Below are positions 1 to 64,000 of a DNA stretch of 64,000 nucleotides, piece by piece. The position numbers and the translations under genes are program-made. Source of the stretch: Asterias rubens. Lineage: Eukaryota. The stretch spans positions 5,828,001-5,892,000 of the forward strand of contig NC_047068.1 of the NCBI RefSeq assembly GCF_902459465.1, in the 5' to 3' direction. Within the stretch, counting starts at the first letter, position 1. The number at the start of each line of letters is the position of its first letter. The notes below the pieces were generated by a model. That model saw only the letters and a list, made by a program, of their open reading frames with translations, was not told the DNA's origin and did no database searches.

Positions 1-2376
1 AATCGCTCATATTCTATTATTAATAATAATGGTACGTTTATTTTTTTTTTATAGTATCATTCATTATACACATTGAGGCATCTGTGTGTATAGACCTTAA
101 TAATGAATTGAGTAACTTAGCTTGCCAAAGTGACATTGTTTCATCTTTTATTAAAACGAACTCAGTGTGAAGATGTCTTTAAAGCCAACGCCCAAACTTC
201 AGAGCCTTTATTATTATTAGTCATCAATATAGCTACCAGTCGCGACCACACGCGGAGCATGAATAAATAACATTTGGTTTGCGGTAACACCACGTGTAGG
301 ATGTCTCAGGGTAGATGGCATTAGCTTTCGAAAGGGAACTTCTTCAGAGCAGGGAGGTAGAACTATGTTCAGAGGCATAAACAAGTAGGCCTATACAAAC
401 AAATGCATATCCATTTACAAAGTTACTATTTTTATATATCTATTTGGTCGCTATGAACCAATGGTAGGAGTGGGTATAAGAACATCATATCATATACTTA
501 CTGGGTATGATTTATGATGTTCTTTTTAGAAAAAAAAACCCTAATCTACCAAGCAAATATTATATACATGTACATGTACATGCAGTGATGTATACATGTA
601 CAAATCCGCAAACCAATATTTGATTGCCCCACCATGCATCAATGCCCCAAATCCCATAATAAATAATAAAGTATTGTGATGCAAGGAACAATCTACATAA
701 GCAACTGGTGGCCTGGCAAGCCTTTTTACGCAGTATACAGGAAGAACGTGGACCATGTGTAATATTATTTTCAAAACAAATTGATGACATTAATTTTACC
801 AACTCCTTTACCGGGTAACGCCCTTTTCTTTGGGCGTAACCTTGACAGCAGGGTCTTCGGTGCAATGATTGGGAGCATCAATGGTGCACCCCTCCAATTC
901 CCTTCTTCAAATAGTAATTGCTATCCCAAATCTGTGCTGACATTTCAGTTTTATCGCAAAGATATTCGGTACCAACTTGTCATTAGCTTTCACTCATCAA
1001 ATCCATCTGATGGGATGACCTTCGGTGTTATTAATGAAGACAATCCCTTAGGTCAACATTTATAATCACCATTACAGCAGTGTGGACCCTAAGTGCCACT
1101 AATTAAAAGGGTATTTGTACTTACTGTTCACTGAATGATAATTAGAATCGTGGTCAAATATTTGTGTTGTTGATTTATGCAGGGCTTCTGTACGGAGATA
1201 CCATTTTTGCCGACATGTTTTCCATTGCGTGTGCGTGTGCATGGCATGCAAGTCAATGCATGGGCAACTGTGTGGCGTGCCCATGTCTATTATTATAATT
1301 ATAAATAAAGACACCTAGATAATATTTCCATTCAAACCTCAAATCCGAAGCTACAGTTAGTTTAGTAATTATTGAGGTAAACAATGAAATAGTTAGTATT
1401 TTGGATACAGAATAACTCAACAGTAGAGTAAACCGAAATAGAGACTGATGGCTCACTTGGCTATAGCTTCAACAACACGCATTCGAGTCGCGTTGTTCAA
1501 AGATTGCCAACCATTCGTTCGGTTTCATTCATTTTAAAATATGTAATAAACATTTTGATACATAAATCATTATTCTATTGCAGTTTTCCTCGCTAACAAC
1601 TGGTGATACGCGTTAAAATATCCAATCAATTGTATAGCCTCCAATACTCATTGCGTAGGTTGTAAAATTATATTGGAGTCATCATGTTTGTAATTATTGA
1701 CCGCAATTTGGGAAAAGCAACACATGGACAAGAGAAGAGCCCTTATCCTTCGTAATAAATACAGCAATGGTAGCATCAACCATCCGTTCCAGCGTTACGT
1801 TACTTAGCAACGCATTCTTCCTCCTCGCATCCATCGATCGAGAAATAGATTGACCTATAAAACGTCTGCTTGTGAAAGCGCCCTCTCTTGACGTTTCATA
1901 TAATAATGTTTTTTGTTCAGCCTGATGGCAGCATTATAGTTTTGCTTATTGATTATAGTTAGGTCAGACTATAAACCCGGTGTCCATTTTTTCTTCACAT
2001 TATAATGGCCTCTGTCGTGGTGCTTTCCAATGTTTTTTCCCTCTCTAATCCCTCTTCTAAATCAATTTAAAAAAAGGAAATCCTTAACAAACAAAAACCA
2101 GGACAATTTTTGAGGATGGCAATTCTGTGCAGAAAGACAGTGCAACACGGTAACCCAAGAATACGAAAAATGCATATCGTACAATCTCGCAAACTAAAAT
2201 TGTAACCTATCCTTGGTAAGCCTTTGGATTGCAAAACTTTGATTTTGGGGTGTGGGATTTTAAGATCCACGTCATACTCGAGTATGACATATATTGTTAT
2301 GTTTATTTCGATCATAACAAAGATAGAAAAACAAAAAGATAAAGAAATACAAATTAATGCACTTACAGGAATTAAA

Positions 2377-2476
2377 GCATCGTTTTGCGAATGCCAGCCT
2401 GTATGAATTCACAGAAAGATAACACTGCATCGTTTTGCGAATGTCAGCCTGTATGAATTCACAGAAAGATAACACT
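2377..2476. repeat. 2 x 50-bp tandem duplication
   Basis: gcatcgttttgcgaatg(c/t)cagcctgtatgaattcacagaaagataacact occurs twice. Confidence 0.9.
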
Positions 2477-4018
2477 TCCTCTGAAGGCATATGGAGTCAA
2501 TGACAGTCACATTAGTCAGGTGGCTTAAGTGTCAAACTTTAAGGTTACCGTTACTAGGTGGAAAAAGCTATTTTTTTTAGCAAGAGGCTCCCTTGGAGCA
2601 TACTAGTTTTAATTAACCTCCGAAGTGGTTTTTAAAAAAATGGCCACCAAATATGCAGAATATCCCTTTTCTGAAGTCCTGGGAGTGGCACCAAAGAATA
2701 ACAAAAAGACAATAGACTCACTCTGTGGCTTCGATGGGTATTGCATTACATATGAAGTTTGGACCTCATAACATAATGCATGGTTTTGAAGCGCTATGTG
2801 GACTTACACACATCCACACAATGTTTTCACTAGTGTTGAAGAAACGTTCACAGAGTAACTGAACACAGAGCTGTGTGAGTTTCTGAGCCTGTACAATACA
2901 GATTTATCTTTTGAAGAAAAAGTAGGAAATCTGATTGAGTACCTCATCATTTTAATAAAGACTTAACTGGGTTATTTTAGGGAAAACACATCACATAAGA
3001 TTTTAAAGGGAAGAATATTACAGTTCATACATATGCCTGTTATAAACAGAGACATTGTCTAACCATAGTCTAAACTAAGACAGATTTGCGGTAACACCAA
3101 ATGATATCTCATTGTTTGGTGTTGATTCTGAAAAGAACCAGTGGTTAGAGACAATGTCAACCCACTGTCACGCCTTGAAGATTAACCTTACACTCCTACA
3201 AACATTGGATTAACAACTCTTTGTATAGCGTAGAAATATGAGATTGTTTATTCAATTTGAAAACTTATAGTAACTATAACAGAGTACATTTGAACACCTT
3301 GGCTTTAACTAGGGTCTAAATAACAACATATCAATACAATTTTTTACATAAAATTTGACAAGATAGAAACGAATTTATAAAGAAATTATTTTACAAAAGA
3401 TTGCACACATTCATTTCAAATTGTTAGTAGTTCATCATTGACAAAATGAATTTTGCAAAAATAAGTTTTGTCTGCTAAGTTGTTATCTATCAATGGAAGT
3501 GAAGATAAAAAAAACAATGTTTCCAGAAGGAAACAAAAACATGAAGAAACAAAAAACGTTGACGATGTTTCAACTTTATTTTAAGATTCTGAAATTAAGT
3601 TCTTGTACAATGAATGTTTGTGTGGGGTGTGGGGTTTGTGATTTGGGGTAGCAAAACATGATTTCCTTTTCAAATTTATTAAAAATATATCAAGTCAACA
3701 TTCATTTCATGAAACACTGCTGGTATTTTGCTAAGCTGGATTTTGTTACGCTCAACATGTTTGTGGGCTCACCAGCTCGGTGTAGCTCTTGTGTATAAAG
3801 ACCAGGATCCAACAAAACCCGTACGTTGCACATTTTTGCCTATTACCAGTACAGAGCAGCCCACAGCACAGCTTTTCTAATTCATTCACTGCTACCCATA
3901 AGAAAAGCGAAATAAACGCTAACTTGCCAGCCGTTTTTGTCAGAAAATGAGTTACACAATACATAGTGAATGTAAACACTCACAGTGAATACTTTTTTAG
4001 TATAAAATACACTTTTGC

Positions 4019-4402
4019 TTAAAGAAACTGGACACTGTTGTCAAAGACCAGTCTTCTCACTTGGTGTATCTCAGCATTTGCAAAAAATAAGGCATCTGAG
4101 AAAAATTTGAGCTCAATTGGTCATCGAAGTTGCAAGATAACTATGAAAGAAAAAACACCCTTGTCACACCAAGTTGTGTGCTTTCAGATGCTCGATTTTG
4201 AGACCTCAAATTCTAATTCTGAGGTCTCGAAATCCAATTCGTGGAAAAATGTTTCTTTCTCGAAAACTATGTTACTTCAGAGGGAGCTGTTTCTCACAAT
4301 TGATGCTTTATACTATCAACCTCTCTCCATTACTCGTTACCAAGTGAGGTTTTATGCTAATAATTATTTTGAGTAACTACCAATAGTGTCCACTGCCTTT
4401 AA
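4019..4402. mobile_element. TTAA-flanked MITE family A (Kolobok-type termini)
   Basis: Ends gtgtccactgcct|TTAA; shared body gaggtctcgaaatccaattc...ctctccattactcgttaccaag. Confidence 0.8.
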
Positions 4403-4802
4403 AGCTCATTTACAGCTACAGTAGGCAAACAAATTGGTTTACTGGTAAACAGCTTGATTAAGCTGCTTAGCACTGAAAAATATTGCTTAGCTAGAAAGGT
4501 TAATGACCAAAATGAAAGTATCTAATTTACATTGTTATTTTACTTGGCTAAGCAATGTTTCATGCGTCAAAATTGTATGAAATTTAGGCAAGACAATAAC
4601 CATTAATGGTGGAGTTGAACATGAACCTTATGCAGCGACGTCATCCCTACCATCTTAGATGTAAAAAAAATGACAACAAAACACATCTTGTAGACAGCGC
4701 AGAGCATGATCCAATGAGCCAGCTTCTTTTTACCTCTAGCCGAGGGTGCCCTACTCATATGACATCATGTGCTTAAGGTATATATAGTAAATGATTTATA
4801 AC

Positions 4803-5298
4803 TTAAACGACTATGGACACTACTGGTAACTGTCAAAGACCAGTCTTCTCACTTGGTGTGTCTCAAACATATGCATAAAATAACAAACCTGTGAAAATTT
4901 GAGCTTAATTGGTTGTTGGAGTTGCGAGCCAATAGTGAAAGAAAAAACACCCTTGTCACACAGAGTTGTCTGCTTTCAGATGCTTGATTTCAAGACCTCA
5001 AAAACTAATTCTGAGGTCTCGAAATCAAATTCTTGGAAAATAACTTCTTTCTTGAAAACTACGTTACTTTAGAGGGAGCCGTTTCTCACAATGTTTTATA
5101 CTACCAACAGCTCCCCATTACTCATTACCAAGTAACATTTTAAAATGTTTTTACAACGTATATTCTTGTTGTGTATCTTTTAAACTCAATTCAGCCCTCG
5201 GCTGCGATGTTTAAATTTTTAATAAACCAATAATAGTATTAATAAAAAAATGCTAACAATTATTGTGAGTTATTACCAATAGTGTCCACTGCCTTTAA
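4803..5298. mobile_element. MITE family A copy
   Basis: TTAA at both ends; same body as 4019-4402. Confidence 0.8.
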
Positions 5299-5796
5299 CC
5301 AGCACCTTCTAAGTAAAGCTACGTACTGCTTGTGAAGCATTTCTAGCCGTTACATTCCCACACTCTTTATGTACATATTGTTACATTGTCTTTACAAGTC
5401 ACCTTCACCATTATCTCTCGTTAAAAAAAACTCCAGTTAAGACATTTTCTCCCTCAACAGTACTGTGTTCAACATCACTGCTGCTTTACTTTGCCAATAA
5501 AAAACCTTTTCTTGGAATAATTGCATTGTCTTTATGAGTAATTACCAATGTCCAGTGCCTTCAATCAAGTCTGTTGACCCAAGATTTTCAAAAGCCAATA
5601 CCAGGAATGGGGTATGACAATCGTAAACCAATAACATGTTGAGTTTGTGAGGCAGTGGCTATTGGTATCCTACAGGTGCAATGACTAAACGGACAAAGTC
5701 TGCACAAACAATGAAACTCTTAGAGTTTACAATGGTAATAAATAATTCTATACATAGTAAATTCTCTTCTTACATGAGTTGTTGAACACTGTCTTC

Positions 5797-11783
<5,987 letters not shown>

Positions 11784-12178
11784 GTTGTTGTAGTAGTGCG
11801 TGTCAATCACGTAAAGCAACGCGAGAAATGCCTTTGGTCCGAGAATTCAATTCACCATTTGGAACAAAGTAGTCCGCATCGAAAAAACAAATTCATTTAG
11901 ATTGCGCATGAAATAACTTTATTATTGAAAACAAGATTTTTGAATTTTTCTCATCAGATATTTGACCGGGGACTAGAGGATTTCTTTTAATTTAAATTTT
12001 ATCTAAGAGTAATATTTCAAAATATCACTCCGCCATTTCCCTTTTTCCCCTTTTCAATAAAATTAGCAGTTGTTCGGTCCATGGTCCAACAAGCTAGCAT
12101 AGGTTGTGCACAACATTTACAGTGCCATTCTGCAAATATTAGATTTATTTTTCTCAATTGAAAACAACGGTATTGAAG
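11784..12178. promoter_or_regulatory. Putative bidirectional promoter of TVP23 and PLD6
   Basis: The two divergent start codons are only 395 bp apart. Transcription start sites are not determinable from sequence. Confidence 0.7.
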
Positions 12179-13488
12179 ATGAGTTTGCGACCATGGATCA
12201 CAGCAATTCTCACAGTCGGAGTTATGTCTGAAGTGGTTTATTTCTTGTACAGAAAGAAGGTGCACCAGAAACGTTGGCGCCATGTTTTTGCGTCGTCTGC
12301 TTCAGAAGCAGAGACATCAGTCACTACAGCGGAAGTTACAGTTCAGAGCCGGAGCTTTCACAAAGTTTTGTTTTTCCCGGATCCACAACGAATCTGTGCG
12401 GATCATTTCTTGTCTGAAAGGGGCTGCCATCGGCCAAAGTGTCCCTTCTCCCATAAAGAAACCAACTTTAGTCGGATGATTTCGTATCTGTTGCTGGCAA
12501 AAGAAACACTTGATGTATGCATGTACACAATATCAAACAATGATCTGGCTGACATTGTTATCAAACTTCATGAAAGAGGTGTGTTGGTTAGAATAATCAC
12601 AGATGACGAAGCGGTGAATTTGTCTGGGAATTATATCGGAAAATTCAGAAGAAGTGGTGGGTATTAGTATTAGTATAATAATCAGGCCAAGAACTTTTTA
12701 AAACTGTTATGATTTTTTGTTTTCATGTTACATTACAATATGTTTGTTATTCATTCAATTATTAAGAATAAAAATCTAGTTGAAATCTTGGGAAACATTA
12801 AGATGTAAGGGGCACCAAGGGCAAGGCCAAGACTATGTATGGCAACAGTTCTGGTTCATAATCAGCACAAAACATTATTATTAACTGCTAGACCCAGTGA
12901 CTAAGGCGCTAGATTATTTTTTTGGAAATATAGTGACATTATTGATCATCCAGCTGATAATGTCAAAATTTCAAAAAAAAAAGGAATCTAGCACCCCAGT
13001 CACTGGGTCTATATTAACTGCATACTAATTCAAAGAGAACTGTTTTTCAATGTTCATGGAGCACCAAGTGTAAATAAAATACACTTTTGAAGCCAAGAAT
13101 AGGGCCAGGAAAACTTCCAGCCCATCACACTACTTGGAGGATTGATGGGGAAGGGTTGGAAAACAAATCGTCATGCCCATTGAAGTATGCAAGATTATTT
13201 TTTTCATAGTTTTACAAAAATGTATGCATTTTTAAACCATGTTTTTTTGTTGTTGCAGGTATTCAAGTACGACGAGATTATTCCAGCTATTTAATGCATC
13301 ACAAGTTTGTCATTGTTGACAAGACGACCCTCCTCAATGGTTCCTTCAATTGGACGTGCCTAGCAGTTAACAGTAACAACGAGAACGTTCTGATCACAAA
13401 CAATCCTGAGATCGTTCAACCTTACTGTGCAGAGTACGAGAAACTTTGGGAAATGTTTGACCCCGCAAAGAGACAGTTGAAAGAATAA
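12179..13488 (+). CDS. PLD6: Mitochondrial cardiolipin hydrolase / Zucchini (PLD6), 2 exons, ~235 aa
   Basis: Exon 12179-12656 has an N-terminal hydrophobic anchor, a CCCH-like finger (CADHFLSERGCHRPKCPFSH) and LDVCMYTI. Exon 13259-13488 has a single HKD motif (HHKFVIVD), GSFNWT and NNENV. Phase-1 GT-AG intron; 708 nt in total. Confidence 0.95.
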
Positions 13489-15337
13489 CAAGCGTCACAA
13501 GCTACCTAAAGAACTTTCACAAGATTGAAAAGTGCCCTTACCGAGTTCAAAAGAAATCTGTTACCGAGTGGCACATACACTGCACTGTCCATTGTTTGAC
13601 CTTAGCAATGGCAGCCCATGTTATGGGTCAATTTACCCAATGCATCCCGATGTCATCAACATTTTGGTTGCACCATTTTGGTATTCATTGTACATTCACG
13701 TTATTCAGTGTAGTCTGCATCTAAGGCAATGCTGCCTTACACAACAAAAGCCTGGTTCATACTTCCTGCGAACAGTGTCCCTATTCTACAGGGTTCCGGT
13801 TGCACGTTTAAACAGCTACCTGAGCGGAATGTTTTTAACGGAAATGGTATTTTAACTTGTTTATAATGCACTTGTTGACCATTTTAATGTAATTTTGATA
13901 TGTGTACACTTCTGAATTGTTCGTACTTATCGATTAAAAAATCTGGCCCCAACCTAAAGGTTTGCAAAAACTAAAAACACTTCTGCCGTTGAGAGCGCGC
14001 GTCAAAGGACAATGCCGCTGACGTCATTTGTGGGAGTTTGCTTTGTTATACCTCCACGCTGCAAAAAAGCGGCTTTACAAATTGGAGCTCCCAACTATGA
14101 CGTTTTGAGAGTGATTACGTAATTGGGCTTTTCGCAAATCTCTCAGAAAAGCGCTGGATAAGGGTATTCAAAATGATTGTTTTTTTACACAATCAAAATC
14201 TATTTATAATCATATGACTCGATTTCATTATTCATTGAAAACATTTTAAATGGAATTCAGCAAAGTTCACGACTTGACATTTTCGTTCAACCAGGTCTTT
14301 AATGATGTTTACCGCTAACCTAACTCTAGAGCAGGGTTGGCTATTCCCATTTGCTGGGGCAATCAAGGGTAAATAAGGGAATAGTGTGAAAAGGGCTTCA
14401 GACACTACTCGGGGGTGCGTTTTCGTCAACAAAACCAATAACTGTGTCGGTTGAACTTGCCATTGGTTTATCACTGGTAATTGACCAAAAATGTAATTTG
14501 TTCAACCGCGAAAATGCACCCCAGGCACGGCGTAGAGTAAACACAAGGGGCAGCAAGGCGGGCTGGACGTAGTGTGGGTGAAGAATTGGGAGGTGATGAA
14601 TTCAGAAATATTGTTAGATCTTTGTAAGACTTTGGGGTTAATTTACATGTTTGATGTGGGTGGTGGGATGGGGATGGACAAAACATGCCACTGGATTAAT
14701 TGGTTATTCATAAATACCTAAGACAGTTTATCCATTCTGATTGGTCGAGAGGGCATCACGAGGTGTTGTTTGAACGGATGATATAACACCAGTTCTTTAT
14801 TCCTATTGGTCGAGAGCAACGGCTGAAACAGTTGTGCAACATCATGCGATTTTAAGGAGTTGTTTACCCAAGGGCCTAACCATTTCATAGCTGGAGGGGT
14901 GTTGTGTTAAAAGAAATCATTGAATAATTTTAATCTTTGCATTTATTTTACCTTTTGACCAAAAAGTGTTGATGTTTTTTGACCGAAAAGGTGTTTATGA
15001 GTGGGAATCTTGATAATTTACCTCGACTTCGTCTCAGTAAAATTATCATCAAGTCCAGGCCCCGGCGCGGGTTTAAACCACTAGTTGAAAACCTCTTCAC
15101 CACACATTGATTCCCTAATTCTATGCTTTGCCAAGTTTTTCAGGCAACTCAATGCCATAGTGCGTGTGAAGTAACTCATTTGAAATCAACTCTAATAAAG
15201 TCAGCGAAATTGCTCAGAGAGTTAACTTTGCCAATTCTAAACATTATTGATGGAATAACTACCAAGACTGTAAAATATGTTCATTAGTGTATTTTATCCC
15301 TAGACTTCTTTATTGATATTTCCAGTTACATTCACTC

Positions 15338-15700
15338 TAAAGGAACACGATGCCTTGGATCGGCTGAGTTGCGTTTGTAAAAGTTTTTTATAAAATGCAT
15401 ATGATTAGAAAGATATTTTAAAAGTAGAATATAATGATCCACACAAGTTTTCCCTGAAATTGCGTGGTTTTCCTTACTTAGCAAACCAACATGGTCGGCC
15501 AGTTATGAGAGTAAACAATTTTACTCCAATAATGGCCGACCGTGTTAGCCTGAAGAGGTAACAGGAAAACCACGCAATTTCGAGTGATACTTGTGTGGAT
15601 CATTATATTATACTTTTAAAATATCTTTCTAATCATATGCATTTTATAACAAATGGTTGCAAATGTTACATGACCGCTTCAAGGCAATGTGTTCCTTTAA
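15338..15700. mobile_element. TTAA-type palindromic MITE family B
   Basis: aggaacacg(a/t)tgccttggatcgg ... ccaaggcaacgtgttcct|TTAA termini and an internal palindrome. A truncated copy lies at 29362-29535. Confidence 0.8.
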
Positions 15701-16411
15701 AATAACAAAAGCAATCCTTTGTGGACTTTACCTTTGCTGCGTTTTTTTTATTACCATAATTTATGTTCATAATTAAAAACAAAACTGTATTTTTGTATTG
15801 ATTACAACTAAACCATTAATAATTTGTTGAAATTTAAAAATGGCTGTAATAAAAAAAGGATTGCCATACAAAATGTGAAAGTTCAATTACATCTCGTCAC
15901 CAATTGTGTTGTTTATAAAATAAACTATTCGGCTTGATAATAATAATGAGACAACTTATAATGTGCCATGTCTGTCACAGGTGACACTCCTGAAGCAGAA
16001 ACCCGTACTAAGCTAACATCTAACGTAGGAACTATTAAAACAGAAGGTAAAACAGCGGACTAGAAGAGATGATCGCATACAAAGTTTTGATTTCTTGATG
16101 TAATTGATCAAAGGCACTGTAATTACTCAAAATAATTGTAAGCATAAAAACTTACTTGGTAACGAACAATGGAGAGAGCTGTTGATAGTAATAAACATTG
16201 TGAAAACAGCGTTTTTATGTGTAAGCTGGTACACGTGTACATGTAAGTTTAGTTTTCTGCAAGAACTCCATTTTTTTTTAAAATCAAGGTAATACTCTTC
16301 ACTTGAGACTTCCCAATATTCACTAAAAAAATTAACTTGATGCAGGAAATGAAGTTTATAAAAGAAAATCTTGGCACTAAAAGATGCTCCAAGTACACTA
16401 TAGTTCTTATG

Positions 16412-16790
16412 TTAAAGGTACATTACAGAATTGGTTTTGCAAACAAACCAGTTGCTAGCAGTTCTGCAACGTTCCTTTAAAGGAACGCTACAGAATTGTT
16501 AAACAAAAATCGTGAAGATCACAGATTTACATAAAACTTGCACGGTCTAATGATGATGGTACTTGAAAACATCCCTTAAAACAATTAATCTAACTTCGCA
16601 TTTGGAGTTAATCGCCCAGAAAGCGTTTTTATTCATTTTTATTTCGGCATCGATGCAATGCAGAAGTTTTTGTAAATTTTTCACTACTCTCTCGTGACCC
16701 AGATGACCGATCGATCTCAAACTTCTACAGGTTTGTCAGTTTATGTATGTGGTGGATTCCATAAAGTGCTTACACAGCAAGCAACTGAAG
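16412..16790. mobile_element. TTAA-type MITE family C, rearranged head-to-head ends
   Basis: Two opposed termini meet at cctTTAAagg (16474-16483); the body matches 63098-63420. Confidence 0.7.
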
Positions 16791-17649
16791 GTTTGCAAGT
16801 TGGAATGATAATAGACTTTAAAATAATTACAGTGACACAATGAAGATAATTCTCTTTCGAGTGATGGTGGTTCTGAGACAGTACACATGTATACTCTCTC
16901 ACATAGAAATCTACAAGTCAGCCTGCTAAAATTTTTATTCTGAAAACAGTTTGATGAAGGGGACTTATCTGGATCCCATGGGTCTATTTAGTATTTCAGT
17001 GATGTCTTTCCTTGGGACTTGGACTTTATCCTGTGAGTAACTTCCATAAACACATTAATTTCTTCAGACATGTCTTTTACTTATGTGTACCTTGAAAAAT
17101 TACACGCACTTCATTGCATTTTATAATATTTTTCTCCTTTTTATTCATATGGAAGTAAGTAACCCCCGAATAAAAAAGAATTTACTTATAAAGCTTTTAC
17201 TTCCTTTTATGAATATGGATGGTAGTTAACACTTAAATTTCAAGTAAAAGAATTACCCCTATATTTCAACAATACAATTGTTTTAAGTACAAACTTCAAA
17301 ATCAGTAAGCTTTCAAATTAAAATTAAATAACGAACCTTTCAAATTAAAATTAAATAACGAACCTTTTAAATTTTAATTTGAAACCCTACAATAACACCT
17401 TCATTTTTATATATTTTTTAATATTTTTTATTGGGGGGGGGGGGGATATTGCTCAAGGAGAAAAGTAGAATTGTAAAGCAAAAATTGAATGTTTCACTCA
17501 GACTTCTTCTAAAGCACGAAAGGCCTAAAAATCACTCGCAGCACCCCCAGCAATTGCAGTAGTGCCCTGTGCTTTTGCTGTGGTGCCCTGTAAAAAGGTT
17601 CCTATACAAATTCATATTTTTCTCATGGAGGTGCATATTAATGTTGCAC

Positions 17650-17792
17650 ATGCTGTACACTCCCCAGGGAGCTGAGATGGTTTAAGGAATGAATTAAGGC
17701 ACAGTGACTCGGTGTAATAATGTTGGAAGTGCTTTGAGATGCCCTTCGGAAGTGAAAAGCGCTACATACAGTAAAAACAGGTTATTATTATT
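17650..17792 (+). mobile_element. SINE/LINE 3' tail fragment
   Basis: aagtgctttgagatgcccttcgg...aaaagcgctaca...ttattattatta, the same tail type as the SINE at 39213. Confidence 0.5.
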
Positions 17793-18532
17793 ACAAGAGA
17801 GATATTGCTGTGCCCCTTCAGAGAGGAAGTTTAAAGCTTAGCATGATATGAATAGCCTGGCCAGCTTTTACAATCATAAATACAAATTAACATTTTCTAT
17901 ATTAACTGTTAAAGCTTGAATAGCTTAGGTTTTGGTTCTACATGTTCTTGAAATCTTATCTTTAAATTATTGTTTAATAATACGAGTACTGCAGAGGATA
18001 TTCCACAAATTAATACTAGAGTTGACAACTTTTCATTGCAGATAAAAATTAACCTTACTTTTGTAAAATATTAGTATCTCGTCAAAAAAACAAGTGACTC
18101 ACTGAAACAAAATCTGCAATGAACATGGTTTTGACATGGTCAACAACCAGCACACTCACAGCACCCTCTTTTAAGAACAATAACATATACTTGTATCATG
18201 ATTTTAAAGTTTCATGGGGGGACAAAACCACAAGCCAGTTTCACCCAGTTCCAAGATTCTTGCACTGTATGTACTGTCTCCTAGAACACCAAATCACACC
18301 GTTGTACCCATAGAGTTATATAAAAGAACTACATGTAGAGGGCGCACTGGCATGCTGCATGCAGAAACGCGACAGGACCACAAGGAGACAAAGGCAGTTT
18401 TATAAGATGAACATTGTACGAACGTTGAATATGAAGTAGGCCTACACATCGGTGTGTGTGTGTACAATTAATACACCCTACGCTATTTTTTTCTTCTTCA
18501 ACTTACCATATGGCCGCATGCTGGGCCAGCGT

Positions 18533-20002
18533 TAGTCTTGGTGCAAGACGTTTCTCGTTTCCTTTTCACGCACACCGCGGCCAATTCACCGACAGCGCGC
18601 GCACCGACTCACCTGACTTATAGTCCACTCACCGCCCCGGAGAAACGTCTTGGTCCGTGTGCTAGATTGAGTTATGTGACCTTCGTATACATATTCAACG
18701 TGTGGGTCAACAAAATACTACGCACGCGCACAACTGGAAACAGACAAGCGGGCCAGCCTGGTAACTTGCATGCACCCGACGTGTCGAGTCAAAAAGCCTC
18801 GCTGCATCATGCTACGGCGGGAACCCGGGGAAATACACACCATGTGCGTTTTGTTGCGCATGCAAAGGCGATCACTGATCTTTATGTTATTATTAATTAG
18901 AGATCAGCGGTTGCGATCGATTGTTAGAGGGAAGAAATTGTCAGTCAATGAAAAAATACTATAACAATATTGCTGACCCCATCGGCAAGACTCGAGGAGT
19001 CGAGTGTTTTATTTGCAGATGAGAGAACTTGTAACTTGTATGGGTGTATTTGCACATTATTTCGAAAATAAAGAAAGATATCCTGCATGGCCGGCACAGT
19101 TTTGGGCGAAGAGATCACAATCGTTCGCCAAAATTGTCCTCCATTAAATGTCATGTCTACTTGTGGCCAAGTGCGTGGGCAAAGGATATGTACATGTACC
19201 TTCTTGTACACGTGCACACAGTACACAACCGAATGCCAACGTGGTGTTGTGGCTGGGCTTCTTATCTTCGCGAAGACGTGTCAAATTACTCATAGGCTTA
19301 GATATTTAATAGTGGTCGACCACTGGTTGATTTTGACCAAGCTGTGTGAGAATGATACGGAAGTTTTGGATGTAGTGTTTAGTTTTTTCTGCATAAAAAG
19401 TACTTTCAGGCACTGTGACCCTATAATTATTTTTACCTACAAAGTCACCCTTTGGACTAAGACTAAAAATGCCAGAAAATCCCACGTTCGTGTACATCGA
19501 TCTATTTTTGTTAGCTCTGTTGCTAAAAAACATCATCGTTCATAACATTTTAAGATTCCATTCCCCTCAATTAATTGCACTTACAAAAATTCTCAAAATC
19601 AATCTTCCCCAAAAACGTATTTTAGGGCAAACTAAAATTCGCACATCGTTCAGCAGCAATCATGTTTACAAAAATTAAAAGACGAACGTAAATGTACAAG
19701 CCCGACACACCAACTAACATACGAGGAAGCCTCGCTGTTTCTGGTTGCGTTGCACAGAAGACGTACAGATACCAGACTGTGGGAAATTATGCTGATACTG
19801 CTACGTCAGAGTTATGCAGGCCTAGCGCAGCACGGCATGATTGGAATGTGCTCGGAATTTCCCGAGCGATCAGCACACGGACCAAGACGTTTCTCCGGGG
19901 CGGTGAGTGGACTATAAGTCAGGTGAGTCGGTGCGCGCGCTGTCGGTGAATTGGCCGCGGTGTGCGTGAAAAGGAAACGAGAAACGTCTTGCACCAAGAC
20001 TA
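18533..20002. mobile_element. Non-autonomous Mutator-like (MULE) DNA transposon, 1470 bp
   Basis: 131-bp terminal inverted repeats (18533-18663 and 19872-20002), apparently perfect, and a perfect 9-bp TSD ggccagcgt (18524-18532 and 20003-20011). No recognisable transposase inside. Confidence 0.92.
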
Positions 20003-20128
20003 GGCCAGCGTACATAGGCAAATGAACCCTCTTTTTCTTATAGTTAACTTTATGGTTGTACCATATCTTTACAGATTAGTGTCATCCGTTGAGGAATCCG
20101 AGCTTTGTTTCAGTGAGTCTTCCTCATG

Positions 20129-23100
20129 CTAGATAGATTCATAACCTTCTCGGAACTTCCTGCTTGCTGTCCACTCTACCATAGCAAAGCTGAGCGTACC
20201 CAACACGGAGAAGACCACCAGGATTAACAGCTGCCATTGGAGCATCAGTTGATTGGCGTAAAAAAAGGCAATCGCTGCAGCAAGTGACTGTAACAGATTA
20301 AGCACAAATCCTTCATATAATACTGGTTGAATTTTTAATAGAACAGCCTAAAACAAAAATTTCAAAGAAAATAATGATCCCTTATTTCTAAAATTTAAGT
20401 TCGACCATTTGGAGCACAAAGGATTTTGGGTGAAATCCAGGTGCAAGCAATACATTACCAGCAACCATCATGGTGCGCTGATTTTTAAACGAATTTGGTA
20501 CATGCTATAAAACCTGGCATAGTTGCATGTAAATTACAGCATGGCATCAATGTTTGCAGCTTGATTTCCACCATGCAAAGTTTCAAATCCTACTTAGCTT
20601 GATTTAACTTGGGATTGAACTCAGTTTGACATTAAATCTTTTTTTTTTGAGATGGCGCTTGTGCATGTGGCTATAAACTCTGTCTCGAGCCAATATGGCT
20701 CATCAGGCCAGTGACTATATCCGGTTCCCCTGGCATTAAATGACTAAGAGTGATTCTATTCCCCCTTGACAGGACGCCAATCCATCACATGTTACTCCCC
20801 AGCACTCACAGGTACCCATTTGTGCTCCTTAGTGGAGAGCAGCAATCATGATAAAGTGCATTGCTCATGTGCACAAGAACCCTCACTGACCATGCCAGAA
20901 CCCACATTATGCAAACAACAAAACTTGAACCCACCTTTCCTAGACCGCTCATGACAACCCACCTAAGACTAAGGCTTTGACTTTTGTGTCTCGATTCCAA
21001 CAATGAAATAGCAAGAATAGCTACTAGAGGCTGGTTTTATGATAACGGTCTTGAACCTAGAACTCACCTGTGTAAACTTAAAGAGTGCAAAGGCAGGGGA
21101 GCTGTCTTTGGAGAAGAGATATCCCAGGATGGAATACACTTGAGTGTTAAAGCAACTATCACCAAAGCCTAGAAGGAAAGCTGTGACTAGTGCCAGGGCC
21201 AGTCTACATGGGAGAGAGAGAGAGACAGACGTTAAACATCAGGACATGCAGGATGGATATTACTTGGTTTACCCTGACATTGTACTCAGTACTTTCCAGA
21301 GTGCTCTAAAGAAATCCATAGGCAAATTACTCGGGTGTAATAAAACCTCAAGACCTTTACCTTTCTGGAACAGATGTCTTGCCACTAGACCACTCTAAAA
21401 CTTGGTTATGTGATGTGATCCTGACCTAACTGTGTGTAAAATTATATGACCTCAACCCAATTACTTGAAATAATTGTTGGCATAAAAACTTACTTGGTAA
21501 CAAGCAATGGAGAACCGTTGATAGCATAAAACATTGTGAGAAACAGCTCCCTCTGAAGTAACATAGTTTATGAGAAAGAAATAACTTCTTACTCTAAATA
21601 ATACTAAAGGCCTGAAACCTTTTATTAGGCAACTGAAAGCACACAAAGATCAATTAAGTCCAAATTTTCTCAGGTTTGTTATGTTATACATCTATGTTGG
21701 GATACACCAAGTAAGAATACTGGTCTTTGACAATCAAAAATTGTAATATCACATATGAAGCACTTACTTTGGAGGAAAATAACCTTGTACATCAACATCT
21801 TTGATAGGTGCCTCGGAGGGTAGGTTGATAAAACAAAAATAGAAAGCTATGATATGAGTGATGAAGCCTAGGAGTACAATGGGATCACGACCGAACTTAT
21901 TGGTTCGGTTCCCCAACAATCCAAAGGTAGCTCCACCTAGAAAATAAACAATGACAAGACACGGTTTAAAAACCCTTCTAGTTATTTCTCAGGGAGTTAC
22001 ACCAGGGGTGAAAGTCATTACTAGCGAAAAAGTCTCAAACTTGGAAAGACACTCAAAGGTATGTTGAAATGATGCCATTTCTACCGTTTGGTAACCCCTG
22101 GGGTTATAGATTCCAATACTTTTGGAAACAGTATCCAAAGCACTAGAGAAGTAGACAAATGAGCAGGATTTCTTTTTGTGGAAAAAAATATTGTCTAATT
22201 TTCTTCAGCAGGCCGACATAAAAAGTATGAATTCAGCCAAAAGTCTGAACAATCTCATCCCTGTTTAACATTTGTCAAATGATACAACAGTACATGTTGT
22301 CAATAAAAAAACATTCAGCATTTGGTTTGACCCATACACCAATGTGTGAAGAGCACTGTATACTCAGTACTTAGTGGGATTTGAACCCAAGAATTTGTTG
22401 CCTTTCTACCCACTGCTAAAATAGGATTCAAACTACCTCTAGTTACCAGGCAATTTGGATGGTCTGTTGGTAAGACTTATGCTCTAGAATGGAAAAGGCC
22501 GTTCGTTTGAATTCCACCCAAGTATAATTCAGACCTGTAGTATTATCTTTCAGAGGGCAATTTAACTGTCTGCAAAGGGCACTTCTATGGGAAAATCTCA
22601 AAGTCTATGGGAAGCGATTGAACAGCCTGCACAGAAGTCAAGGCCTGTGCATGTGAATTGTTTTCAAATGACCGGGAAATTGTTGAATCAACAGTGCTTT
22701 AACACAAATTGGTGTATGCTGAAAGAAGGTTGCGGCATCCCTTCAGCGATGCAAAATCAACCCTGCACGGGCCAGCCACACAACCCAAGAGAAGTGGAGG
22801 GTGGTTGTTGCATCAACGGGTAGTAGCCTATGACATTTTGGAAAAGAAACATTCAATAAAAATGAACATTCACTGATAAATTAAACATAAAAGAAAACAG
22901 AAGTTTTTAGATAGCTTGCTACATACCAAATATCTCTCCACATCCAATGAAAATTCCACACAGGGCAACGTAACTCTTAGACTTCAGCCCAAACAGGTGG
23001 GTATTGCCAACACTTGTACCGTAAACACCGCTAAAAAATGTCAGCTCAAGACCTGAAACACAAAAGAAAAAAAGAGGGACATTTCTTAAATTAAGCTTTG

Positions 23101-26100
23101 ATAAGATGATATGTTTTGTGTCAAGTAGCATTTGTTTGGCCAGACTATCTAGCTCTTTCAGGAACTGCTTGCCATGACAACTATAATAAATGCAATCACT
23201 GGTGATGTGGGCAGCAGTTTGGAGGGCAGCTCCACTCTCACAAGCTGGACGAGCAATGAATACTATCTGAAACATGTTTGCCCTGAATCGACCATGACCA
23301 GTATGGCATCTGTTAAATCGGCACTAAGCTGCATTAAATATCTTTATACTAATTCAAAACAAACTGACTAAAAAACCAACATGTGCACACCAATTTTTGA
23401 AGATGGAAAACTTGTATCGAGCGGTACCCGCTGCAGAGTATTTGAACTGCGTCTAGCTACCAGTCAATCTCGATGGCCTAGTTGGTAAGACACCATTCTA
23501 GAATTGCAAGTGTTGACGGTTCGAATCTCACAGTTTTTTTTAATAACAAGGGAATCAATGTGTGGTGAAGAGGTTTTCAACTAGTGGTTTAATCCCAACG
23601 AGGCCTGGTTCTTGATAATTTTACCGAGAAATGGTAAAGCCCTCCGCCGCCCTCGGGTAAACAACTCCTTATAAGGGAATGCTGTGTGCGTCGCGCGTAT
23701 CGCGTGATGTGGCACAACTGTTTCAGCCGTTGCTCTCGTCCAATAGAAATGAAGAAACTGTCTTAAAAGAACAGGTGTAAGGTTGCGTGTCACGCCCATA
23801 AATTAACACTTTTTACCGGTCATAAACAAAGGTTTATACACACCCACGTGACGCGGTCTCCACCAATAGGAATAGCGAAACTGTCTGAGGTATTAATGAA
23901 TCAAAAAATAAAGTCTTACCAGTGTAGAAGAAGCATACCATTAACAGAAGCATGTGCGGCTTTTTAAGAAGTTTAAATGCGCTGACTGAAAGAAATTACA
24001 AATCAAATATTAAAATATCATTTTATTTGCTTGATGAATGTAATTCTTAATATGCTATGATGAAATTTCCTGGGTAGAATGTTATGTACGAACTGTTTCT
24101 CTGATAATAAAATGTTATTCTCTCCAAAAAACCATAAGCCATGTGAGTTTATTAAAGCCATTATACACTTTCGGTACAGAAAAAAAGAAAAATCACAGAT
24201 TTACAAATAATTTTCAGGGTTTACAGAAGGTATAATAGTGAAAGACTTCTCTTAAAATATTATTCCATGAAATGCTTTACTTTTTGAGAAAACATTAAAA
24301 CAATATCAATTCTCGATAGCGAGAATTACGGATTTATTTTAAACACATGTCATGACATGGCGAAACGTGCGGAAACAAGAGTGGGCTTTACCAGTATTTT
24401 CTCCCCACTCCGAAGACCGATTGAGCCTAATTTTTGACAGGTTTGTTATTTTATATATAAGTTGTGATACACGAAGTGTGCGACTTGGACAATACTGTTT
24501 ATCGAAAGCGTATAATGGCTTTAAACAGGGTATTTCAACAAAAACAAGGTCATAGGTATTTAATTTTTACCAAATCAATCCTCAGCTGTTCCGCATGAGT
24601 AAATACTACCTAATTACTTTTATTTAATTTTAATTGTCTTGTGCACAAAAGTGAAGAGGTTAAAACAAAATCAGACACCGAAGTAGGGAAGAAGATGTAA
24701 GTGCTTTGTTGCTCACAAACTTTCAATGATGTGACATGACAGAATGACAAGTTTAGGTATTAACATAATGGTCATCTCTGTACATTCCCCCATTTATGCA
24801 CTGTATTTAGCACAACATGGTTTGTCCATAGTAGGGCCTACACACCACAACAGAGATCCTTTTCGGTAACAGAGTACCATCGTACTAAAAGTGTCTCTCC
24901 AGTGCTTCAAGGGTTCCGCCAAGATTTCCCAAACGTTCGCTCAACACGAATAACAGTTTAAAAAGTGTTAGGAAATAGGGGCCTACCAGGCTACTCTGGT
25001 ACAAGTCAAAATCTGAACAAAAAAACGATCTGGACGACCAATGACTGGTCGATCTGCAGCAAACATCCAATGTTGCATTCCTCATGATGATTTCCATTTG
25101 GCCTGCGTCCAGGAGGACTAAGGGTTCATCTAATTTCCTAGCAAATTTGTGAGCAACAAAGCACATCTCTTCTTCCCTACTTCGGCTTTTATTCAGTTCC
25201 AACTCTTTCACTTTTGAGCGCAAGCCAATTAAAGTCAGATAAAAGTAATTAGCTAGTGTTCACTGCTGTGGAAAAGCTGAGGATTTATTTGGTAGAAATT
25301 AAAAAGCTAGGGCCTTGGACCATTACTTAGAGTCATATTTTTATAAACTCATAAAAATCCTCTCGGGATACATTTTTCTATGTACTTTGTTTTAATCACC
25401 CTGTAGTAGGTATACTACAGAGGTCTCTGATGCATTTTGGAAGAGTTTTTTTGCCATTTGATGTTGAGGTTTTTATTAAATAATTTAAGTATGGCATTTT
25501 TTACACATAATATTTACCAGAGTATAAAAATAAAAAAATGAAATAAATTAATAATAAAAATAAACAATTCTGAACATATCGATGAACTATTTAAAAATGG
25601 CAGGTGACTAGAAATATAACATTTTAACAAGGGGGGGGGGGGGGGCTAAGTTACTCACTTAATGCCTCAAGAGGACCTCGTTTGACTTCAGCATCTTGGC
25701 TGTAACAAAATGATGACAAGGAATGGTTAAAACAATACACTACAAAAACGTTTTATATACCGCCATTTCATCAAGACCACAGCAGTTTGTGATGAAACAG
25801 AGAAACAAAAATAACGATGATACAAAATGCAAGTTAAAATAAAACAGCCAAACAATTATTGTGGGAACAGGTGTGGTTTCAGATGCTTTTTGAAAGTATG
25901 AAGTGAATCAGCAGAGCGCAGAGATGGGGGAGACTATTCCAAAGTTTAGGGGCGGCAAAAGAGAAGGATTTTTTCAGCAGCTGAAGCGAGAGATCTGTGA
26001 GTTGTTAAACAATCAAGTTACTGGTATCTTATCACTAAACGCCAAACCGCATAAACCTCACTTAATTGAATCTCTTGCCACTATCTTTGATTCTAAAGTC

Positions 26101-29100
26101 ATGAAAGTTACATTTCTTGAGATAAGCAGCCTAGTGTTAAGTGACTTTGCTCTAATACTTTTCATTCTTCTTAGTCAGCTTGACATTGATTATGTCAGTC
26201 AAACAATTAAATCAACCTAAACAAGGTATTAACATAAACCCTTACAAAAGTCCTTCACACCATATTCCAAATCATTCAACCTAAACAAGGTATTAACATA
26301 AACCCTTACAAAAGTCCTTCACACCATATTCCAAATCATTCCAAGTCTGCACATTAGGCACACAGCCAGGTGACACATGTTTTCGGTCCATAACACAAAT
26401 GTAAATTAGTTGATTATAGATGCAATAAATCTGCATAAATCTGTACGTATACCACCAAATTAAGTGTATTTACAGCCCTAATTAATTGGTTACACCAAAT
26501 AATAATAACAATTAACACAAACATTTGTACAGCGCTTTCCACCGGCGTTTCAAAGCACTTTAACATTCTGAAAAGATAGATGTACTTTTAACTGAGACTT
26601 GAATGGGCTGATCAAAGATGAGTCATGGATGTATAGAGGGATGGGGCTTGAAATTAACACTGGACCGCAGACCCAAAGTCCAGCAGTCTTGCCTTTCCAA
26701 ATTATAACAACTCACTATATTTTCTATTTTACAGAGAAATGCAAAGTGTTATCCATGAGAAACATTTTAGTGCCTATTCCAAAAACAGTTCAAAGTGGAA
26801 ACTGTGTAGATAGTGTTCTTCTCACTATTAATCCGGTCTTGTAACAAATTCTCTGGTCCGGTAATCATTCTGAGCTACAAGCCTCTGTTATCATACGTGG
26901 CTTTCCCCTAAATTCAAGCCCCTGAGGGAGATGCCTCTTATACCATCCAAGTACCTGACAATCAATCTTGAAGCTATTACCAACCTGACAACTTGGATGT
27001 CTTGGTTCGAGTTATCCTGATGTTGTTTTGGATTACGAAGCAGTAGAAACATAAGCACACCGATACCAGACACTGATGTCAACACAATGAAGATGGTTTG
27101 CCGCTGAAGTGCTGAAACAAAATCAAAACAATTTCGTCACTTTAGGCAACTAAATAATTATTGAAAATCCAAGTAATAAACCACAAGGGAAACTGACTGG
27201 GTAAACTTTGATTAATTCTGGGTTTGCCGCTGAGATTCATAAACAAAAAAGGACACTCATTTTATCACTTTAGGCAACTGAATGAAGGCCCTGTCACACA
27301 GGCCTCTATAACGAGAATGAAAATGAGAACGTTAACAATGCACGCTCTCGATTGGTTGAATGAGCGTGCTTGATTCTGCGAGGAGCAATTCAATTATTAA
27401 AAAGAATGTGTTCTCTTTGCATCGTTATCTTTATCGTTGCAGTGTGACTCGGCGTTAATAACTGAAAATCAAGTATAAACCACAAGGGAAACTGACTGGG
27501 TAAACCTTGATTAATTCTCGGGATCAACAAAGAAAATATTTAATACAGTGGAATTTGAACCTGCAAACTCAACAACTATAAGACCCATGTTGGTGGTCTC
27601 CTTATTTTGTAAATTTCTTTGTTCAAGGGTGCCAATCAGAAGCCATTGACCTGTAGCTGCTGAGATCACACCAAAGTTAACATAATAACTTGGAAAGTGG
27701 CAGCAAAGGGTTCACCTAACAGGAGTGCAAATTTTTACTTTAAATATCAAGCTAAACCACAAGGGAAACTGATTGGGTTTTTAAAATAATTTATTTGTTG
27801 AACTGAGGAAGAATTATCAATAGCAATTAGCTAGCACTTTACCAAAAGAGCCAATTGGCCACAATATCAGAAAAAAGAAACACCAGTCTTTTTTTTGTAG
27901 TATTTTCCTTGGTGTACTTTCAAATGTTCAATTTTAAATGCAGAATCTAGTTAAACATGCATCCCTACTGCACGGACCCTACATTGTACCTTCACCCTTG
28001 AGGAAATTAGGACATCTTACCTTCTATGTGTGTTGTATTTGTCTGACCGATTTCAAAAAAGATGAAGAGATTTCCGAAGAGTAGACTGCACTGCAACATG
28101 GCCCAGAAGATTCCACTGTTACGACCCACAGTCTCACTGGTCGAGTTAATGGTCAGGAAGTTACCCTGAGCTGTCCAGATGCCTGTTAAACAGATTCAGA
28201 GCAACATTTGGTCAACTGTTGGTCAAGGTTTTAACAAGGTTTTTATGACAAATAAAACAGGGTGTCCAAATTGTAAACAGGATGTCCAGTACACAGACAT
28301 CCCTTTGCCTTAATACACTCTGCATGCTGTTGAGGTGCAATTTTGGGCGGGGATGCAAACTGTATCAATTTTGTCAAATGCAAGCTTTTTCAAAAACAGT
28401 TTTTGTTTCAAAACAACAACAGAATCCCCAACCCCTCTCCCTGTACTACATCCTTACTCACATACAACTGCGAATCCCCTTCTCTACCCCCAACCCAACA
28501 GTCACATAAATCAATCAATCAATCAATCAATAATCAAAAGTTTGCTTAAAGGCATTGAGGCACAGTTAAAAAGACAGTAAGCCTACTGGGACAGGTGAGA
28601 CTTATTTATGGACTGTCTTGAATGTTATAAGTGAGCTGGCATTTCTTATTAAACTTGTACAGGAAGCTTGTTCCACATTTTGGGGCCATACAGAAAATGA
28701 TCTCTTTGCAAAAGTTGAAGAGCAAATTCTTGGCAAAACAAAAGGGAGCAACTAGACATACGAAGATGTCTTCGTTGAAAACTCAAAACACAAATCCCCT
28801 TCTCCATCTACCCCCTTACATTTAATTTTGCAAACTAGTTACTACTCACATGCTGCAGCAAATCCCAGAAACACTGACATCATATACAAACTCCATATTT
28901 TGAGTTGAAGGAAGATAGCAATGAACCCAGTGTAGACCACAGCGCTAACAAGCATCGTAACTCGAGGTCCTATCAAGCTAACAACAGATGGTGCTAACCA
29001 GTTGGAGAAAGCAAAGACCCCATAGATGATGGCTTGGCTGTAATAACCACTCCCACCAAAATGTTCCGAAGGATTGTCATAATCAATGCTCTCAATCACC

Positions 29101-30149
29101 GTTTGCTACAGGAGGAAAATTATGGAAAAAGTTAATGATCTGTGCCAGTGAATTACAAAAGACTTAAAATCAACACGCTTCCAACTATTTACTTCACTTC
29201 AAAGCAAACTGAATCAAATGAGATTGATTTCTTCTTGTCCTTGCGTTCCATTTATTTTCTAATTCTGGAGGGTTGCTCCAGTTGGAGCTTATCAATTAAA
29301 TCTCATCAATCAAGATCCTCCCCCAAAAGTGTGTTCTTTTCTGTTTAAACTTTAATCAATATAAAGGAACACGTTGCCTTGGATCGGTCGAGTTGGTCTT
29401 GTGAAAAGCGTTTGTAACCGTTTGTTATAAAATGCATATTGTTAGAAAGAGGTTTTAAAAGTAGAATACAAAAATCCACACAAACATGCCTCGAAATTGC
29501 ACGGTTTTCCTTTTACCTCGTCGACTAACACGGTCAGTACTACCTAGTGTAGTACTAGTAGTCTAGGTAGTACTATCTAGTGTAGTACACTGTTTGATTG
29601 ACTTTGAAAACTTTAAGTTTCCCCTCATTTTTACATAAAGGGATATCTCATTCTCAGAAAATGAGGTAAATGAGTGATATATTATTTCATATCGAATGAA
29701 AAAGTGGTGGCGCCATACGGAAACTTTTCCGTGTACGTAGGGACTGTAGCCCACCTTGTTGAGCTGTAAATGGCTCCACTTTTAACATCGGTCTCATCAC
29801 TGTCGCCACTAGCGACAGTGATGAGACCGATGTTAAAAGCGAAGCCATTTACAGCTCGGCGACAGTGATGTCACCGATGTTAAAAGCGGAGGCATTTTAT
29901 TTACAGCTCAACAAGGTGGGCTAAACACAGTGTAGCCTGGGGGGTGTGTACGTCGTGTCGTGTACTGTAGTGAAAATGTAAACAACTCCCAAATTTGTTG
30001 CGTTTACTTTAGATAGATAGACTAGAGCATGGAGGAATAAATTAGAGTTTAGTCTTTACCTCTATTCCTGAACTGGTCTGGAAGGCTGTAAAGAGGAACA
30101 TAAACGAAAACCCCATCACAATCACGTTATACAGCATGACGTTCGCCAT
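20129..30149 (-). CDS. MFSD11: UNC93-like MFS protein MFSD11, 10 exons, ~443 aa
   Basis: Exons: 30149-30060 (MFLFTAFQT), 29105-28850, 28182-28021 ([12 protein letters not shown]...[14 protein letters not shown]), 27111-26985 (alternative donor at 26955 possible), 25699-25659, 23985-23920, 23052-22927 ([13 protein letters not shown]), 21936-21768 ([10 protein letters not shown]), 21203-21068 ([10 protein letters not shown]), 20287-20129 (stop). Phases are consistent; 1332 nt. Confidence 0.95.
20690..20940 (-). mobile_element. Degenerate SINE (MFSD11 intron 9)
   Basis: ggtacccattt...gtggagagcagcaat...taaagtgcattgctca...gaacccac resembles the reverse strand of a tRNA-SINE head and core. Confidence 0.5.
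21460..21735. mobile_element. MITE family A, truncated copy (a further partial copy at ~16108-16265)
   Basis: Internal family-A sequence (acttacttggtaacaagcaatggaga...gatacaccaagt...ctggtctttgacaat) without complete termini. Confidence 0.7.
22439..23533 (+). repeat. Two related tRNA-like SINE heads (22439-22520 and 23453-23533)
   Basis: Both read ctag(t/c)taccag(g/t)caat...gatgg(t/c)ct(g/a)gttggtaagac...ctagaat..., followed by a degenerate box B (gttcgaatc in the second copy). Confidence 0.5.
23548..23900. mobile_element. Dispersed repeat family E (related copies at ~14709-15119, ~33425-33880, ~58350-58860)
   Basis: Shared blocks gggaatcaatgtgtggtgaagaggttttcaactagtggttt (reverse complement at ~15075-15118) and cagtttmtcyaytcyrattggtsgaga. 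Confidence 0.6.
24152..24524. mobile_element. TTAA-flanked MITE family D
   Basis: TTAA|agccattatacactttcg ... cgaaagcgtataatggct|TTAA. Confidence 0.8.
26212..26340. repeat. 2 x 64-bp tandem duplication
   Basis: tcaacctaaacaaggtattaacataaacccttac... at 26212 and 26276. Confidence 0.9.
29747..29923. mobile_element. Second copy of the tagcccaccttgttgagct foldback MITE (MFSD11 intron 1)
   Basis: Same termini and internal palindrome as 53080-53341, with a partial duplication in the right arm. No TSD found. Confidence 0.85.
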
Positions 30150-31761
30150 TGTTCCTTCTTGTAGAGATCTGACACAACAAACTGTATTTATTTCACATTC
30201 TATTCCCCAAATTCACGTGATTTAGGCAGCGCTATCCATCTGATGAATGGTGGTTGGTGTCCTCAGGAAAAATCCCATCAATATTGCAGCTGTACGTGAA
30301 ATCTGTTGAACACCAGCGACGACGGCTTCATTAAGACTTGTTTCAGTCCGTTGTGTATTTCGGGTAAACGGCGCCCCATATCGTCGTGCGATGTTTAGGT
30401 TGATCAAGGCTGTGTAGACTACTGCGTACATGTACATGTACACTATGCGCTGGGTGTGTGCGTGAGAGTGAGGTGTGCTATTCTGCTTAGAGTCAGTCGG
30501 GGGACATTCGGGCGACTGAGGTGCTCTATGGTTTGAAGTCTACACGGCCTTGATCAAGGCTATGCGATGTTACGCACAGTGAATACGGGTGGGTTTTTAT
30601 ACAGCGGCGGTCTTTTTTCGGAGTGAATAAATCGACTGCCTTGGGCAAGGCTACTTTTACTTTGACACAAATATATTGATAAAGATGCAATATTCCAAAA
30701 AGTGCGGCGTTGCCTAAAAGTTGAGTACAAAGACTTTTGCCGGGGATAAACTATTTGTTTGACTTCACTTACTTTCCACTTTCCAAAATTTACGAATCGG
30801 GTCTGCCAAAATTCTAGAAAGGACTACTTTAAAAAAAGTAAGTTTAGGTGTTCTAGGCATAGAAAGTCACATGCCTTGCTCATCAGAGGGGGAGGGCGGG
30901 GTGGGGGGGGGGGGAGGGTACAAGCCCGTGCTTTATCTTTGTGTCTGGCGTGAAGAGTAAAACGCCCTGAAATAATTGTTATGTACTCGGCAACTTAACC
31001 ATGACTTTGCTAATGTAGTGTAGTGTTTGACTGGTATCATTGTATGACAAAGCTCGTGTTTCATGCACAGTTGCTTATTTCAAGTAATGCAATTATGGCT
31101 CTTTGATTTCAATTCAAAGTGGCACCATGGAAACCCGAAAGCGCTTTTAGATTTGCTGTAAAGAAAGAACTTTATAGCGTTGTAGCCGTCTAGTAACAAC
31201 TAACTGGAGGAAAAACAAACCTTTCCAAAATAATGTCACAAATAATAAACGGGGAGCGCGTCTATTCACAAGCGAAATTACATCATGAAAATGTGTCCGT
31301 CCAATCATGTTGCAGCCGCGGGGAGTTTCCCCACCTGAGGCTAGGTATTAATATACTGCGATTATACTAATGAATAAGGACAGGGTATGAAGTTAAAAAA
31401 AAAGCTCAAGCCGCGCCAAATTTAATTTCAATTCAATTCAGATACACATGCACTTTATTTCCATACTTTATATGCAAATGATAGGCATGTCAAGCAAAAA
31501 TAAATTTACAGTTGGGGACTGTGGAACGCTAGGTGGCTATACCCTGCAAGATATGCGAACAACATTTTTACCACACAGGCGGTGTAGGATTCTACTCTAC
31601 TCATTGACCTCTGTGCTTTCTGCTCTACTCCATATACTACTGTACAAAACCAATGATTGCTAAAACCAACGGAGGGCTAGATAGGGCGCCCTCTGCCTTG
31701 TTTGGATCATTATAATGTGTTTGCAGAATAGCATGCAGAGTTTTTATGACAAGTGTCAGAG

Positions 31762-32252
31762 AATGCTACTCAATGCTAAAGCATAGGGCCAGAATCCTAC
31801 ATAGTGCTAAAGCATAGGGCCAGAATCCTACACAGTGCTAAAGCATAGGGCCAGAAACCTACTCAATGCTAAAGCATAGGGCCAGAATCCTACACAGTGC
31901 TGAAGCATAGGGCCAGAATCCTACACAGTGCTGAAGCATAGGGCCAGAATCCTACACAGTGCTAAAGCATAGGGCCAGAATCCTACACAGTGCTAAAGCA
32001 TAGGGCCAGAATCCTACACAGTGCTAAAGCATAGGGCCAGAATCCTACACAGTGCTGAAGCATAGGGCCAGAAACCTACTCAATGCTAAAGCATAGGGCC
32101 AGAATCCTACACAGTACTTAAGCATAGGGCCAGAATCCTACACAGTGCTGAAGCATAGGGCCAGAATCCTACACAATGCTGAAGCATAGGGCCAGAATCC
32201 TACACAGTGCTGAAGCATAGGGCCAGAATCCTACACAATGCTGAAGCATAGG
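31762..32252. repeat. 31-bp minisatellite, ~15.5 copies
   Basis: Unit gct(a/g)aagcatagggccagaatcctacacagt, period 31 from 31775 to 32240. Confidence 0.97.
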
Positions 32253-33877
32253 TCAAGAATAAAGCATAAGAGGAAGAATCTTAATCAATGCAATGCAAAC
32301 TCAAGTTGACAAAATTAATTCAATTTAATATAAAACAGGTTTATTGAAAAAATCCATCGAGTTACAACACTGAGTTCCACATATTAATGTCAAATAATCG
32401 CATAAAAAACAAATTTAAAGGTTACGTTTAACCATAGAGCTATATATATTGACTAATAATAATAAACTACATTTATATAGCGCTAACTTGCTCTGTGTTT
32501 TGAAGCCACCCTGGGCACAGACATGTTCGATGTGTTGCATGACTACGAAACGATTTTAATTCACATTGGCGCGTTTTTTTTAACATTCAGCGTGTGCGCT
32601 TTCGTACGCGACTGCCCATTCGCGTCTGTGGACTACGAAAACTTTAAAAAGTCTACGTGCCTTTTAAACATGACGCAAATGACGCTCGCAGTTTGGACGC
32701 TCATCAGCAGATTGTGCGTTTACATTTGCTGCATCTTTTGGTTCGGTGACACATAGAAAATAACAAATACACTATCATGCAAATAGCCGTACAATTGGCA
32801 TACAAAATATCAAGCTTTTGTATTCGTTTGTACATAAACATTGATGCGCCCACACGGCTTCAAAACTTTATTGCCTGTATAATGGGGTGTTAGCGCTCTA
32901 GTCACATCAATATATGTATAGCTCTATGCATTTAACAGAAATCTGTAATAATAATAGAAAGTGCTTCCAACTTTGAAATTGTTTTGAACTTAAACCTTTT
33001 TCTTGTGAGAAAATTGTCTGACCAAGGTCCTATTATGGGTGAGCATTCATTGCTCACTCAAAGTATCCCAAAAACCTTTTTTGTGTGAAAATGTATTGAA
33101 CATTTTAAACAACAGTTTGTGAGAAGTAATTTGTTTGCCAAGCAAGTGTGTTTAGCAACATTTTGTTGCAATTCCATGGAAGCTAAAGATTGACAGCCAC
33201 TGTTGAACAATGGCAAAAGACCATCACTTGCTACAAACTTAAATCTCCTGCCATGTTTAATTCACATGTTCACTGCAGGGTTACAGGGCACATCGCTTGA
33301 ATGTCACATAATGCAGGTTTTTGTCACTAATTACTTTCTATTAGAGATGCATAAAAAGGTTTTGAGATGTTAATAACACAATGATACTATGAAGAGCATT
33401 GTATGGAAAAGAGATTTAAAAAGCATTCATAAATACCCCAGACAGTTTCTCTACTCCTATTGGTGGAGATCGCGTCACGTGGGGGTGTTTAAATGGTTGA
33501 TAATGACCAGTGTTTATAACTGGCTGGCTCCTGCGTATCAGACGCGCAAGATTATCACGCAGAATGCAATTCATAGCTATTAGCAACAGCGCGTAATCTA
33601 CTTCTAAGTGCGCGCACTAATCTATTTCTAAGCTTGCGCGCGTACACACAACCCACGCGCAACAGACTCTCCACAAAGGTTTCGAACAAAATATTTCAAA
33701 CCTCAAATTTTAAACGGTCAAATTTTTTAACAAAAGGGTATTTATGAATGGGAATAAAAAAGTAGCGACTCGTTCTTAACCGTCCGTTTAAACCTTGCAG
33801 GGTCGATGCTATGCGCTCAAGACCCTCGCCCGAGCCGATCACACGTAAGAAACCGTCGCTACCCTTTTATTCCCTTA

Positions 33878-34203
33878 TTAAAGGCACTGAACACTATCAG
33901 TAATTACTCAAATTAACTTGGTAACAAGTAACTGTGAGCTATTGATAGTATAAAACATCGTGAGAAATGGCTCCCTCTGAAGTAACGTAGTTTGTGAGAA
34001 AGAACAAAAATTTCTCACTCAAATATTTGACTGAATTCAAGCTCGAATTTTGCATCTGAAAGTACATAACTTGTGCAACAAGGGTGTTTTTTCCTCCATT
34101 ATACTCTCGCAACTTCAAATTTTCACAGGTTTGTTTTTTTGTGCATTATGTTGACATACACCAAGTGAGAAGACTGGTTACCAAAGGTGTCCAGTGCCTT
34201 TAA
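33878..34203. mobile_element. MITE family A copy
   Basis: TTAA|aggcactgaacact ... gtgtccagtgcct|TTAA. Confidence 0.8.
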
Positions 34204-34363
34204 AAGTTACATTGAATGTTTTTGCATGCTTTATTATTATTATTTTCAACCATGACATTTGGTCATTGTTATCAACATCCAAATAATATAAAAATGGTCT
34301 AGTAGCATGGAAACTGTTTCATGTAACATACATTAAAAATAAAGTATAATGGACTATCATTAT

Positions 34364-34707
34364 TTAAAGGCAGTGGACACTATTCGTAATTGTCAAAGAC
34401 TAGCCTTCACAGTTGGTGTATCTCAACATATGCATAAAATAACAAACCTGTGAAAATTTGAGCTCAATTGGTCATCGAACTTGCAAGATAGTAATGAAAG
34501 AAAAAAACACCCCTGTCACACTAAATCTGAGGTCTCGAAATTAAATACGTGGAAAATTACTTCTTTCTCAAAAACTAAGGCACTTCAGAGGAAGCCGTTT
34601 CTCACAATGTTTTATACTATCAACCTCTCCCCTTTACTCGTCACCAAGAAAGGTTTTATGCTAATAATTATTTTGAGTAATTATCCAATAGTGTCCACTG
34701 CCTTTAA
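34364..34707. mobile_element. MITE family A copy
   Basis: TTAA|aggcagtggacacta ... tagtgtccactgcct|TTAA. Confidence 0.85.
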
Positions 34708-35978
34708 ATATATGCATAATATGATTGAGTATTTTAAACGCTTGTTACATAAGTACAAAATAAACATTTTTTAACATTAACTGCAACTTGAACATACTGT
34801 ATTTTGTAGTATTCGTGTCAAAAGTAACATTTTGACATGGGTATGTGATTTTTGTAAACTTTTGCTGTTTTCCCCAAATATGAAATGAGGTTTCTGTCCC
34901 ACAATATTTAAAAGCTGTAGAGACTATGCAGTATGCATGAGAACTTTTACTGACAACTGGTCTGATACTCTTGTGTACCACCAGGGGGACTGTAGCCTTC
35001 GTTGCTTCATAGATCCGCATTCAAAATGACTGGAAGGTTTGACCAGCCTGCGAATATCCCCTTCCAGGCGCTTCGAATCACGGCTCTACGAAGCTAGTGT
35101 CTAAGCCACGAAGGCCTTGACAAAAGGCTAGTGGGGCGGAGGAGTAGTTGCATTATTTCATGGTAGTCCAGTACTGCTTGAAGGTTGATTTCTACATTAT
35201 TACCTGCAGTTGGATATAATAAAGGAAAAATATGGGTGAATGAATGAATGAGTGGATAGATAGACGGTGAGTGCATGTAACTCAGAAATAAAATATCAAT
35301 ATTTTTGTTATTTATTAATTTAACTATTTATTTGCTTATCTAATTTCTGGTTTATTGTTTGTTTGTTTATCAATTGATTGGTTGTTTTGATTGCTTTATT
35401 CATATTTAATCATCCTTTTATTGATGTAAAGGTTGGAAAAGGAGTTTAGTTTGATTAACTTTTCGTTGCTTGCGTTGTTATTTTATCAATTTGTCTGTTT
35501 ATTTATTGACCTATTTTTTGTTTATCCATCCATATTTTGATATATTTGTTGCTATATTTCTTGTTTACATGTACCTTTCCAACTATTTATTCATTTACTT
35601 ATTGTTACTTTTTATTTATTATTTTTAATTACCAATTTGGTTATTTATTTATTTATTTGCTTGTCTAATTTCTGGTGTTTGTCTTTGGGGATAATCTTCC
35701 GGACATCGCCACCAATTTATCCGCCGTTAATTAACTCCAAAACCACTGAATTTTTTTCTTACCTGAGAAGAAGGGTTACCGCATATATACATCCAGAAAA
35801 CCTCCTCAGGTGCACAAAAAAAAAGGGCCGGAAGTTGGTGGCGACGACGTAAAATTTTTCCGTCTTTGGTTTTGTTGTTTCAAGTTGTGCTTTGTGTATA
35901 CAGATTATTTATATTTACTTTAATTTATTTTTATTTTTCCAAAGAGAGTATAACAGGCTTTCGAGCTACTGTGTAGTG

Positions 35979-36625
35979 GGGTCCTACTAAAAGCCGACAA
36001 CTCGCCGACAACGCCGACAACAAGTCCAGAGCGCCGACAACTCGCCGCCAACAAGTTTTAATTACCTCGAAAATTGCCAATATACCATAGATGTTTTAGA
36101 ACTATATGTGTTCTGTAATATAAACATAAATTTAATGGAAAAACTTCACGAAAAGTGTGAATTTTTAACCAGAAAAAAAACTGAACGTTCACGGAAAACG
36201 GTCGGACGCCATCTTGGCTTAAAATCGTGTTCGGACCAGTCCATTATGATGCGGGTGAGTCAGACTTAGCAATAGAGGGCGGGCGTCATGCACTGTGCAC
36301 ACTGCAGTGAAGGTCTTCACATGAAGCCCGCCCTCTGTTGTTGACAAGTGCTAAATCTACCCGTATCATAATGGTCTGGTCCAAACACGGTTTTTAAGCC
36401 AAGATGGCGTCCGACCGCTTTTCGTGCAAGTGAAGTTTTTTTCTGGTTAAAAATTCACACTTTTTGTGAAGTTTTTCCATTAACTTTATGTTTATATTAC
36501 AGAACACATATAGTTCTAATACATATATGGTTTATTGGCCATTTTTGAGGTAATTAAAACTTGTTGGCGGCGAGTTGTCGGCGCTCTGGACTTGTTGTCG
36601 GCGTTGTCGGCTTTTAGTAGGACCG
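35979..36625. mobile_element. Foldback element with ~310-bp near-perfect arms
   Basis: Termini ggtcctactaaaagccgacaac and its reverse complement; 8-bp TSD gtgtagtg (35971-35978 and 36626-36633). Confidence 0.88.
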
Positions 36626-37827
36626 GTGTAGTGTGTTAAATTATACTCTTGTTGATCCTGGCCATCACATTTTTTTTTTTTTTTATTTTTTTTGTGGGTT
36701 GGGTGGTTTTTTGCTATGGGGTGGGTTTCAGGGGACATTTCTTGTGACAGGACGGCTTTGTAGAGGTGCTGGTCACCTGTTCCTCCTCGTCACTCACTGG
36801 CTTGGTATTTTTTATAGCTAATTTGATTCTTTATTTCTTTATGTATCGATTTGTATTTCTATATTTTTATGCCAGTGTAAAGTCTAATAAAACTAAAACA
36901 TTAGGGTTGTTTTGTAATTTCCTGTGCCCTTACTGTTTGTCTTGCTTTGTATTTACTTTTGTTTTTATATTATTTATTTTACATACTGTCTACTTGTATA
37001 TTGTTAATGTTTAATGGCCAAATAAAGAATAAGAATAAGATGGAATAATAAGTAAGAATAAGGGATGAACTAGCCCCATGCATAAATGAACATGTTATTT
37101 GATAATGATAGTTACAAATTAGAGTAAAAGTCTTAAGTATCTGATATAAAATAATTGACGTTGATCGTTTATCCATTTATAATATTGATAGTGACCAGTT
37201 AAGAACACTGTGCACAAAACAACTTCTTACCGAGAAAGATGTCCATCAATGTTTCGGATCGGCATCATATCACCAACTCCGCGTCAAGCTTTAGCGACGA
37301 CGGACGAGAGAGCATGCAGTGTACATGTACGTTATGCATGCGTGTATGTGTATGCTGGTACTCAGTTATTTTTGCATTGGCTTAACACAGCGACGTGAAG
37401 AGTACCAGTTATATAGTGAGTAGAGTAGAGTAGAATCCTACTCGTACATGTACCATAGGAAATCTCTTCGCATATCTTGCACCAATTGTATATGCCAGAA
37501 TGACGTCCGCTGGCCCCCACGATTATTTTCACGTATTTTCACTGCGTCTGCGTTGAGTTATCTATGCGCTATACGATCTCTTTGGTGTATACACACAAAT
37601 TTCATTTTGTCCGTCACAAGGTCACGCAGCTAGCTCCACGCTCCAGGCTACTTCTTCAAAGGAAGCCCTTGAAAGCTGCAAATTTGCATATAGTGCACCA
37701 CCAGTAGGTGTGCTCATGGGGGTCATTCGTCGGGCCTCATCTCGTTACCATTCTCTGTTAAAAAATGTACTCTCATCTGATTCAGCAGCTCTCTAAAGGA
37801 TGAAATATAAGGCTACAGTCAGTTTGC

Positions 37828-40800
37828 ATGAAACCGAAAGCCAGATTACTTAAGCATCACCTCCTCATTTTGGGACTAGGAATAATGTTCCGATTCTTAA
37901 GAAGTTATTTCAATGAGATTGTAAAAGAAGGTGAAAACATCGGATGCATCGCCGTGTTTGGAATGTTTACTATAAACATGATCTGGAACGGTGTAATAAA
38001 GAGTCTGGCTGTGATGCTACCGACTCTACAGGAACAGTTCGGTGCTTCAACGTGGCTGGTTGGGTGGATGATAGCTTTAATAGACGGCACTTGTGACCTA
38101 GCAGGTACGTCGGCCTTGCCCTGCCGTCAAAAAAAGGGTCGGTCACACAATAATAATATTTATTTATTCGGGCAATCACATTTACAAGCACATGTACATA
38201 CATTAAACATATTTAAGAAAACAAAGTAAAACAACAGTGGGGTGCCCAGGAGAGCATAAAAGTAAAACAAAATATCGCCAAAAGGCGATGGAAAAGTTTC
38301 CGTATGGCGCCACCACTTTTTCATTCGGTATGAAATAATATAGTATCTAATATACCTCAAAGAGATATCCTTTTTGTAAAAATGAGGGGGAAAAGTGGTG
38401 GCGCCATACGGAAAGTTATCCTACAATGCTTATATGACACTGCAAAAATTTCTAAATATCTCTGGAACGCATTTGTCAATCACCCCCATTCCTTCACCGG
38501 TGTAAAAGTAAATCCGTGACCTAATTAGAAATGATTATTATCTGTTTAAGATTTTTCTTGTTCTTAAAATAACATGGCTAAAGTAGTCCCAGCCTATTTT
38601 CTAAACTATCCACCTGTGTAATAGTTAAAAAGCAGCTTTTCATAACTGAGAAGTCTCCCGAACACACAAACAATCTACTCCGCGGTAGTAGAGTAAAGAA
38701 AGACAGTTCTCTAAGAACCGCAAACCAAATATATAATATAAATAGCTCCCATCCAATGATGAGTTTTAGGCCTAAAACTTTCCTGATGACCAAACTGAAA
38801 CATCATTACGGGCTGTTCGTTTGATCTGACACATCATAATGTTTGATACCTTCCACAGCTCCGTTTGCACCAATATTAAGGGATGCGTTTGGAGTCAGAA
38901 TGGTCATCATGGTCAGCGGTGTGGCAATGTGTGCATCGCTTATCTGTTCAGCTTTTTCAACCAGTTTGTCAACAATGGCTGTCGTTCTGACAGTTATTGG
39001 AGGTGAGTTTTGTATTGAAACAAAAATCTGTCTTACAAAAATAGCACAGTAGTATATTTAGCTGGCATCGCTTCAAAGTGATGTACGGAGAACTAGTTTT
39101 AGCATGTAAAGCTTACGCTAAATTCTGTTTCGAAGGTTCAAGATATATTCAGGGGTTATCAGCAGTAATGTAGCAGTACTATGTAAGCGCCTTATACGGA
39201 GAGGATTACAGCGTGGCGTGTCGGTCATGGTCTAGCGGTTAAGACCACCGGATTTAAAAACTCCGGTGTGTCCGATCAGTAGAGTGTGGGCTCGAGTCCC
39301 AGTCGTGACACGTGTCGGATGATGACGTAGATCCGTTGGTCCCGTGTGTTGTAATGCAGGTAAAAGAACCCAGTGCACTTATTGAAAAGAGAAAATGTGG
39401 CCGGTGTTCCTGGTTTGATTGGCAGTATATTGCATTGCGCCACAACACCTTGTAAACCATTACATGTTGCTATGTAAAAGGAATAGGTCTCATACTTTAA
39501 ACGAAGTCCCACATACCTTGTATTGTTGACAAATACAGTATGTTAAAGCGCCTTGAGCGTCACCGGGTCCGGTGACGGATAAACGCACTAAATAAGAAGC
39601 CACTATTATTACTATCATTTATTGAGCCCAAATTTTGTGCCGTTAATGATAAGTCCAAGCATTTGATTAAATTTGACAGCAAAGTCTATTAAAGTCTGCA
39701 AAACGTACTTAAACATTATCTTAAACTTTATGGCAATTGTTTTATAGTTCTCTAACCAACACGGAACTCTTTTGCCCTCAGGACCCACACTTGGGATTGC
39801 CAGTATCATAACCAGGGATCTGATTGGTCGATGTTTCGACAAACACTACTCCACTGCGTTAGGCATAACTGGTGTAGGTGGCTCTTTGGGGTACATTATT
39901 TTTGCCCCTCTGACGCAATTCCTCTTGGACCTCTATGGTTGGAGAGCAACGATGATGCTACTTGGTGCACTGTTCTTCAATCTCACCGTGTGTGGCGCTC
40001 TAATGAAATCACGAGATGGAGGCTACAAGGCGGTCGACAATGGAAAACAGAGTGTTGTAGATGATCAAGATAACGGAGCAAGTCGACAAAGTCGATCATC
40101 TCATCGTACTTCCATTTGTAACTTAATCGCCATGAATCTACCTCTGGACTTATTCACATCAGTCCGTTACTGGCTTATAACATTCGCCTCTGTCATGTTT
40201 TTTTTCTGTATGTATGCGTGGTTGATCTACTTTGTACCACACGTCACTATGTCAAAGGGATTTTCGCCCACCGATGCTGCTAACTTCGTTTTAGTTTTTG
40301 GTGTTGGAAAGATGTTAGGGCATTTACTCGTTGGTCAAGCCGTTTCTGCTTGTGACAAGATTGGTCTAGATGCTAATGTGTGTATGTTGATATCACTTGG
40401 TGTGATGTCCACTTACTATTTCATTGATCCATGTTTGATAATTAGCTGGGCGATTTATGTCAGTGTATTCATTTATGGATGTTTCCATTCCTTCACGTAT
40501 ACACTGTTTGACGTCATCACAAAAGAAGCGATCGGAGCGGATCAGTTGGGAAGCGCCTTCGGATGGATTGCGTTCAAATGTGGTGCGATGAGATCTGCAT
40601 TGCTTTTCTTTCCAGGTAGGCGTTTTGTTGATGTTCATTATTTATGGCCTCAAAATAATATGGTGTTATTATCAGGTTTTTGAGCAGCATTGTTAAAGTT
40701 AAAGCGAGTCCTGTTTATCGTTTTCACTAAACCATTTTGTTTTGTCACTGTTTTGTTTTCCGTTCTAGGTTTGGTGTTTGATACACTCGGTAGCTACACC

Positions 40801-40899
40801 TTAGCATTCCTCATCATGGGTGGAATGAACTTACTGAGCTTCTTTGCACTGCTCTACCTGATGTGGTTAAAAAGACACCGTCTAGAAACTGGCATTTAA
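37828..40899 (+). CDS. Monocarboxylate transporter (SLC16/MCT-family MFS), 4 exons, ~461 aa
   Basis: Exons 37828-38104 (start could instead be ATG 37885), 38859-39002, 39782-40615 and 40769-40899, all joined by phase-1 GT-AG introns. MCT-like motifs: LPTLQEQFGASTWLVGW, FDKHYSTALGITGVGGSLG, LLDLYGWRATMMLLGALFFNLTVCGALMK, GLVFDTLGSYTLAF. Confidence 0.9.
38290..38421. mobile_element. Small MITE with ~30-bp TIR (truncated reverse copy at ~29600-29730)
   Basis: ggaaaagtttccgtatggcgccaccactttt and aaaagtggtggcgccatacggaaagttatcc. Confidence 0.75.
39213..39615 (+). mobile_element. tRNA-derived SINE, near full length (MCT intron 2)
   Basis: Box A-like tggtctagcgg, box B-like gctcgagtcc, conserved-type body (ccgttggtcccgtgtgttg...gtaaaagaacccagtgcactt), LINE-like tail aaagcgccttgagcg ending in (att)n-like repeats. 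Confidence 0.8.
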
Positions 40900-41153
40900 A
40901 TAGCTTGAACTTCCAATGCTTAAACCCTCCCAAATGGTCTGCAGCCAGTAGATCAAAAACATATTTTAATTATCAACTTTTTTTCTTTTTTTTGGCAAAA
41001 ACATGTGAAAACCTTTAAATTTCTATCCGCTGACAGGCCCGATCGACATGGTCTGTGCAAACAAATACTATAGTTTTACAGTGTAGAAACATACGAAACA
41101 AATGTTAAAAATTAAAACAAGTAATTTGTTTTCGAAACAGCATTGGTGTACCT

Positions 41154-42134
41154 CTTTTACTTAGAGAATATTCAGATATAACTCGGCCGAATTTTCAAGA
41201 ACATCCCGTTAAACACAATGTCACGCACCATATTACCACCACGGGCCCACCAGTGAATGCACGTCCCCGACGATTGGCCTCAGACAAGTTACATATAGCC
41301 AAAGCAGAATTTAATCACATGCTTGACTTGGGAATAATCCGTCCCTCAAAAAGCCCATGGTCTTCACCTTTGCACATGGTACCTAAGAAAAATGGCGATT
41401 GGAGACCTTGCGGTGACTATCGTGCTTTATATAATGCCACAACACCTGATAGGTACCCGATTCCCCACATTCACGATTTTGCAGCAACCTTACATGACAA
41501 GAAGATTTTCAGTAAAGTTGACCTAGTCAAGGCTTACCACCAGATACCTGTTGAACCCGAAGATATACCAAAAACGGCAATAACTACACCTTTCGGCCTT
41601 TTTGAATATATAAGAATGCCATTCGGGTTAAGAAATGCTGCGCAAACATTTCAAAGATTTATCGATCAAGTATTACACGGCTCGGATTTCACCTATGCTT
41701 ATATTGACGATTTGTTGATTGCGAGTGAAAATGAGCAACAACATGAATATCATCTTAGACTACTTTTTGACCGCTTACGAGAATACGGGGTGGTAATCAA
41801 CCCTAGTAAATGCGAATTCAAAGTAACTAGTCTTGATTTCTTAGGCCACCATATTGACTGTCATGGTATCAAACCTTTGGAAAATAAGGTGAACTTAATC
41901 CAAGACTTTCCAGTACCAAATTCACTCCGCAAATTGAGAGAATTTCTGGGATTGATCAATTTTTATCGGCGTTTCATCCCACATTGCGCTGATATTTTGC
42001 AACCCTTGACTGACATGCTGTCTTGCAAGTCAAAAGACAAAGCGATTTCACTGACCGAATGTGAATTGGCATCTTTCCAAAGAGCAAAATCTACTCTAGC
42101 TGAAGCTACTATGTTAGTACACCCAGCTGTAGAC
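41154..42134 (+). mobile_element. Ty3/gypsy LTR-retrotransposon pol fragment: reverse transcriptase and connection
   Basis: Open frame with [75 protein letters not shown]. Homology stops at MLVHPAVD. No gag, protease or LTR seen upstream. Confidence 0.95.
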
Positions 42135-42375
42135 ACCAATACATGTGTACACTGCAGATTGAGGACATACTTTTCATACTAATTTACTATCCAATGGAGG
42201 ACATTGCCAAAAGTCGAATGGTACCTATCGATGTGAGGACATAACACATGAATCCTTTTTCTTGCGGTTCACTAATGTGAATGTGTATACTGGCCTTATA
42301 GGAAATGTTTTGGGGGTGGTACACGATTTTCTTGTTCTTTGGGGGGGGGGGGGGGGGGGGGGGCAGGCCAAAGGT

Positions 42376-43003
42376 CTAGACTAATCATTTGGCTGTGCCT
42401 ACAGAGTCACTCTAGGTTATGACTGTACTTTGGTGGTGCATGAGACCTTAAATTTGTTAAAGTGTCATCGTGTTTCTACAAAAGTCCTTAATGTTTTTCA
42501 AGTTCTGGTCTGCAATGCCACAGGACAGGACGATTCAATGTCACGTTTTCCTGGAATCTTCTTCAGCAAAATGAATCTCTGCAAGCCCTCGGTTACGTCT
42601 TTCTTTTCCTGGGCAGTCCAGGGGCGTCGCTTGAATTGTCGACGCTCGACTTGTCGAGCTTTTGGAGCTGGATCCGTTTGGGTTGGTGGCCTTCCTACAA
42701 CACACAGGAAAGAAGAGGTCAGTTAGTAAACATAATCAAATGGGGCGTATACATAACCTAAATATGTTCATTTTACCGGTGTCACATTAACTCCTCGAGT
42801 AAATCAATAAGCAATTTAGCACAAAAGAATGCGATAAAGGTACCTGCAGAAAATGCCTGACAAGAAGCAGCCATCTTGTTTCATCCTACCGTACAAAATG
42901 AGTTGCCCAGATGGGCTAATCTAGACTAATCACTTGGCTGTGCCTACAGAGTGACTCTAGGTTATGACTGTACTTTGATGGTGCATGACACCTTAAATTT
43001 GTT
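42376..43003. repeat. ~83-bp direct repeat pair bracketing the Myb-like exon
   Basis: tctagactaatca(t/c)ttggctgtgcctacagagt(c/g)actctaggttatgactgtacttt... at ~42376-42458 and ~42920-43003. Confidence 0.85.
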
Positions 43004-43209
43004 GACAGCAAACAGAGTCTGGCATGTTATCGCATTTTGGTCTAGGGGGGGGGGGGGTAAACAGGGAATAGGACCAGCATATGCAAGAGACCTACAAGAG
43101 ATATAGGCATTAAAAAATATTAAAAACTTACTGGCATCAACACTGTCCTCCAAAGCTGGGTCACACGAGTCACCTGAATCACTGCTGTCCTCATCGCTGG
43201 TGAAGCCTT
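42457..43209 (-). pseudogene. Two spliced 3' exons (acidic exon plus Myb/SANT-like terminal exon) of a truncated, element-type gene
   Basis: Exon 43209-43132 (EGFTSDEDSSDSGDSCD) and exon 42694-42457 (KRRPWTAQEKKDVTEGLQRFILLKKIPGKRDIE...ALQTRT), joined by a phase-1 GT-AG intron. Restoring one G at 42499 gives WKNIKDFCRN. I recall this motif from the C-termini of tyrosine-recombinase (Crypton-like) proteins of aquatic animals; this is unverified. Confidence 0.6.
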
Positions 43210-43650
43210 CTGCAATAAAAAGAAATTAAACTTCTACAGTTAGCTTTGATTGGTTTCTGGCACACAAATAACAATGTGGGCCAATCCGTTTGGTTGGGTG
43301 TGTGGGGTTTGGGGTGTACAGTGATTGATGTTCAAAGGGGGGGGGGGGAGGGGGGGTTAGGTGATGACGGCCACAGGCCGAGTTATCAGGCCCCAAAAAC
43401 AAAGAGCAATTGTTACATTTAGGTATGCTTGCTTTTTGGCGTACACACCTAAACATGTTGGCCAATCCATTGGGGGGGGGGGTGGAGAGGGGGGGGGGAG
43501 GTTGTACAGTGAATGAATGTTATTTGGGGGGGGGGGTACCACAGTTTGAATTAAATTGGAAAGACAAGTTAAAAATGGGTTTGTTTACCTCCAGGAACAT
43601 GCAACTCCTCCAAAGATTTGCCATGTTGCGAAACCATTTTTCATCTATAG

Positions 43651-44322
43651 GATGCATGGGAATTGGAAGATTCAGAAAAGCGTCTACAGAGAGCAGGACT
43701 TAGTCGCCTGGAGATACTAGAGAAGTCACATTTGGATGAATGCATCTGCAAGGGTGAATGGCTTGCATGTGCTGAAAATGTATTACTTAACAATGATTTG
43801 TGCAATAAGAGTTTTTCTAAAGCAGTAACAACTCTCCTGGACGAGGGTAGGGGAAAATATCGTAACATCATGATTACTGGGCCAGCAAATTGTGGGAAAA
43901 CATTTCTTTTAAATCCATTAAATAAAATATACAATGTATTTACCAACCCAGCAACAACAACATTTGCTTGGGTTGGTGCTGAGCAATCTGAAATCATATT
44001 CCTGAATGACTTTCGGTGGACCTCGCAAATAATACCTTGGCAAGACTTGCTATTATTACTAGAAGGTCAACTCGTCCACCTCCCCGCCCCAAAATCGCAT
44101 TTTGCACAAGATTTAATTTTAAATAAGGACACCCCTATTTTTTGCACTCGCAAAAATCCAATAGTTCTTGTCAAGGGTGGCTCTGTGGATGAAAGGGAAA
44201 CAGAAATGATGGCCGTGTGCTGGAAAATATTGCCATTTCACCACCAGATTCCTGAAGATGAACAGAAGTGTGTACCACCTTGTACGCGATGCTTTGCATC
44301 ACTAATCTTAAATAAGGAATAG
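43651..44322 (+). CDS. Superfamily-3 helicase, parvovirus NS1 / CRESS-Rep-like C-terminal half (possibly inactive)
   Basis: Walker A GPANCGKT (43879-43902), Walker B-like IIFLND (43993-44010), motif-C-like TPIFCT and a C-terminal CxxC (PCTRCF). The frame opens at 43651, after an in-frame TAG that also forms an acceptor-like tttttcatctatag. No HUH nuclease domain is visible upstream. Confidence 0.8.
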   Translation, partial: DAWELEDSEKRLQRAGLSRLEILEKSHLDECICKGEWLACAENVLLNNDLCNKSFSKAVTTLLDEGRGKYRNIMITGPANCGKTFLLNPLNKIYNVFTNPATTTFAWVGAEQSEIIFLNDFRWTSQIIPWQDLLLLLEGQLVHLPAPKSHFAQDLILNKDTPIFCTRKNPIVLVKGGSVDERETEMMAVCWKILPFHHQIPEDEQKCVPPCTRCFASLILNKE

Positions 44323-44455
44323 TTTGAAACAGTCTCATATAGGTCTATATAAAGGATTTTGATAGAAAAATTTGATGCCCGTTCTGCATTTGCCCCCCCC
44401 CCCCAATCCATGATCACAGCCTAAACTGTTCTAAGTGCCCATTTTCAAAGTACGT

Positions 44456-44824
44456 TCAAGGAACACGTTGCCTTGGATCGGTCGAGTTGGTCTTTGAAAA
44501 GCGTTTGTTATAAAATGTATATAGGTAGAAAGATGCTGTAAAAGTAGAATACAATGATCCACACAAACATGCCTCGAAATTGTACGGTTTTCCGTTTTAC
44601 ACAGTCGGCCATGTATGGGAGTCAAATTTGTTGACTCCCATAAATGGCCGACCGTGTTAGTTCGCACAGTAAAAGGAAAACCACGCTATTTCGAGGCAAA
44701 CTTGTGTGGATCATTGTATTCTACTTTTTACACATCTTTCCAACCATATGCATTTTATAACAAACGGTTAAAAACGCTTTTTTATATACCAACTCGTCCG
44801 ATCCAAGGCAACGTGTTCCTTTAA
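44456..44824. mobile_element. MITE family B copy, just downstream of the SF3 helicase stop
   Basis: aggaacacgttgccttggatcggtcgagttgg ... ccaactcgtccgatccaaggcaacgtgttcct|TTAA. Confidence 0.85.
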
Positions 44825-45659
44825 AACCAACGTGTGAAATGTTCCCAAAGACTTGGTGCTTTTTAGAGAGTACAGCACAATGAAGTGGTTGATATTATAC
44901 AATTTGGCACATAATTGTCAGAAATACACAAAAGTTCTCACTATCTGTTTATTATTATTATTATTATTATTATTTATTTGGCAATTCACATACAAATACA
45001 AAAATATAAATACAATAGAAATACATTACGAACTACCTGGGAAGTTAACTGTAATAAAGTTTCACAAGTATGCAGACTGATTTTCACCGTTTCATTTTTG
45101 TACCATTCCAAAGTAGAAATAATAGTCTGGTTCCTTTTTATGGTGAGTGATTTTTTATCATCAATGTCATTGGGTATACTGGGAACCAGACCAAGATAGC
45201 CACAGTGTAATATAGGTCTATAGTTTTGTATTATATCAACATGTTAACAGACAATTAATGATAGGATTTAGGACTTTTATACAAGTTATTGTCATGGTGG
45301 TCTTAAATTAAAAAGGGTTTTAACTTTATGAATGAGTACCAGTGTGAAATTGTCACTTTTTTATTTAATGTTAACTATGTACGCTGAACAATAGGTGTGC
45401 TTTGTCAATGTAAATCCATCACTATAAATACCTTCAGAACTACAGGGCAAGTTGATTTTTAGTCAGTGTCACAAGTATGCAGACTTGTTTGATAGACTCT
45501 GTATCCCCTGCACCCCCCCCCCCCCCATTACAATGTTGTGGCTCCCGCGCAGTCTCACTTTTGCGCACTCGGCCCTCTACAACATTGAAGGGGGGGGGGT
45601 ATCAGCTTTTGCATAATGTCGTAGAAAAACTTCAGGTCGCATCCACCCACCTACCCACA

Positions 45660-48600
45660 ATACGTTGTGTGGTATTCGGTGGGTAAAAGCCGGAACTATC
45701 ATTTTATGTTTTACTACGACGCTTAGGGAATCAACATAGATTGTACACCCATACGTTGTGCGTTATGCGGTGGGTAAAATCCGGAACGATGGCAGTTTTC
45801 TGTTTTACTACGGTGCTTAGGGTATCAACACCACATGGTAGTAGTTTCAGAGTAGATCGTAGGCATATACATACACACTGCGCCATTTGTGTTTAATATT
45901 TCAATATTGGCAACAACAACAAAAGCATCAAATGTAATTCACGCATTATACAATCTACAGAATTGAGACACAATGCTAAAGATACTCAGTTAATTGTTAC
46001 TAACATGTTTACTAACTGGGACAGCCAGTGTTGATGTTCATTTTTTTATCAAGTTTTTGCACAATATTATTCAGAACTCAATTTGTACAGGTTTAACATT
46101 CATCCGTTTAATAAGCCAGGGCCTAATCTAATATTATTATAGACCCTCGTCCATTGTTTGGAAGTCGAGGTCTCCATGCCCTGCGTCCATAGCTTTGATA
46201 GTACATGGTATGGGGGGGGGGGGGGGGTGCAAGAATATATGATTTGAGGGTTAATTTTTACCCCAACAAATGTTTGCAATAATTGTATTACATCAAGAAG
46301 AATGTGGCTAAAGAACTGAAGCTTGTAAATACTTATTGAACTATTTTGAGCGCTTTCAGTTCGGCTTCGCATCTTAATGTGGTTAGGGTGGGCTGTCGTA
46401 GCAACGTCCGGCAAGTCGTCTGTCACATTAAATGACTATTTTCAATTAATGTCAAGTTCAATTCATTCAATCATTTCAAATTTACAGAAATATTACATCA
46501 CAGGAGAACAACCACAATTAAGTTGAGGTTATAAAAACAATTTTTTTTCCACTGTCACCATTATGGTCATAATTGTTTGCAATATTATGAAGTTTTACAT
46601 TTTATTCGGCAGCTTTTTTTCTATGTGAGTTATAACAGCCTATTTATTATATAAAATATTACGTATAGTGGGGTCCAATCAACATGTATGTCTACAAGTT
46701 GTGTATAAATGCGAAGGTCGGTAAACCAGGTCGGAACTCTCATTAATTTCTGCAGTGTAGTGAAGTAACGTCATGTGTAAATAAATTCAGTAGATTTTTG
46801 GTGGCAATTGAAACAATCCCTGTTTTATGTTATCTACACAATTTTTTTTCGGGGATGTTTTCCAGTAAATCAAGCTCTGGTTAGAACTGAAGAAGTTTAT
46901 ACAATTTGAGTTAAAACCTAAATTCGCGCGTGCAGTCGTCGTCTACTAACTTCAAAATAGGTTCTCGTGAAAAAATAAATTGAGGGTAAAATTTGTAACG
47001 ATCAATTACAGATTTTCTTGTCAGTAAAACAACGATACTAACGGAATTGACTCACGAGTTATTCAGTGTTCAGCAGATTATACTCGATGTAATAAGTGCC
47101 TTAAACTACCGGGTAAAATTCCGAACGATCTCAGTTTCATTCTGCTGTTTTTCTGCACGACGCTTGTCACACACACACCATACGTTGTGTGGTATTCGGT
47201 GGGTAAAAGCCGGAACTATCATTTTATGTTTTACTACGACGCTTAGGAAATCCACGAAGATTGTACACCCATACGTTGTGCGTTATGCGGTGGGTAAAAT
47301 CCGGAACGATGGCAGTTTTCTGCTTTACTACGATGCTTAGGATATCAACACGTCATGGTTGTAGAGTAGATCGTATAGGCCTGTACATACACTGCGCCAT
47401 TCGCGTTGTTGTTGTAAATTATTATTTACATAGATTTTGACAATTTATTTTTAGTTTGAACACACCTATTCTGTAGATGTCAAAGCTGAATTTGTACAGG
47501 TTTAACATTCATCCGTTTAATAAGCCAGGGCCTAATCTAATATCATATTATAGACTAGACCCTCGTCCATTGTTTGGAAGTCGAGGTCTCCATGCCCCGC
47601 GTCCATAGCTTTGATAGTACATGGTATGGGGGGGGGGGTTCCAAGAAAATATGATTTGAGGGTTAATTATCACAACAAAAAATGTTACCAGTAATTGTAT
47701 TATATCAAGAAGATTATTTGAACTTTTCGAGGAATTTATATATTGTTCAAAATTATCGGCCCTGGTGGTATTCAAACTGCCACCGAGGGCGCTGTTGAAA
47801 AACGAATTCGCTCATTTTGAGGGTTTCCTTCCAGCCAGTTTTAACAAGTATTAATGTGGCTAAAGAACTGAAGCTTGTAATACTTATTAAACTATTAACA
47901 AGTCATGGTTGTAGAGTAAATCGTATAGGCCTGTACAAACACTGCGCCATTCGCGTTGTTGTTGTAAATTATTATTTACATAGATTTTGACAATTTATTT
48001 TTAGTTTGAACACACCTATTCTGTAGATGTCAAAGCTGAATTTGTACAGGTTTAACATTCATCCGTTTAATAACCCATACGTTGTGCGTTATGCGGTGGG
48101 TAAAATCCGGAACGATGGCAGTTTTCTGTTTTACTACGGTGCTTAGAGTGTCAACACCGCATGGTAGTAGTTTTTAGAGTAGATCGTAGGCCTATACATA
48201 CACCGCGCCATTTGTGGATAAAGGTCGGGACAACCAGTGTTGTTGTAAATTATTATTTACATAGATTTTGACAATTTATTTTTAGTTTGAACACACCTAT
48301 TCTGTAGATGTCAAAGCTGAATTTGTACAGGTTTAACATTCATCCGTTTAATAACCCATACGTTGTGCGTTATGCGGTGGGTAAAATCCGGAACGATGGC
48401 AGTTTTCTGTTTTACTACGGTGCTTAGAGTGTCAACACCGCATGGTAGTAGTTTTTAGAGTTCGTAGGCCTATACATACACCGCGCCATTTGTGGATAAA
48501 GGTCGGGACAACCAGTGTTGTTGTAAATTATTATTTACATAGATTTTGACAATTTATTTTTAGTTTTAACACACCTATTCTGTAGATGTCAAAGCTGAAT

Positions 48601-48900
48601 TTGTACAGGTTTAACATTCATCCGTTTAATAACCCATACGTTGTGCGTTATGCGGTGGGTAAAATCCGGAACGATGGCAGTTTTCTGTTTTACTACGGTG
48701 CTTAGAGTGTCAACACCGCATGGTAGTAGTTTTTAGAGTTCGTAGGCCTATACATACACCGCGCCATTTGTGGATAAAGGTCGGGACAACCAGTGTTGTT
48801 GTAAATTATTATTTACAAAGATTTTGTTTAGTTATTTTTTTAAAAGTTTTTATACAATTAATTCAGTAGATTTAAAAACTAAATTAATTTGTACAGGTTT
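45660..48900 (+). repeat. Array of ~1.5-kb composite modules, ending in a ~280-bp triple tandem (47957-48830)
   Basis: Blocks recur visibly: the cggtgggtaaaakccggaac subunits at 45681, 45772, 47111, 47201, 47292, 48098, 48379 and 48657, and aatttgtacaggtttaacattcatccgt near 46080, 47490, 48040, 48320, 48600 and 48890. Confidence 0.9.
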
Positions 48901-49250
48901 AACATTCATCCGTCTTATTTACAATTATATACACTTACCCTATTTCTGAGTCTTGGCGGAATTAAGCTTCATTTGGCGGCGCTGGCCAGCTTTGACTTCA
49001 TTCAAATTATTTAAGATCTCCCAAATACAATTACTAGCTACTATTTATATTTAATTATTAAGAGATATTACTTTATACATTAATGGTGTCCTCCAGCTGA
49101 AAGGTTGCTGTATAGGAGTAGTGTACTACCAATTCAGTTTCCAGTCAGCCTTTGGACAACCACAATAAATGAACCTTAATAAATACTACGACTACATGTG
49201 TATAGGTTAGAGAGATACAACCTTTCTGTACCAAAAGCTGGAGAAGAGTG

Positions 49251-49908
49251 AGTTATTAGGCGTTGTGTTGCTCTAATACCTGGATGAGATAGGTTATGTA
49301 TCGAATCAAAAATGTTACGTCTAAATTCAGGAGTGACGTATGGACGTGGATGTCCGGTAGATGTGTCACAAATTATGGTATTGTGTGAAGTGAGAATAGG
49401 CACCTCTTCAAATTGAAGACTAGACGATTCACGTAGCTTACATAGCTCTGGGTCTGTCTTTTGCTGAAGGGCGATTTGTTCAAAGTTCACATCACTACCG
49501 GGAAGGCTAGGATGGGTAAACTAAACTTATGTCATATCGGGATAGAGCATCTGCTACAAGGTTTTCTTTACCTTTAATGTAACGGATGTCAGTACTGAAC
49601 TGAGAAATATAGTCTAAATGACGTACTTCTCTTGGCGAGTATATATCGGGCCTTGCATTAAAAGCATATATTATAAGTGGCTTATGGTCAGTCAGAATAT
49701 AGAAGTTACGACCTTCCAAAGCATACTTAAAATGACGTATGGCTAAGTATACAGCCAGCAATTCACGACCAAAAGTACTGTATCTAGTCTCTGCTGGTTG
49801 TAAACGTTTAGAAAAAAATGAAATTGGTCTCATAACGTCGTTGTCACATTGCTGAAGTACACCGCCAACTGCAAGGTTGGATGCATCTACCATTAGACAG
49901 AGAGGTAG
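49251..49908 (-). mobile_element. Ty3/gypsy pol fragment: RNase H and start of integrase Zn-binding region, frameshifted
   Basis: LPLCLMVDASNLAVGGVLQQ, FFSKRLQPAETRYSTFGRELLAVY, TDHKPL, GKENLVADALSR. After a frameshift near 49500: RPYVTPEFRRNIFDSIHNLSHPGIRATQRLIT, then truncated. Confidence 0.92.
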
Positions 49909-49989
49909 GTGGGGGGGGGGGGGGGGTGTGTGTGTGTGTAAGATCACTGTTGCACTGATTAACAAGCGTCTTACGGGAAAAAAAGACTA

Positions 49990-52900
49990 CAAAATGAAAT
50001 CGTTCCAGGTTTTACCCAGTAATTTAAAGCACACATTACGATGAGTGCAATCTGCTGAATATTGAATCAATCGCGTGTCAATTCCGTTTAGCGTCGTTGC
50101 TTTACGGACAAGAAAATCTGTTTCATATTTTACCCTCAAATTATTTACTTTATGAGAACCTTCATAAAGTATATAGGCCTACGACGACTGTACGCACGTA
50201 CCAGTTTAGGTTTTTAATTTAAATTGTATAAATTTCTTCAGTTCTGACTAGAGCTTGGTTTACTGGAAAACAACCGAGGAAATTAATGGTGTCTAAAACA
50301 TAAAACATGGAATATTTCAATTGCCACCCAAAATTTACTAATATATTTATAATGCACAACACTGCAATGAGAGTTCCGACCTGCGTTTACCGACCGTCGC
50401 ATTTATACACACTTCATGTATGCATACATGTTGATTCGAACCCTACTATAACGTCCGTCATATTTTATTTAAAGCCTATTAAAACAAGTTTGCTTAATTC
50501 AACAATTAAAAAACATAATACTGCAAATACAAAAGACCATGACAAACTTGCATTTAATTATCTGATTACAGTGGAAAAATAATTGTTTTAGTAACCTCAA
50601 CTTATTATAAATGTTGTGTTTGTTCTCCTGTAATGTTACATTTTGTCAATTTTAAATAATTGAAATAAGTTAAACTTTAATTTGGCATAATAATTGACAG
50701 CCGATACTTGACGGACGTTGCTATGACAGCCCACCCGTGACCACATTAAGATGCGAAGCCGAACTCAAATCGCTCAAAATAGTTCAATAAGTATTTCCAA
50801 GCTTTATTATGTCCCGATTATGTCTTCAGTTCTTCAACCACATTACTACTTGTGGAAGGAAGCCCTCAAAACGAACGAAATCGTTTTTCAAAACAGCGCC
50901 CTCCGGTGGCAGCTTGAATACCGCCAAGGCCGATAAATTTGACCAAACTTTATATAATTTCCATGAAAAGTTCCAATAATCTTCTTGATATAATACGTTT
51001 ATTGCAAACATTATTTGTAAAAATTTACCTCATCATATTTTCTTGGACCCCCCACCCAACCCATGTACGTTCAATGCTATGAACGCGGGTTTCGACCTGC
51101 AACTTCCAACCAATGGACGAGGGTCTATAATAATATTCGATTATGCCCTGGCTTATTAAACGGATGAATGTTAAACCTGTACAAATAGAGTTATTAAATC
51201 TACTGGATTAATTGTTTTAAACAAACTTTAGAAAAAAAACCTCAACACCATCTTTGTAAATAGTAATTTTCAAACACTGGCCGTCCCGACCTTTATCCAC
51301 GAATGGCGCAGTGTATGTACAGGCCTACGATCTACTACTATGTGGTGTTGATACCCTAAGCACCGTAGTAAAACAGAAAACTGCCATCGTTCCGGATTTT
51401 ACCCACCGCATAACGCACAACGTATGGGTGTACAATCTTCGTGGATTCCCTAAGCGTCGTAGTAAAACACAAAATGATAGTTCCGGCTTTTACCCCCACC
51501 GAATACCACACAACGTGACAAGCGTCGTACAGAAAAACAGTGTTTCAATTCCTCTAACATGGTTTGTTTAACTGATAAGAATAAAACTGTGAGTGATAAT
51601 TTCGAATTTTAACAACAAACTGATTTACTTCATGGGAACCTTTTTGAAATAATTATATTCATTTTTGTTTTTACCCATGTACACCGATGTGTGTTATGCC
51701 AGAGTTCTGTGAAAGAAATCACATACACATTACTCGGGTGGGATTCTTTGAGTTTGTTTTTGAGTTACTACGACTGCACGCACGTACAGGCCAACCCATT
51801 TCACGGTTCGAACCTGAGCTTGATTTGCTGGAGAATATATCAACAATTAATGACATTCAGGCCAAGAAAATAATGCTGTCGAGAACATGAGTGAGTAACA
51901 TGAATTGTTTCAATCGAAACAACATATTTTACATGGTTTGACTGCAAAAATAACTTCCACGGTGCAAAGATTTGACTTTGAAACATAAGTTCCGACCTGC
52001 AACTTCCAACCATGCCGGGTCGTGAGTCGATTCAGAAATAATGCATGCCCAATCAGCTTGTGTGAGTTCCGACCTGCGTTCTTTATATAATCTATACACG
52101 ACATGTAAGTGACATTTTTTTTACATAATGTACGATCAATGCTATGTCAACACGACGCAGGTTTTTACCTGCATTTTCAAACAATGGACGATGTTTACTT
52201 TACTTCACTTAACTTTCTTTTCCAAAAAAAAAAATAATAATAATAATATTATGTGAAAATAACAGAAGAGATGGTTTAATCAAGTAATAGTTTTTACCAT
52301 AGCAGTAATCAACTTGGATGTGGAGGGGGTCTCAAGCTTGTTAAGTAGTTGCCCCATTGTTACAATTATTTTAACAAAGATTGGAAAATAAGAACAGAAT
52401 AAACAACTCACAAACAAAAACGAGGGGTCTTGTGTCATAAGAAAAACCCCATAACAAAAAAACAATATCATAATACTGATATAGATTAATGAAATAACCC
52501 CATGAGAACAATATCAGTTATTCAAGAAATCTTTTTGTAAACAGTTTTTTTAATAATTATTTTCGTCTAAAGTGTGATGGACTAGAGATGGGGTGTCAAC
52601 AGAGCTCCATAGCTTGGGCCTCGCATATTTCACACTTATTTTAGAAAGTGTAGTGCGAGTATAAGATTGATGAAATTCATGACACTGCCTTGTGAAGTGA
52701 TGATGAATTTTCTTTTTTTTTTTTTAAACATAGAACTGATTGAATTGGGCGAGGTTTTTTAAAAAGTTGATGCATGAGAGAGCAAAGCTGGAGAGAATAA
52801 ATTTCATTAACTTTTAAAAACAAGGCAATTATAAAAAGGGGATTATAAGTAACTGTTCACGAGCATTAAATTTTTTTTAAATAAATAAGTCGAACTCTTG

Positions 52901-53690
52901 TCAGGATTCTATTAAAGTATTACCCCAAGAAAGTGCATCGTAAAAATAAGGGTTGATGTACATAACCAAATTCATTGATACATACTGGGGAAAACAAATC
53001 AAATTAATTTTAAGCTTAGAAATAATACAAATGTTTATAGAAACGGCTGTGGATGCATTGATATGTTTATAGGCTAGGCTAGCCCACCTTGTTGAGCTGT
53101 TAAATGGCTCCGCTTTTAACATCGGTCTCATCACTGTCAGCTTTTAACATCGGTCTCATCACTGTCAGCTTTTAACATCGGTCTCATCACTGTCAGCTTT
53201 AAACATCGGTCTCATCACTGTCAGCTTTTAACATCGGTCTCATCACTGTCAGCTTTTAACATCGGTCTCATCACTGTCACCATTACAGTGATGAGACCGA
53301 TGTTAAAAGCGGAGCCATTAATAGCTCAACAAGGTGGGCTAAGGCTAGGCTGCCCTGAATGACGGTTTAACCTTGAAATCCTGAATTATTTTAAAACATT
53401 TGTTGTCATAAACCGAACAAAATCGTTTGAAAGATTATTTAAACAAACTGCCATCGTTCCGGCTTTTACCCACCAAATATAACGAACAACGTACGGTGTG
53501 TACAATTTGTAGATCCCTAAAGCACCGTAGTAAAACAGAAAACTGCTATCGTTCCGGATTTTACCCACCGAATACCGCACAATGTATGGGGTGTACAATC
53601 TCCATGTAGATTCCCTAAGCCTCGTAGTAAAACAGAAATGATAGTTCCGGCTTTTACCCACCGAATACCGCACAGTACAACGTATGGCCG
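49990..53690 (-). repeat. Reverse-complement copies of the same composite module
   Basis: 49990-51190 mirrors 46080-47130, 51300-51545 mirrors the subunit block, degenerate pieces run to ~52200, and three more subunits lie at 53440-53690. Confidence 0.85.
53080..53341. mobile_element. Short foldback MITE with 6 x 28-bp tandem expansion of the left arm
   Basis: TIR tagcccaccttgttgagct; 9-bp TSD aggctaggc (53071-53079 and 53342-53350); unit gcttttaacatcggtctcatcactgtca at 53112-53279. Confidence 0.9.
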
Positions 53691-53833
53691 TGTGTGTACG
53701 ATCCCCCCCCCCCCGATACAGAAAACCAGAATGCTTTATGTCTGTGCGTGTGGCGTGTCCGTGGGGAATCCCCCAGCGCACGCAATGAAATTGAACCGCC
53801 ATCATTTTAAATCAGAATTCCTACTAATAAAAG

Positions 53834-53843
53834 TGGTGACGAG
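53834..53843 (+). other. Primer-binding-site-like motif upstream of gag
   Basis: tggtgacgag differs by one base from TGGCGACGAG, the complement of the 3' end of tRNA-Ser(GCT) as I recall it. It lies ~180 bp before the gag ATG. Confidence 0.5.
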
Positions 53844-54020
53844 TACAGGATCTGTTTATAGACACAGTTGGTGTGATCTGTCAATTCAAAACTCAAGTGA
53901 TCCAGACTCAATTGATCCTGGTAAATCAAGATACCTTGACATTTTCCCCAGGCTTAACGTACACCTGGACAGTTCCTGCGTGAGCGATACTCTACAACTA
54001 TAAAGTAAGCAGGCTACACC

Positions 54021-57000
54021 ATGGCGTGTAGTGCTATGCCTAACCTGGATCCATTTGTGTTTGACCCGCAGAGTGATGAGCCCACCGCTCTCAGTTCCAA
54101 ATGGGATAAATGGCTGAAACGTTTTGAAAGAGCTATGGTCGGTTATAACATTAATGGAGCAAAAAGAAAGCGGGCATTGCTATTGCATTACGGAGGTGAG
54201 CAACTTGAGACTGTTTTTGATACACTTTCTGACACAGGAGATGAGAATGATTATGAGAAGGCAATAGAAGCTTTGACGGCTCACTTCGTTCCAAACCCCC
54301 TCCATGAAACTATCATCTTCTTCAGGAGTTTGAAACAGAACCCGGAGGAAAACGTTGATCAGTTTTGTACTCGTCTCCGAAATGCAGCAGAAAAGTGTGA
54401 GTTTGGTGATCTGAATCGCCAACTGATCATACAATTCAGTATAGGATGCTCTTCAATAGAACTTCGGCGTGAAGCACTTGACAATATTCTTGTCGAGAAG
54501 GCGTGCAATCTACCACAGCTGTTAGACTTCACACAGTCCCTTGAATTGTCAAACAAACAAGCCGATGCCGTTCAAAACCAAACCGACATTCAGCAAAACC
54601 CTGACAAACTTTCTCAGAGTCAGACTCAACACATCGGTGACAAACCTACCCGTCATGAGAGCAAAGACCAAGGAGTTCTCTATGATGAGAGCAGACATAA
54701 GCCATTGTACGACAGTACCAAGAATAGACCTACACAGCAAAACGGAAATAGTGCAACTCCGGTAAGCTAAACCATTAACTTGTATGCCCCGCCGGTGTCC
54801 GATGCAATTGTATCCGCCATGCAGAACTGTCCGCTCCGGACACTTTTGCACATGCAATCGTGTCCGGGGCTATGCAAAAATCGTCCGGCGGACATGTACA
54901 TGACGGTACATGTATGTGCGTGCATAAGCGAGCGTGCATGCACTAAACATACGTATATCACGTAATGATTGCACCGAATACCCAACGGCCGAACATTTCC
55001 CGTGTCATTCATGACATTATACACTTAGCTTGAAAAACAAACAAATGGCCAACGTGTTCCGTCGATCAAGGGCCTTTAATTTGCTGCAAGGACGGTCTTG
55101 CAGGGGGAGGACACAACTGCATATGCAAATGTGTCCGGGCGGACACAATTGCATTATGCAGCGGCGTCCGGGCGGACACGGTTGCATACGCAATAATGTC
55201 TTCCGGATAGTATTGCAAATAGGACATCATTGGAGTTCGGGGATTACAGTGTTGTCCAGAAACGCCGGGCCGGTGATTTCGCCAGCTACTTGGTCCTTTT
55301 GATTTCGCCCCCCAGTTTTTGCCGCCTCCAATTTAATTTTCCCCAGTTAAAATTACTGTCAACGACTGGAATTTTTCAAAAATGAAAACGCCGTATTAGA
55401 CACAGACATAGCACGAACCATTCTGGCATCCTGTCATCGCACCTGGCGTCACTGCAACACCTTCTCCATTGTACATTGTTTTTATTTTAAACATTATAGC
55501 CAAGGACTGCAAATAGAGTATTTGCTGCTCCGACGGGGCAACCCCCACCCAACTGTAGCAATTGTATACATGGTTGACAAAAGAATTAGTAACAGTTTAC
55601 AAGGGTAAATGGTAAAAATAACATTTGAAATTGGTCAAGGTTTAGTGTTGTACACAATCAGTCAGGTGGTATAGGAATATGCTACAAAATAAAATTTACT
55701 CAGTTTATTTTAACGTAAAATACGGTAATTATCCTTAATAATAATTATAATAATAATACTAATAATAATAATCATAATTTATTCATTTGTATTGTGCCCA
55801 ATCCCATCAAATAATACCCAATCAACCCACAAACGGCTCATCAGAGAGAAAGATTTCCAACTCTGAACAAGAAAAAGATGAAAGTTCAAAGAAAACCAAG
55901 GCTAGTGATAAAACAAGCAGAGCGGGCTCCCTGGGTGCAGTAAGTGATTTTACATAAGTGTATGCGAGTTTCCAAAGTAAAGCTTTATTATAAAGCCCTA
56001 TAGCTAGAGCGCTACGTTCATCCGGTAGTCGCAGGTTCGAGTCCCTCTCTCCTATCAATTTGTTCAATCAAAATTAATTTTCAAATTTACCCAGTCTTCA
56101 TTTCTTATCTGATAACAGGTTTCAGTGTCAACCTCCAAACAATTGTTGCATAAAAACGGCCAATCAAAGAAAGCAAAGTTCAATCCTGAACTGGAAAAAG
56201 AGATATTGCAGAGTTACGAGGAATTTAAAGACAGAAGCTACATGGCTACGGTACGTAATTTTTTTTTTAGTTGCTTATAACGAAAGTTATATGTGAACTG
56301 CATAACAATTATTGCACATCAGTCATACAGCAACAATTTTCCAATGAAATCTGATAAATTTCTTGCCTAACGCTAACAAACACGGGAGTTTTTTACAGAA
56401 ACGAAACCGTTAATGCTACTCTCACATAGGGAGAACGCTACTGAATGTGCTTACGAACGGAAATATTTAACAATCGCTCAAACTTCGCAACATTCGCCAC
56501 AAATTCACCACGCTCACAAGTCATTCTCCACCTCCTTACGAAGATCGGTCACTTTATGCTGCTCTCACACGGCGAATATGCTAGCGAATATGCTATCGGA
56601 AGGACATATTTGACAATCGCTCAAACTTCGCAGCATTCGCCGTGTCTTCGTAAGCGTTGGTAACAAATTCGGAACGCACAAAAATTATTCCCCACCTCCT
56701 AACGAAGATCGCTCAATTTACAATCCGGTTTGTTAATTTCAGCAAATGTTGCGAAGATGGTCATTCGGCTTGATTTTCGTTAGCATTGGTAACGTTGGTA
56801 AAGCGTGCATAAGCGTTTGAAACGTTCGTGAAGGCATTGACAAGCGTTGGTAAGCATTTGTAAACATTCGTAAGATATTGGTAAGGAGTGGGCCAACCGA
56901 AGACGATCGAGGGGTGAGACCGATATGAAAATATTCACTATCCAACCGCCATTTTGGACGAATTCTACGCGCAGTTCAAATATTCATGTTCGCAAGAACA

Positions 57001-59102
57001 TTCGCCACTCTGTGAGAGGGGCAATACGAAGCGCCTCCGTACACTCAGCGAATGTTGTGAAGACGGTAATTCGCCATCGATTTGCGTAAGCATTTGGTAA
57101 GCCATTGGTGGTACTGTTGGTAAAGCGTGCGTATTATGCGTAAGATATTGGGAAGGAGAGGTTTAAGGACGACAGAGAACATTCACTATCAAATCGCAAC
57201 TTTTGGGCGAATTCATCGCGAATTTCAAACATTCGTATTCGCAAGATATTCGCCCAAGTGTGAGAGTATAGCTTAAAGGAACACGTTGCCTTGGATCGGT
57301 TGAGTTGGTCTTTGAAAAGCATTTCAACCGTTTGTCATAAAATGCATATGATTAGATAGACACGTTAAAAGTAGTATATAATGATCCCCACCAGTATCAC
57401 TCGAAATTGCGTGGTTTTCCTTTGACCTCGTCGACTAACACGGTCGGCCGTTTAAACTTGACTCCCATAAGTGGCCGACCGTGTTAGTTCGTATAGGAAA
57501 ACCACGCAATTTTGAGGCAATATTGTGTGGATCATTGTATTCTACTTTTAAAACGTCTTACTAACCATATGCATTTTCTAACTAAACGGTTACAAACGCT
57601 TCTTAAAGACCAACTCGACCGACCCAAAGTAACGTGTTCCTTTAAGAACGGATACATAATACCAATAAGCTCTTACTTGATTTCTCATTTCAATAATTTT
57701 CAGGCAATTAATATCAGGAGAAACAGCGCAAATTTGGCTGATTTTACACCGTTACAACTGTCAGATAAAATTCGTCGTTTAGTGAATAATAAAAAAGGTA
57801 AGATAATACTAAAAAGTAAAAGGAGAAATTTATATAAATTTCAAGGGCCAAACGGGGGAAAAATTGAAAAAGAATAATGGAATAAACAAAAATAACAGTT
57901 CTTAATAATATGGGGTTATTCGTTTAATAAAATATGCATCCTTAGTAATTTTAAAAGTGTTCTATTGTGTTCTTTTTTACAGATCAGAAGAAGACTTCAA
58001 GGTATTTGCGATACATTTTATTACATGATTCATTAAAAAAGTTAAGTGTAATACCAACAACCATCAGCCATACAGACAGTGAAATGATTAATGTAAAAAT
58101 TATAAAGAAAACACCAATTATTCTCCGAAACCTGAAATGTTGCACCGAGGGGATTCGGAGAGGTTATTTGGAATGACGGAAAACAATTATAAAACAATTA
58201 ATTTTTTAATTGTTCGCTGAATTAAACAAAATGAATGAACTATAATAATTGATTTAACATACGTTATGTTTGTATTCATCTCCCTTTCCCTCAAGAACTC
58301 GACGTGCTAGCCGCAAGATATCCGATGATGAGTAAGTATAAGAAAAAGGGACTAAAAGGGTTTTGACGAGTTCTTAAACTGCCTTAAAAACCGGCAGGGT
58401 CGTGGCCGTGCGATAGGCCCTTGCCTTCGGCTCGGGCCTTTGTCGCACTGCCACTATCCTGCAAGGTTTTTAACGGCAGTTTAAGAACGAGTCACTACTC
58501 TATTATTCCCATTCATAATATGCCCTTTTGGTTACAAGGCGTTATAGTAAGAAACTCTGTAAAACTGATCTGTTTTCCTTGAGCTCTGTACGTGTGTTGC
58601 ATTTTTATGACTGACAGTTTTTGGATATGCATTCGTGCGCGTAGTACATGCATCTAATGTAACCGGTTATAAACAGCTCCAGCTGGTAATAATCAATCGT
58701 TTTAACATCACACGTGACGCGCTCTCCAGCAATAGGAAAGGCAAAACTATTTGAGGTATTTAAGAATGGTAAGTTATAATCCTTTGTTTGTTATTCATAA
58801 ATACCCGGGCAGTTTATCCATTCCAATTGGTCGAGAGGGTATCACGTGGGGTTGTTTATCGCACGACCAGGTCCCTGCCACATAATTTATTTTGGATCCG
58901 AAAATGATGCGGGTGTTTGAGGGGGCTGGGTCTACACAGGTGCGCCGAGTTAATATGGAAAGCCGGGAAACAATATATGAAACAGTTTCCAACTTTGATT
59001 CACAGTATTCACTGAAATCAAAATAACAATCTAAATTGATTTAACTTATTTTCATTTCTCGTTTTTAAGGCTCGAGTTTATCCGCGAGCAATGCAATGAT
59101 GA
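54021..59102 (+). CDS. Candidate spliced gene whose first exon is a Ty3/gypsy Gag capsid domain (3' end not found in window)
   Basis: Exon 54021-54761 (WDKWLKRFE, RKRALLLHYGG, FRSLKQNPEENVDQFCTRLRNAAEKCEFG) ends at CCG|GTAAGC. Phase-compatible GT-AG exons follow at 56119-56250, 57983-58001, 58296-58331 and 59070-59102, with a possible extra exon at 55847-55939. Unspliced, the ORF stops at 54770. The Gag identity is high confidence; the splicing is predicted. Confidence 0.7.
54787..55273. repeat. GC-rich imperfect foldback built from gtccgg/ccggac short repeats
   Basis: Repeated tgtccggg...ggaca motifs in opposite orientation on the two sides; begins directly after the gag exon. Confidence 0.45.
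56411..57272. mobile_element. MITE-like element with internal repeats
   Basis: Imperfect TIR gctactctcaca / tgtgagagtatagc; internal duplicated block acaatcgctcaaacttcgcarcattcgcc. Confidence 0.55.
57273..57645. mobile_element. MITE family B copy
   Basis: TTAA at 57273 and 57642-57645; family B termini. Confidence 0.85.
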
Positions 59103-59610
59103 GTAAGTGTTATCTAAGTAATGTATTATCTATTATTAGTTAGTTTAAATTTTCGGTAATATTTTGCACAAAACAACGGCTCAAAAATTGTTATGATTGC
59201 AAGTTAATTATAGATTTGGTCATAGTGAAGATATATATTTTACTGTGTGCATCAACTTTGTAAATAAGTCTCAGAGGTTTTGAATCGAGAAAACACGTCA
59301 AACCTTTTCTGAAAAAAAAATGTATTTATGACAAACATGAACCACAAAAATACCCATTACATTTTCGTTCAAAATTTAATCCATTAATTCAAACTTTTCA
59401 TTTTACTTACTGTAGGCCCAAAAACTCTGAACTATTCTCATAGCAAGGGTAAAAAGATGGCAGCCAAAGGATGAACAAAACAGAGCGCCACCAAGCGACC
59501 CGTCCCTCGGAGGTAATTTTCAAAGGGTTGCAGTATGAACAAAGCTGGGAAACCGTTCGTACCAATTACACTTGCAATGTAAATGTGTTAAATGGAATGT
59601 ATTTGAAAAT

Positions 59611-61697
59611 TACATGAGTAGGATTTGAAAATGTGCATGGTAGTAATGCAATCTGGTGAGGGTTGGAGTAACACCATGTACTTGAGTAGGATTTGAAACT
59701 TTGCATGGTGGAGATACAATCTAATAAGGTTTGCAGTAACACCATGTACATGAGTAGGATTTGAAACTTTGCATGGTGGAGATACAATCTAGTAAAGTTT
59801 GCATGTACATGAGTAGGATTTGAAACTTTGCACGGTGGAGATACAATCTAGTAAGGTTTGCAGTAACATCATGTACATGAGTAGGATTTGAAACTTTGCA
59901 TGGTGGAGATACAATCTAGTAAAGTTTGCAGTAACACCATGTACTTGAGTAGGATTTGAAACTTTGCATGGTGGAGATACAATCTAATAAGGTTTGCAGT
60001 AACACCATGTACTTGAGTAGGATTTGAAACTTTGCATGGTGGAGATACAATCTAATAAGGTTTGCAGTAACACCATGTACATGAGTAGGATTTGAAACTT
60101 TGCATGGTGGAGATACAATCTAGTAAGGTTTGCAGTAACACCATGTACATGAGTAGGATTTGAAACTTTGCATGGTGGAGATACAATCTAATAAGGTTTG
60201 CAGTAACTCCATGTACTTGAGTAGGATTTGAAACTTTGCATGGTGGAGATACAATCTAGTAAGGTTTGCAGTAACACCATGTACATGAGTAGGATGTTAA
60301 ACTTTGCATGGTGGAGATACAATCTAATAAGGTTTGCAGTAACTCCATGTACTTGAGTAGGATTTGAAACTTTGCATGGTGGAGATGCAATCTAGTAAGG
60401 TTTGCAGTAACACCATGTACATGAGTAGGATTTGAAACTTTGCATGGTGGAGATACAATCTAGTAAAGTTTGCATGTACATGAGTAGGATTTGAAACTTT
60501 GCACGGTGGAGATACAATCTAGTAAGGTTTGCAGAAACATCATGTACATGAGTAGGATTTGAAACTTTGCATGGTGGAGATACAATCTAGTAAAGTTTGC
60601 AGTAACACCATGTACTTGAGTAGGATTTGAAACTTTGCATGGGGGAGATACAATCTAATAAGGTTTGCAGTAACACCATGTACTTGAGTAGGATTTGAAA
60701 CTTTGCATGGTGGAGATACAATCTAATAAGGTTTGCAGTAACACCATGTACATGAGTAGGATTTGAAACTTTGCATGGTGGAGGTACAATCTAGTAAAGT
60801 TTGCATGTACATGAGTAGGATTTGAAACTTTGCACGGTGGAGATACAATCTAGTAAGGTTTGCAGTAACATCATGTACATGAGTAGGATTTTAAACTTTG
60901 CATGGTGGAGATACAATCTAATAAGGATTGCAGTAACACCATGTACATGAGTAGGATTTTAAACTTTGCATGGTGGAGATACAATCTAGTAAGGTTTGCA
61001 GTAACACCATGTACATGAGTAGGATTTTAAACTTTGCATGGTGGAGATACAATCTAATAAGGATTGCAGTAACACCATGTACATGAGTAGGATTTTAAAC
61101 TTTGCATGGTGGAGATACAATCTAGTAAGGTTTGCAGTAACACCATGTACATGAGTAGGATTTGAAACTTTGCATGGTGGAGATACAATCTAATAAGGTT
61201 TGCAGTAACACAATGTACTTGAGTAGGATTTAAAACTTTGCATGGTGAAGATACAATCTAGTAAGGTTTGCAGTAACACCATGTACTTGTCGAGTAGGAT
61301 TTGAAACTTTGCATGGTGGAGATACAATCTAGTAAGGTTTGCAGTAACACCATGTATATGAGTAGGATTTGAAACTTTGCATGGTGGAGATACAATCTAA
61401 TAAGGTTTGCAGTAACACCATGTACTTGAGTAGGATTTGAAACTTTGCATGGTGGAGATACAATCTAAAAAGGTTTGCAGTAACACCATGTACTTGAGTA
61501 GGATTTGAAACTTTGCATGGTGGAGATACAATCTAGTAAGGTTTGCAGTAACACCATGTACATGAGTAGGATTTGAAACTTTGCATGGTGGAGATACAAT
61601 CTAATAAGGTTTGCAGTAACACCATGTACTTGAGTAGGATTTGAAACTTTGCATGGTGGAAAAACAATATAGTAATGTTTGCAGTAACACCATGTAA
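59611..61697. repeat. 68-bp satellite, ~31 copies, with 59-bp deletion variants
   Basis: Unit catgtac(a/t)tgagtaggatttgaaactttgcatggtggagatacaatcta(g/a)taaggtttgcagtaacac; period 68 (e.g. 59941 to 60009). Confidence 0.97.
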
Positions 61698-62114
61698 ACC
61701 CTACATTATGGGACTTGAATCTTTACAATTTAGTAAGTAATTCAACAATAGAGGGAGGGGTGCGAAGGGGAAGGCTACATTCAACACTTTAGGATTCAAA
61801 TTAAGCTAATCAAAGACCGTTATTCCATAATGAGGTGATGTATTAAAATTAAGAATAGCTATGCATTTCGTTGCATTGATCGACAGTTTTGTTGAATGAT
61901 AGATTGCGATGTTGTGCTGTAAAGGTATAGTCTTACAGGTGCAACTGACAAGAATGTAAATAATTAAAATCAACTGGAAATATAATTTTTATTTTTCAAA
62001 CATAAGAGTACATGATAAGTAACAATGAAACATTTTTAAAGTAATTGTTTGTAACGATTTATATATTTAAAAAAAAATAAAGTTGTTTTGGGGTTGACTC
62101 CGCTTACCCATTTT

Positions 62115-62547
62115 GTGACGTCAATCGAGGCAGACTTTGCCTTTAAGCGTAGAGTAAATACACGTGCAAAGTACGTGCAAATCCAAGTCGTGAGTTTGTA
62201 CGATTCTTTCATTTTTCCGGCAATGCCGACCAAGTGTATTGTTGCTGGATGCAGCAAAACAACTAAAGATGGGGGTCAGTCTGCATGGCTGGTCAGACTC
62301 ACAAGAGCAATAGTGCCTAGTGGTCCGGTCTGAGGTTGTGCAGCTTTTTTTCTTCAAATATCGCGCCTCGATTGACGTCACGAACAGCGCCCTCTCGGGT
62401 CGGGGCCTACTCTTAAATTTGTAAATAGGCTAAGAACTAATTTTTTAGAAGGTTAGCTAACTGTTTATTCACATTCCACTCATCAAAACACATATATTAG
62501 TGACAAAAGCTTTATTTTGACAAAATGCCACTTCCAGGTGACTTTAA
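62115..62547 (+). mobile_element. Kolobok-like element remnant with a frameshifted THAP-domain start
   Basis: ATG 62223 reads MPTKCIVAGCSKTTKDG; removing one G continues VSLHGW, a THAP-like N-terminus. A 17-bp inverted repeat lies at 62115-62131 and 62365-62381. The right end is caggtgact|TTAA (62544-62547); the left end was not identified. Confidence 0.65.
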
Positions 62548-62585
62548 GGCATTACTTTAGGGATTATTTGATTTATAAAGATTTT

Positions 62586-62716
62586 AGGCCGTGTCCGAAT
62601 TGGCGACTTCGGCTACAGCTACGGCTAGATCAGCGCGTCTGTCAGTGTTGAAGGATAGGCAGACGCGCGCGCCCTAGCCGTAGCTGTAGCCGAAGTCGCC
62701 AATTCGGACACGGCCT
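62586..62716. mobile_element. Hairpin MITE
   Basis: Perfect 43-bp inverted repeat (62586-62628 and 62674-62716) plus inner pairing gcgcgtctg/cagacgcgc. Confidence 0.85.
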
Positions 62717-63097
62717 CATATTCAATGCTTGTAGGCAAATTAACTATGCATAATTATACGAATAATTACTCTATGCTATTGTAAATGTTCATCTCTTCGT
62801 AATTAGCGAGGCCTAATTGAGATAGGTGTGGAGCATAGTTAGACTACTAGCTGGGTTAGGCAGTTAGGTCTGTTTGTGTGTCCTTTTTCTGTTGGTTTCT
62901 AAACAATTACACTTTTTTTTGGGTAAACGATGAGAGTAAATCCAACTTTTGTGTGGAGGAAGGATCGAGACCCGCTGATTTTAATAACAATAATTAGAGA
63001 GGATCGGATCGGTTGGTGAGTAGGATGTTAGAATGCTTTTTTTGGGGGGGGGGGGGGGGGGGGGTACAATTATAGTAACAATAATATTCTACTGTTG

Positions 63098-63420
63098 TAA
63101 AGGAACGTTACATAATTGGTAAGAAACAAATACCGTGAAGATCACAGATTTAAATAAAACAAAACACGGTCTATGATGATGATAGTGAAAAACATCCTTT
63201 GAAATAAATAATCTAATTTCGCGTTTGGAGTTTATCGCTCAGTGAGCGTTTTATTCATTTTTGTTTTGACATCGATGCAATGCACACAGCGGTTTTACGC
63301 TTTTCTTTCGTGATCTTGAACTTCTGCAAGTTTGTTAGTTTATGTATAAGGTGGATAACATAAAGTGCCTACACTGCCAGCATTTTTTGCTAGCAAAATC
63401 AATTCTGTAATGTTCCTTTC
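63098..63420. mobile_element. MITE family C copy
   Basis: aggaacgttacataattgg ... caattctgtaatgttcct termini; body gtgaagatcacagattt matches 16490-16790. Confidence 0.7.
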
Positions 63421-64000
63421 ATGAACAGCAATTGTTTGAAATGCACATTGTTTGGATCAGAATTGACTTTAACAAGTAGGGTAAACTAAAGGTGGCTGGC
63501 TGTTACTTGAATTTCTGAGATTTATGGATCTATTGTGTACCTGGTTTGCTTTGTAAGGAGCTTTGCTGAAGAGTAATTTTGAGCCTGCAGTGAGCAACCC
63601 AAAACAATGTGTCAAGCCTACTGATTCCGAACCGTCCTATACAAACACTTAATTTATTTAAGGATTTTTTTTTCACAAATTCTTTTTAAATCAACCTTTA
63701 GGTCCAGATTTCCAAAATGCAGAAAAATCACGAAATTGGGAGCTCGATGCCATGCCTTTGCTATGCCTAAATGTATACAAAACGCGTATCACGCCTTTTG
63801 GTTTCAAAAATCAAATATCCCACCAGCATGGACCGTCTCTATTTCCCGTAAGATAGCGCGCAGCGTCTTGCTGCGCGTCTCGTTTACGATGACACAACTC
63901 TTATGCCGAACCTTCAGCACAACCTTTGAAACTCCCCACTCCCCCCCCCCCGCCCTCAATAACCGGATCTAAGCAAATATAAGCTGACATAGCTAAGATA

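Follow-up and report, generated by a model that had tools for sequence, protein, structure and literature searches.

The locus and its repeats

The window analysed here is a 64-kb stretch of the Asterias rubens genome (C7:5828001–5892000), and the whole genome of 418 Mb was searched for copies of its repeats. A nest of repeats containing a split Ty3/gypsy element sits just 3′ of an MFS transporter gene (Table 1), whose MFS_1 domain match falls on the penultimate coding exon, the one preceding the exon listed in Table 1. No tRNA genes were found in the 64-kb window. Tandem arrays are present at 59608–61696 and 31760–32260, with periods of ∼68 and ∼31 bp respectively. Other gypsy-like pieces, with no Pfam match, lie near the split locus at 54009–54770; by motif resemblance, they are presumably the gag-like frame of another LTR family.

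Table 1. Features at and around the split gypsy element (positions within the window).
Feature	Position	Strand	Basis and remarks
Last coding exon, host MFS transporter gene	40769..40899	+	Splice sites and frame; intact; 240 bp 5′ of the repeat nest
Ty3/gypsy RT fragment	41139..42133	+	RVT_1 and copy comparison; 5′-truncated at 41139
Left breakpoint	42133..42135	.	Gypsy RT end joined to first base of Crypton-like element; X15 contig
Left 1.5 kb of Crypton-like transposon (∼5.7 kb)	42134..43636	.	Without recombinase frame and right end
Segment Y	43637..45655	+	Parvovirus-NS1-like helicase fragment and MITE
Repeat Z, inner block	45656..48914	+	Inverted relative to the outer block
Gypsy 3′ LTR remnant	48915..49252	-	Copy comparison; both ends clipped
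Gypsy RNase H and start of integrase	49248..49909	-	RT_RNaseH and copy comparison
Right breakpoint	49909..49939	.	G run, then (GT)7
Repeat Z, outer block	49926..53733	+	Comparison with native loci

A gypsy pol gene on two strands

As a preliminary description made from the letters alone had proposed, the gypsy pol gene is split between the strands: the reverse transcriptase (RT) frame is on the plus strand at 41109–42182 (Pfam RVT_1, E 3.8e-34) and the RNase H frame on the minus strand at 49986–49507 (RT_RNaseH, E 6.7e-25), and similarity to gypsy stops at 42134 and resumes at 49910 on the minus strand. The copy is dead on several counts, being truncated at its 5′ end, left with a clipped LTR and lacking ∼1.36 kb of integrase and LTR sequence, deleted at 49248–49252 across a 5-base overlap. 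No 5′ LTR, gag or protease belonging to this copy was found in the window or within 10 kb of it.

Searching the genome with the RT half yielded 11 matches, five of them to three close copies (on C8, C18 and C23) and the remainder to the window itself and to a family at 68–69%. The copies on C18 and C23, which are the only two others with both halves, are 96–98% identical to the window. In both, the points matching 42134 and 49910 overlap by two bases and the sequence is continuous through them, so that the two halves do join without a gap over a 2-bp AC, as had been claimed; the C8 copy ends too early to inform on this junction. The substitutions private to the window relative to the native copies amount to 4/544, 3/236, 4/650 and 3/338 in the RT, RNase H and LTR pieces, and such similar divergence across the pieces fits a single gypsy copy of a single age. 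By these comparisons, the two halves of pol belong to one gypsy family and are of similar age, which is the opposite of what the preliminary description had named as grounds for rejecting its reading, namely halves from different families. This repeat nest, with its further gypsy-like pieces nearby, does offer room for two unrelated gypsy fragments to face each other by chance. Such a coincidence is barely credible given the shared native copies, the 2-base overlap and the similar private divergence, and the abutting halves in the C18 and C23 copies refute it.

The CsRn1 lineage of Ty3/gypsy, in the features given in the available part of PMC3630058, resembles the native copies on C8, C18 and C23 in the CHCC gag motif, the GPY motif and the order RT, RNase H, integrase; this likeness is one of motifs, not of RT phylogeny, and the window copy itself differs in being a dead fragment. 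The lineage is further marked by a primer site complementary to tRNA-Trp and by a 4-bp target duplication; the window copy keeps no intact ends. A primer site was located after the LTR of the C8 copy. We take it to match tRNA-Trp.

Repeat Z as a second marker

The modules of repeat Z inside the segment are oriented opposite to those at 49991–53697, just as the preliminary description had noted, and paralogous loci now provide the ancestral order. Repeat Z is also found on C1, C6 and C13. Its arrays, made of related units of 1.5–3.7 kb, lie at 12.115–12.129 Mb on C1, at 15.305–15.315 Mb on C13 and at 8.29 Mb on C6, besides 45656–53733 in the window. The C1 locus can be read directly as the reverse complement of 47873–45658 followed by 191 bp, (GT)8 and 49926–53733, and the C13 locus as the reverse complement of 47196–45658 followed by the same series. 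Thus, the inner and outer blocks are contiguous in both of the loci that have both; on C6, and at a second locus on C13, only one block type is present. Compared with native Z, whose (GT)8 microsatellite has no G run, the right side of the window locus is missing the 191 bp, and its microsatellite is longer by 15 G. The 191-bp piece, the 5′ part of the gypsy element, the rest of its integrase and the rest of the Crypton-like element were all absent from the window and from 10 kb on either side, which argues for loss of these pieces rather than local shuffling.

On two independent markers, gypsy and Z, the 4.3 kb of 45656–49909 appears to be inverted. The inversion of ∼7.8 kb that was originally proposed is supported, with the qualification that only these 4.3 kb are doubly marked: nothing within 42134–45655 itself marks its orientation, and the full 7.8 kb relies on the target-site argument given below.

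Breakpoints and read evidence

The junction sequences can be read base by base. With the Crypton-like element as the register, the left part of gypsy ends at 42133 and the element starts at 42134; the right part of gypsy starts at 49909, and the minus strand ahead of it reads (AC)7, a C run and A. Neither gypsy nor the Crypton-like element lost a base at the exchange. The segment had been given as 42135–49910; the inversion stands, whereas those limits are asymmetric, and the shared AC places it at 42134–49909, give or take one base. The run of 16 G followed by (GT)n that had been noted beside the right break is present, as G16 at 49911–49926 and (GT)7 at 49926–49939. Both breaks fall to the base on features of which the window has few, namely a single Crypton terminus and two (AC/GT) tracts of six or more units in 64 kb, which argues against chance placement. 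The (GT)7 is target-type sequence, with 15 extra G between it and the break.

Read contigs from six of 24 runs (X1, X2, X3, X15, X19 and X24) were compared, with 31 bases as the bar for bridging a junction. One contig of X15, of 1,396 bases, covers 40850–42162 with two differences and includes the host flank, the RT fragment and the end of the Crypton-like element. It passes the left junction by 28 bases, which is below the 31-base bar and near the maximum reach into a branching repeat. X15 comes from another sample (S14) and another study (P7) than X1, the best DNA run, and its contig makes a misjoin unlikely, so that the second of the refutations foreseen in the preliminary description, an assembly error, also failed. 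An assembly misjoin between repeats would be easiest to imagine at breaks such as these, both of which touch repeats, the right one being a homopolymer and microsatellite masked in the reads, and no X1 contig crosses the left junction among the matches listed. We nevertheless regard it as very improbable, in view of the independent X15 contig and of two junctions that are reciprocal to the base. The masked interval in the read comparison is 49894–49945, and a high-copy MITE swamped the comparison over 40000–51000.

Contigs of X1 and X19 extend 30 bases across the 41138/9 junction. In contigs of X1 and X3, RT reads into RNase H at 42134, with letters unlike the window at 42053 and 42056; this fits paralogues and provides no tie to this locus. 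No uninverted allele of the locus was seen in the compared read contigs; X3 has no cover over the host flank, and a gap between contigs is no proof of absence. Over 41139–41662, one X3 contig (record 24) agrees with the window at 41178 and 41277 and with X15 at 41430 and 41484, and continues upstream into native gypsy sequence; either an untruncated allele or a collapsed contig could account for it. By computation, the X15 contig has its far end at 40767, at the AG common to the acceptor of the last intron and the end of the upstream exon. X15 could derive from RNA, in which case the RT fragment would belong to the 3′ UTR of the MFS gene or to read-through, a single contig being no proof of a single transcript.

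The Crypton-like element and its target

The genome search found 17 exact matches to the left end of the element, including the window, and 16 to its right end. The first three bases, CAC, are invariant in all 16 other left ends and the preceding base varies; at the right ends, the final A is invariant (16/16) and the next three bases vary. Invariant terminal bases beside variable flanks indicate a cut register of N^CAC without target duplication. The AC that had been described as plain microhomology is therefore a real overlap but at the same time the cut register of the Crypton-like element. The two ends, CAC.. and ..GTA, are not inverted repeats and there is an ACAC-like core at both junctions, much as in the available descriptions of Cryptons, which give no terminal inverted repeats, a short direct repeat or core at both ends and no target duplication (PMC3212892, PMC13465315).

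Among the 16 other left flanks, 10 consist of AC/CA to at least 50%, against 0.16% of the window background; judged by these flanks, the family prefers (AC)n microsatellites as its target. Microsatellite targeting has been reported for some families of the Repbase group CryptonV (PMC8869645, as far as the available text goes), which are likewise tyrosine-recombinase DNA transposons of animals without terminal inverted repeats; the likeness is one of description and not of recombinase sequence. A target matrix was built from 15 left flanks (with the window excluded and one member of an identical pair of unplaced flanks dropped) and 16 right flanks, which are few and partly related. By this matrix, the native (AC)8 of repeat Z scores 19.3 and ranks in the top 0.002% of sites in the window, against −12.3 for the native gypsy site, a median value that 42% of window sites equal or exceed. 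The left arm in the window, at −9.8, lies below all 15 leave-one-out scores (the lowest being −1.6), and this off-target arm suggests that the element was not simply inserted into gypsy. The copy on C21 has as its insertion site the (AC)n of a sequence homologous (85% identical) to the lost 191-bp piece, and its orientation is the one that a first insertion of the element at Z would predict.

The copy on C22 keeps a frame of 629 codons, for which the Pfam score for Phage_integrase (26 bits) is just under the cut-off of 27.1; seven of 48 homologues match. Residues R128, K174, R249, H275 and Y284, which we take to be the catalytic positions of a tyrosine recombinase, are conserved across the 48 homologues. 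A structure model (pLDDT 88) matches XerH, XerA and Cre (E 3e-5), and all of its top fold matches are tyrosine recombinases or topoisomerase IB; a fold from the single sequence was uninformative (pLDDT 32), and sequence searches of PDB and NCBIfam gave nothing useful. The element is thus predicted to encode a tyrosine recombinase. No RT-like frame was recognized by eye among frames of at least 110 amino acids in three copies, nor by a Pfam scan of the main frame; absence of RT separates Cryptons from DIRS and Ngaro elements. Close protein matches of the transposon are from A. rubens (96–99%) and A. amurensis (95%), and are annotated as ‘uncharacterized’. Four copies (L055, L057, L061 and L062, on C16, C8, C15 and C22) form a subfamily whose members are ∼99% alike and which has one 629-codon recombinase frame; this microsatellite-targeting subfamily has recently been mobile and is apparently undescribed.

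How the inversion may have arisen

The most likely reading of the sequence is that 42134–49909 is an inversion that split both the gypsy pol gene and a second repeat, Z. The inversion is real, young and small; the repeats in which it lies are dead, and its left break falls exactly on the terminus of the Crypton-like element. We give a little better than an even chance to the further proposal that a recombinase supplied by another copy made the exchange. The left end of the element would first have been placed in the (GT)n of repeat Z, the preferred target of the family. Lacking a right end as its partner, this orphan end would have been cut at its usual register and recombined with an A^C site in gypsy pol, which lies close by and is read the opposite way. 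The exchange would flip everything in between and join RT to the Crypton end and RNase H to the former microsatellite flank. The G run would have arisen inside the microsatellite, before or after the inversion. We infer this order, microsatellite first and gypsy swap later, from the (GT)7 being an ideal target and the gypsy site not. In favour of the recombinase stand the break on its register, the conservative nature of the exchange, the target-type sequence at the right break and the precedent in Chlamydomonas described below.

If the Crypton-plus-Y block (42134–45655), which has no orientation marker of its own, had instead been inserted straight into gypsy, only the 4.3 kb of 45656–49909 would need to be inverted, and the Z site at the junction with Y does score as a target of the Crypton family (5.7, in the top 0.26%). 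We consider this improbable: gypsy would be the only non-target arm among the 16 left flanks scored, and the presence of (GT)7 beside the right break would be accidental.

Several observations speak against the recombinase route. The gypsy site is off the target matrix. Tyrosine recombination is conservative, so that the 15 extra G and the missing 191 bp on the right side need separate events. There are at least four other deletion-type junctions at the locus (41138/9, 43636/7, 48914/5 and 49248–52), a sign of ordinary repair activity. The main rival is the same 7.8-kb inversion made by host repair, through template switching or end joining. G runs stall replication forks; a G run would already have formed in the microsatellite beside the Crypton end, a fork stalled or broken there would have been rejoined over the AC, and the break would coincide with the Crypton tip for no other reason than the adjacency of the G run. 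The non-consensus partner site in gypsy would then be unremarkable, G16 (one of only five G/C runs of at least 15 in the window) does abut the right break, a short C run stands beside the terminus in the flank of the C18 copy, and the other junctions here have overlaps of 1–5 bases. Repair joins, however, usually trim ends, and here no gypsy or Crypton base was lost and the join landed on the recombinase register; moreover, a longer G run at 42341–42363, 200 bp inside the Crypton-like element, was not used as a break. On balance, host repair seems to us possible but rather unlikely.

Whichever way it was made, the inversion has little evident consequence: it is confined to dead repeats, no gene is broken, and the coding exons of the MFS gene are intact.

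Relation to known inversion systems

In Chlamydomonas reinhardtii, the available text of PMC9977147 describes inversions between one CryptonF-1_cRei element and a separate target site, and proposes the activity of the recombinase as their cause. The sea-star locus is alike in having a Crypton end exactly at one breakpoint and target-type sequence at the element-free one. It differs in that each Chlamydomonas case described there had a consensus site, whereas the gypsy partner is off-consensus; the sea star is also an animal, its orphan left end has no recombinase of its own, and the event is reconstructed, not observed. By analogy, the sea-star inversion would work like those of Chlamydomonas while missing the consensus at the partner site, and is not a member of that set. 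Crypton-linked inversions are thus already known, although the direct observation that we found, within the same part of PMC9977147, comes from one alga.

Reports of a Crypton inversion in an animal were not found in the literature searched, which took in neither Repbase Reports nor most subscription papers and is weak evidence of absence. The BuT5 element of Drosophila has reportedly generated inversions and resembles the present case in having small mobile elements at the breakpoints. BuT5 and similar inversion-generating elements are of the DDE type, whereas the sea-star locus has a single element end with no second copy. As a small rearrangement of a known kind, the sea-star inversion is a tidy but minor case, which offers a base-level view of how an animal genome may acquire a small inversion at the end of a tyrosine-recombinase transposon. 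Crypton mobility is still mostly a model, and a family with defined ends, a measurable target, copies that are ∼99% alike and a long open recombinase frame makes the chemistry of circle formation and inversion testable.

Segment Y, a passenger

The helicase fragment of segment Y (43651–44322) scores 0.96–0.99 in the atlas and falls below the Pfam cut-off. The only other copy of Y found, at C15:13103483–13105302 (L083 and L084), is 93% and 98% identical over two pieces, and a Crypton left end begins there at the base where the Y of the window stops. The window has the Crypton left end and then Y, whereas C15 has Y and then the left end, so that the two orders are circular permutations of each other. 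A circle of the Crypton end plus its flank, reopened at the terminus, fits this permutation, and the Z site at the Y/Z junction scores, as noted, as a Crypton target. An equally good fit is a templated insertion that ended on seven bases shared by the Crypton start and Z, each of the two requiring one small change. Transduction of flanking Y with the Crypton left end is thus possible. In a tree of the Crypton arm, which left out the C21 copy as too short, the window copy falls in a clade of five to six with the C15 copy (bootstrap 96), not as its sister; on this tree, the C15 copy is neither proved nor excluded as the donor.

Taken together with the inversion, the boldest version would have an animal Crypton recombinase, acting in trans, reintegrate a circle of the left end and 2 kb of flank from another chromosome and then invert 7.8 kb at a non-consensus site. 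We hold this two-step history to be doubtful. Were it true, one-ended reactions would make microsatellite-targeting elements flank-transducing and inversion-making agents in animal genomes.

The MITE of segment Y (44455–44824) is palindromic, ∼370 bp long and of very high copy number, with 4,244 first-look candidates; it is also found elsewhere in the window, at 15338–15700, 29362–29535 and 57273–57649. Near the Y copy on C15, L084 (13.107–13.111 Mb) contains several frames, which presumably resemble a YqaJ-type nuclease, a SWIM finger and a Harbinger-type transposase.

Follow-up and report, generated by a model that had tools for sequence, protein, structure and literature searches.

Features of the locus

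The DNA studied here is a 64,000-nucleotide stretch of contig NC_047068.1 of Asterias rubens (the window), in which a preliminary description had seen a possible single composite element made of an SF3 helicase, the end of a Myb-like gene and iterated modules. All pieces sit within a broken Gypsy pol gene, which is split at 42134, with 45658-49910 inverted. The features are, from left to right:

41109..42134, plus strand: reverse-transcriptase part of a Gypsy-type pol gene (RVT_1, E 4e-34), the host of the insertion, cut at 42134
42134..43637, minus strand: CryptonV-like tyrosine-recombinase transposon, of whose 5.74 kb only the downstream end (about 1.4 kb) is present, terminus at 42134
about 43589-43637, 43132-43209 (acidic), 42844-42885 and 42430-42694 (the 'Myb-like' exon, stop-broken), minus strand: last exons of the recombinase gene
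43638..44322, plus strand: last intron bases and SF3-helicase exon of an HUH-Rep/SF3 gene, HUH half missing
44455..44824, no strand assigned: high-copy MITE, unrelated to the Rep-element remnant in which it is nested, one of four copies in the window
45470..45657, plus strand: decayed long terminal direct repeat of the Rep/Tc1 family, hairpin core at 45519-45599
45658..48913, plus strand: module block A, made up of a 1.5-kb unit, a partial second one and the 278-bp array, from the interior of a giant non-coding TIR element, within the inverted segment
49248..49910, minus strand: RNase H and integrase start of the Gypsy gene (RT_RNaseH, E 7e-25), the other half of the split pol, inverted
49926..53733, minus strand: module block B (a 3.8-kb unit), from the same TIR element, with a (CA)n tract as its end where the inversion has its right breakpoint

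Both of the two other Gypsy copies are continuous across the break, running from 42134 straight into the sequence at 49910, and the inverted half is 97-98% identical to intact copies. Single contigs of sequencing runs X1 and X6 cover the two Gypsy halves in opposite orientation. Since block B directly precedes block A at two other loci, C1 (where B occurs twice) and C13, one inversion restores both the Gypsy and the module neighborhoods, and the inversion suspected in the preliminary description is borne out. An alternative inversion of 48914-53733 would likewise repair the Gypsy gene, but the modules would not regain their B-to-A order and would again lie on one side only. The locus likely stems from one rearrangement, in which 45658-49910 was inverted and a 3.5-kb piece was captured at the left break; more than one order of events is possible.

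The joint at 45657 is spanned by a contig from another study (X6) and therefore is real DNA. At 43637, where the recombinase exon meets the end of the Rep-element intron (43637/43638) with one shared base, an X3 contig reaches across with only 30-31 bases on one side. None of the listed contigs bridges junction 42134, nor 49911, where the comparison skipped the repeat. No RNA run was among those listed as containing the sequence.

Occurrence of the parts elsewhere in the genome

The modules were correctly recognized as iterated units of about 1.5 kb, with a start-to-start spacing of 1520 bp (45653/47173), a 278-bp tandem array at 47957-48826 and inverted copies at 49926-51540 and 53445-53733. 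They were also thought to flank the coding cargo as direct repeats, which is not the case: the window holds no module sequence left of 45650, and undoing the inversion leaves all modules on one side. Block A is 94% identical at C1, C13, C6 and C16, and block B is 94% identical at C1 (a tandem pair) and C13 (two loci). The modules (45658-53733) come from the interior of separate non-coding TIR elements, 18-53 kb long and with 9-bp target duplications, which were found at 3 of 5 end pairs (8 bp at one, none at another); no TIR end lies in the window. Inverted ends with a 9-bp target duplication are the rule for Mutator/Foldback-like elements, which the module elements resemble in this respect.

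The exons on the minus strand, described earlier as spliced acidic and Myb-like exons, have canonical GT/AG splice sites, and the last one (about 42430-42694) is helical. The Myb label had to be dropped: there was no Pfam match, and the sole Atlas lead, an unnamed one, scored 0.87 (under 0.9). In other copies the gene runs on into a recombinase frame, and what the window contains is the 3' end of a gene for a tyrosine recombinase. When the last 317 aa of the C16 copy were modeled, XerH, XerA and XerD were the best matches (E 2e-4); the Phage_integrase match (E 1e-4) is below the curated cut-off. The end at 42134 is common to all 10 fetched copies (89-96% identical), and the right end was seen in 7 of them within the fetched range. 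Inverted ends are absent, and ACAC or a near match stands on both sides as a 4-6-bp terminal direct repeat. A CA run at most 12 bases outside the left end was present in 7/10 copies, vs. 1.9% in the background. The transposon is multi-copy, CryptonV-like and targets (CA)n. With CryptonV (named in PMC8869645) and Cryptons (PMC3212892), segment 42134-43637 shares the recombinase gene, the lack of inverted ends, the 4-base terminal direct repeat and the microsatellite targets; unlike a complete element it has only one end in the window.

Segment 43638-45657 is the remnant of a third family, termed Rep/Tc1 here. The SF3 helicase reported earlier is confirmed: its frame (43651-44322, plus strand) has Walker A, Walker B and motif C, with one conserved helicase motif altered in this copy, and is 56-65% identical to the listed homologues. 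It is half of a ~480-aa HUH-Rep/SF3 protein. The intron was seen in the copy at locus C15 and occurs at the same place in relatives. The nested MITE has dozens of copies elsewhere at 91-94%. No clear intact inverted ends could be recognized in the terminal repeat (45470-45657), and a transposase was not found in the window copy. The hairpin core (fold z -4.9) is followed by about 40 bases which at C15 precede the recombinase-transposon end.

Recombinase end, helicase and modules occur apart in the genome. Examination of co-occurrence, whose lack the preliminary description had named as what would refute its composite element, gave 0 helicase matches in 10 recombinase loci and in 8 module loci (20-30 kb each), and no recombinase matches in the 8 module loci. 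Helicase and recombinase end were together at one further locus only, C15, where the module is absent. There, window position 45663 is joined to 42134, and 45590-45663 is 96% identical, so the captured piece has the C15 arrangement (Rep remnant followed by recombinase-transposon end) in circularly permuted form. The recombinase element and the modules each have separate ends and a separate target rule. Common ends of the modules and the Rep/recombinase piece were considered and rejected, as the common letters are Gypsy and target sequence.

The Rep/Tc1 family

The family was surveyed in 79 Rep loci from metagenomes, near-duplicates among them. A transposase was present in 45 of the 79, and in 27 of the 28 informative loci (at least 1.5 kb downstream) the two genes were tail-to-tail. 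It was the only recurring partner frame of at least 110 aa in the 79 loci. No tyrosine recombinase was found in these loci of other species (0/79), which rules it out as partner of Rep, and neither was a capsid gene; viral_contigs contained no Rep relatives. The transposase has HTH_Tnp_Tc3_2 and DDE_3 domains, with DD34E spacing in 14/15 and a 2-residue insertion in one. Rep and transposase are linked and co-diverging in relatives, with a distance correlation of 0.52 over 25 non-redundant pairs (0/2000 permutations).

HUH motifs I, II and III were found in 28, 28 and 32 of 32 Rep proteins, and the SF3 Walker A, Walker B and motif C in all 32. The Rep model matched AAV Rep68 over both domains (E 9e-12), and by fold and features the neighbors are parvovirus NS1/Rep and papillomavirus E1, with PPV_E1_C as a weak match; the Rep profile gave nothing meaningful against sequences of solved structures. 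Spliceosomal introns occur in Rep of some lineages. At E up to 1e-30, the family comprises 875 clusters at 50% identity.

Units of 3.7-4.3 kb are bounded by long terminal direct repeats of 150-330 bp. Each repeat has inverted ends of its own and a conserved hairpin core, and TA flanks it on the outside. Both terminal repeats were present in only 2/79 loci. At L134, one of these, TA is missing on the right; the two repeats of L089 are identical, 265 bp long, and have TA outside both. In two junction repeats, L101 and L124, TA stands on either side rather than the inner flank. Solo repeats and multimers occur, and one protein model from a sea cucumber contains four consecutive copies of Rep. Four of the 79 contigs are self-closing, at 3.8-4.2 kb, where circles are indistinguishable from collapsed tandem arrays. 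The invariant hairpin stem may be a pair of inverted binding sites. A pattern of the core, written after the sequences, including the window copy, had been seen, matched 30/79 Rep loci vs. 0/1580 shuffles and had 840 overlapping matches in the A. rubens genome vs. 0 for the reversed pattern. Of 13 such loci in this genome, 7 are TA-bounded units, and non-coding derivatives have spread there without Rep. In the same genome, remnants of the transposase (4) and of Rep (5 loci) never coincide and no intact Rep-plus-transposase element was found, so the link to the family rests on other species and the hairpin core.

The family is widespread in marine animals and apparently undescribed; no description was found in the literature searched, which lay outside Repbase Reports and most subscription journals, nor did that literature yield a KolobokP-like architecture with a viral-type Rep. 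KolobokP elements, as presented in PMC9587614, are similar in pairing a DDE transposase with a second gene for a nuclease, both enclosed by long terminal direct repeats that bear inverted ends of their own. Solo repeats, multimers with one common repeat, and marine invertebrate hosts are further similarities. Whereas KolobokP has a Kolobok transposase and a His-Me finger nuclease, the Rep/Tc1 transposase is Tc1-like DD34E with TA outer flanks, the second gene is a convergent HUH-Rep/SF3 helicase, and the repeats are 150-330 bp with a conserved hairpin core. The family bears on the origin of KolobokP-type direct repeats and multimers. According to the same text, KolobokP makes multimers without any Rep, and its His-Me nuclease is proposed to promote recombination between terminal repeats.

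The HTH_Tnp_Tc3_2 and DDE_3 domains, DD34E, inverted ends and TA flanks are shared with IS630/Tc1/mariner DD34E elements, which differ in lacking the second gene and long direct repeats. L31 (ITm) elements carry an ORF2 but are DD37E, vs. a spacing of 34 residues here. Virus-type Rep genes in repeated elements are also described in the accessible part of PMC3198968. The Tuber melanosporum element has transposase frames and 37-bp inverted ends, but its Rep is geminivirus-like, its host is a fungus and there is no target duplication. The Rep of DENSOV_HM of Hydra groups at the base of papillomavirus helicases, and that part mentions no transposase or long direct repeats for it; compared by description and tree labels, DENSOV_HM may be an early-noted member of the Rep/Tc1 family. 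With Replitrons and Helitrons (PMC10288648, as far as accessible) the family shares an HUH endonuclease in a eukaryotic transposon. The Replitron Rep is without helicase and has short direct repeats, as opposed to a fused SF3 domain and 150-330-bp repeats, and Helitrons combine a two-tyrosine Rep with an SF1 helicase, whereas ours is SF3 by motifs and fold; that text describes no pairing with a DDE transposase for either. Full-length Rep relatives have the HUH endonuclease fused to an SF3 helicase as in CRESS-DNA and parvovirus elements, of which the window holds the helicase half only; unlike those, no capsid gene or viral genome form was found in the 79 loci or viral_contigs.

Origin of the locus and alternative explanations

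We consider the region a probable chimera, assembled from three unrelated transposon families and not one element, the helicase being the remnant of a Rep-carrying DD34E Tc1-like family with HUH-Rep/SF3 between long terminal direct repeats that likely copies itself as circles or tandem chains. A CryptonV-like element would have inserted next to a Rep element, at its terminal repeat, giving a C15-type junction. A circle or tandem copy spanning this junction may then have formed by non-homologous joining at 43637, been opened at the recombinase end and been joined into breaks in the Gypsy gene and the module (CA)n tract, aided by microhomologies of 6-10 bases and possibly the recombinase. The window illustrates how unrelated elements can be fused into an apparent single one by a recombinase end, microhomology and an inversion.

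The single mobile element with concatemeric module ends that was proposed originally has next to no probability left. Its parts are adjacent, across a real joint at 45657, and two of them recur, circularly permuted, at C15, but the co-occurrence counts (0/10 and 0/8), the own ends and target rule of each part, the one-sided modules and the lack of a recombinase in Rep loci of other species all speak against it. The fallback offered at the time, a chance pile-up of unrelated insertions, is supported by the separate occurrence of the parts; the guess of a tyrosine-recombinase or rolling-circle element was right about the parts, the last exons belonging to a recombinase element and the helicase to an HUH-Rep gene, and wrong in making them one. 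It is quite improbable that 42134-45657 forms a small hybrid which the recombinase can move as a unit. Its two copies (window and C15) are 93-98% identical and opened exactly at the recombinase terminus, CA-type sequence lies at both breakpoints, and at C1 and C13 the module (CA)n tract holds a mini element of the recombinase type. However, there are two loci only, with a single recombinase-type end, the other arm lacks the motif repeated at both ends of intact copies, and the insertion site in the Gypsy gene lacks a (CA)n tract.

Under the preferred chimera, the locus itself is ordinary genome debris, and the interest lies in the parent family of the helicase. Cut-and-paste transposons do not copy themselves, and their gain in copies depends on host repair. 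In intact family members, the transposase would cut and paste at TA, while Rep would nick in or near the hairpin core and the helicase displace a unit-length strand between the two direct repeats, yielding one-repeat circles, shared-repeat multimers and solo repeats. We tentatively suggest, as a possibility somewhat short of even, an undescribed class of self-replicating DNA transposon, widespread in corals and echinoderms, which combines Tc1 cut-and-paste with virus-type rolling-circle copying from an origin in the long terminal direct repeats, a capsid-less hybrid of ssDNA virus and mariner. A Tc1 element that keeps a complete HUH-Rep/SF3 motor through deep co-divergence offers a direct test system, with a defined protein, a candidate origin and predicted circles.

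The locus could also be a chimera in which Rep is not a replicator, but an accessory nuclease or resolvase that promotes terminal-repeat recombination, or a passenger. This is unlikely: the same repeats, solos and multimers accompany a plain nuclease in KolobokP (PMC9587614) and non-coding derivatives spread without Rep, yet the whole SF3 motor (32/32) is needless for a mere nickase, and long co-divergence with the transposase argues against a passenger. Very improbable is an endogenous ssDNA virus, parvo- or CRESS-like, with the Tc1 transposase as integrase and a capsid gene yet unseen. The neighbors by fold and features are viral, and the Hydra element with such a gene was filed as an integrated virus (DENSOV_HM), but the transposase is the only recurring partner frame, the unit length leaves no room, viral_contigs has no relative, and Rep has spliceosomal introns in some lineages. 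Rep genes of the Rep/Tc1 family could pass for viruses in marine metagenomes.

Pieces of the locus and the Gypsy inversion

The preliminary description proposed one composite element (42135..53700) with an SF3 helicase, a Myb-like gene end and iterated ~1.5-kb modules. Such a unit does not exist, since its parts occur apart, and the locus is a chimera. Its building blocks are indeed present:

42134-43637, tyrosine-recombinase (Crypton-type) end with spliced minus-strand exons
43638-45657, segment with the Rep (HUH-Rep/SF3) helicase, frame at 43651-44322
45658-48913, module block A
49910-49248, Gypsy RNase H and integrase start, strand opposite to the reverse transcriptase
49926-53733, module block B, strand opposite to block A

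The modules show the reported 1520-bp spacing, 278-bp array and inverted copies. The suspected inversion is also borne out: the Gypsy reverse-transcriptase frame ends at 42134 and the remaining pol half lies on the other strand, while both further Gypsy copies found in this genome (G000) run uninterrupted from one half into the other. Single contigs of sequencing runs X1 and X6 cover both Gypsy halves, in opposite orientation, and on genomic contigs C1 and C13 block A comes after block B and has the same orientation. Inverting 45658-49910 once mends both the Gypsy and the module neighbourhoods, leaving 42134-45657 as a piece captured at the left break. All modules then face one way, as had been claimed, but they lie on one side; no module sequence occurs left of 45650, so that they do not flank the coding cargo as direct repeats. 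A spliced MFS_1 (major-facilitator) transporter gene (37804-40899, +) lies directly left of the Gypsy insertion.

A single further close copy of the helicase was found, on contig C15. In it the right end of the Rep remnant (window 45663) is fused to the recombinase terminus (window 42134); this junction probably arose when a Crypton inserted ~40 bases past the terminal repeat. The window carries both pieces in permuted order, and they meet at 43637 with one base in common. Six bases at the right end of the captured piece recur at the Gypsy break, and 10 at the right junction. A C15-like ancestor probably gave rise to a circle or tandem copy, which would have been cut open at its recombinase end and then captured while the Gypsy segment was being inverted. 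Because C15 has lost two stretches kept in the window, the present C15 is not the donor. One contig from X6, a separate study, bridges the joint at 45657, which argues against an assembly error. At C15, another element with an exon that by eye resembles the THAP type truncates the 5' part of the Rep gene (L008:950-3000).

Crypton-type and module elements

The exons of 42134-43637 also lie beside the C15 helicase and there run on into a long recombinase frame; their 'Myb-like' label came from inspection by eye only. A total of 66 genomic matches to this frame were obtained, and 20 kb was fetched around each of the ten best non-self ones. All ten share the terminus at 42134. The opposite end was seen in seven, at a distance of 4.9-9.6 kb (the cleanest copy measuring 5.74 kb), and a CA run lies just outside the element end in 7/10, against a background of 1.9%. 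The predicted protein model has a fold resembling XerH. The window piece and its family fit Cryptons (PMC3212892) and CryptonV, which inserts into microsatellites (PMC8869645).

The co-occurrence expected of a composite did not appear. Rep was absent from the 20 kb at all ten recombinase loci, where modules were likewise missing except for a 107-base, 73% match on C18, and neither Rep nor the recombinase was present at the eight fetched loci where modules recur (~94% identity). Module-bearing elements have a sharp end common to copies, and same-contig end pairs span 18-53 kb; target duplications were 9 bp in three of five pairs, 8 bp in one and lacking in one. Their fetched parts contain modules and 29-, 59- and 194-bp satellites. 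These are TIR elements of giant size without coding sequence; the length of their target duplication, commonly used as a guide, makes them Mutator- or Foldback-like.

Giant TIR elements in G000 (18-53 kb, 8-9-bp target duplications)
C1:12097121-12129675
C13:14930319-14952850
C1:18000977-18019300
C6:8283849-8336614

On C1 and C13 the (CA)n tract between blocks B and A contains a dispersed 188-bp element with 232 candidates in the genome; 15 of 17 checked copies lie at CA runs (background 3.5%). It is non-coding (L044:3325-3512), shares a repeated end motif with the long recombinase element and is likely a mini-Crypton. Its presence there proves that Crypton-type elements can target the tract.

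Nested in block B is a small inverted-repeat element (53071-53351; relative at 29747-29924) that contains a 28-bp array. The block is adjoined at ~53734 by another retroelement with a 253-aa Gag-like frame (54009-54770, +; weak PNMA match). Satellite arrays occur at 59611-61696 (68 bp, 31 copies) and 31760-32260 (31 bp, 16 copies).

The Rep/Tc1 family

Behind the helicase stands a variant of Tc1-like transposons that is real, large and, it appears, not yet described. The helicase forms the second half of a ~480-aa protein in which HUH motifs I-III and the SF3 motifs are present; the predicted model of this protein (pLDDT 83) matches both domains of AAV Rep68 and also papillomavirus E1. Among named proteins, the closest relatives of the window genes come from sea stars, sea cucumbers and corals, which makes an echinoderm host likely. 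Among 79 metagenome Rep loci no recombinase was found, and the sole recurring partner was a Tc1-like transposase (45 loci) with DD34E catalytic spacing, whose gene converges with that of Rep in 27 of the 28 loci with enough room. Across 25 non-redundant pairs (of 33), the distances of the two proteins correlate at 0.52, and their trees, that of the transposase being a quick version, have several groups in common. An intact two-gene copy was not found in G000.

Direct repeats of 150-330 bp enclose the unit, and every one of them carries inverted ends of its own; at locus L089 two identical repeats have TA outside both. Units are connected head to tail by junctions sharing one repeat. Loci L134, L101 and L124 are exceptions to the repeat/TA pattern. 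Inside each repeat lies a core of C-run, stem, variable loop, stem and G-run, present in 30/79 Rep loci against 0/1580 shuffles and once in the window (45519-45599). The genome holds 840 overlapping core matches (control 0); seven of 13 checked loci are TA-bounded solos or small multimers, and two adjoin transposase remnants.

Tc1 transposases act at inverted ends and insert at TA. Here the transposase would insert the unit at TA via the outer inverted ends, and Rep, by analogy with HUH/SF3 biology, would probably nick at the hairpin core and drive strand displacement from repeat to repeat, yielding one-repeat circles and multimers. Alternatively, Rep could be an accessory nuclease instead of a replicator, like the nuclease of KolobokP (PMC9587614), an element of similar architecture but with different enzymes.

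The Repbase classification was taken from PMC5753468. On comparison with PMC10288648, a Helitron or Replitron identity was rejected. L31 was rejected as well, being DD37E instead of DD34E (PMC7325037; bioRxiv 10.1101/656579). PMC3198968 provides two precedents, a Rep-plus-transposase element of a fungus and DENSOV_HM of Hydra; the latter may be a family member. The literature searched, a scope outside which Repbase Reports and most subscription journals fall, contained no description of the family. L31 elements are reported to carry an ORF2.

Contig C16 holds three tandem units of ~2.0-2.15 kb (4291800-4297500; L009, L010), in each of which a distant Rep helicase survives as a decayed end; they are a multimer of an older family. 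A 3.98-kb TA-bounded Rep/Tc1 derivative on C6 (L166:2358-6335) has transposase remnants and terminal repeats, with no detectable Rep.

What the first reader, a model, noticed from the sequence alone, without database searches (positions are those of the whole stretch)
43651..44322. Endogenous NS1/Rep-like SF3 helicase with an acceptor-like 5' boundary
Seen: Walker A GPANCGKT, Walker B-like IIFLND, motif-C-like TPIFCT and a terminal CxxC in a 224-codon open frame. Known: SF3 helicases are typical of small DNA viruses (parvovirus NS1, CRESS Rep) and virus-like elements, not of ordinary animal genes. The frame starts exactly at tttttcatctatag|GAT, so the missing N-terminal (expected HUH) half may be a separate exon or may be lost. 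At the expected arginine-finger position the codon is TGC (44218, MMAVCW), one CpG-type transition from CGC, suggesting inactivation (inference).
Basis: partly seen in the sequence, partly recalled or inferred. Interest (0 to 1): 0.8.

Follow-up and report, generated by a model that had tools for sequence, protein, structure and literature searches.

The report
Truncated Rep helicase exon, starfish
This is the surviving second exon (helicase half) of a virus-like replication-initiator gene carried by mobile DNA in sea stars. The first exon, which holds the DNA-nicking half, has been lost from this copy, but the fragment leads to a large, apparently undescribed family of transposons that carry such a gene.

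Summary
Window 43651-44322 (+) is a 223-codon open frame with Walker A, Walker B, motif C and a C-terminal CxxC, preceded by TAG and a polypyrimidine-AG.

It is exon 2 of a two-exon gene for a Rep-like protein: HUH nuclease, linker, oligomerisation bundle and SF3 helicase. The Asterias amurensis copy (437 aa) is 99% identical over the whole frame. It has exon 1 (HUH motifs I-III) 548 bp upstream and uses the same acceptor. Acanthaster and at least six other loci share this phase-0 intron.

In the window, homology to the intron stops 15 bp upstream of the acceptor. There it abuts a 1.5-kb fragment of a tyrosine-recombinase element, and exon 1 is nowhere in the 64 kb. The retained exon has no stops or frameshifts. 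It does depart from the family at a column that is Arg in 77 of 79 relatives and aligns with the Arg in AAV2 Rep40. So this copy is most likely a recently truncated, inactive remnant.

The family is large (1,815 clusters). Its members usually sit inside 3.7-4.0-kb Tc1/mariner-like transposons with terminal inverted repeats. No capsid gene was seen in 80 loci, and pattern scans of viral contigs found no relative. The fold is closest to AAV Rep and parvovirus NS1.

The parts
43651..44322 (+). Retained exon 2 of a Rep-like gene, one part from first base to last, stop codon included. It holds a 4-helix oligomerisation-type bundle (about residues 2-65, nt 43654-43845) and an SF3 AAA+ helicase core: Walker A 43879-43902, Walker B 43993-44010, motif C 44131-44148, C-terminal CxxC 44281-44292. 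The gene is broken once, by loss of everything upstream of the last 15 bp of its intron. There are 0 stops and 0 frameshifts in the retained exon, and 2 amino-acid differences from the A. amurensis copy.
43636..43650 (+). The last 15 bp of the ancestral intron (polypyrimidine tract plus AG acceptor). Homology to the A. amurensis intron begins at 43636.
42134..43635 (-). A 1.5-kb 3'-terminal fragment of a 6-kb repeated unit ('B') whose intact copies in A. amurensis encode a 608-aa tyrosine-recombinase-like ORF on the minus strand. Only about the last 25 codons of that ORF remain here. The fragment starts at the 8-bp core ACCAATAC (42135-42142) and abuts the Rep intron remnant.
44323..45663 (+). 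Downstream tail of the 4.3-kb 'Rep unit', collinear with A. amurensis (4.7-5.3% mismatches). It contains a MITE (44455-44824) inserted at the same site in both species. The unit ends at 45656 and is followed by the core variant ACAATAC (45657-45663).
41253..42182 (+). Neighbour: a truncated reverse-transcriptase ORF (RVT_1, E 2.8e-34) cut off where the B fragment starts.
39772..40899 (+). Neighbour: the terminal exon region of an MFS-type transporter host gene (MFS_1, E 5e-21).

Best explanation
Window 43651-44322 is the second and last exon of a two-exon gene for a Rep-type replication initiator. The intact protein is about 437 aa. It has an N-terminal HUH nicking domain with one catalytic Tyr (motifs I-III), a basic linker, a helical oligomerisation bundle and a C-terminal SF3 helicase. 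That layout is the same as AAV Rep68.

In this copy a single rearrangement removed exon 1 and all but 15 bp of the intron. It joined the acceptor to an internal point of a tyrosine-recombinase (Crypton-like) element. What remains corresponds to a Rep40/Rep52-like helicase-only unit. It has no upstream exon and no initiator ATG before the oligomerisation bundle (the first in-frame Met lies 4 residues before Walker A). It also lacks the family's near-invariant Arg at the arginine-finger column. I therefore read it as a young, inactive remnant. Its open frame is intact simply because it has accumulated very few substitutions.

In intact family members I infer the following, none of it shown. The HUH domain nicks an origin and attaches covalently through the motif-III Tyr. 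The SF3 hexamer unwinds the DNA. A separate integrase moves the element in and out of chromosomes: a Tc1/mariner DDE transposase in most animals, and possibly a tyrosine recombinase in Asterias. The element would then be an integrating replicon.

Shown: domain content, motif conservation, exon structure, the truncation, gene linkage, TIRs and the core repeats. Inferred: every catalytic or mobility step, and the inactivity of this copy.
For: Identity of the gene. The protein is 99% identical to A. amurensis XP_071809517.1/XP_071809592.1 (437 aa), which carries HUH motifs I-III. That gene has exon 1 at L087 10001-10642, a 548-bp intron running ...AAG|GTATGT to ...tctatag|GAT, and exon 2 at 11191-11862. 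Acanthaster planci XP_022110093.1 has an intron at the same position and phase. L021 and L029 have the HUH+linker ORF 777 and 681 bp upstream, ending at GT. Eight loci share polypyrimidine-AG at the same codon. About 46 of 218 cluster representatives start at this boundary.

Truncation. tblastn and profile searches find no HUH or linker piece anywhere in the 64 kb. Window 43636-45663 is collinear with L087/L088 11176-13376. Window 42134-43636 matches the first 1.5 kb of unit B, L087 13406-14906.

Fold. The exon-2 model has pLDDT 95.4 and its top PDB match is AAV2 Rep68/40 (E 3e-8, TM 0.66), followed by E1 and B19V NS1. The full-length model has pLDDT 94 and its top match is full-length AAV2 Rep68 (E 2e-12). 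The profile hits a Rep (9pqq, 0.002), AAV Rep40 (0.003) and SIRV1 ORF119 (0.008). Pfam REP_ORF2-G2P matches 23 of 38 full-length members, Parvo_NS1 and PPV_E1_C 9 each, and Gemini_AL1 4.

Arg column. It is Arg in 77 of 79 relatives and aligns with the Arg of '...qdRmfkf...' in AAV2 Rep40.

Age and constraint. Exon 2 differs from A. amurensis at 8 of 669 nt (6 synonymous, 2 non-synonymous; dS 0.043, dN/dS 0.09). Flanks show 4-5% mismatches.

Family context. A DDE_3 + HTH_Tnp_Tc3_2 transposase lies convergent to Rep, 350-1100 bp downstream, in about 38 loci. TIRs bracket the gene pair in 5 loci.
Against: The retained exon is fully open, and the acceptor AG and polypyrimidine tract are intact. 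A public annotation calls a 221-aa product here. dN/dS over the whole path to the A. amurensis copy is low (0.09). On the window's own branch the counts are too few to show relaxed constraint (2 synonymous, 1 non-synonymous, and 1 of each unresolved). Expression and splicing could not be examined. One other relative also has a non-Arg residue of the same kind at the Arg column, so that change alone does not prove inactivity. The assumption that the A. amurensis arrangement is ancestral rests on only two species plus Acanthaster.
Confidence: 0.8

Rival explanations
1. The fragment is a functional, host-retained helicase-only gene (Rep40/Rep52-like). It would be transcribed from a new upstream exon or promoter and kept either as a helicase or as a dominant-negative or piRNA-generating defence against active copies.
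For: The frame is open and the acceptor is intact. dN/dS is 0.09 against the sister-species copy. An annotated 221-aa product exists. Published work reports transcribed, piRNA-targeted helicase-only NS1-like elements in A. rubens (PMC6085071, PMC7737747).
Against: Only 15 bp of intron remain, so the usual branch-point region has been replaced by unrelated DNA. There is no in-frame ATG before the oligomerisation bundle. The near-invariant Arg is not kept. With only about 4-5 substitutions on this branch, an intact frame is expected even without selection. The published starfish parvo-like NS1 is only 13% identical, so it belongs to another family.
Confidence: 0.1
2. It is an ordinary endogenous viral element: a fossil of a parvovirus/densovirus or CRESS-DNA virus infection that integrated into the germ line.
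For: The structural neighbours are overwhelmingly Parvoviridae NS1 and AAV Rep. HUH + SF3 is the Rep architecture of ssDNA viruses. Densoviruses are common in sea stars (PMC7737747).
Against: No capsid-like ORF family recurs in the 80 related loci; the only recurrent neighbour is a Tc1/mariner transposase. TIRs enclose Rep plus transposase. Two pattern scans of IMG/VR viral contigs found no relative. Sequence identity to parvoviral NS1 models is 13-21%, and the window protein is below the Parvo_NS1 threshold. Part of the family carries a spliceosomal intron.
Confidence: 0.07
3. The juxtaposition at 43636 is an assembly artefact in a repeat-rich region, and the real locus holds a complete two-exon gene.
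For: The region is dense with repeats: the B unit, a MITE and an RT fragment.
Against: Both sides of the junction are single-copy within the window and show similar mismatch divergence (4.0-5.3%) from A. amurensis. The record is a 21.9-Mb chromosome-scale contig.
Confidence: 0.03

Closest known systems
AAV2 Rep68/Rep40 and parvovirus NS1 (Parvoviridae)
   Same: The domain order is the same: HUH nuclease, helical oligomerisation bundle, SF3 helicase. These are the best structural matches for both the exon-2 model and the full-length model. The conserved Arg aligns with the Arg in AAV2 Rep40, which I recall to be the arginine finger, R444 (alignment; the residue's role is from memory). The window fragment corresponds in extent to the helicase-only Rep40/Rep52.
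   Different: Sequence identity is 12-21%, and the window protein is below the Pfam Parvo_NS1 threshold. There is no VP/capsid gene nearby. The partner gene is a DDE transposase. Motifs I and II look more gemini/genomovirus-like than parvoviral (motif I reads ...YLITYS...; Pfam Gemini_AL1 and REP_ORF2-G2P hits). Terminal hairpins were not tested.
CRESS-DNA virus Rep (e.g. Vientovirus Rep 9pqq; geminivirus Rep)
   Same: A single-Tyr HUH domain fused to an SF3 helicase. This is the best PDB sequence-profile hit (9pqq, E 0.002). From my own knowledge, some CRESS Reps (mastreviruses, genomoviruses) are also spliced between the nuclease and the helicase.
   Different: The linker plus oligomerisation region is much longer, about 130 aa. 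No small circular genome or capsid gene was seen, and the copies are integrated and bounded by TIRs.
Geminivirus-like Rep + transposase transposon of Tuber melanosporum, and the 'parvovirus-like' repeats of lower animals, including Repbase DENSOV_HM (Liu et al. 2011, PMC3198968)
   Same: A virus-type Rep gene sits inside a TIR-bounded DNA transposon next to a transposase gene, and is multiplied within the genome. DENSOV_HM from Hydra carries a PPV_E1_C-type helicase, as some members here do.
   Different: The hosts differ (a fungus there, marine animals here). Here the transposase is Tc1/mariner-type and convergent with Rep. I could not compare sequences with the Tuber element or DENSOV_HM, so whether either is the same family is untested.
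Helitrons and Replitrons (eukaryotic HUH transposons)
   Same: Eukaryotic mobile elements that encode a Rep-class HUH nuclease.
   Different: Helitron RepHel has two catalytic Tyr and an SF1B helicase, and Replitron transposases have no helicase (PMC10288648). Here there is one Tyr motif, an SF3 helicase and a separate DDE transposase.
Cryptons (tyrosine-recombinase DNA transposons). This applies to the neighbouring B unit.
   Same: A single large ORF with a C-terminal tyrosine-recombinase-like region. The unit is bounded by a short direct repeat (ACCAATAC), as expected for integration through a circular intermediate.
   Different: The Pfam Phage_integrase match is below threshold (E 7e-5, 23 bits against 27.1). 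There is no PDB sequence hit. No comparison with named Crypton families was possible.

Membership tests
SF3 helicase (AAA+) | Walker A P-loop (GxxxxGK[T/S]) | tested here: met
   GPANCGKT is present. In the family G is 99%, K 99% and T/S 99%.
SF3 helicase (AAA+) | Walker B acidic residue after a hydrophobic strand | tested here: met
   IIFLND is present, and D is 97% conserved.
SF3 helicase (AAA+) | Motif C strand | tested here: inconclusive
   The strand P-I-F-(A/C)-T is conserved (94/76/91/93/95%) and aligns with AAV '...PvivTSN'. I did not establish a conserved Asn in the aligned column.
SF3 helicase (AAA+) | Arginine finger | tested here: not met
   The family has Arg in 77 of 79 sequences, aligned with the Arg in AAV2 Rep40. 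The window copy does not have Arg. This feature is met by the family but not by this copy.
SF3 helicase (AAA+) | Fold: helical oligomerisation bundle plus AAA+ core matching solved SF3 helicases | tested here: met
   pLDDT 95.4. The model matches AAV2 Rep68/40, E1 and B19V NS1 at E 3e-8 to 1e-6 and TM 0.6-0.7.
Rep-class HUH endonuclease | Motifs I, II (H-u-H) and III (Y-x-x-K) N-terminal to the helicase | tested here: not met
   The motifs are present and conserved in full-length relatives, including the 99%-identical A. amurensis protein. They are absent from the window in any frame.
Parvoviridae NS1 (Pfam Parvo_NS1, PF01057) | Score above the Pfam gathering threshold | tested here: not met
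   The window protein scores 12.7 bits against a cut-off of 20. Nine of 38 full-length relatives match at E<=0.01.
Parvovirus / CRESS-DNA virus genome | Linked capsid gene; viral (episomal or encapsidated) genome | tested here: not met
   No recurrent capsid-like ORF appears in 80 loci. Pattern-based scans found no relative in IMG/VR, though their sensitivity is limited.
Tc1/mariner transposon (wider family, not the window copy) | HTH + DDE transposase | tested here: met
   DDE_3 reaches E 1e-14, and both it and HTH_Tnp_Tc3_2 pass their thresholds in several of the 7 proteins tested. The gene is present in about 38 loci and absent from the window and from the A. amurensis loci.
Tc1/mariner transposon (wider family, not the window copy) | Terminal inverted repeats enclosing the genes; TA target-site duplication | tested here: inconclusive
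   TIRs of 20-32 nt enclose Rep plus transposase in L011, L014, L027, L032 and L049. 'TA' precedes the outer repeat in L011 and L049. Each element was seen at one site only, so the duplication is not proven.
Crypton-like tyrosine-recombinase element (neighbour B) | Tyrosine-recombinase catalytic domain | tested here: inconclusive
   Phage_integrase E 7.3e-5, 23 bits, below the 27.1 cut-off. No PDB hit.
Crypton-like tyrosine-recombinase element (neighbour B) | Short direct repeat at both ends, with the unit found in different contexts | tested here: met
   ACCAATAC (or a one-base variant of it) sits at both ends of B and of the Rep unit in every arrangement examined. The outside contexts differ: satellite, RT fragment, or the other unit.
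Helitron | Two-Tyr Rep fused to an SF1B (Pif1-like) helicase | tested here: not met
   The helicase is SF3 by profile and by fold. There is a single Y-x-x-K motif.

The most novel reading that the evidence does not exclude
The window fragment is the tip of an undescribed class of animal mobile elements that are integrating replicons. A parvovirus/CRESS-like Rep (HUH + SF3) would replicate an excised copy. An interchangeable integrase would insert it: a Tc1/mariner DDE transposase in cnidarians and many other marine animals, and a Crypton-like tyrosine recombinase acting on an 8-bp core in Asterias. In Asterias the 4.3-kb Rep unit and the 6-kb recombinase unit would form one element of about 10.3 kb with a circular intermediate. 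That would explain why the two units appear in the order Rep-B in A. amurensis L087 and B-Rep in the window.
Probability: 0.3. Interest if true: 0.8.

Novelty: new variant of a known kind. Interest (0 to 1): 0.55.

Why it matters
The locus itself is a dead fragment, so its direct importance is small.

Its value lies in what it points to. There is a very large protein family (1,815 clusters at 50% identity) that is annotated almost everywhere as 'hypothetical'. This family couples a virus-type replication initiator to a cut-and-paste transposase inside one TIR-bounded element.

That coupling bears on a long-standing question: how ssDNA viruses, plasmids and transposons exchange replication and integration modules. 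One fungal precedent exists (Liu et al. 2011). The family also shows that SF3 helicase genes in animal genomes are not always infection fossils.

For sea-star virology there is a practical point. 'NS1-like' helicase hits in transcriptomes and metagenomes may come from this resident family rather than from densoviruses.

Tried and rejected
- **Single-sequence Pfam and PDB searches** gave only P-loop-level hits. Profiles were needed.
- **A second family profile against the PDB.** A profile built from the 80-sequence alignment A4 gave no PDB hit, because insertions inflated it to 734 positions. I rely on the A2 profile.
- **Search for exon 1 in the window.** tblastn with 12 long relatives and an unfiltered HMM search of all frames found nothing better than E 0.3. 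A weak P-loop-like hit near 55.5 kb (E 0.07-1.5) was treated as chance.
- **Viral contigs.** Two scans found nothing.
- **The palindrome just after the stop codon as a Rep origin.** It is a multi-copy MITE with four copies in the window, so I rejected that idea.
- **A LINE-type 5'-truncated insertion or a 3' transduction as the cause of the B/intron junction.** The order of the segments does not fit either. An internal deletion within a B + Rep-unit composite fits better.
- **The recombinase unit as a general partner of Rep.** It is absent within 10 kb in Acanthaster and from all metagenome loci.
- **The conserved antisense ORFs over Rep (clusters 0 and 2)** are by-products of Rep conservation.
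- **Literature.** Seven searches found no description of a Rep + Tc1/mariner element. The eighth attempt was rejected on term format and did not run. This is negative evidence from an incomplete library.
- **No consensus, repaired or joined sequence was made.** The profile HMMs built in /scratch were used only to search.
Full report
**1. The observation**

Window 43651-44322 (+) translates to 223 codons plus a stop. It is preceded directly by TAG. The last two bases of that TAG are the AG of 'ccatttttcatctatag'.

The window comes from NCBI assembly GCA_902459465.3, record LR699098.1, a 21.9-Mb contig. From memory this is the Asterias rubens reference assembly. That fits the result below, where the closest relative is an A. 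amurensis gene with 4-5% neutral divergence.

**2. What the protein is**

On its own the protein gives only sub-threshold Pfam hits: AAA_28 0.019, RNA_helicase 0.058, Parvo_NS1 0.064. Against the PDB it gives only P-loop-level matches.

It belongs to a very large family. One collection holds 652 homologues, with animal sources such as Actinostola, Exaiptasia and Apostichopus. The other holds 1,815 clusters at 50% identity.

Full-length members are about 430-500 aa, with the helicase at the C-terminus. An alignment of 38 of them (A2) shows the three Rep motifs at the N-terminus: motif I '...YLITYS...', motif II H-Y-H followed by hydrophobic residues, and motif III Y-x-x-K. These are followed by a basic linker and the helicase.

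A profile of A2 hits the following in the PDB:
- a 'Replication-associated protein' (9pqq, later identified as Vientovirus Rep), E 0.002
- AAV2 Rep40/68, E 0.003
- the HUH protein SIRV1 ORF119, E 0.008
- papillomavirus E1

Pfam matches among the 38 members are REP_ORF2-G2P in 23, Parvo_NS1 and PPV_E1_C in 9 each, and Gemini_AL1 in 4.

An AlphaFold model of the window protein is very confident (pLDDT 95.4, pTM 0.91). It consists of a four-helix bundle followed by an AAA+ core. Its best PDB matches are AAV2 Rep68/Rep40, papillomavirus E1 and B19V NS1 (E 3e-8 to 1e-6, TM about 0.65). Its best viral-model matches are parvovirus and densovirus NS1 at 13-21% identity.

The full-length sister-species protein also models well (pLDDT 94). 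It matches full-length AAV2 Rep68 over about 500 columns (E 2e-12), and also SV40 large T antigen and Vientovirus Rep.

Neither is the case.

**3. The 5' boundary is a real splice acceptor**

All long relatives align to the window only from 43654 onwards, which corresponds to their residues ~132-170.

Among 80 related loci fetched from metagenomes, about 35 encode HUH, linker and helicase in one uninterrupted ORF. A subset has a helicase-only frame.

In L021 and L029 the HUH+linker ORF lies 777 and 681 bp upstream. The linker profile ends complete, and the helicase profile starts at its first positions.

All eight such loci (window, L002, L007, L008, L021, L029, L030, L034) have a polypyrimidine tract and AG immediately before the codon that precedes the conserved A-W-(E/D)-(L/M). 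The upstream ORFs of L021 and L029 end at ...AAG|gtacgc and ...ACG|gtaata. This is a shared phase-0 intron.

The window protein's cluster at 90% identity contains XP_071809517.1/XP_071809592.1 of Asterias amurensis (437 aa). The next cluster contains XP_022110093.1 of Acanthaster planci (447 aa), and another contains a 438-aa Holothuria protein.

The A. amurensis protein is 99% identical to the window frame over all 223 residues and has HUH motifs I-III. Its gene has exon 1 at L087 10001-10642, a 548-bp intron (AAG|GTATGT ... tcttctatag|GAT) and exon 2 at 11191-11862. Acanthaster has the same structure.

About 46 of 218 cluster representatives, at 37-75% identity, begin at this boundary. The intron is therefore widespread in part of the family. 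It is not a sign of domestication, because L021 carries both the intron and the transposase.

**4. Exon 1 is gone from this locus**

Neither tblastn nor an unfiltered profile search of every frame finds any HUH or linker piece in the 64 kb.

DNA comparison with A. amurensis gives this picture:
- Window 43636-45663 is collinear with L087/L088 11176-13376. This covers the last 15 bp of the intron, exon 2 and a 1.3-kb tail.
- The DNA immediately upstream, 42134-43636, matches L087 13406-14906.

The independent scaffolds L089 and L090 are at least 99.5% identical to the A. amurensis locus. They also match the window only from 43636 rightwards.

So the Rep gene here is broken once, by loss of everything upstream of the last 15 bp of its intron. 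The retained exon has no stops and no frameshifts.

**5. State of the retained exon**

Against the A. amurensis exon there are 8 differences in 669 nt: 6 synonymous and 2 non-synonymous. This gives dS 0.043, dN 0.0038 and dN/dS 0.09. The flanks differ by 4.0-5.3% mismatches. Synonymous sites therefore behave like neutral flank DNA, and the protein was constrained along most of the combined path.

On the window's own branch the counts are too small to distinguish relaxed from maintained constraint (2 synonymous, 1 non-synonymous, 1 of each unresolved). With so few changes, an intact frame is expected even for a pseudogene.

One of the two amino-acid differences falls at the column that is Arg in 77 of 79 relatives. 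That column aligns with the Arg of AAV2 Rep40, which I recall to be its arginine finger.

The first in-frame Met lies four residues before Walker A. No ATG-initiated product could therefore include the oligomerisation bundle.

I conclude that this is a young, inactive remnant (confidence 0.8). Expression could not be tested.

**6. What replaced exon 1**

Window 42134-43635 is the 3' 1.5 kb of a 6.0-kb repeated unit, 'B' (L087 13403-19402). Three copies at 98.5-99.7% identity lie within 42 kb in A. amurensis.

B encodes a 608-aa minus-strand ORF with a sub-threshold Phage_integrase match (E 7e-5). It has no PDB sequence hit.

The junction sequences show that both B and the 4.3-kb 'Rep unit' (L087 9053-13376) are bounded by the same 8-bp core, ACCAATAC (variant ACAATAC). 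The arrangements are:

| Locus | Order of units |
|---|---|
| L087 | satellite, core, Rep unit, core, B, core-like, satellite |
| L088 | satellite, core, B, core, Rep unit, core, B |
| L089 | B end, core, Rep-unit start |
| Window | RT fragment, core (42135-42142), B positions 1-1500, junction at 43636, Rep unit from 15 bp before exon 2 to its end (45656), core variant (45657-45663), other DNA |

The simplest reading is a B + Rep-unit composite that suffered one internal deletion of about 6.6 kb.

A short direct repeat at both ends, seen in different outside contexts, is what site-specific integration through a circle would leave (Crypton-like). Whether the Rep unit is mobilised by the B recombinase is an inference. 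No recombinase lies within 10 kb of the Acanthaster gene or in the metagenome loci.

**7. The wider family**

The only recurrent neighbour of Rep is a 360-400-aa ORF. It lies 350-1100 bp downstream on the opposite strand in about 38 loci. It is a Tc1/mariner-type transposase: DDE_3 reaches E 1e-14, and both it and HTH_Tnp_Tc3_2 pass their thresholds in several of the 7 proteins tested.

Inverted repeats of 20-32 nt enclose the pair in five loci:
- L011, 1031-4998
- L049, 804-4577
- L027, 2093-6009
- L032, 166-4102
- L014, 2-3821

The elements are therefore 3.7-4.0 kb. They share an inner motif, and 'TA' precedes the outer repeat in two of them.

No capsid-like family recurs. Neither the window nor the A. 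amurensis loci keep any transposase remnant.

**8. Comparison with what is known**

Transcribed, piRNA-targeted 'parvo/denso-like' NS1 helicase-only elements have been reported in A. rubens (PMC6085071, PMC7737747). [quoted passage not shown] That is a different family.

Liu et al. 2011 (PMC3198968) described three relevant cases:
- a geminivirus-like Rep + transposase + TIR transposon in Tuber melanosporum
- parvovirus-like repeats in acorn worm
- Repbase's DENSOV_HM in Hydra

So the kind of element, a virus-type Rep inside a DNA transposon, is already known. I found no description of the animal Rep + Tc1/mariner element or of the association with a recombinase core. The library is incomplete and Repbase could not be searched. 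For that reason I rate the finding 'new variant of a known kind' rather than categorically new.

Noticed in passing
L011:1031-4998; L049:804-4577; L027:2093-6009; L032:166-4102; L014:2-3821 (related loci): Full-length relatives of the window protein lie inside 3.7-4.0-kb TIR-bounded elements together with a convergent Tc1/mariner-type transposase (HTH_Tnp_Tc3_2 + DDE_3). The pairing is seen in about 38 of 80 loci. I found no published description.
   Followed up: yes
window 42135-42142 and 45657-45663; L087 ~9045-9061, ~13395-13414, ~19400-19416; L088 ~3053-3062, ~9046-9053, ~13369-13376: An 8-bp core, ACCAATAC (variant ACAATAC), bounds both the 4.3-kb Rep unit and the 6-kb tyrosine-recombinase unit B in every arrangement seen. 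The order of the two units differs between loci (Rep-B and B-Rep-B in A. amurensis, B-Rep in the window). This suggests site-specific insertion through a circular intermediate.
   Followed up: partly
window 44455-44824, 15338-15700, 29362-29535, 57269-57645: A palindromic MITE of about 370 bp (ends ...AAAGGAACACGTTGCCTTGGATCGG...) has four copies in the window. The copy after the Rep stop codon is at the same site in A. amurensis (L087 12019-12403).
   Followed up: partly
window 41253-42182 (+): A truncated reverse-transcriptase ORF (RVT_1, E 2.8e-34) ends where the B fragment begins. It is a retroelement remnant between the MFS gene and the Rep fragment.
   Followed up: partly
window 54021-54770 (+): A 249-aa ATG-initiated ORF that looks to me like a retrotransposon Gag-type protein. 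It was not tested. A public annotation starts a 360-aa gene here.
   Followed up: no
L014:2063-2192; L019:3163-3564; L032:1913-2312; L040:4691-5160: Inverted repeats and arrays of about 10-bp iterons lie between the convergent Rep and transposase genes in several elements. They are candidates for a Rep-binding origin.
   Followed up: no
L004:2045-2341, L005:1802-2098, L006:1691-1987: A 98-aa ORF follows Rep by 24 bp on three contigs that carry the identical Rep (P0129). Its function is unknown, and in this lineage the transposase is on the same strand as Rep.
   Followed up: no
L021:2499-2677: A 74-nt-arm inverted repeat (84% complementary) lies inside the Rep intron of this relative.
   Followed up: no
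window ~45700-48000 and ~53386-53805: Satellite-like repeated units give recurring short ORFs (motif ...RWVK(S/A)GT...). The right end of the Rep unit abuts one of them. In A. amurensis the Rep and B units are likewise embedded in a 1-kb satellite.
   Followed up: no
window 43340-43360 and 43470-43540: Long G-rich runs lie inside the B fragment. The A. amurensis copies show related low-complexity Gly/Pro-rich frames.
   Followed up: no
L034:145-294 and 2625-3284; L052:189-308 and 2639-3285: Two helicase pieces about 2.4 kb apart on the same strand in two related contigs, which suggests tandem or nested copies.
   Followed up: no

What the first reader, a model, noticed from the sequence alone, without database searches (positions are those of the whole stretch)
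54021..59102. Candidate domesticated Ty3/gypsy Gag spliced in frame to host-like small exons
Seen: an uninterrupted 247-codon Gag capsid exon with a good start context (accATGG), no CCHC knuckle and no protease or pol after it. A strong donor (CCG|GTAAGC) sits two codons before the stop. Four downstream exons with canonical GT-AG signals (132, 19, 36 and 33 nt) keep the frame open through phases 0-0, 0-1, 1-1, 1-1, and a possible fifth (55847-55939) also ends in phase 0. Known: Ty3/gypsy Gag domestication produced Arc, PEG10/RTL and PNMA, several of which form capsids. Inference: this is an invertebrate-deuterostome Gag exapted as the N-terminal exon of a longer multi-exon protein, possibly capsid-forming or an assembly scaffold. 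An intact frame amid decayed TE ORFs hints at selection.
Basis: partly seen in the sequence, partly recalled or inferred. Interest (0 to 1): 0.85.

Follow-up and report, generated by a model that had tools for sequence, protein, structure and literature searches.

The report
Starfish gene built from retrotransposon capsid
A single-copy gene of the starfish Asterias, already annotated but uncharacterised, has a retrotransposon (Ty3/gypsy) capsid as its first coding exon. That exon is spliced to six tiny exons for a fast-evolving tail with no known relatives, so it is a plausible but unproven young case of a host taming a capsid gene.

Summary
The window is Asterias rubens. ORF 54021-54770 is coding exon 1 of RefSeq gene LOC117292597, an "uncharacterized protein" of 360 aa.

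Its junction 56250>57983 and its frame for the last three exons are therefore wrong. Its optional exon (55847-55939) is frame-broken in the sister species.

Exon 1 is a Ty3/gypsy-type Gag capsid:
- relatives carry CCHC-PR-RT-RNaseH;
- the family profile hits dArc1/2;
- the predicted fold matches PNMA2, MLV, Arc and PEG10 capsids.

The zinc knuckle has decayed, and there is no PR, pol or LTR.

A. amurensis has a syntenic ortholog with the same exons. Introns carry 7 indels per kb, while the CDS has only two, both in frame. Capsid dN/dS is about 0.3-0.4, which is weak evidence. The tail gives about 3, with exon 3 at 15% divergence against 4% in introns. The tail has no homolog among 1.84 billion proteins.

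Verdict: a probable young, genus-level Gag co-option, a new member of a known kind. Expression, deeper orthologs and function were not tested.

The parts
54021..54761 (+). Coding exon 1 (247 codons): Gag-derived. Start ATG is at 54021 in accATGG. The donor CCG|GTAAGC follows 54761.
   Evidence: It is 96.1% identical to A. amurensis with no indel.
54090..54596 (+). Capsid (CA) core, aa 24-192: nine to ten helices forming N- and C-lobes. Residues 82-158 carry no amino-acid change between the two species.
   Evidence: AlphaFold models have pLDDT 72-92 here. Foldseek hits are PNMA2, MLV, dArc and PEG10 capsids. The family profile hits dArc1/2 at E about 1e-6.
54597..54761 (+). Linker at the position where relatives carry two CCHC-type zinc knuckles. 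The cysteines are lost here; a 'KPTRH(E/D)(S/T)K' remnant aligns with P0005.
   Evidence: Alignment A1.
54135..54137 (+). Met39, the start of annotated isoform X2 (322 aa).
54768..54770 (+). TAA that ends the unspliced reading (249-aa Gag-only product if intron 1 is retained).
56119..56250 (+). Coding exon 2 (132 nt, phase 0-0). A. amurensis has a 9-nt in-frame insertion here.
57704..57797 (+). It differs at 14 of 94 positions from A. amurensis, and all differences change the amino acid.
57983..58001 (+). Coding exon 4 (19 nt, phase 1-2), identical in both species.
58296..58331 (+). Coding exon 5 (36 nt, phase 2-2), with a 6-nt in-frame indel between species. Exons 4 and 5 together encode the basic patch KKDQKKTSRTRRASRK.
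59070..59102 (+). Coding exon 6 (33 nt, phase 2-2), identical in both species.
59416..59443 (+). Coding exon 7 (28 nt, ending in stop TAG), identical in both species. Exons 6 and 7 encode the acidic C-terminus LEFIREQCNDEPKNSELFS.

Best explanation
This is a young, lineage-restricted host gene (Asterias LOC117292597) made from a solitary Ty3/gypsy Gag.

Shown:
- The element has lost its LTRs, protease and pol, and the cysteines of its zinc knuckles.
- The two-lobed capsid (CA) domain is kept.
- A GT donor two codons before the old stop joins it to six very short downstream exons.
- Those exons encode a 113-residue charged tail that has no relatives.
- The gene sits at the same place in A. rubens and A. 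amurensis.
- Its frame has been kept free of frameshifts and stops, while the introns accumulated about 7 indels per kb.

Inferred:
- The protein works through CA-CA contacts, either with itself or with Gag of related elements.
- The tail supplies new functions. It has a conserved basic patch (NLS-like or nucleic-acid-binding-like), a conserved acidic end, and a hypervariable middle.
- I favour a decoy or restriction role against related retroelement Gag (Fv1, RTL8 or Drt2-like). The reasons are that the RNA-packaging knuckles are gone and part of the tail evolves faster than neutral.
- An Arc/PNMA-like capsid former is the second choice.

The specific role is a guess, at about 0.3 for restriction and about 0.2 for capsid carrier.
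For: - Gene model: the spliced window sequence equals XP_033630597.1. A. amurensis XP_071797801/2 has the same exons in a collinear locus.
- Gag identity: relatives at 35-48% identity carry CCHC knuckles, and several carry a DSGA protease. L004 reads Gag-CCHC-PR-RVT_1-RT_RNaseH.
- Gag identity: the family profile hits the dArc2 and dArc1 capsids at E = 5.5e-7 and 7.9e-7.
- Fold: nearly all Foldseek hits are capsids. C-lobe TM-scores are 0.6-0.74 to MOAP1, dArc2 and PEG10.
- Solo state: no pol similarity lies downstream, and no other copy is in the window.
- Indels: 31 events in 4340 intron bp, against 2 in 1083 CDS bp (9 and 6 nt, both in frame). P(no frameshift) is about 0.001.
- Gag substitutions: 16 nonsynonymous against 13 synonymous. 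dN/dS is 0.31 (NG86) to 0.40 (ML), P = 0.044. Residues 82-158 are unchanged.
- Tail substitutions: 23 nonsynonymous against 2 synonymous, dN/dS about 3, P = 0.013.
- Exon 3 has 14/94 mismatches against 4% in introns (P = 2.5e-5). Exons 4, 6 and 7 have 0/80 (P = 0.037).
Against: - Only two closely related species could be compared. Counts are small and the Gag dN/dS test is marginal.
- The total substitution rate of exon 1 (3.9%) equals that of introns (4.0%). Nonsynonymous sites run at about 0.7 of the intron rate.
- Intron indel rates are inflated by repeats, so the indel P-values are optimistic.
- No transcript evidence could be examined. The models are automated predictions, and the A. amurensis one may have been guided by the A. 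rubens protein.
- No ortholog was seen outside Asterias.
- The query itself is below Pfam cut-offs (PNMA 19 bits against 25).
- All Foldseek E-values are above 0.01.
- High divergence in exon 3 could be a complex mutational event rather than selection.
Confidence: 0.62

Rival explanations
1. It is a decaying retrotransposon relic with no host function. A leftover Gag ORF happens to be transcribed, and gene-prediction software chained it to weak downstream exons. The open frame in two young sister species is survival by chance.
For: - Exon 1 diverges as fast as the introns.
- Whole-CDS dN/dS is 0.67-0.87.
- The tail has no homologs, has low-confidence structure, and its exon content differs between species: A. 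amurensis has an extra 51-nt exon in a 371-bp segment absent from A. rubens.
- No ortholog was found beyond the genus.
Against: - No frameshifting indel in 1083 bp, against about 6.7 expected (P about 0.001). Both CDS indels are in frame. P(no stop) is 0.07.
- There is a deficit of nonsynonymous change in CA, with 77 consecutive unchanged residues.
- Tail changes are non-neutral in both directions: 23N:2S overall, while three exons have zero change.
- The same seven-exon model is annotated in both species.
Confidence: 0.28
2. It is the gag of a young or still active Ty3/gypsy element, so the intact frame only reflects recent insertion.
For: The closest relatives are gag genes of LTR elements. 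Decayed RT and RNaseH ORFs lie 4-13 kb upstream.
Against: - No LTRs, PR, RT or IN flank it, and the zinc knuckles are lost.
- It occupies the same site in A. amurensis with 4% diverged introns, so it predates the species split.
- The nearest other protein in 5.8 billion is 48% identical.
- The upstream pol fragments are on other elements and are absent from the A. amurensis stretch.
Confidence: 0.02
3. Origin variant: the small exons belong to an older host gene, and the Gag inserted upstream and captured its splice acceptors. The alternative is that the exons arose de novo from non-coding DNA.
For: - The tail has conserved pieces: exons 4, 6 and 7 are identical.
- A weak HTH_32-like match (E = 0.012-0.1) covers the RRASRK..SDDELEFIREQ stretch.
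- Capture by splicing is how other transposon-host fusions arose (established knowledge: SCAN-ZNF genes, transposase fusions).
Against: - An exhaustive HMMER search of the 113-aa tail against 1.84 billion representatives found only itself, a read-through ORF of the same locus, and a spurious repeat protein.
- No Pfam domain passes threshold.
- Exon content still differs between the two species.
Confidence: 0.2

Closest known systems
Arc / Drosophila dArc1 and dArc2 (Ty3/gypsy Gag-derived capsid genes)
   Same: A two-lobed CA from a Ty3/gypsy Gag, kept without pol. The best sequence-profile match among solved structures is E about 1e-6, and the C-lobe TM-score reaches 0.74.
   Different: The origin is independent, with no orthology and about 17-19% identity in structural alignments. 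Arc coding sequences are single-exon (own knowledge). Here CA is spliced to six extra coding exons. Capsid assembly and RNA transfer are untested here.
PNMA family (PNMA2, MOAP1/PNMA4)
   Same: PNMA is the best Pfam family (E = 0.001), and relatives pass its cut-off. The top Foldseek hit of the CA-only model is the PNMA2 capsid, and MOAP1 CTD gives TM 0.69.
   Different: The protein itself is below the Pfam gathering score. PNMA genes are mammalian, largely intronless in the CDS, and carry an N-terminal RRM-like domain (own knowledge). There is no such domain here, but there is an orphan C-terminal tail.
SCAN-domain zinc-finger genes and other transposon-host fusion genes
   Same: A Gag capsid piece is used as an exon and joined by splicing to other coding exons (own knowledge).
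   Different: SCAN keeps only the CA C-lobe and is joined to recognisable KRAB/ZNF exons. Here both lobes are kept and the partner exons have no recognisable domain or homolog.
Gag-derived restriction or antagonist factors: Fv1, enJS56A1, RTL8 (PMC11684626), yeast Drt2 (PDB 9rxy)
   Same: These are solo Gag/CA proteins without enzymatic parts. Part of this protein shows excess amino-acid change, as is known for Fv1 (own knowledge). The Drt2 CA-CTD is among the fold hits.
   Different: No interference with any element has been tested. The fast-evolving part here is the non-Gag tail, not the CA surface. The host is an echinoderm.
Co-opted gag genes catalogued by Wang and Han 2021 (PMC8321522)
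   Same: The same criteria apply: solo gag, synteny, intact ORF and dN/dS below 1.
   Different: That survey covered only events above family level and mentions no echinoderm. This event is so far seen only within one genus.

Membership tests
Ty3/gypsy (Metaviridae-type) Gag capsid | Sequence relatives are gag genes of elements with PR-RT-RNaseH order | tested here: met
   P0006/L004 reads Gag-CCHC-DSGA protease-RVT_1-RT_RNaseH (PF17917, 112.7 bits). P0016 and P0017 show PR or RT directly after Gag. One relative (P0003) sits next to LINE-type APE/RT ORFs, read as a neighbouring insertion.
Ty3/gypsy (Metaviridae-type) Gag capsid | All-helical two-lobed CA fold | tested here: met
   Nine to ten helices at pLDDT 72-92. 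Foldseek top hits are almost only capsids, with C-lobe TM 0.6-0.74, but all E-values lie between 0.02 and 1.
Ty3/gypsy (Metaviridae-type) Gag capsid | Passes a curated Gag family threshold (Pfam PNMA, Retrotrans_gag or Arc_C) | tested here: not met
   The query scores 19 bits on PNMA against a cut-off of 25. Relatives P0004, P0006 and P0007 pass PNMA or Retrotrans_gag. The family profile hits dArc1/2 at about 1e-6.
Ty3/gypsy (Metaviridae-type) Gag capsid | CCHC zinc knuckle(s) after CA | tested here: not met
   The cysteines are absent in both Asterias proteins where relatives have two knuckles. This is read as secondary loss.
Co-opted (domesticated) gag gene | Solo gag: no LTRs, no pol, not multicopy | tested here: met
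   Searches cover the window and the A. amurensis locus. The nearest other protein in the database is 48% identical. Whole-genome copy number could not be tested.
Co-opted (domesticated) gag gene | Syntenic orthologs with intact ORF across species | tested here: met
   A. rubens and A. amurensis are collinear from 53728 to 64000, and all seven exons are intact.
Co-opted (domesticated) gag gene | Purifying selection (dN/dS below 1) | tested here: inconclusive
   CA gives 0.29-0.40 with P = 0.014-0.044. The whole CDS gives 0.67-0.87, and the tail about 3. Frame maintenance is stronger evidence (P about 0.001).
Co-opted (domesticated) gag gene | Expression as a host mRNA or protein | not testable with these tools
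   Only RefSeq predicted models exist (three in A. rubens, two in A. amurensis). No reads or peptides are available here.
Capsid-forming Gag-like proteins (Arc, PEG10, PNMA2) | Self-assembly into particles | not testable with these tools
   Needs expression and electron microscopy.

The most novel reading that the evidence does not exclude
This may be a Gag domestication caught early, in an echinoderm. A retrotransposon capsid domain under constraint has recruited newly born exons, and part of that tail is under diversifying selection. The protein would then act as a capsid-targeting restriction factor against Ty3/gypsy elements, an invertebrate analogue of Fv1. That would link de novo exon birth with genome defence.
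Probability: 0.15. Interest if true: 0.65.

Novelty: new member of a known kind. Interest (0 to 1): 0.42.

Why it matters
Known capsid domestications (Arc, PEG10/RTL, PNMA, SCAN, Gagr, Fv1) are mostly old and come from vertebrates or flies. My four literature searches and two papers I checked (PMC8321522, PMC11090083) turned up no echinoderm case.

A genus-level example still shows the steps of taming:
- loss of the knuckle and pol;
- use of a donor just before the old stop;
- exon gain that differs between sister species;
- a conserved capsid next to a fast-changing tail.

This would give a tractable system for asking how a capsid becomes a host gene, and whether early selection is for defence. 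If it is only a relic, it is a useful caution about automated gene models on transposon remains.

Tried and rejected
- Exact look-ups of isoforms P0001 and P0002 found nothing. The longest isoforms P0019 and P0023 had to be used.
- phmmer of the single protein against PDB gave no hit.
- Pfam on the full proteins gave only sub-threshold hits for the tail: HTH_32, Arc_PepC and SPT6_acidic. A resemblance of the tail to Myb/SANT-like domains, recalled from memory, found no support.
- The exhaustive HMMER search with the tail found no real homolog.
- The JGI metagenome scan failed with the alignment and found no relative with the protein.
- A LINE-ORF1 origin was considered because P0003 is followed by APE and RT ORFs. 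It was rejected because several other relatives carry DSGA protease and RT_RNaseH.
- ARAGORN and Rfam found nothing in the window, so the tRNA-like box near 56030 stays unexplained.
- The A. rubens metagenome contig L003 was tried as polymorphism data. It has 1 difference in exon 1 against 19 in the first 229 nt of intron 1. That intron stretch is as different from L003 as from A. amurensis, so it is a hypervariable region and not a fair neutral standard.
- Whole-model Foldseek E-values stayed above 0.01 even with a CA-only model.
Full report
**What is in the sequence**

ORF 54021-54770 (+, 249 aa) is real. It begins at ATG in the context accATGG, and GTAAGC lies two codons before its TAA. A protein search identified the window as Asterias rubens. 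The ORF is 100% identical to RefSeq 'uncharacterized protein LOC117292597', and A. amurensis has a 94% identical protein.

Splicing the window at seven exons reproduces isoform X1 (P0023, 360 aa) exactly:

| Exon | Coordinates | Length |
|---|---|---|
| 1 | 54021-54761 | 741 nt |
| 2 | 56119-56250 | 132 nt |
| 3 | 57704-57797 | 94 nt |
| 4 | 57983-58001 | 19 nt |
| 5 | 58296-58331 | 36 nt |
| 6 | 59070-59102 | 33 nt |
| 7 | 59416-59443 | 28 nt |

It missed the 94-nt exon 3 and the terminal exon. It consequently read exons 4-6 one base out of frame and proposed a junction (56250>57983) that is not in the model.

Its optional exon 55847-55939 is not annotated. In A. amurensis it has a 20-nt deletion that creates stops.

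**What exon 1 is**

- Pfam gives only a sub-threshold PNMA hit for the protein itself (E = 0.001, 19 bits against a cut-off of 25).
- Relatives at 35-48% identity carry two CCHC-type knuckles after the aligned region. Several continue into a DSGA aspartic protease.
- One relative on a 4.3-kb contig reads Gag-CCHC-PR-RVT_1-RT_RNaseH, the Ty3/gypsy order.
- One other relative lies next to LINE-type APE/RT ORFs. Given the rest of the evidence, I read this as a neighbouring element.
- A profile of the family hits the capsid domains of Drosophila Arc2 and Arc1 at E = 5.5e-7 and 7.9e-7.
- AlphaFold models give nine to ten helices in two lobes at pLDDT 72-92 for residues about 20-190.
- Foldseek returns almost only retroviral and retrotransposon capsids: PNMA2, MLV, dArc1/2, PEG10, MOAP1, Ty3 and Copia. 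C-lobe TM-scores are 0.6-0.74, although every E-value is above 0.01.

In the Asterias proteins the knuckle cysteines are gone. Nothing resembling PR, RT or RNaseH lies downstream in either species. No repeat pair flanks the ORF. It is a solo Ty3/gypsy-type CA.

**Is it a gene under selection?**

The A. amurensis locus (L001) is collinear with window 53728-64000, and all seven exons and their splice sites are present. The two species were estimated to have split about 28 Mya (PMC11090083).

Evidence on frame maintenance:
- Introns differ at 4.0% and carry 31 indel events in 4340 bp.
- The 1083-bp CDS has two indels, of 9 and 6 nt, both in frame.
- The chance of no frameshift is about 0.001, and the chance of no new stop is 0.07.

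Evidence at the amino-acid level:

| Region | Nonsyn : syn changes | dN/dS | P |
|---|---|---|---|
| Gag exon 1 | 16 : 13 | 0.31 (NG86) to 0.40 (ML) | 0.044 (N deficit) |
| Gag core, aa 1-175 | 8 : 10 | 0.21 (NG86) | 0.014 (N deficit) |
| Tail (exons 2-7) | 23 : 2 | 2.7-3.6 | 0.013 (N excess) |

- Residues 82-158 of Gag carry no amino-acid change.
- This evidence is modest. The overall substitution rate of exon 1 equals the intron rate.
- Exon 3 differs at 14 of 94 positions, all nonsynonymous (P = 2.5e-5 against the intron rate).
- Exons 4, 6 and 7 have no change in 80 nt (P = 0.037).
- Part of the exon-3 cluster can also be aligned as a +1/-1 indel pair four bases apart, which would be a compensated shift.

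Caveats: there are two species only, counts are small, and the indel rates come from repeat-rich introns.

**The tail**

The 113 residues after Gag have no homolog among 1.84 billion representative proteins. The only matches were the protein itself, a read-through ORF of the same locus and a spurious repeat protein. No Pfam domain passes threshold, and predicted helices have low to moderate confidence.

The tail contains a conserved basic patch (KKDQKKTSRTRRASRK) and a fully conserved acidic end.

A. amurensis isoform X1 has an extra 51-nt exon. It lies inside a 371-bp segment that A. rubens lacks, so the exon content is still changing. 'Host-like' is therefore unproven, and a de novo origin is at least as likely.

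**Mechanism**

Shown: a solo CA, splicing signals that bypass the old stop, synteny, and frame maintenance.

Inferred: the protein acts through capsid-type contacts, with the tail supplying new basic and acidic motifs. I favour interference with Gag of related elements (as for Fv1, RTL8 or Drt2) over Arc/PNMA-like particle formation. The knuckles are lost and part of the tail changes faster than neutral. Neither role is tested.

The main rival is a transcribed relic stitched together by prediction software. I give it about 0.28. A young active element is excluded by the shared position and the missing parts.

**Comparison and novelty**

This is the same kind of thing as Arc, PNMA, PEG10, SCAN and Gagr, but an independent event. 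It is unusual in joining a full CA to orphan micro-exons.

The systematic survey of gag co-option looked only above family level and lists no echinoderm (PMC8321522). My other literature searches found nothing on this gene.

The gene is already annotated, but only as uncharacterised. I rate it a new member of a known kind, of moderate interest.

**Limits**

- No RNA evidence was available.
- There was no whole-genome copy count.
- No other Asteriidae genomes could be reached.
- No stretches of N occur in the window, so nothing was filled in.

Noticed in passing
window 59611-61696: A 68-bp satellite, 31 copies at 92% match, starts about 170 bp after the gene's stop codon. The same satellite is at the matching place in A. 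amurensis (L001 16367-17112) and again at L001 1-489.
   Followed up: partly
window 57273-57645 (intron 2); also 15338-15700, 29362-29535, 44455-44824; L001 14006-14375: A repeat of about 370 bp matches its other copies in both orientations, so it is a palindromic, MITE-like element. It sits just upstream of exon 3 in both species.
   Followed up: partly
window 41253-42182 (+) and 49507-49965 (-): There are open fragments of LTR-element pol: a 309-aa RVT_1 ORF and a 152-aa RT_RNaseH ORF. They lie in a repeat-rich stretch (about 41-53.7 kb) with no counterpart in the fetched A. amurensis locus. They are not linked to the Gag gene.
   Followed up: partly
window 37581-41138 vs L001 4382-720: A block holding an MFS-transporter exon (39772-40683) is 91-95% identical between the species. 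It is inverted relative to the Gag gene, and lies about 13 kb away in A. rubens against about 5 kb in A. amurensis. Homology upstream of the gene ends 293 bp before the ATG.
   Followed up: no
L003 (ENA marine metagenome contig, SOLA station) vs window 53779-54990: An environmental-DNA contig carries this starfish gene with one amino-acid difference (I82K). The first 229 nt of intron 1, GC-rich with 33-bp repeats at 55105-55193 nearby, differ at 19 sites plus 3 indels. Many of the variants are shared with A. amurensis.
   Followed up: partly
window 57704-57733 (start of exon 3): Nine of the first 30 bases differ between the species, changing 7 of 8 consecutive residues (NIRRNSAN against CILENNPD). 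Part of this can be explained by a +1/-1 indel pair four bases apart.
   Followed up: partly
window about 55990-56050 (intron 1): The stretch contains a tRNA-like B-box (GGTTCGAGTCCC), suggesting a SINE or tRNA-derived fragment. ARAGORN and Rfam report nothing.
   Followed up: partly
window 8893-9348 (-), 12158-12667 (+): ORFs with DUF846 (E = 3.5e-32) and PLD-like (E = 3.3e-08) domains, presumably exons of ordinary host genes.
   Followed up: no
window 47957-48826; 53112-53279; 53445-53674: Tandem arrays: 278 bp x 3.1 at 99% identity, 28 bp x 6, and 93 bp x 2.4. The 93-bp unit recurs at 45.6, 47.2 and 51.4 kb.
   Followed up: no
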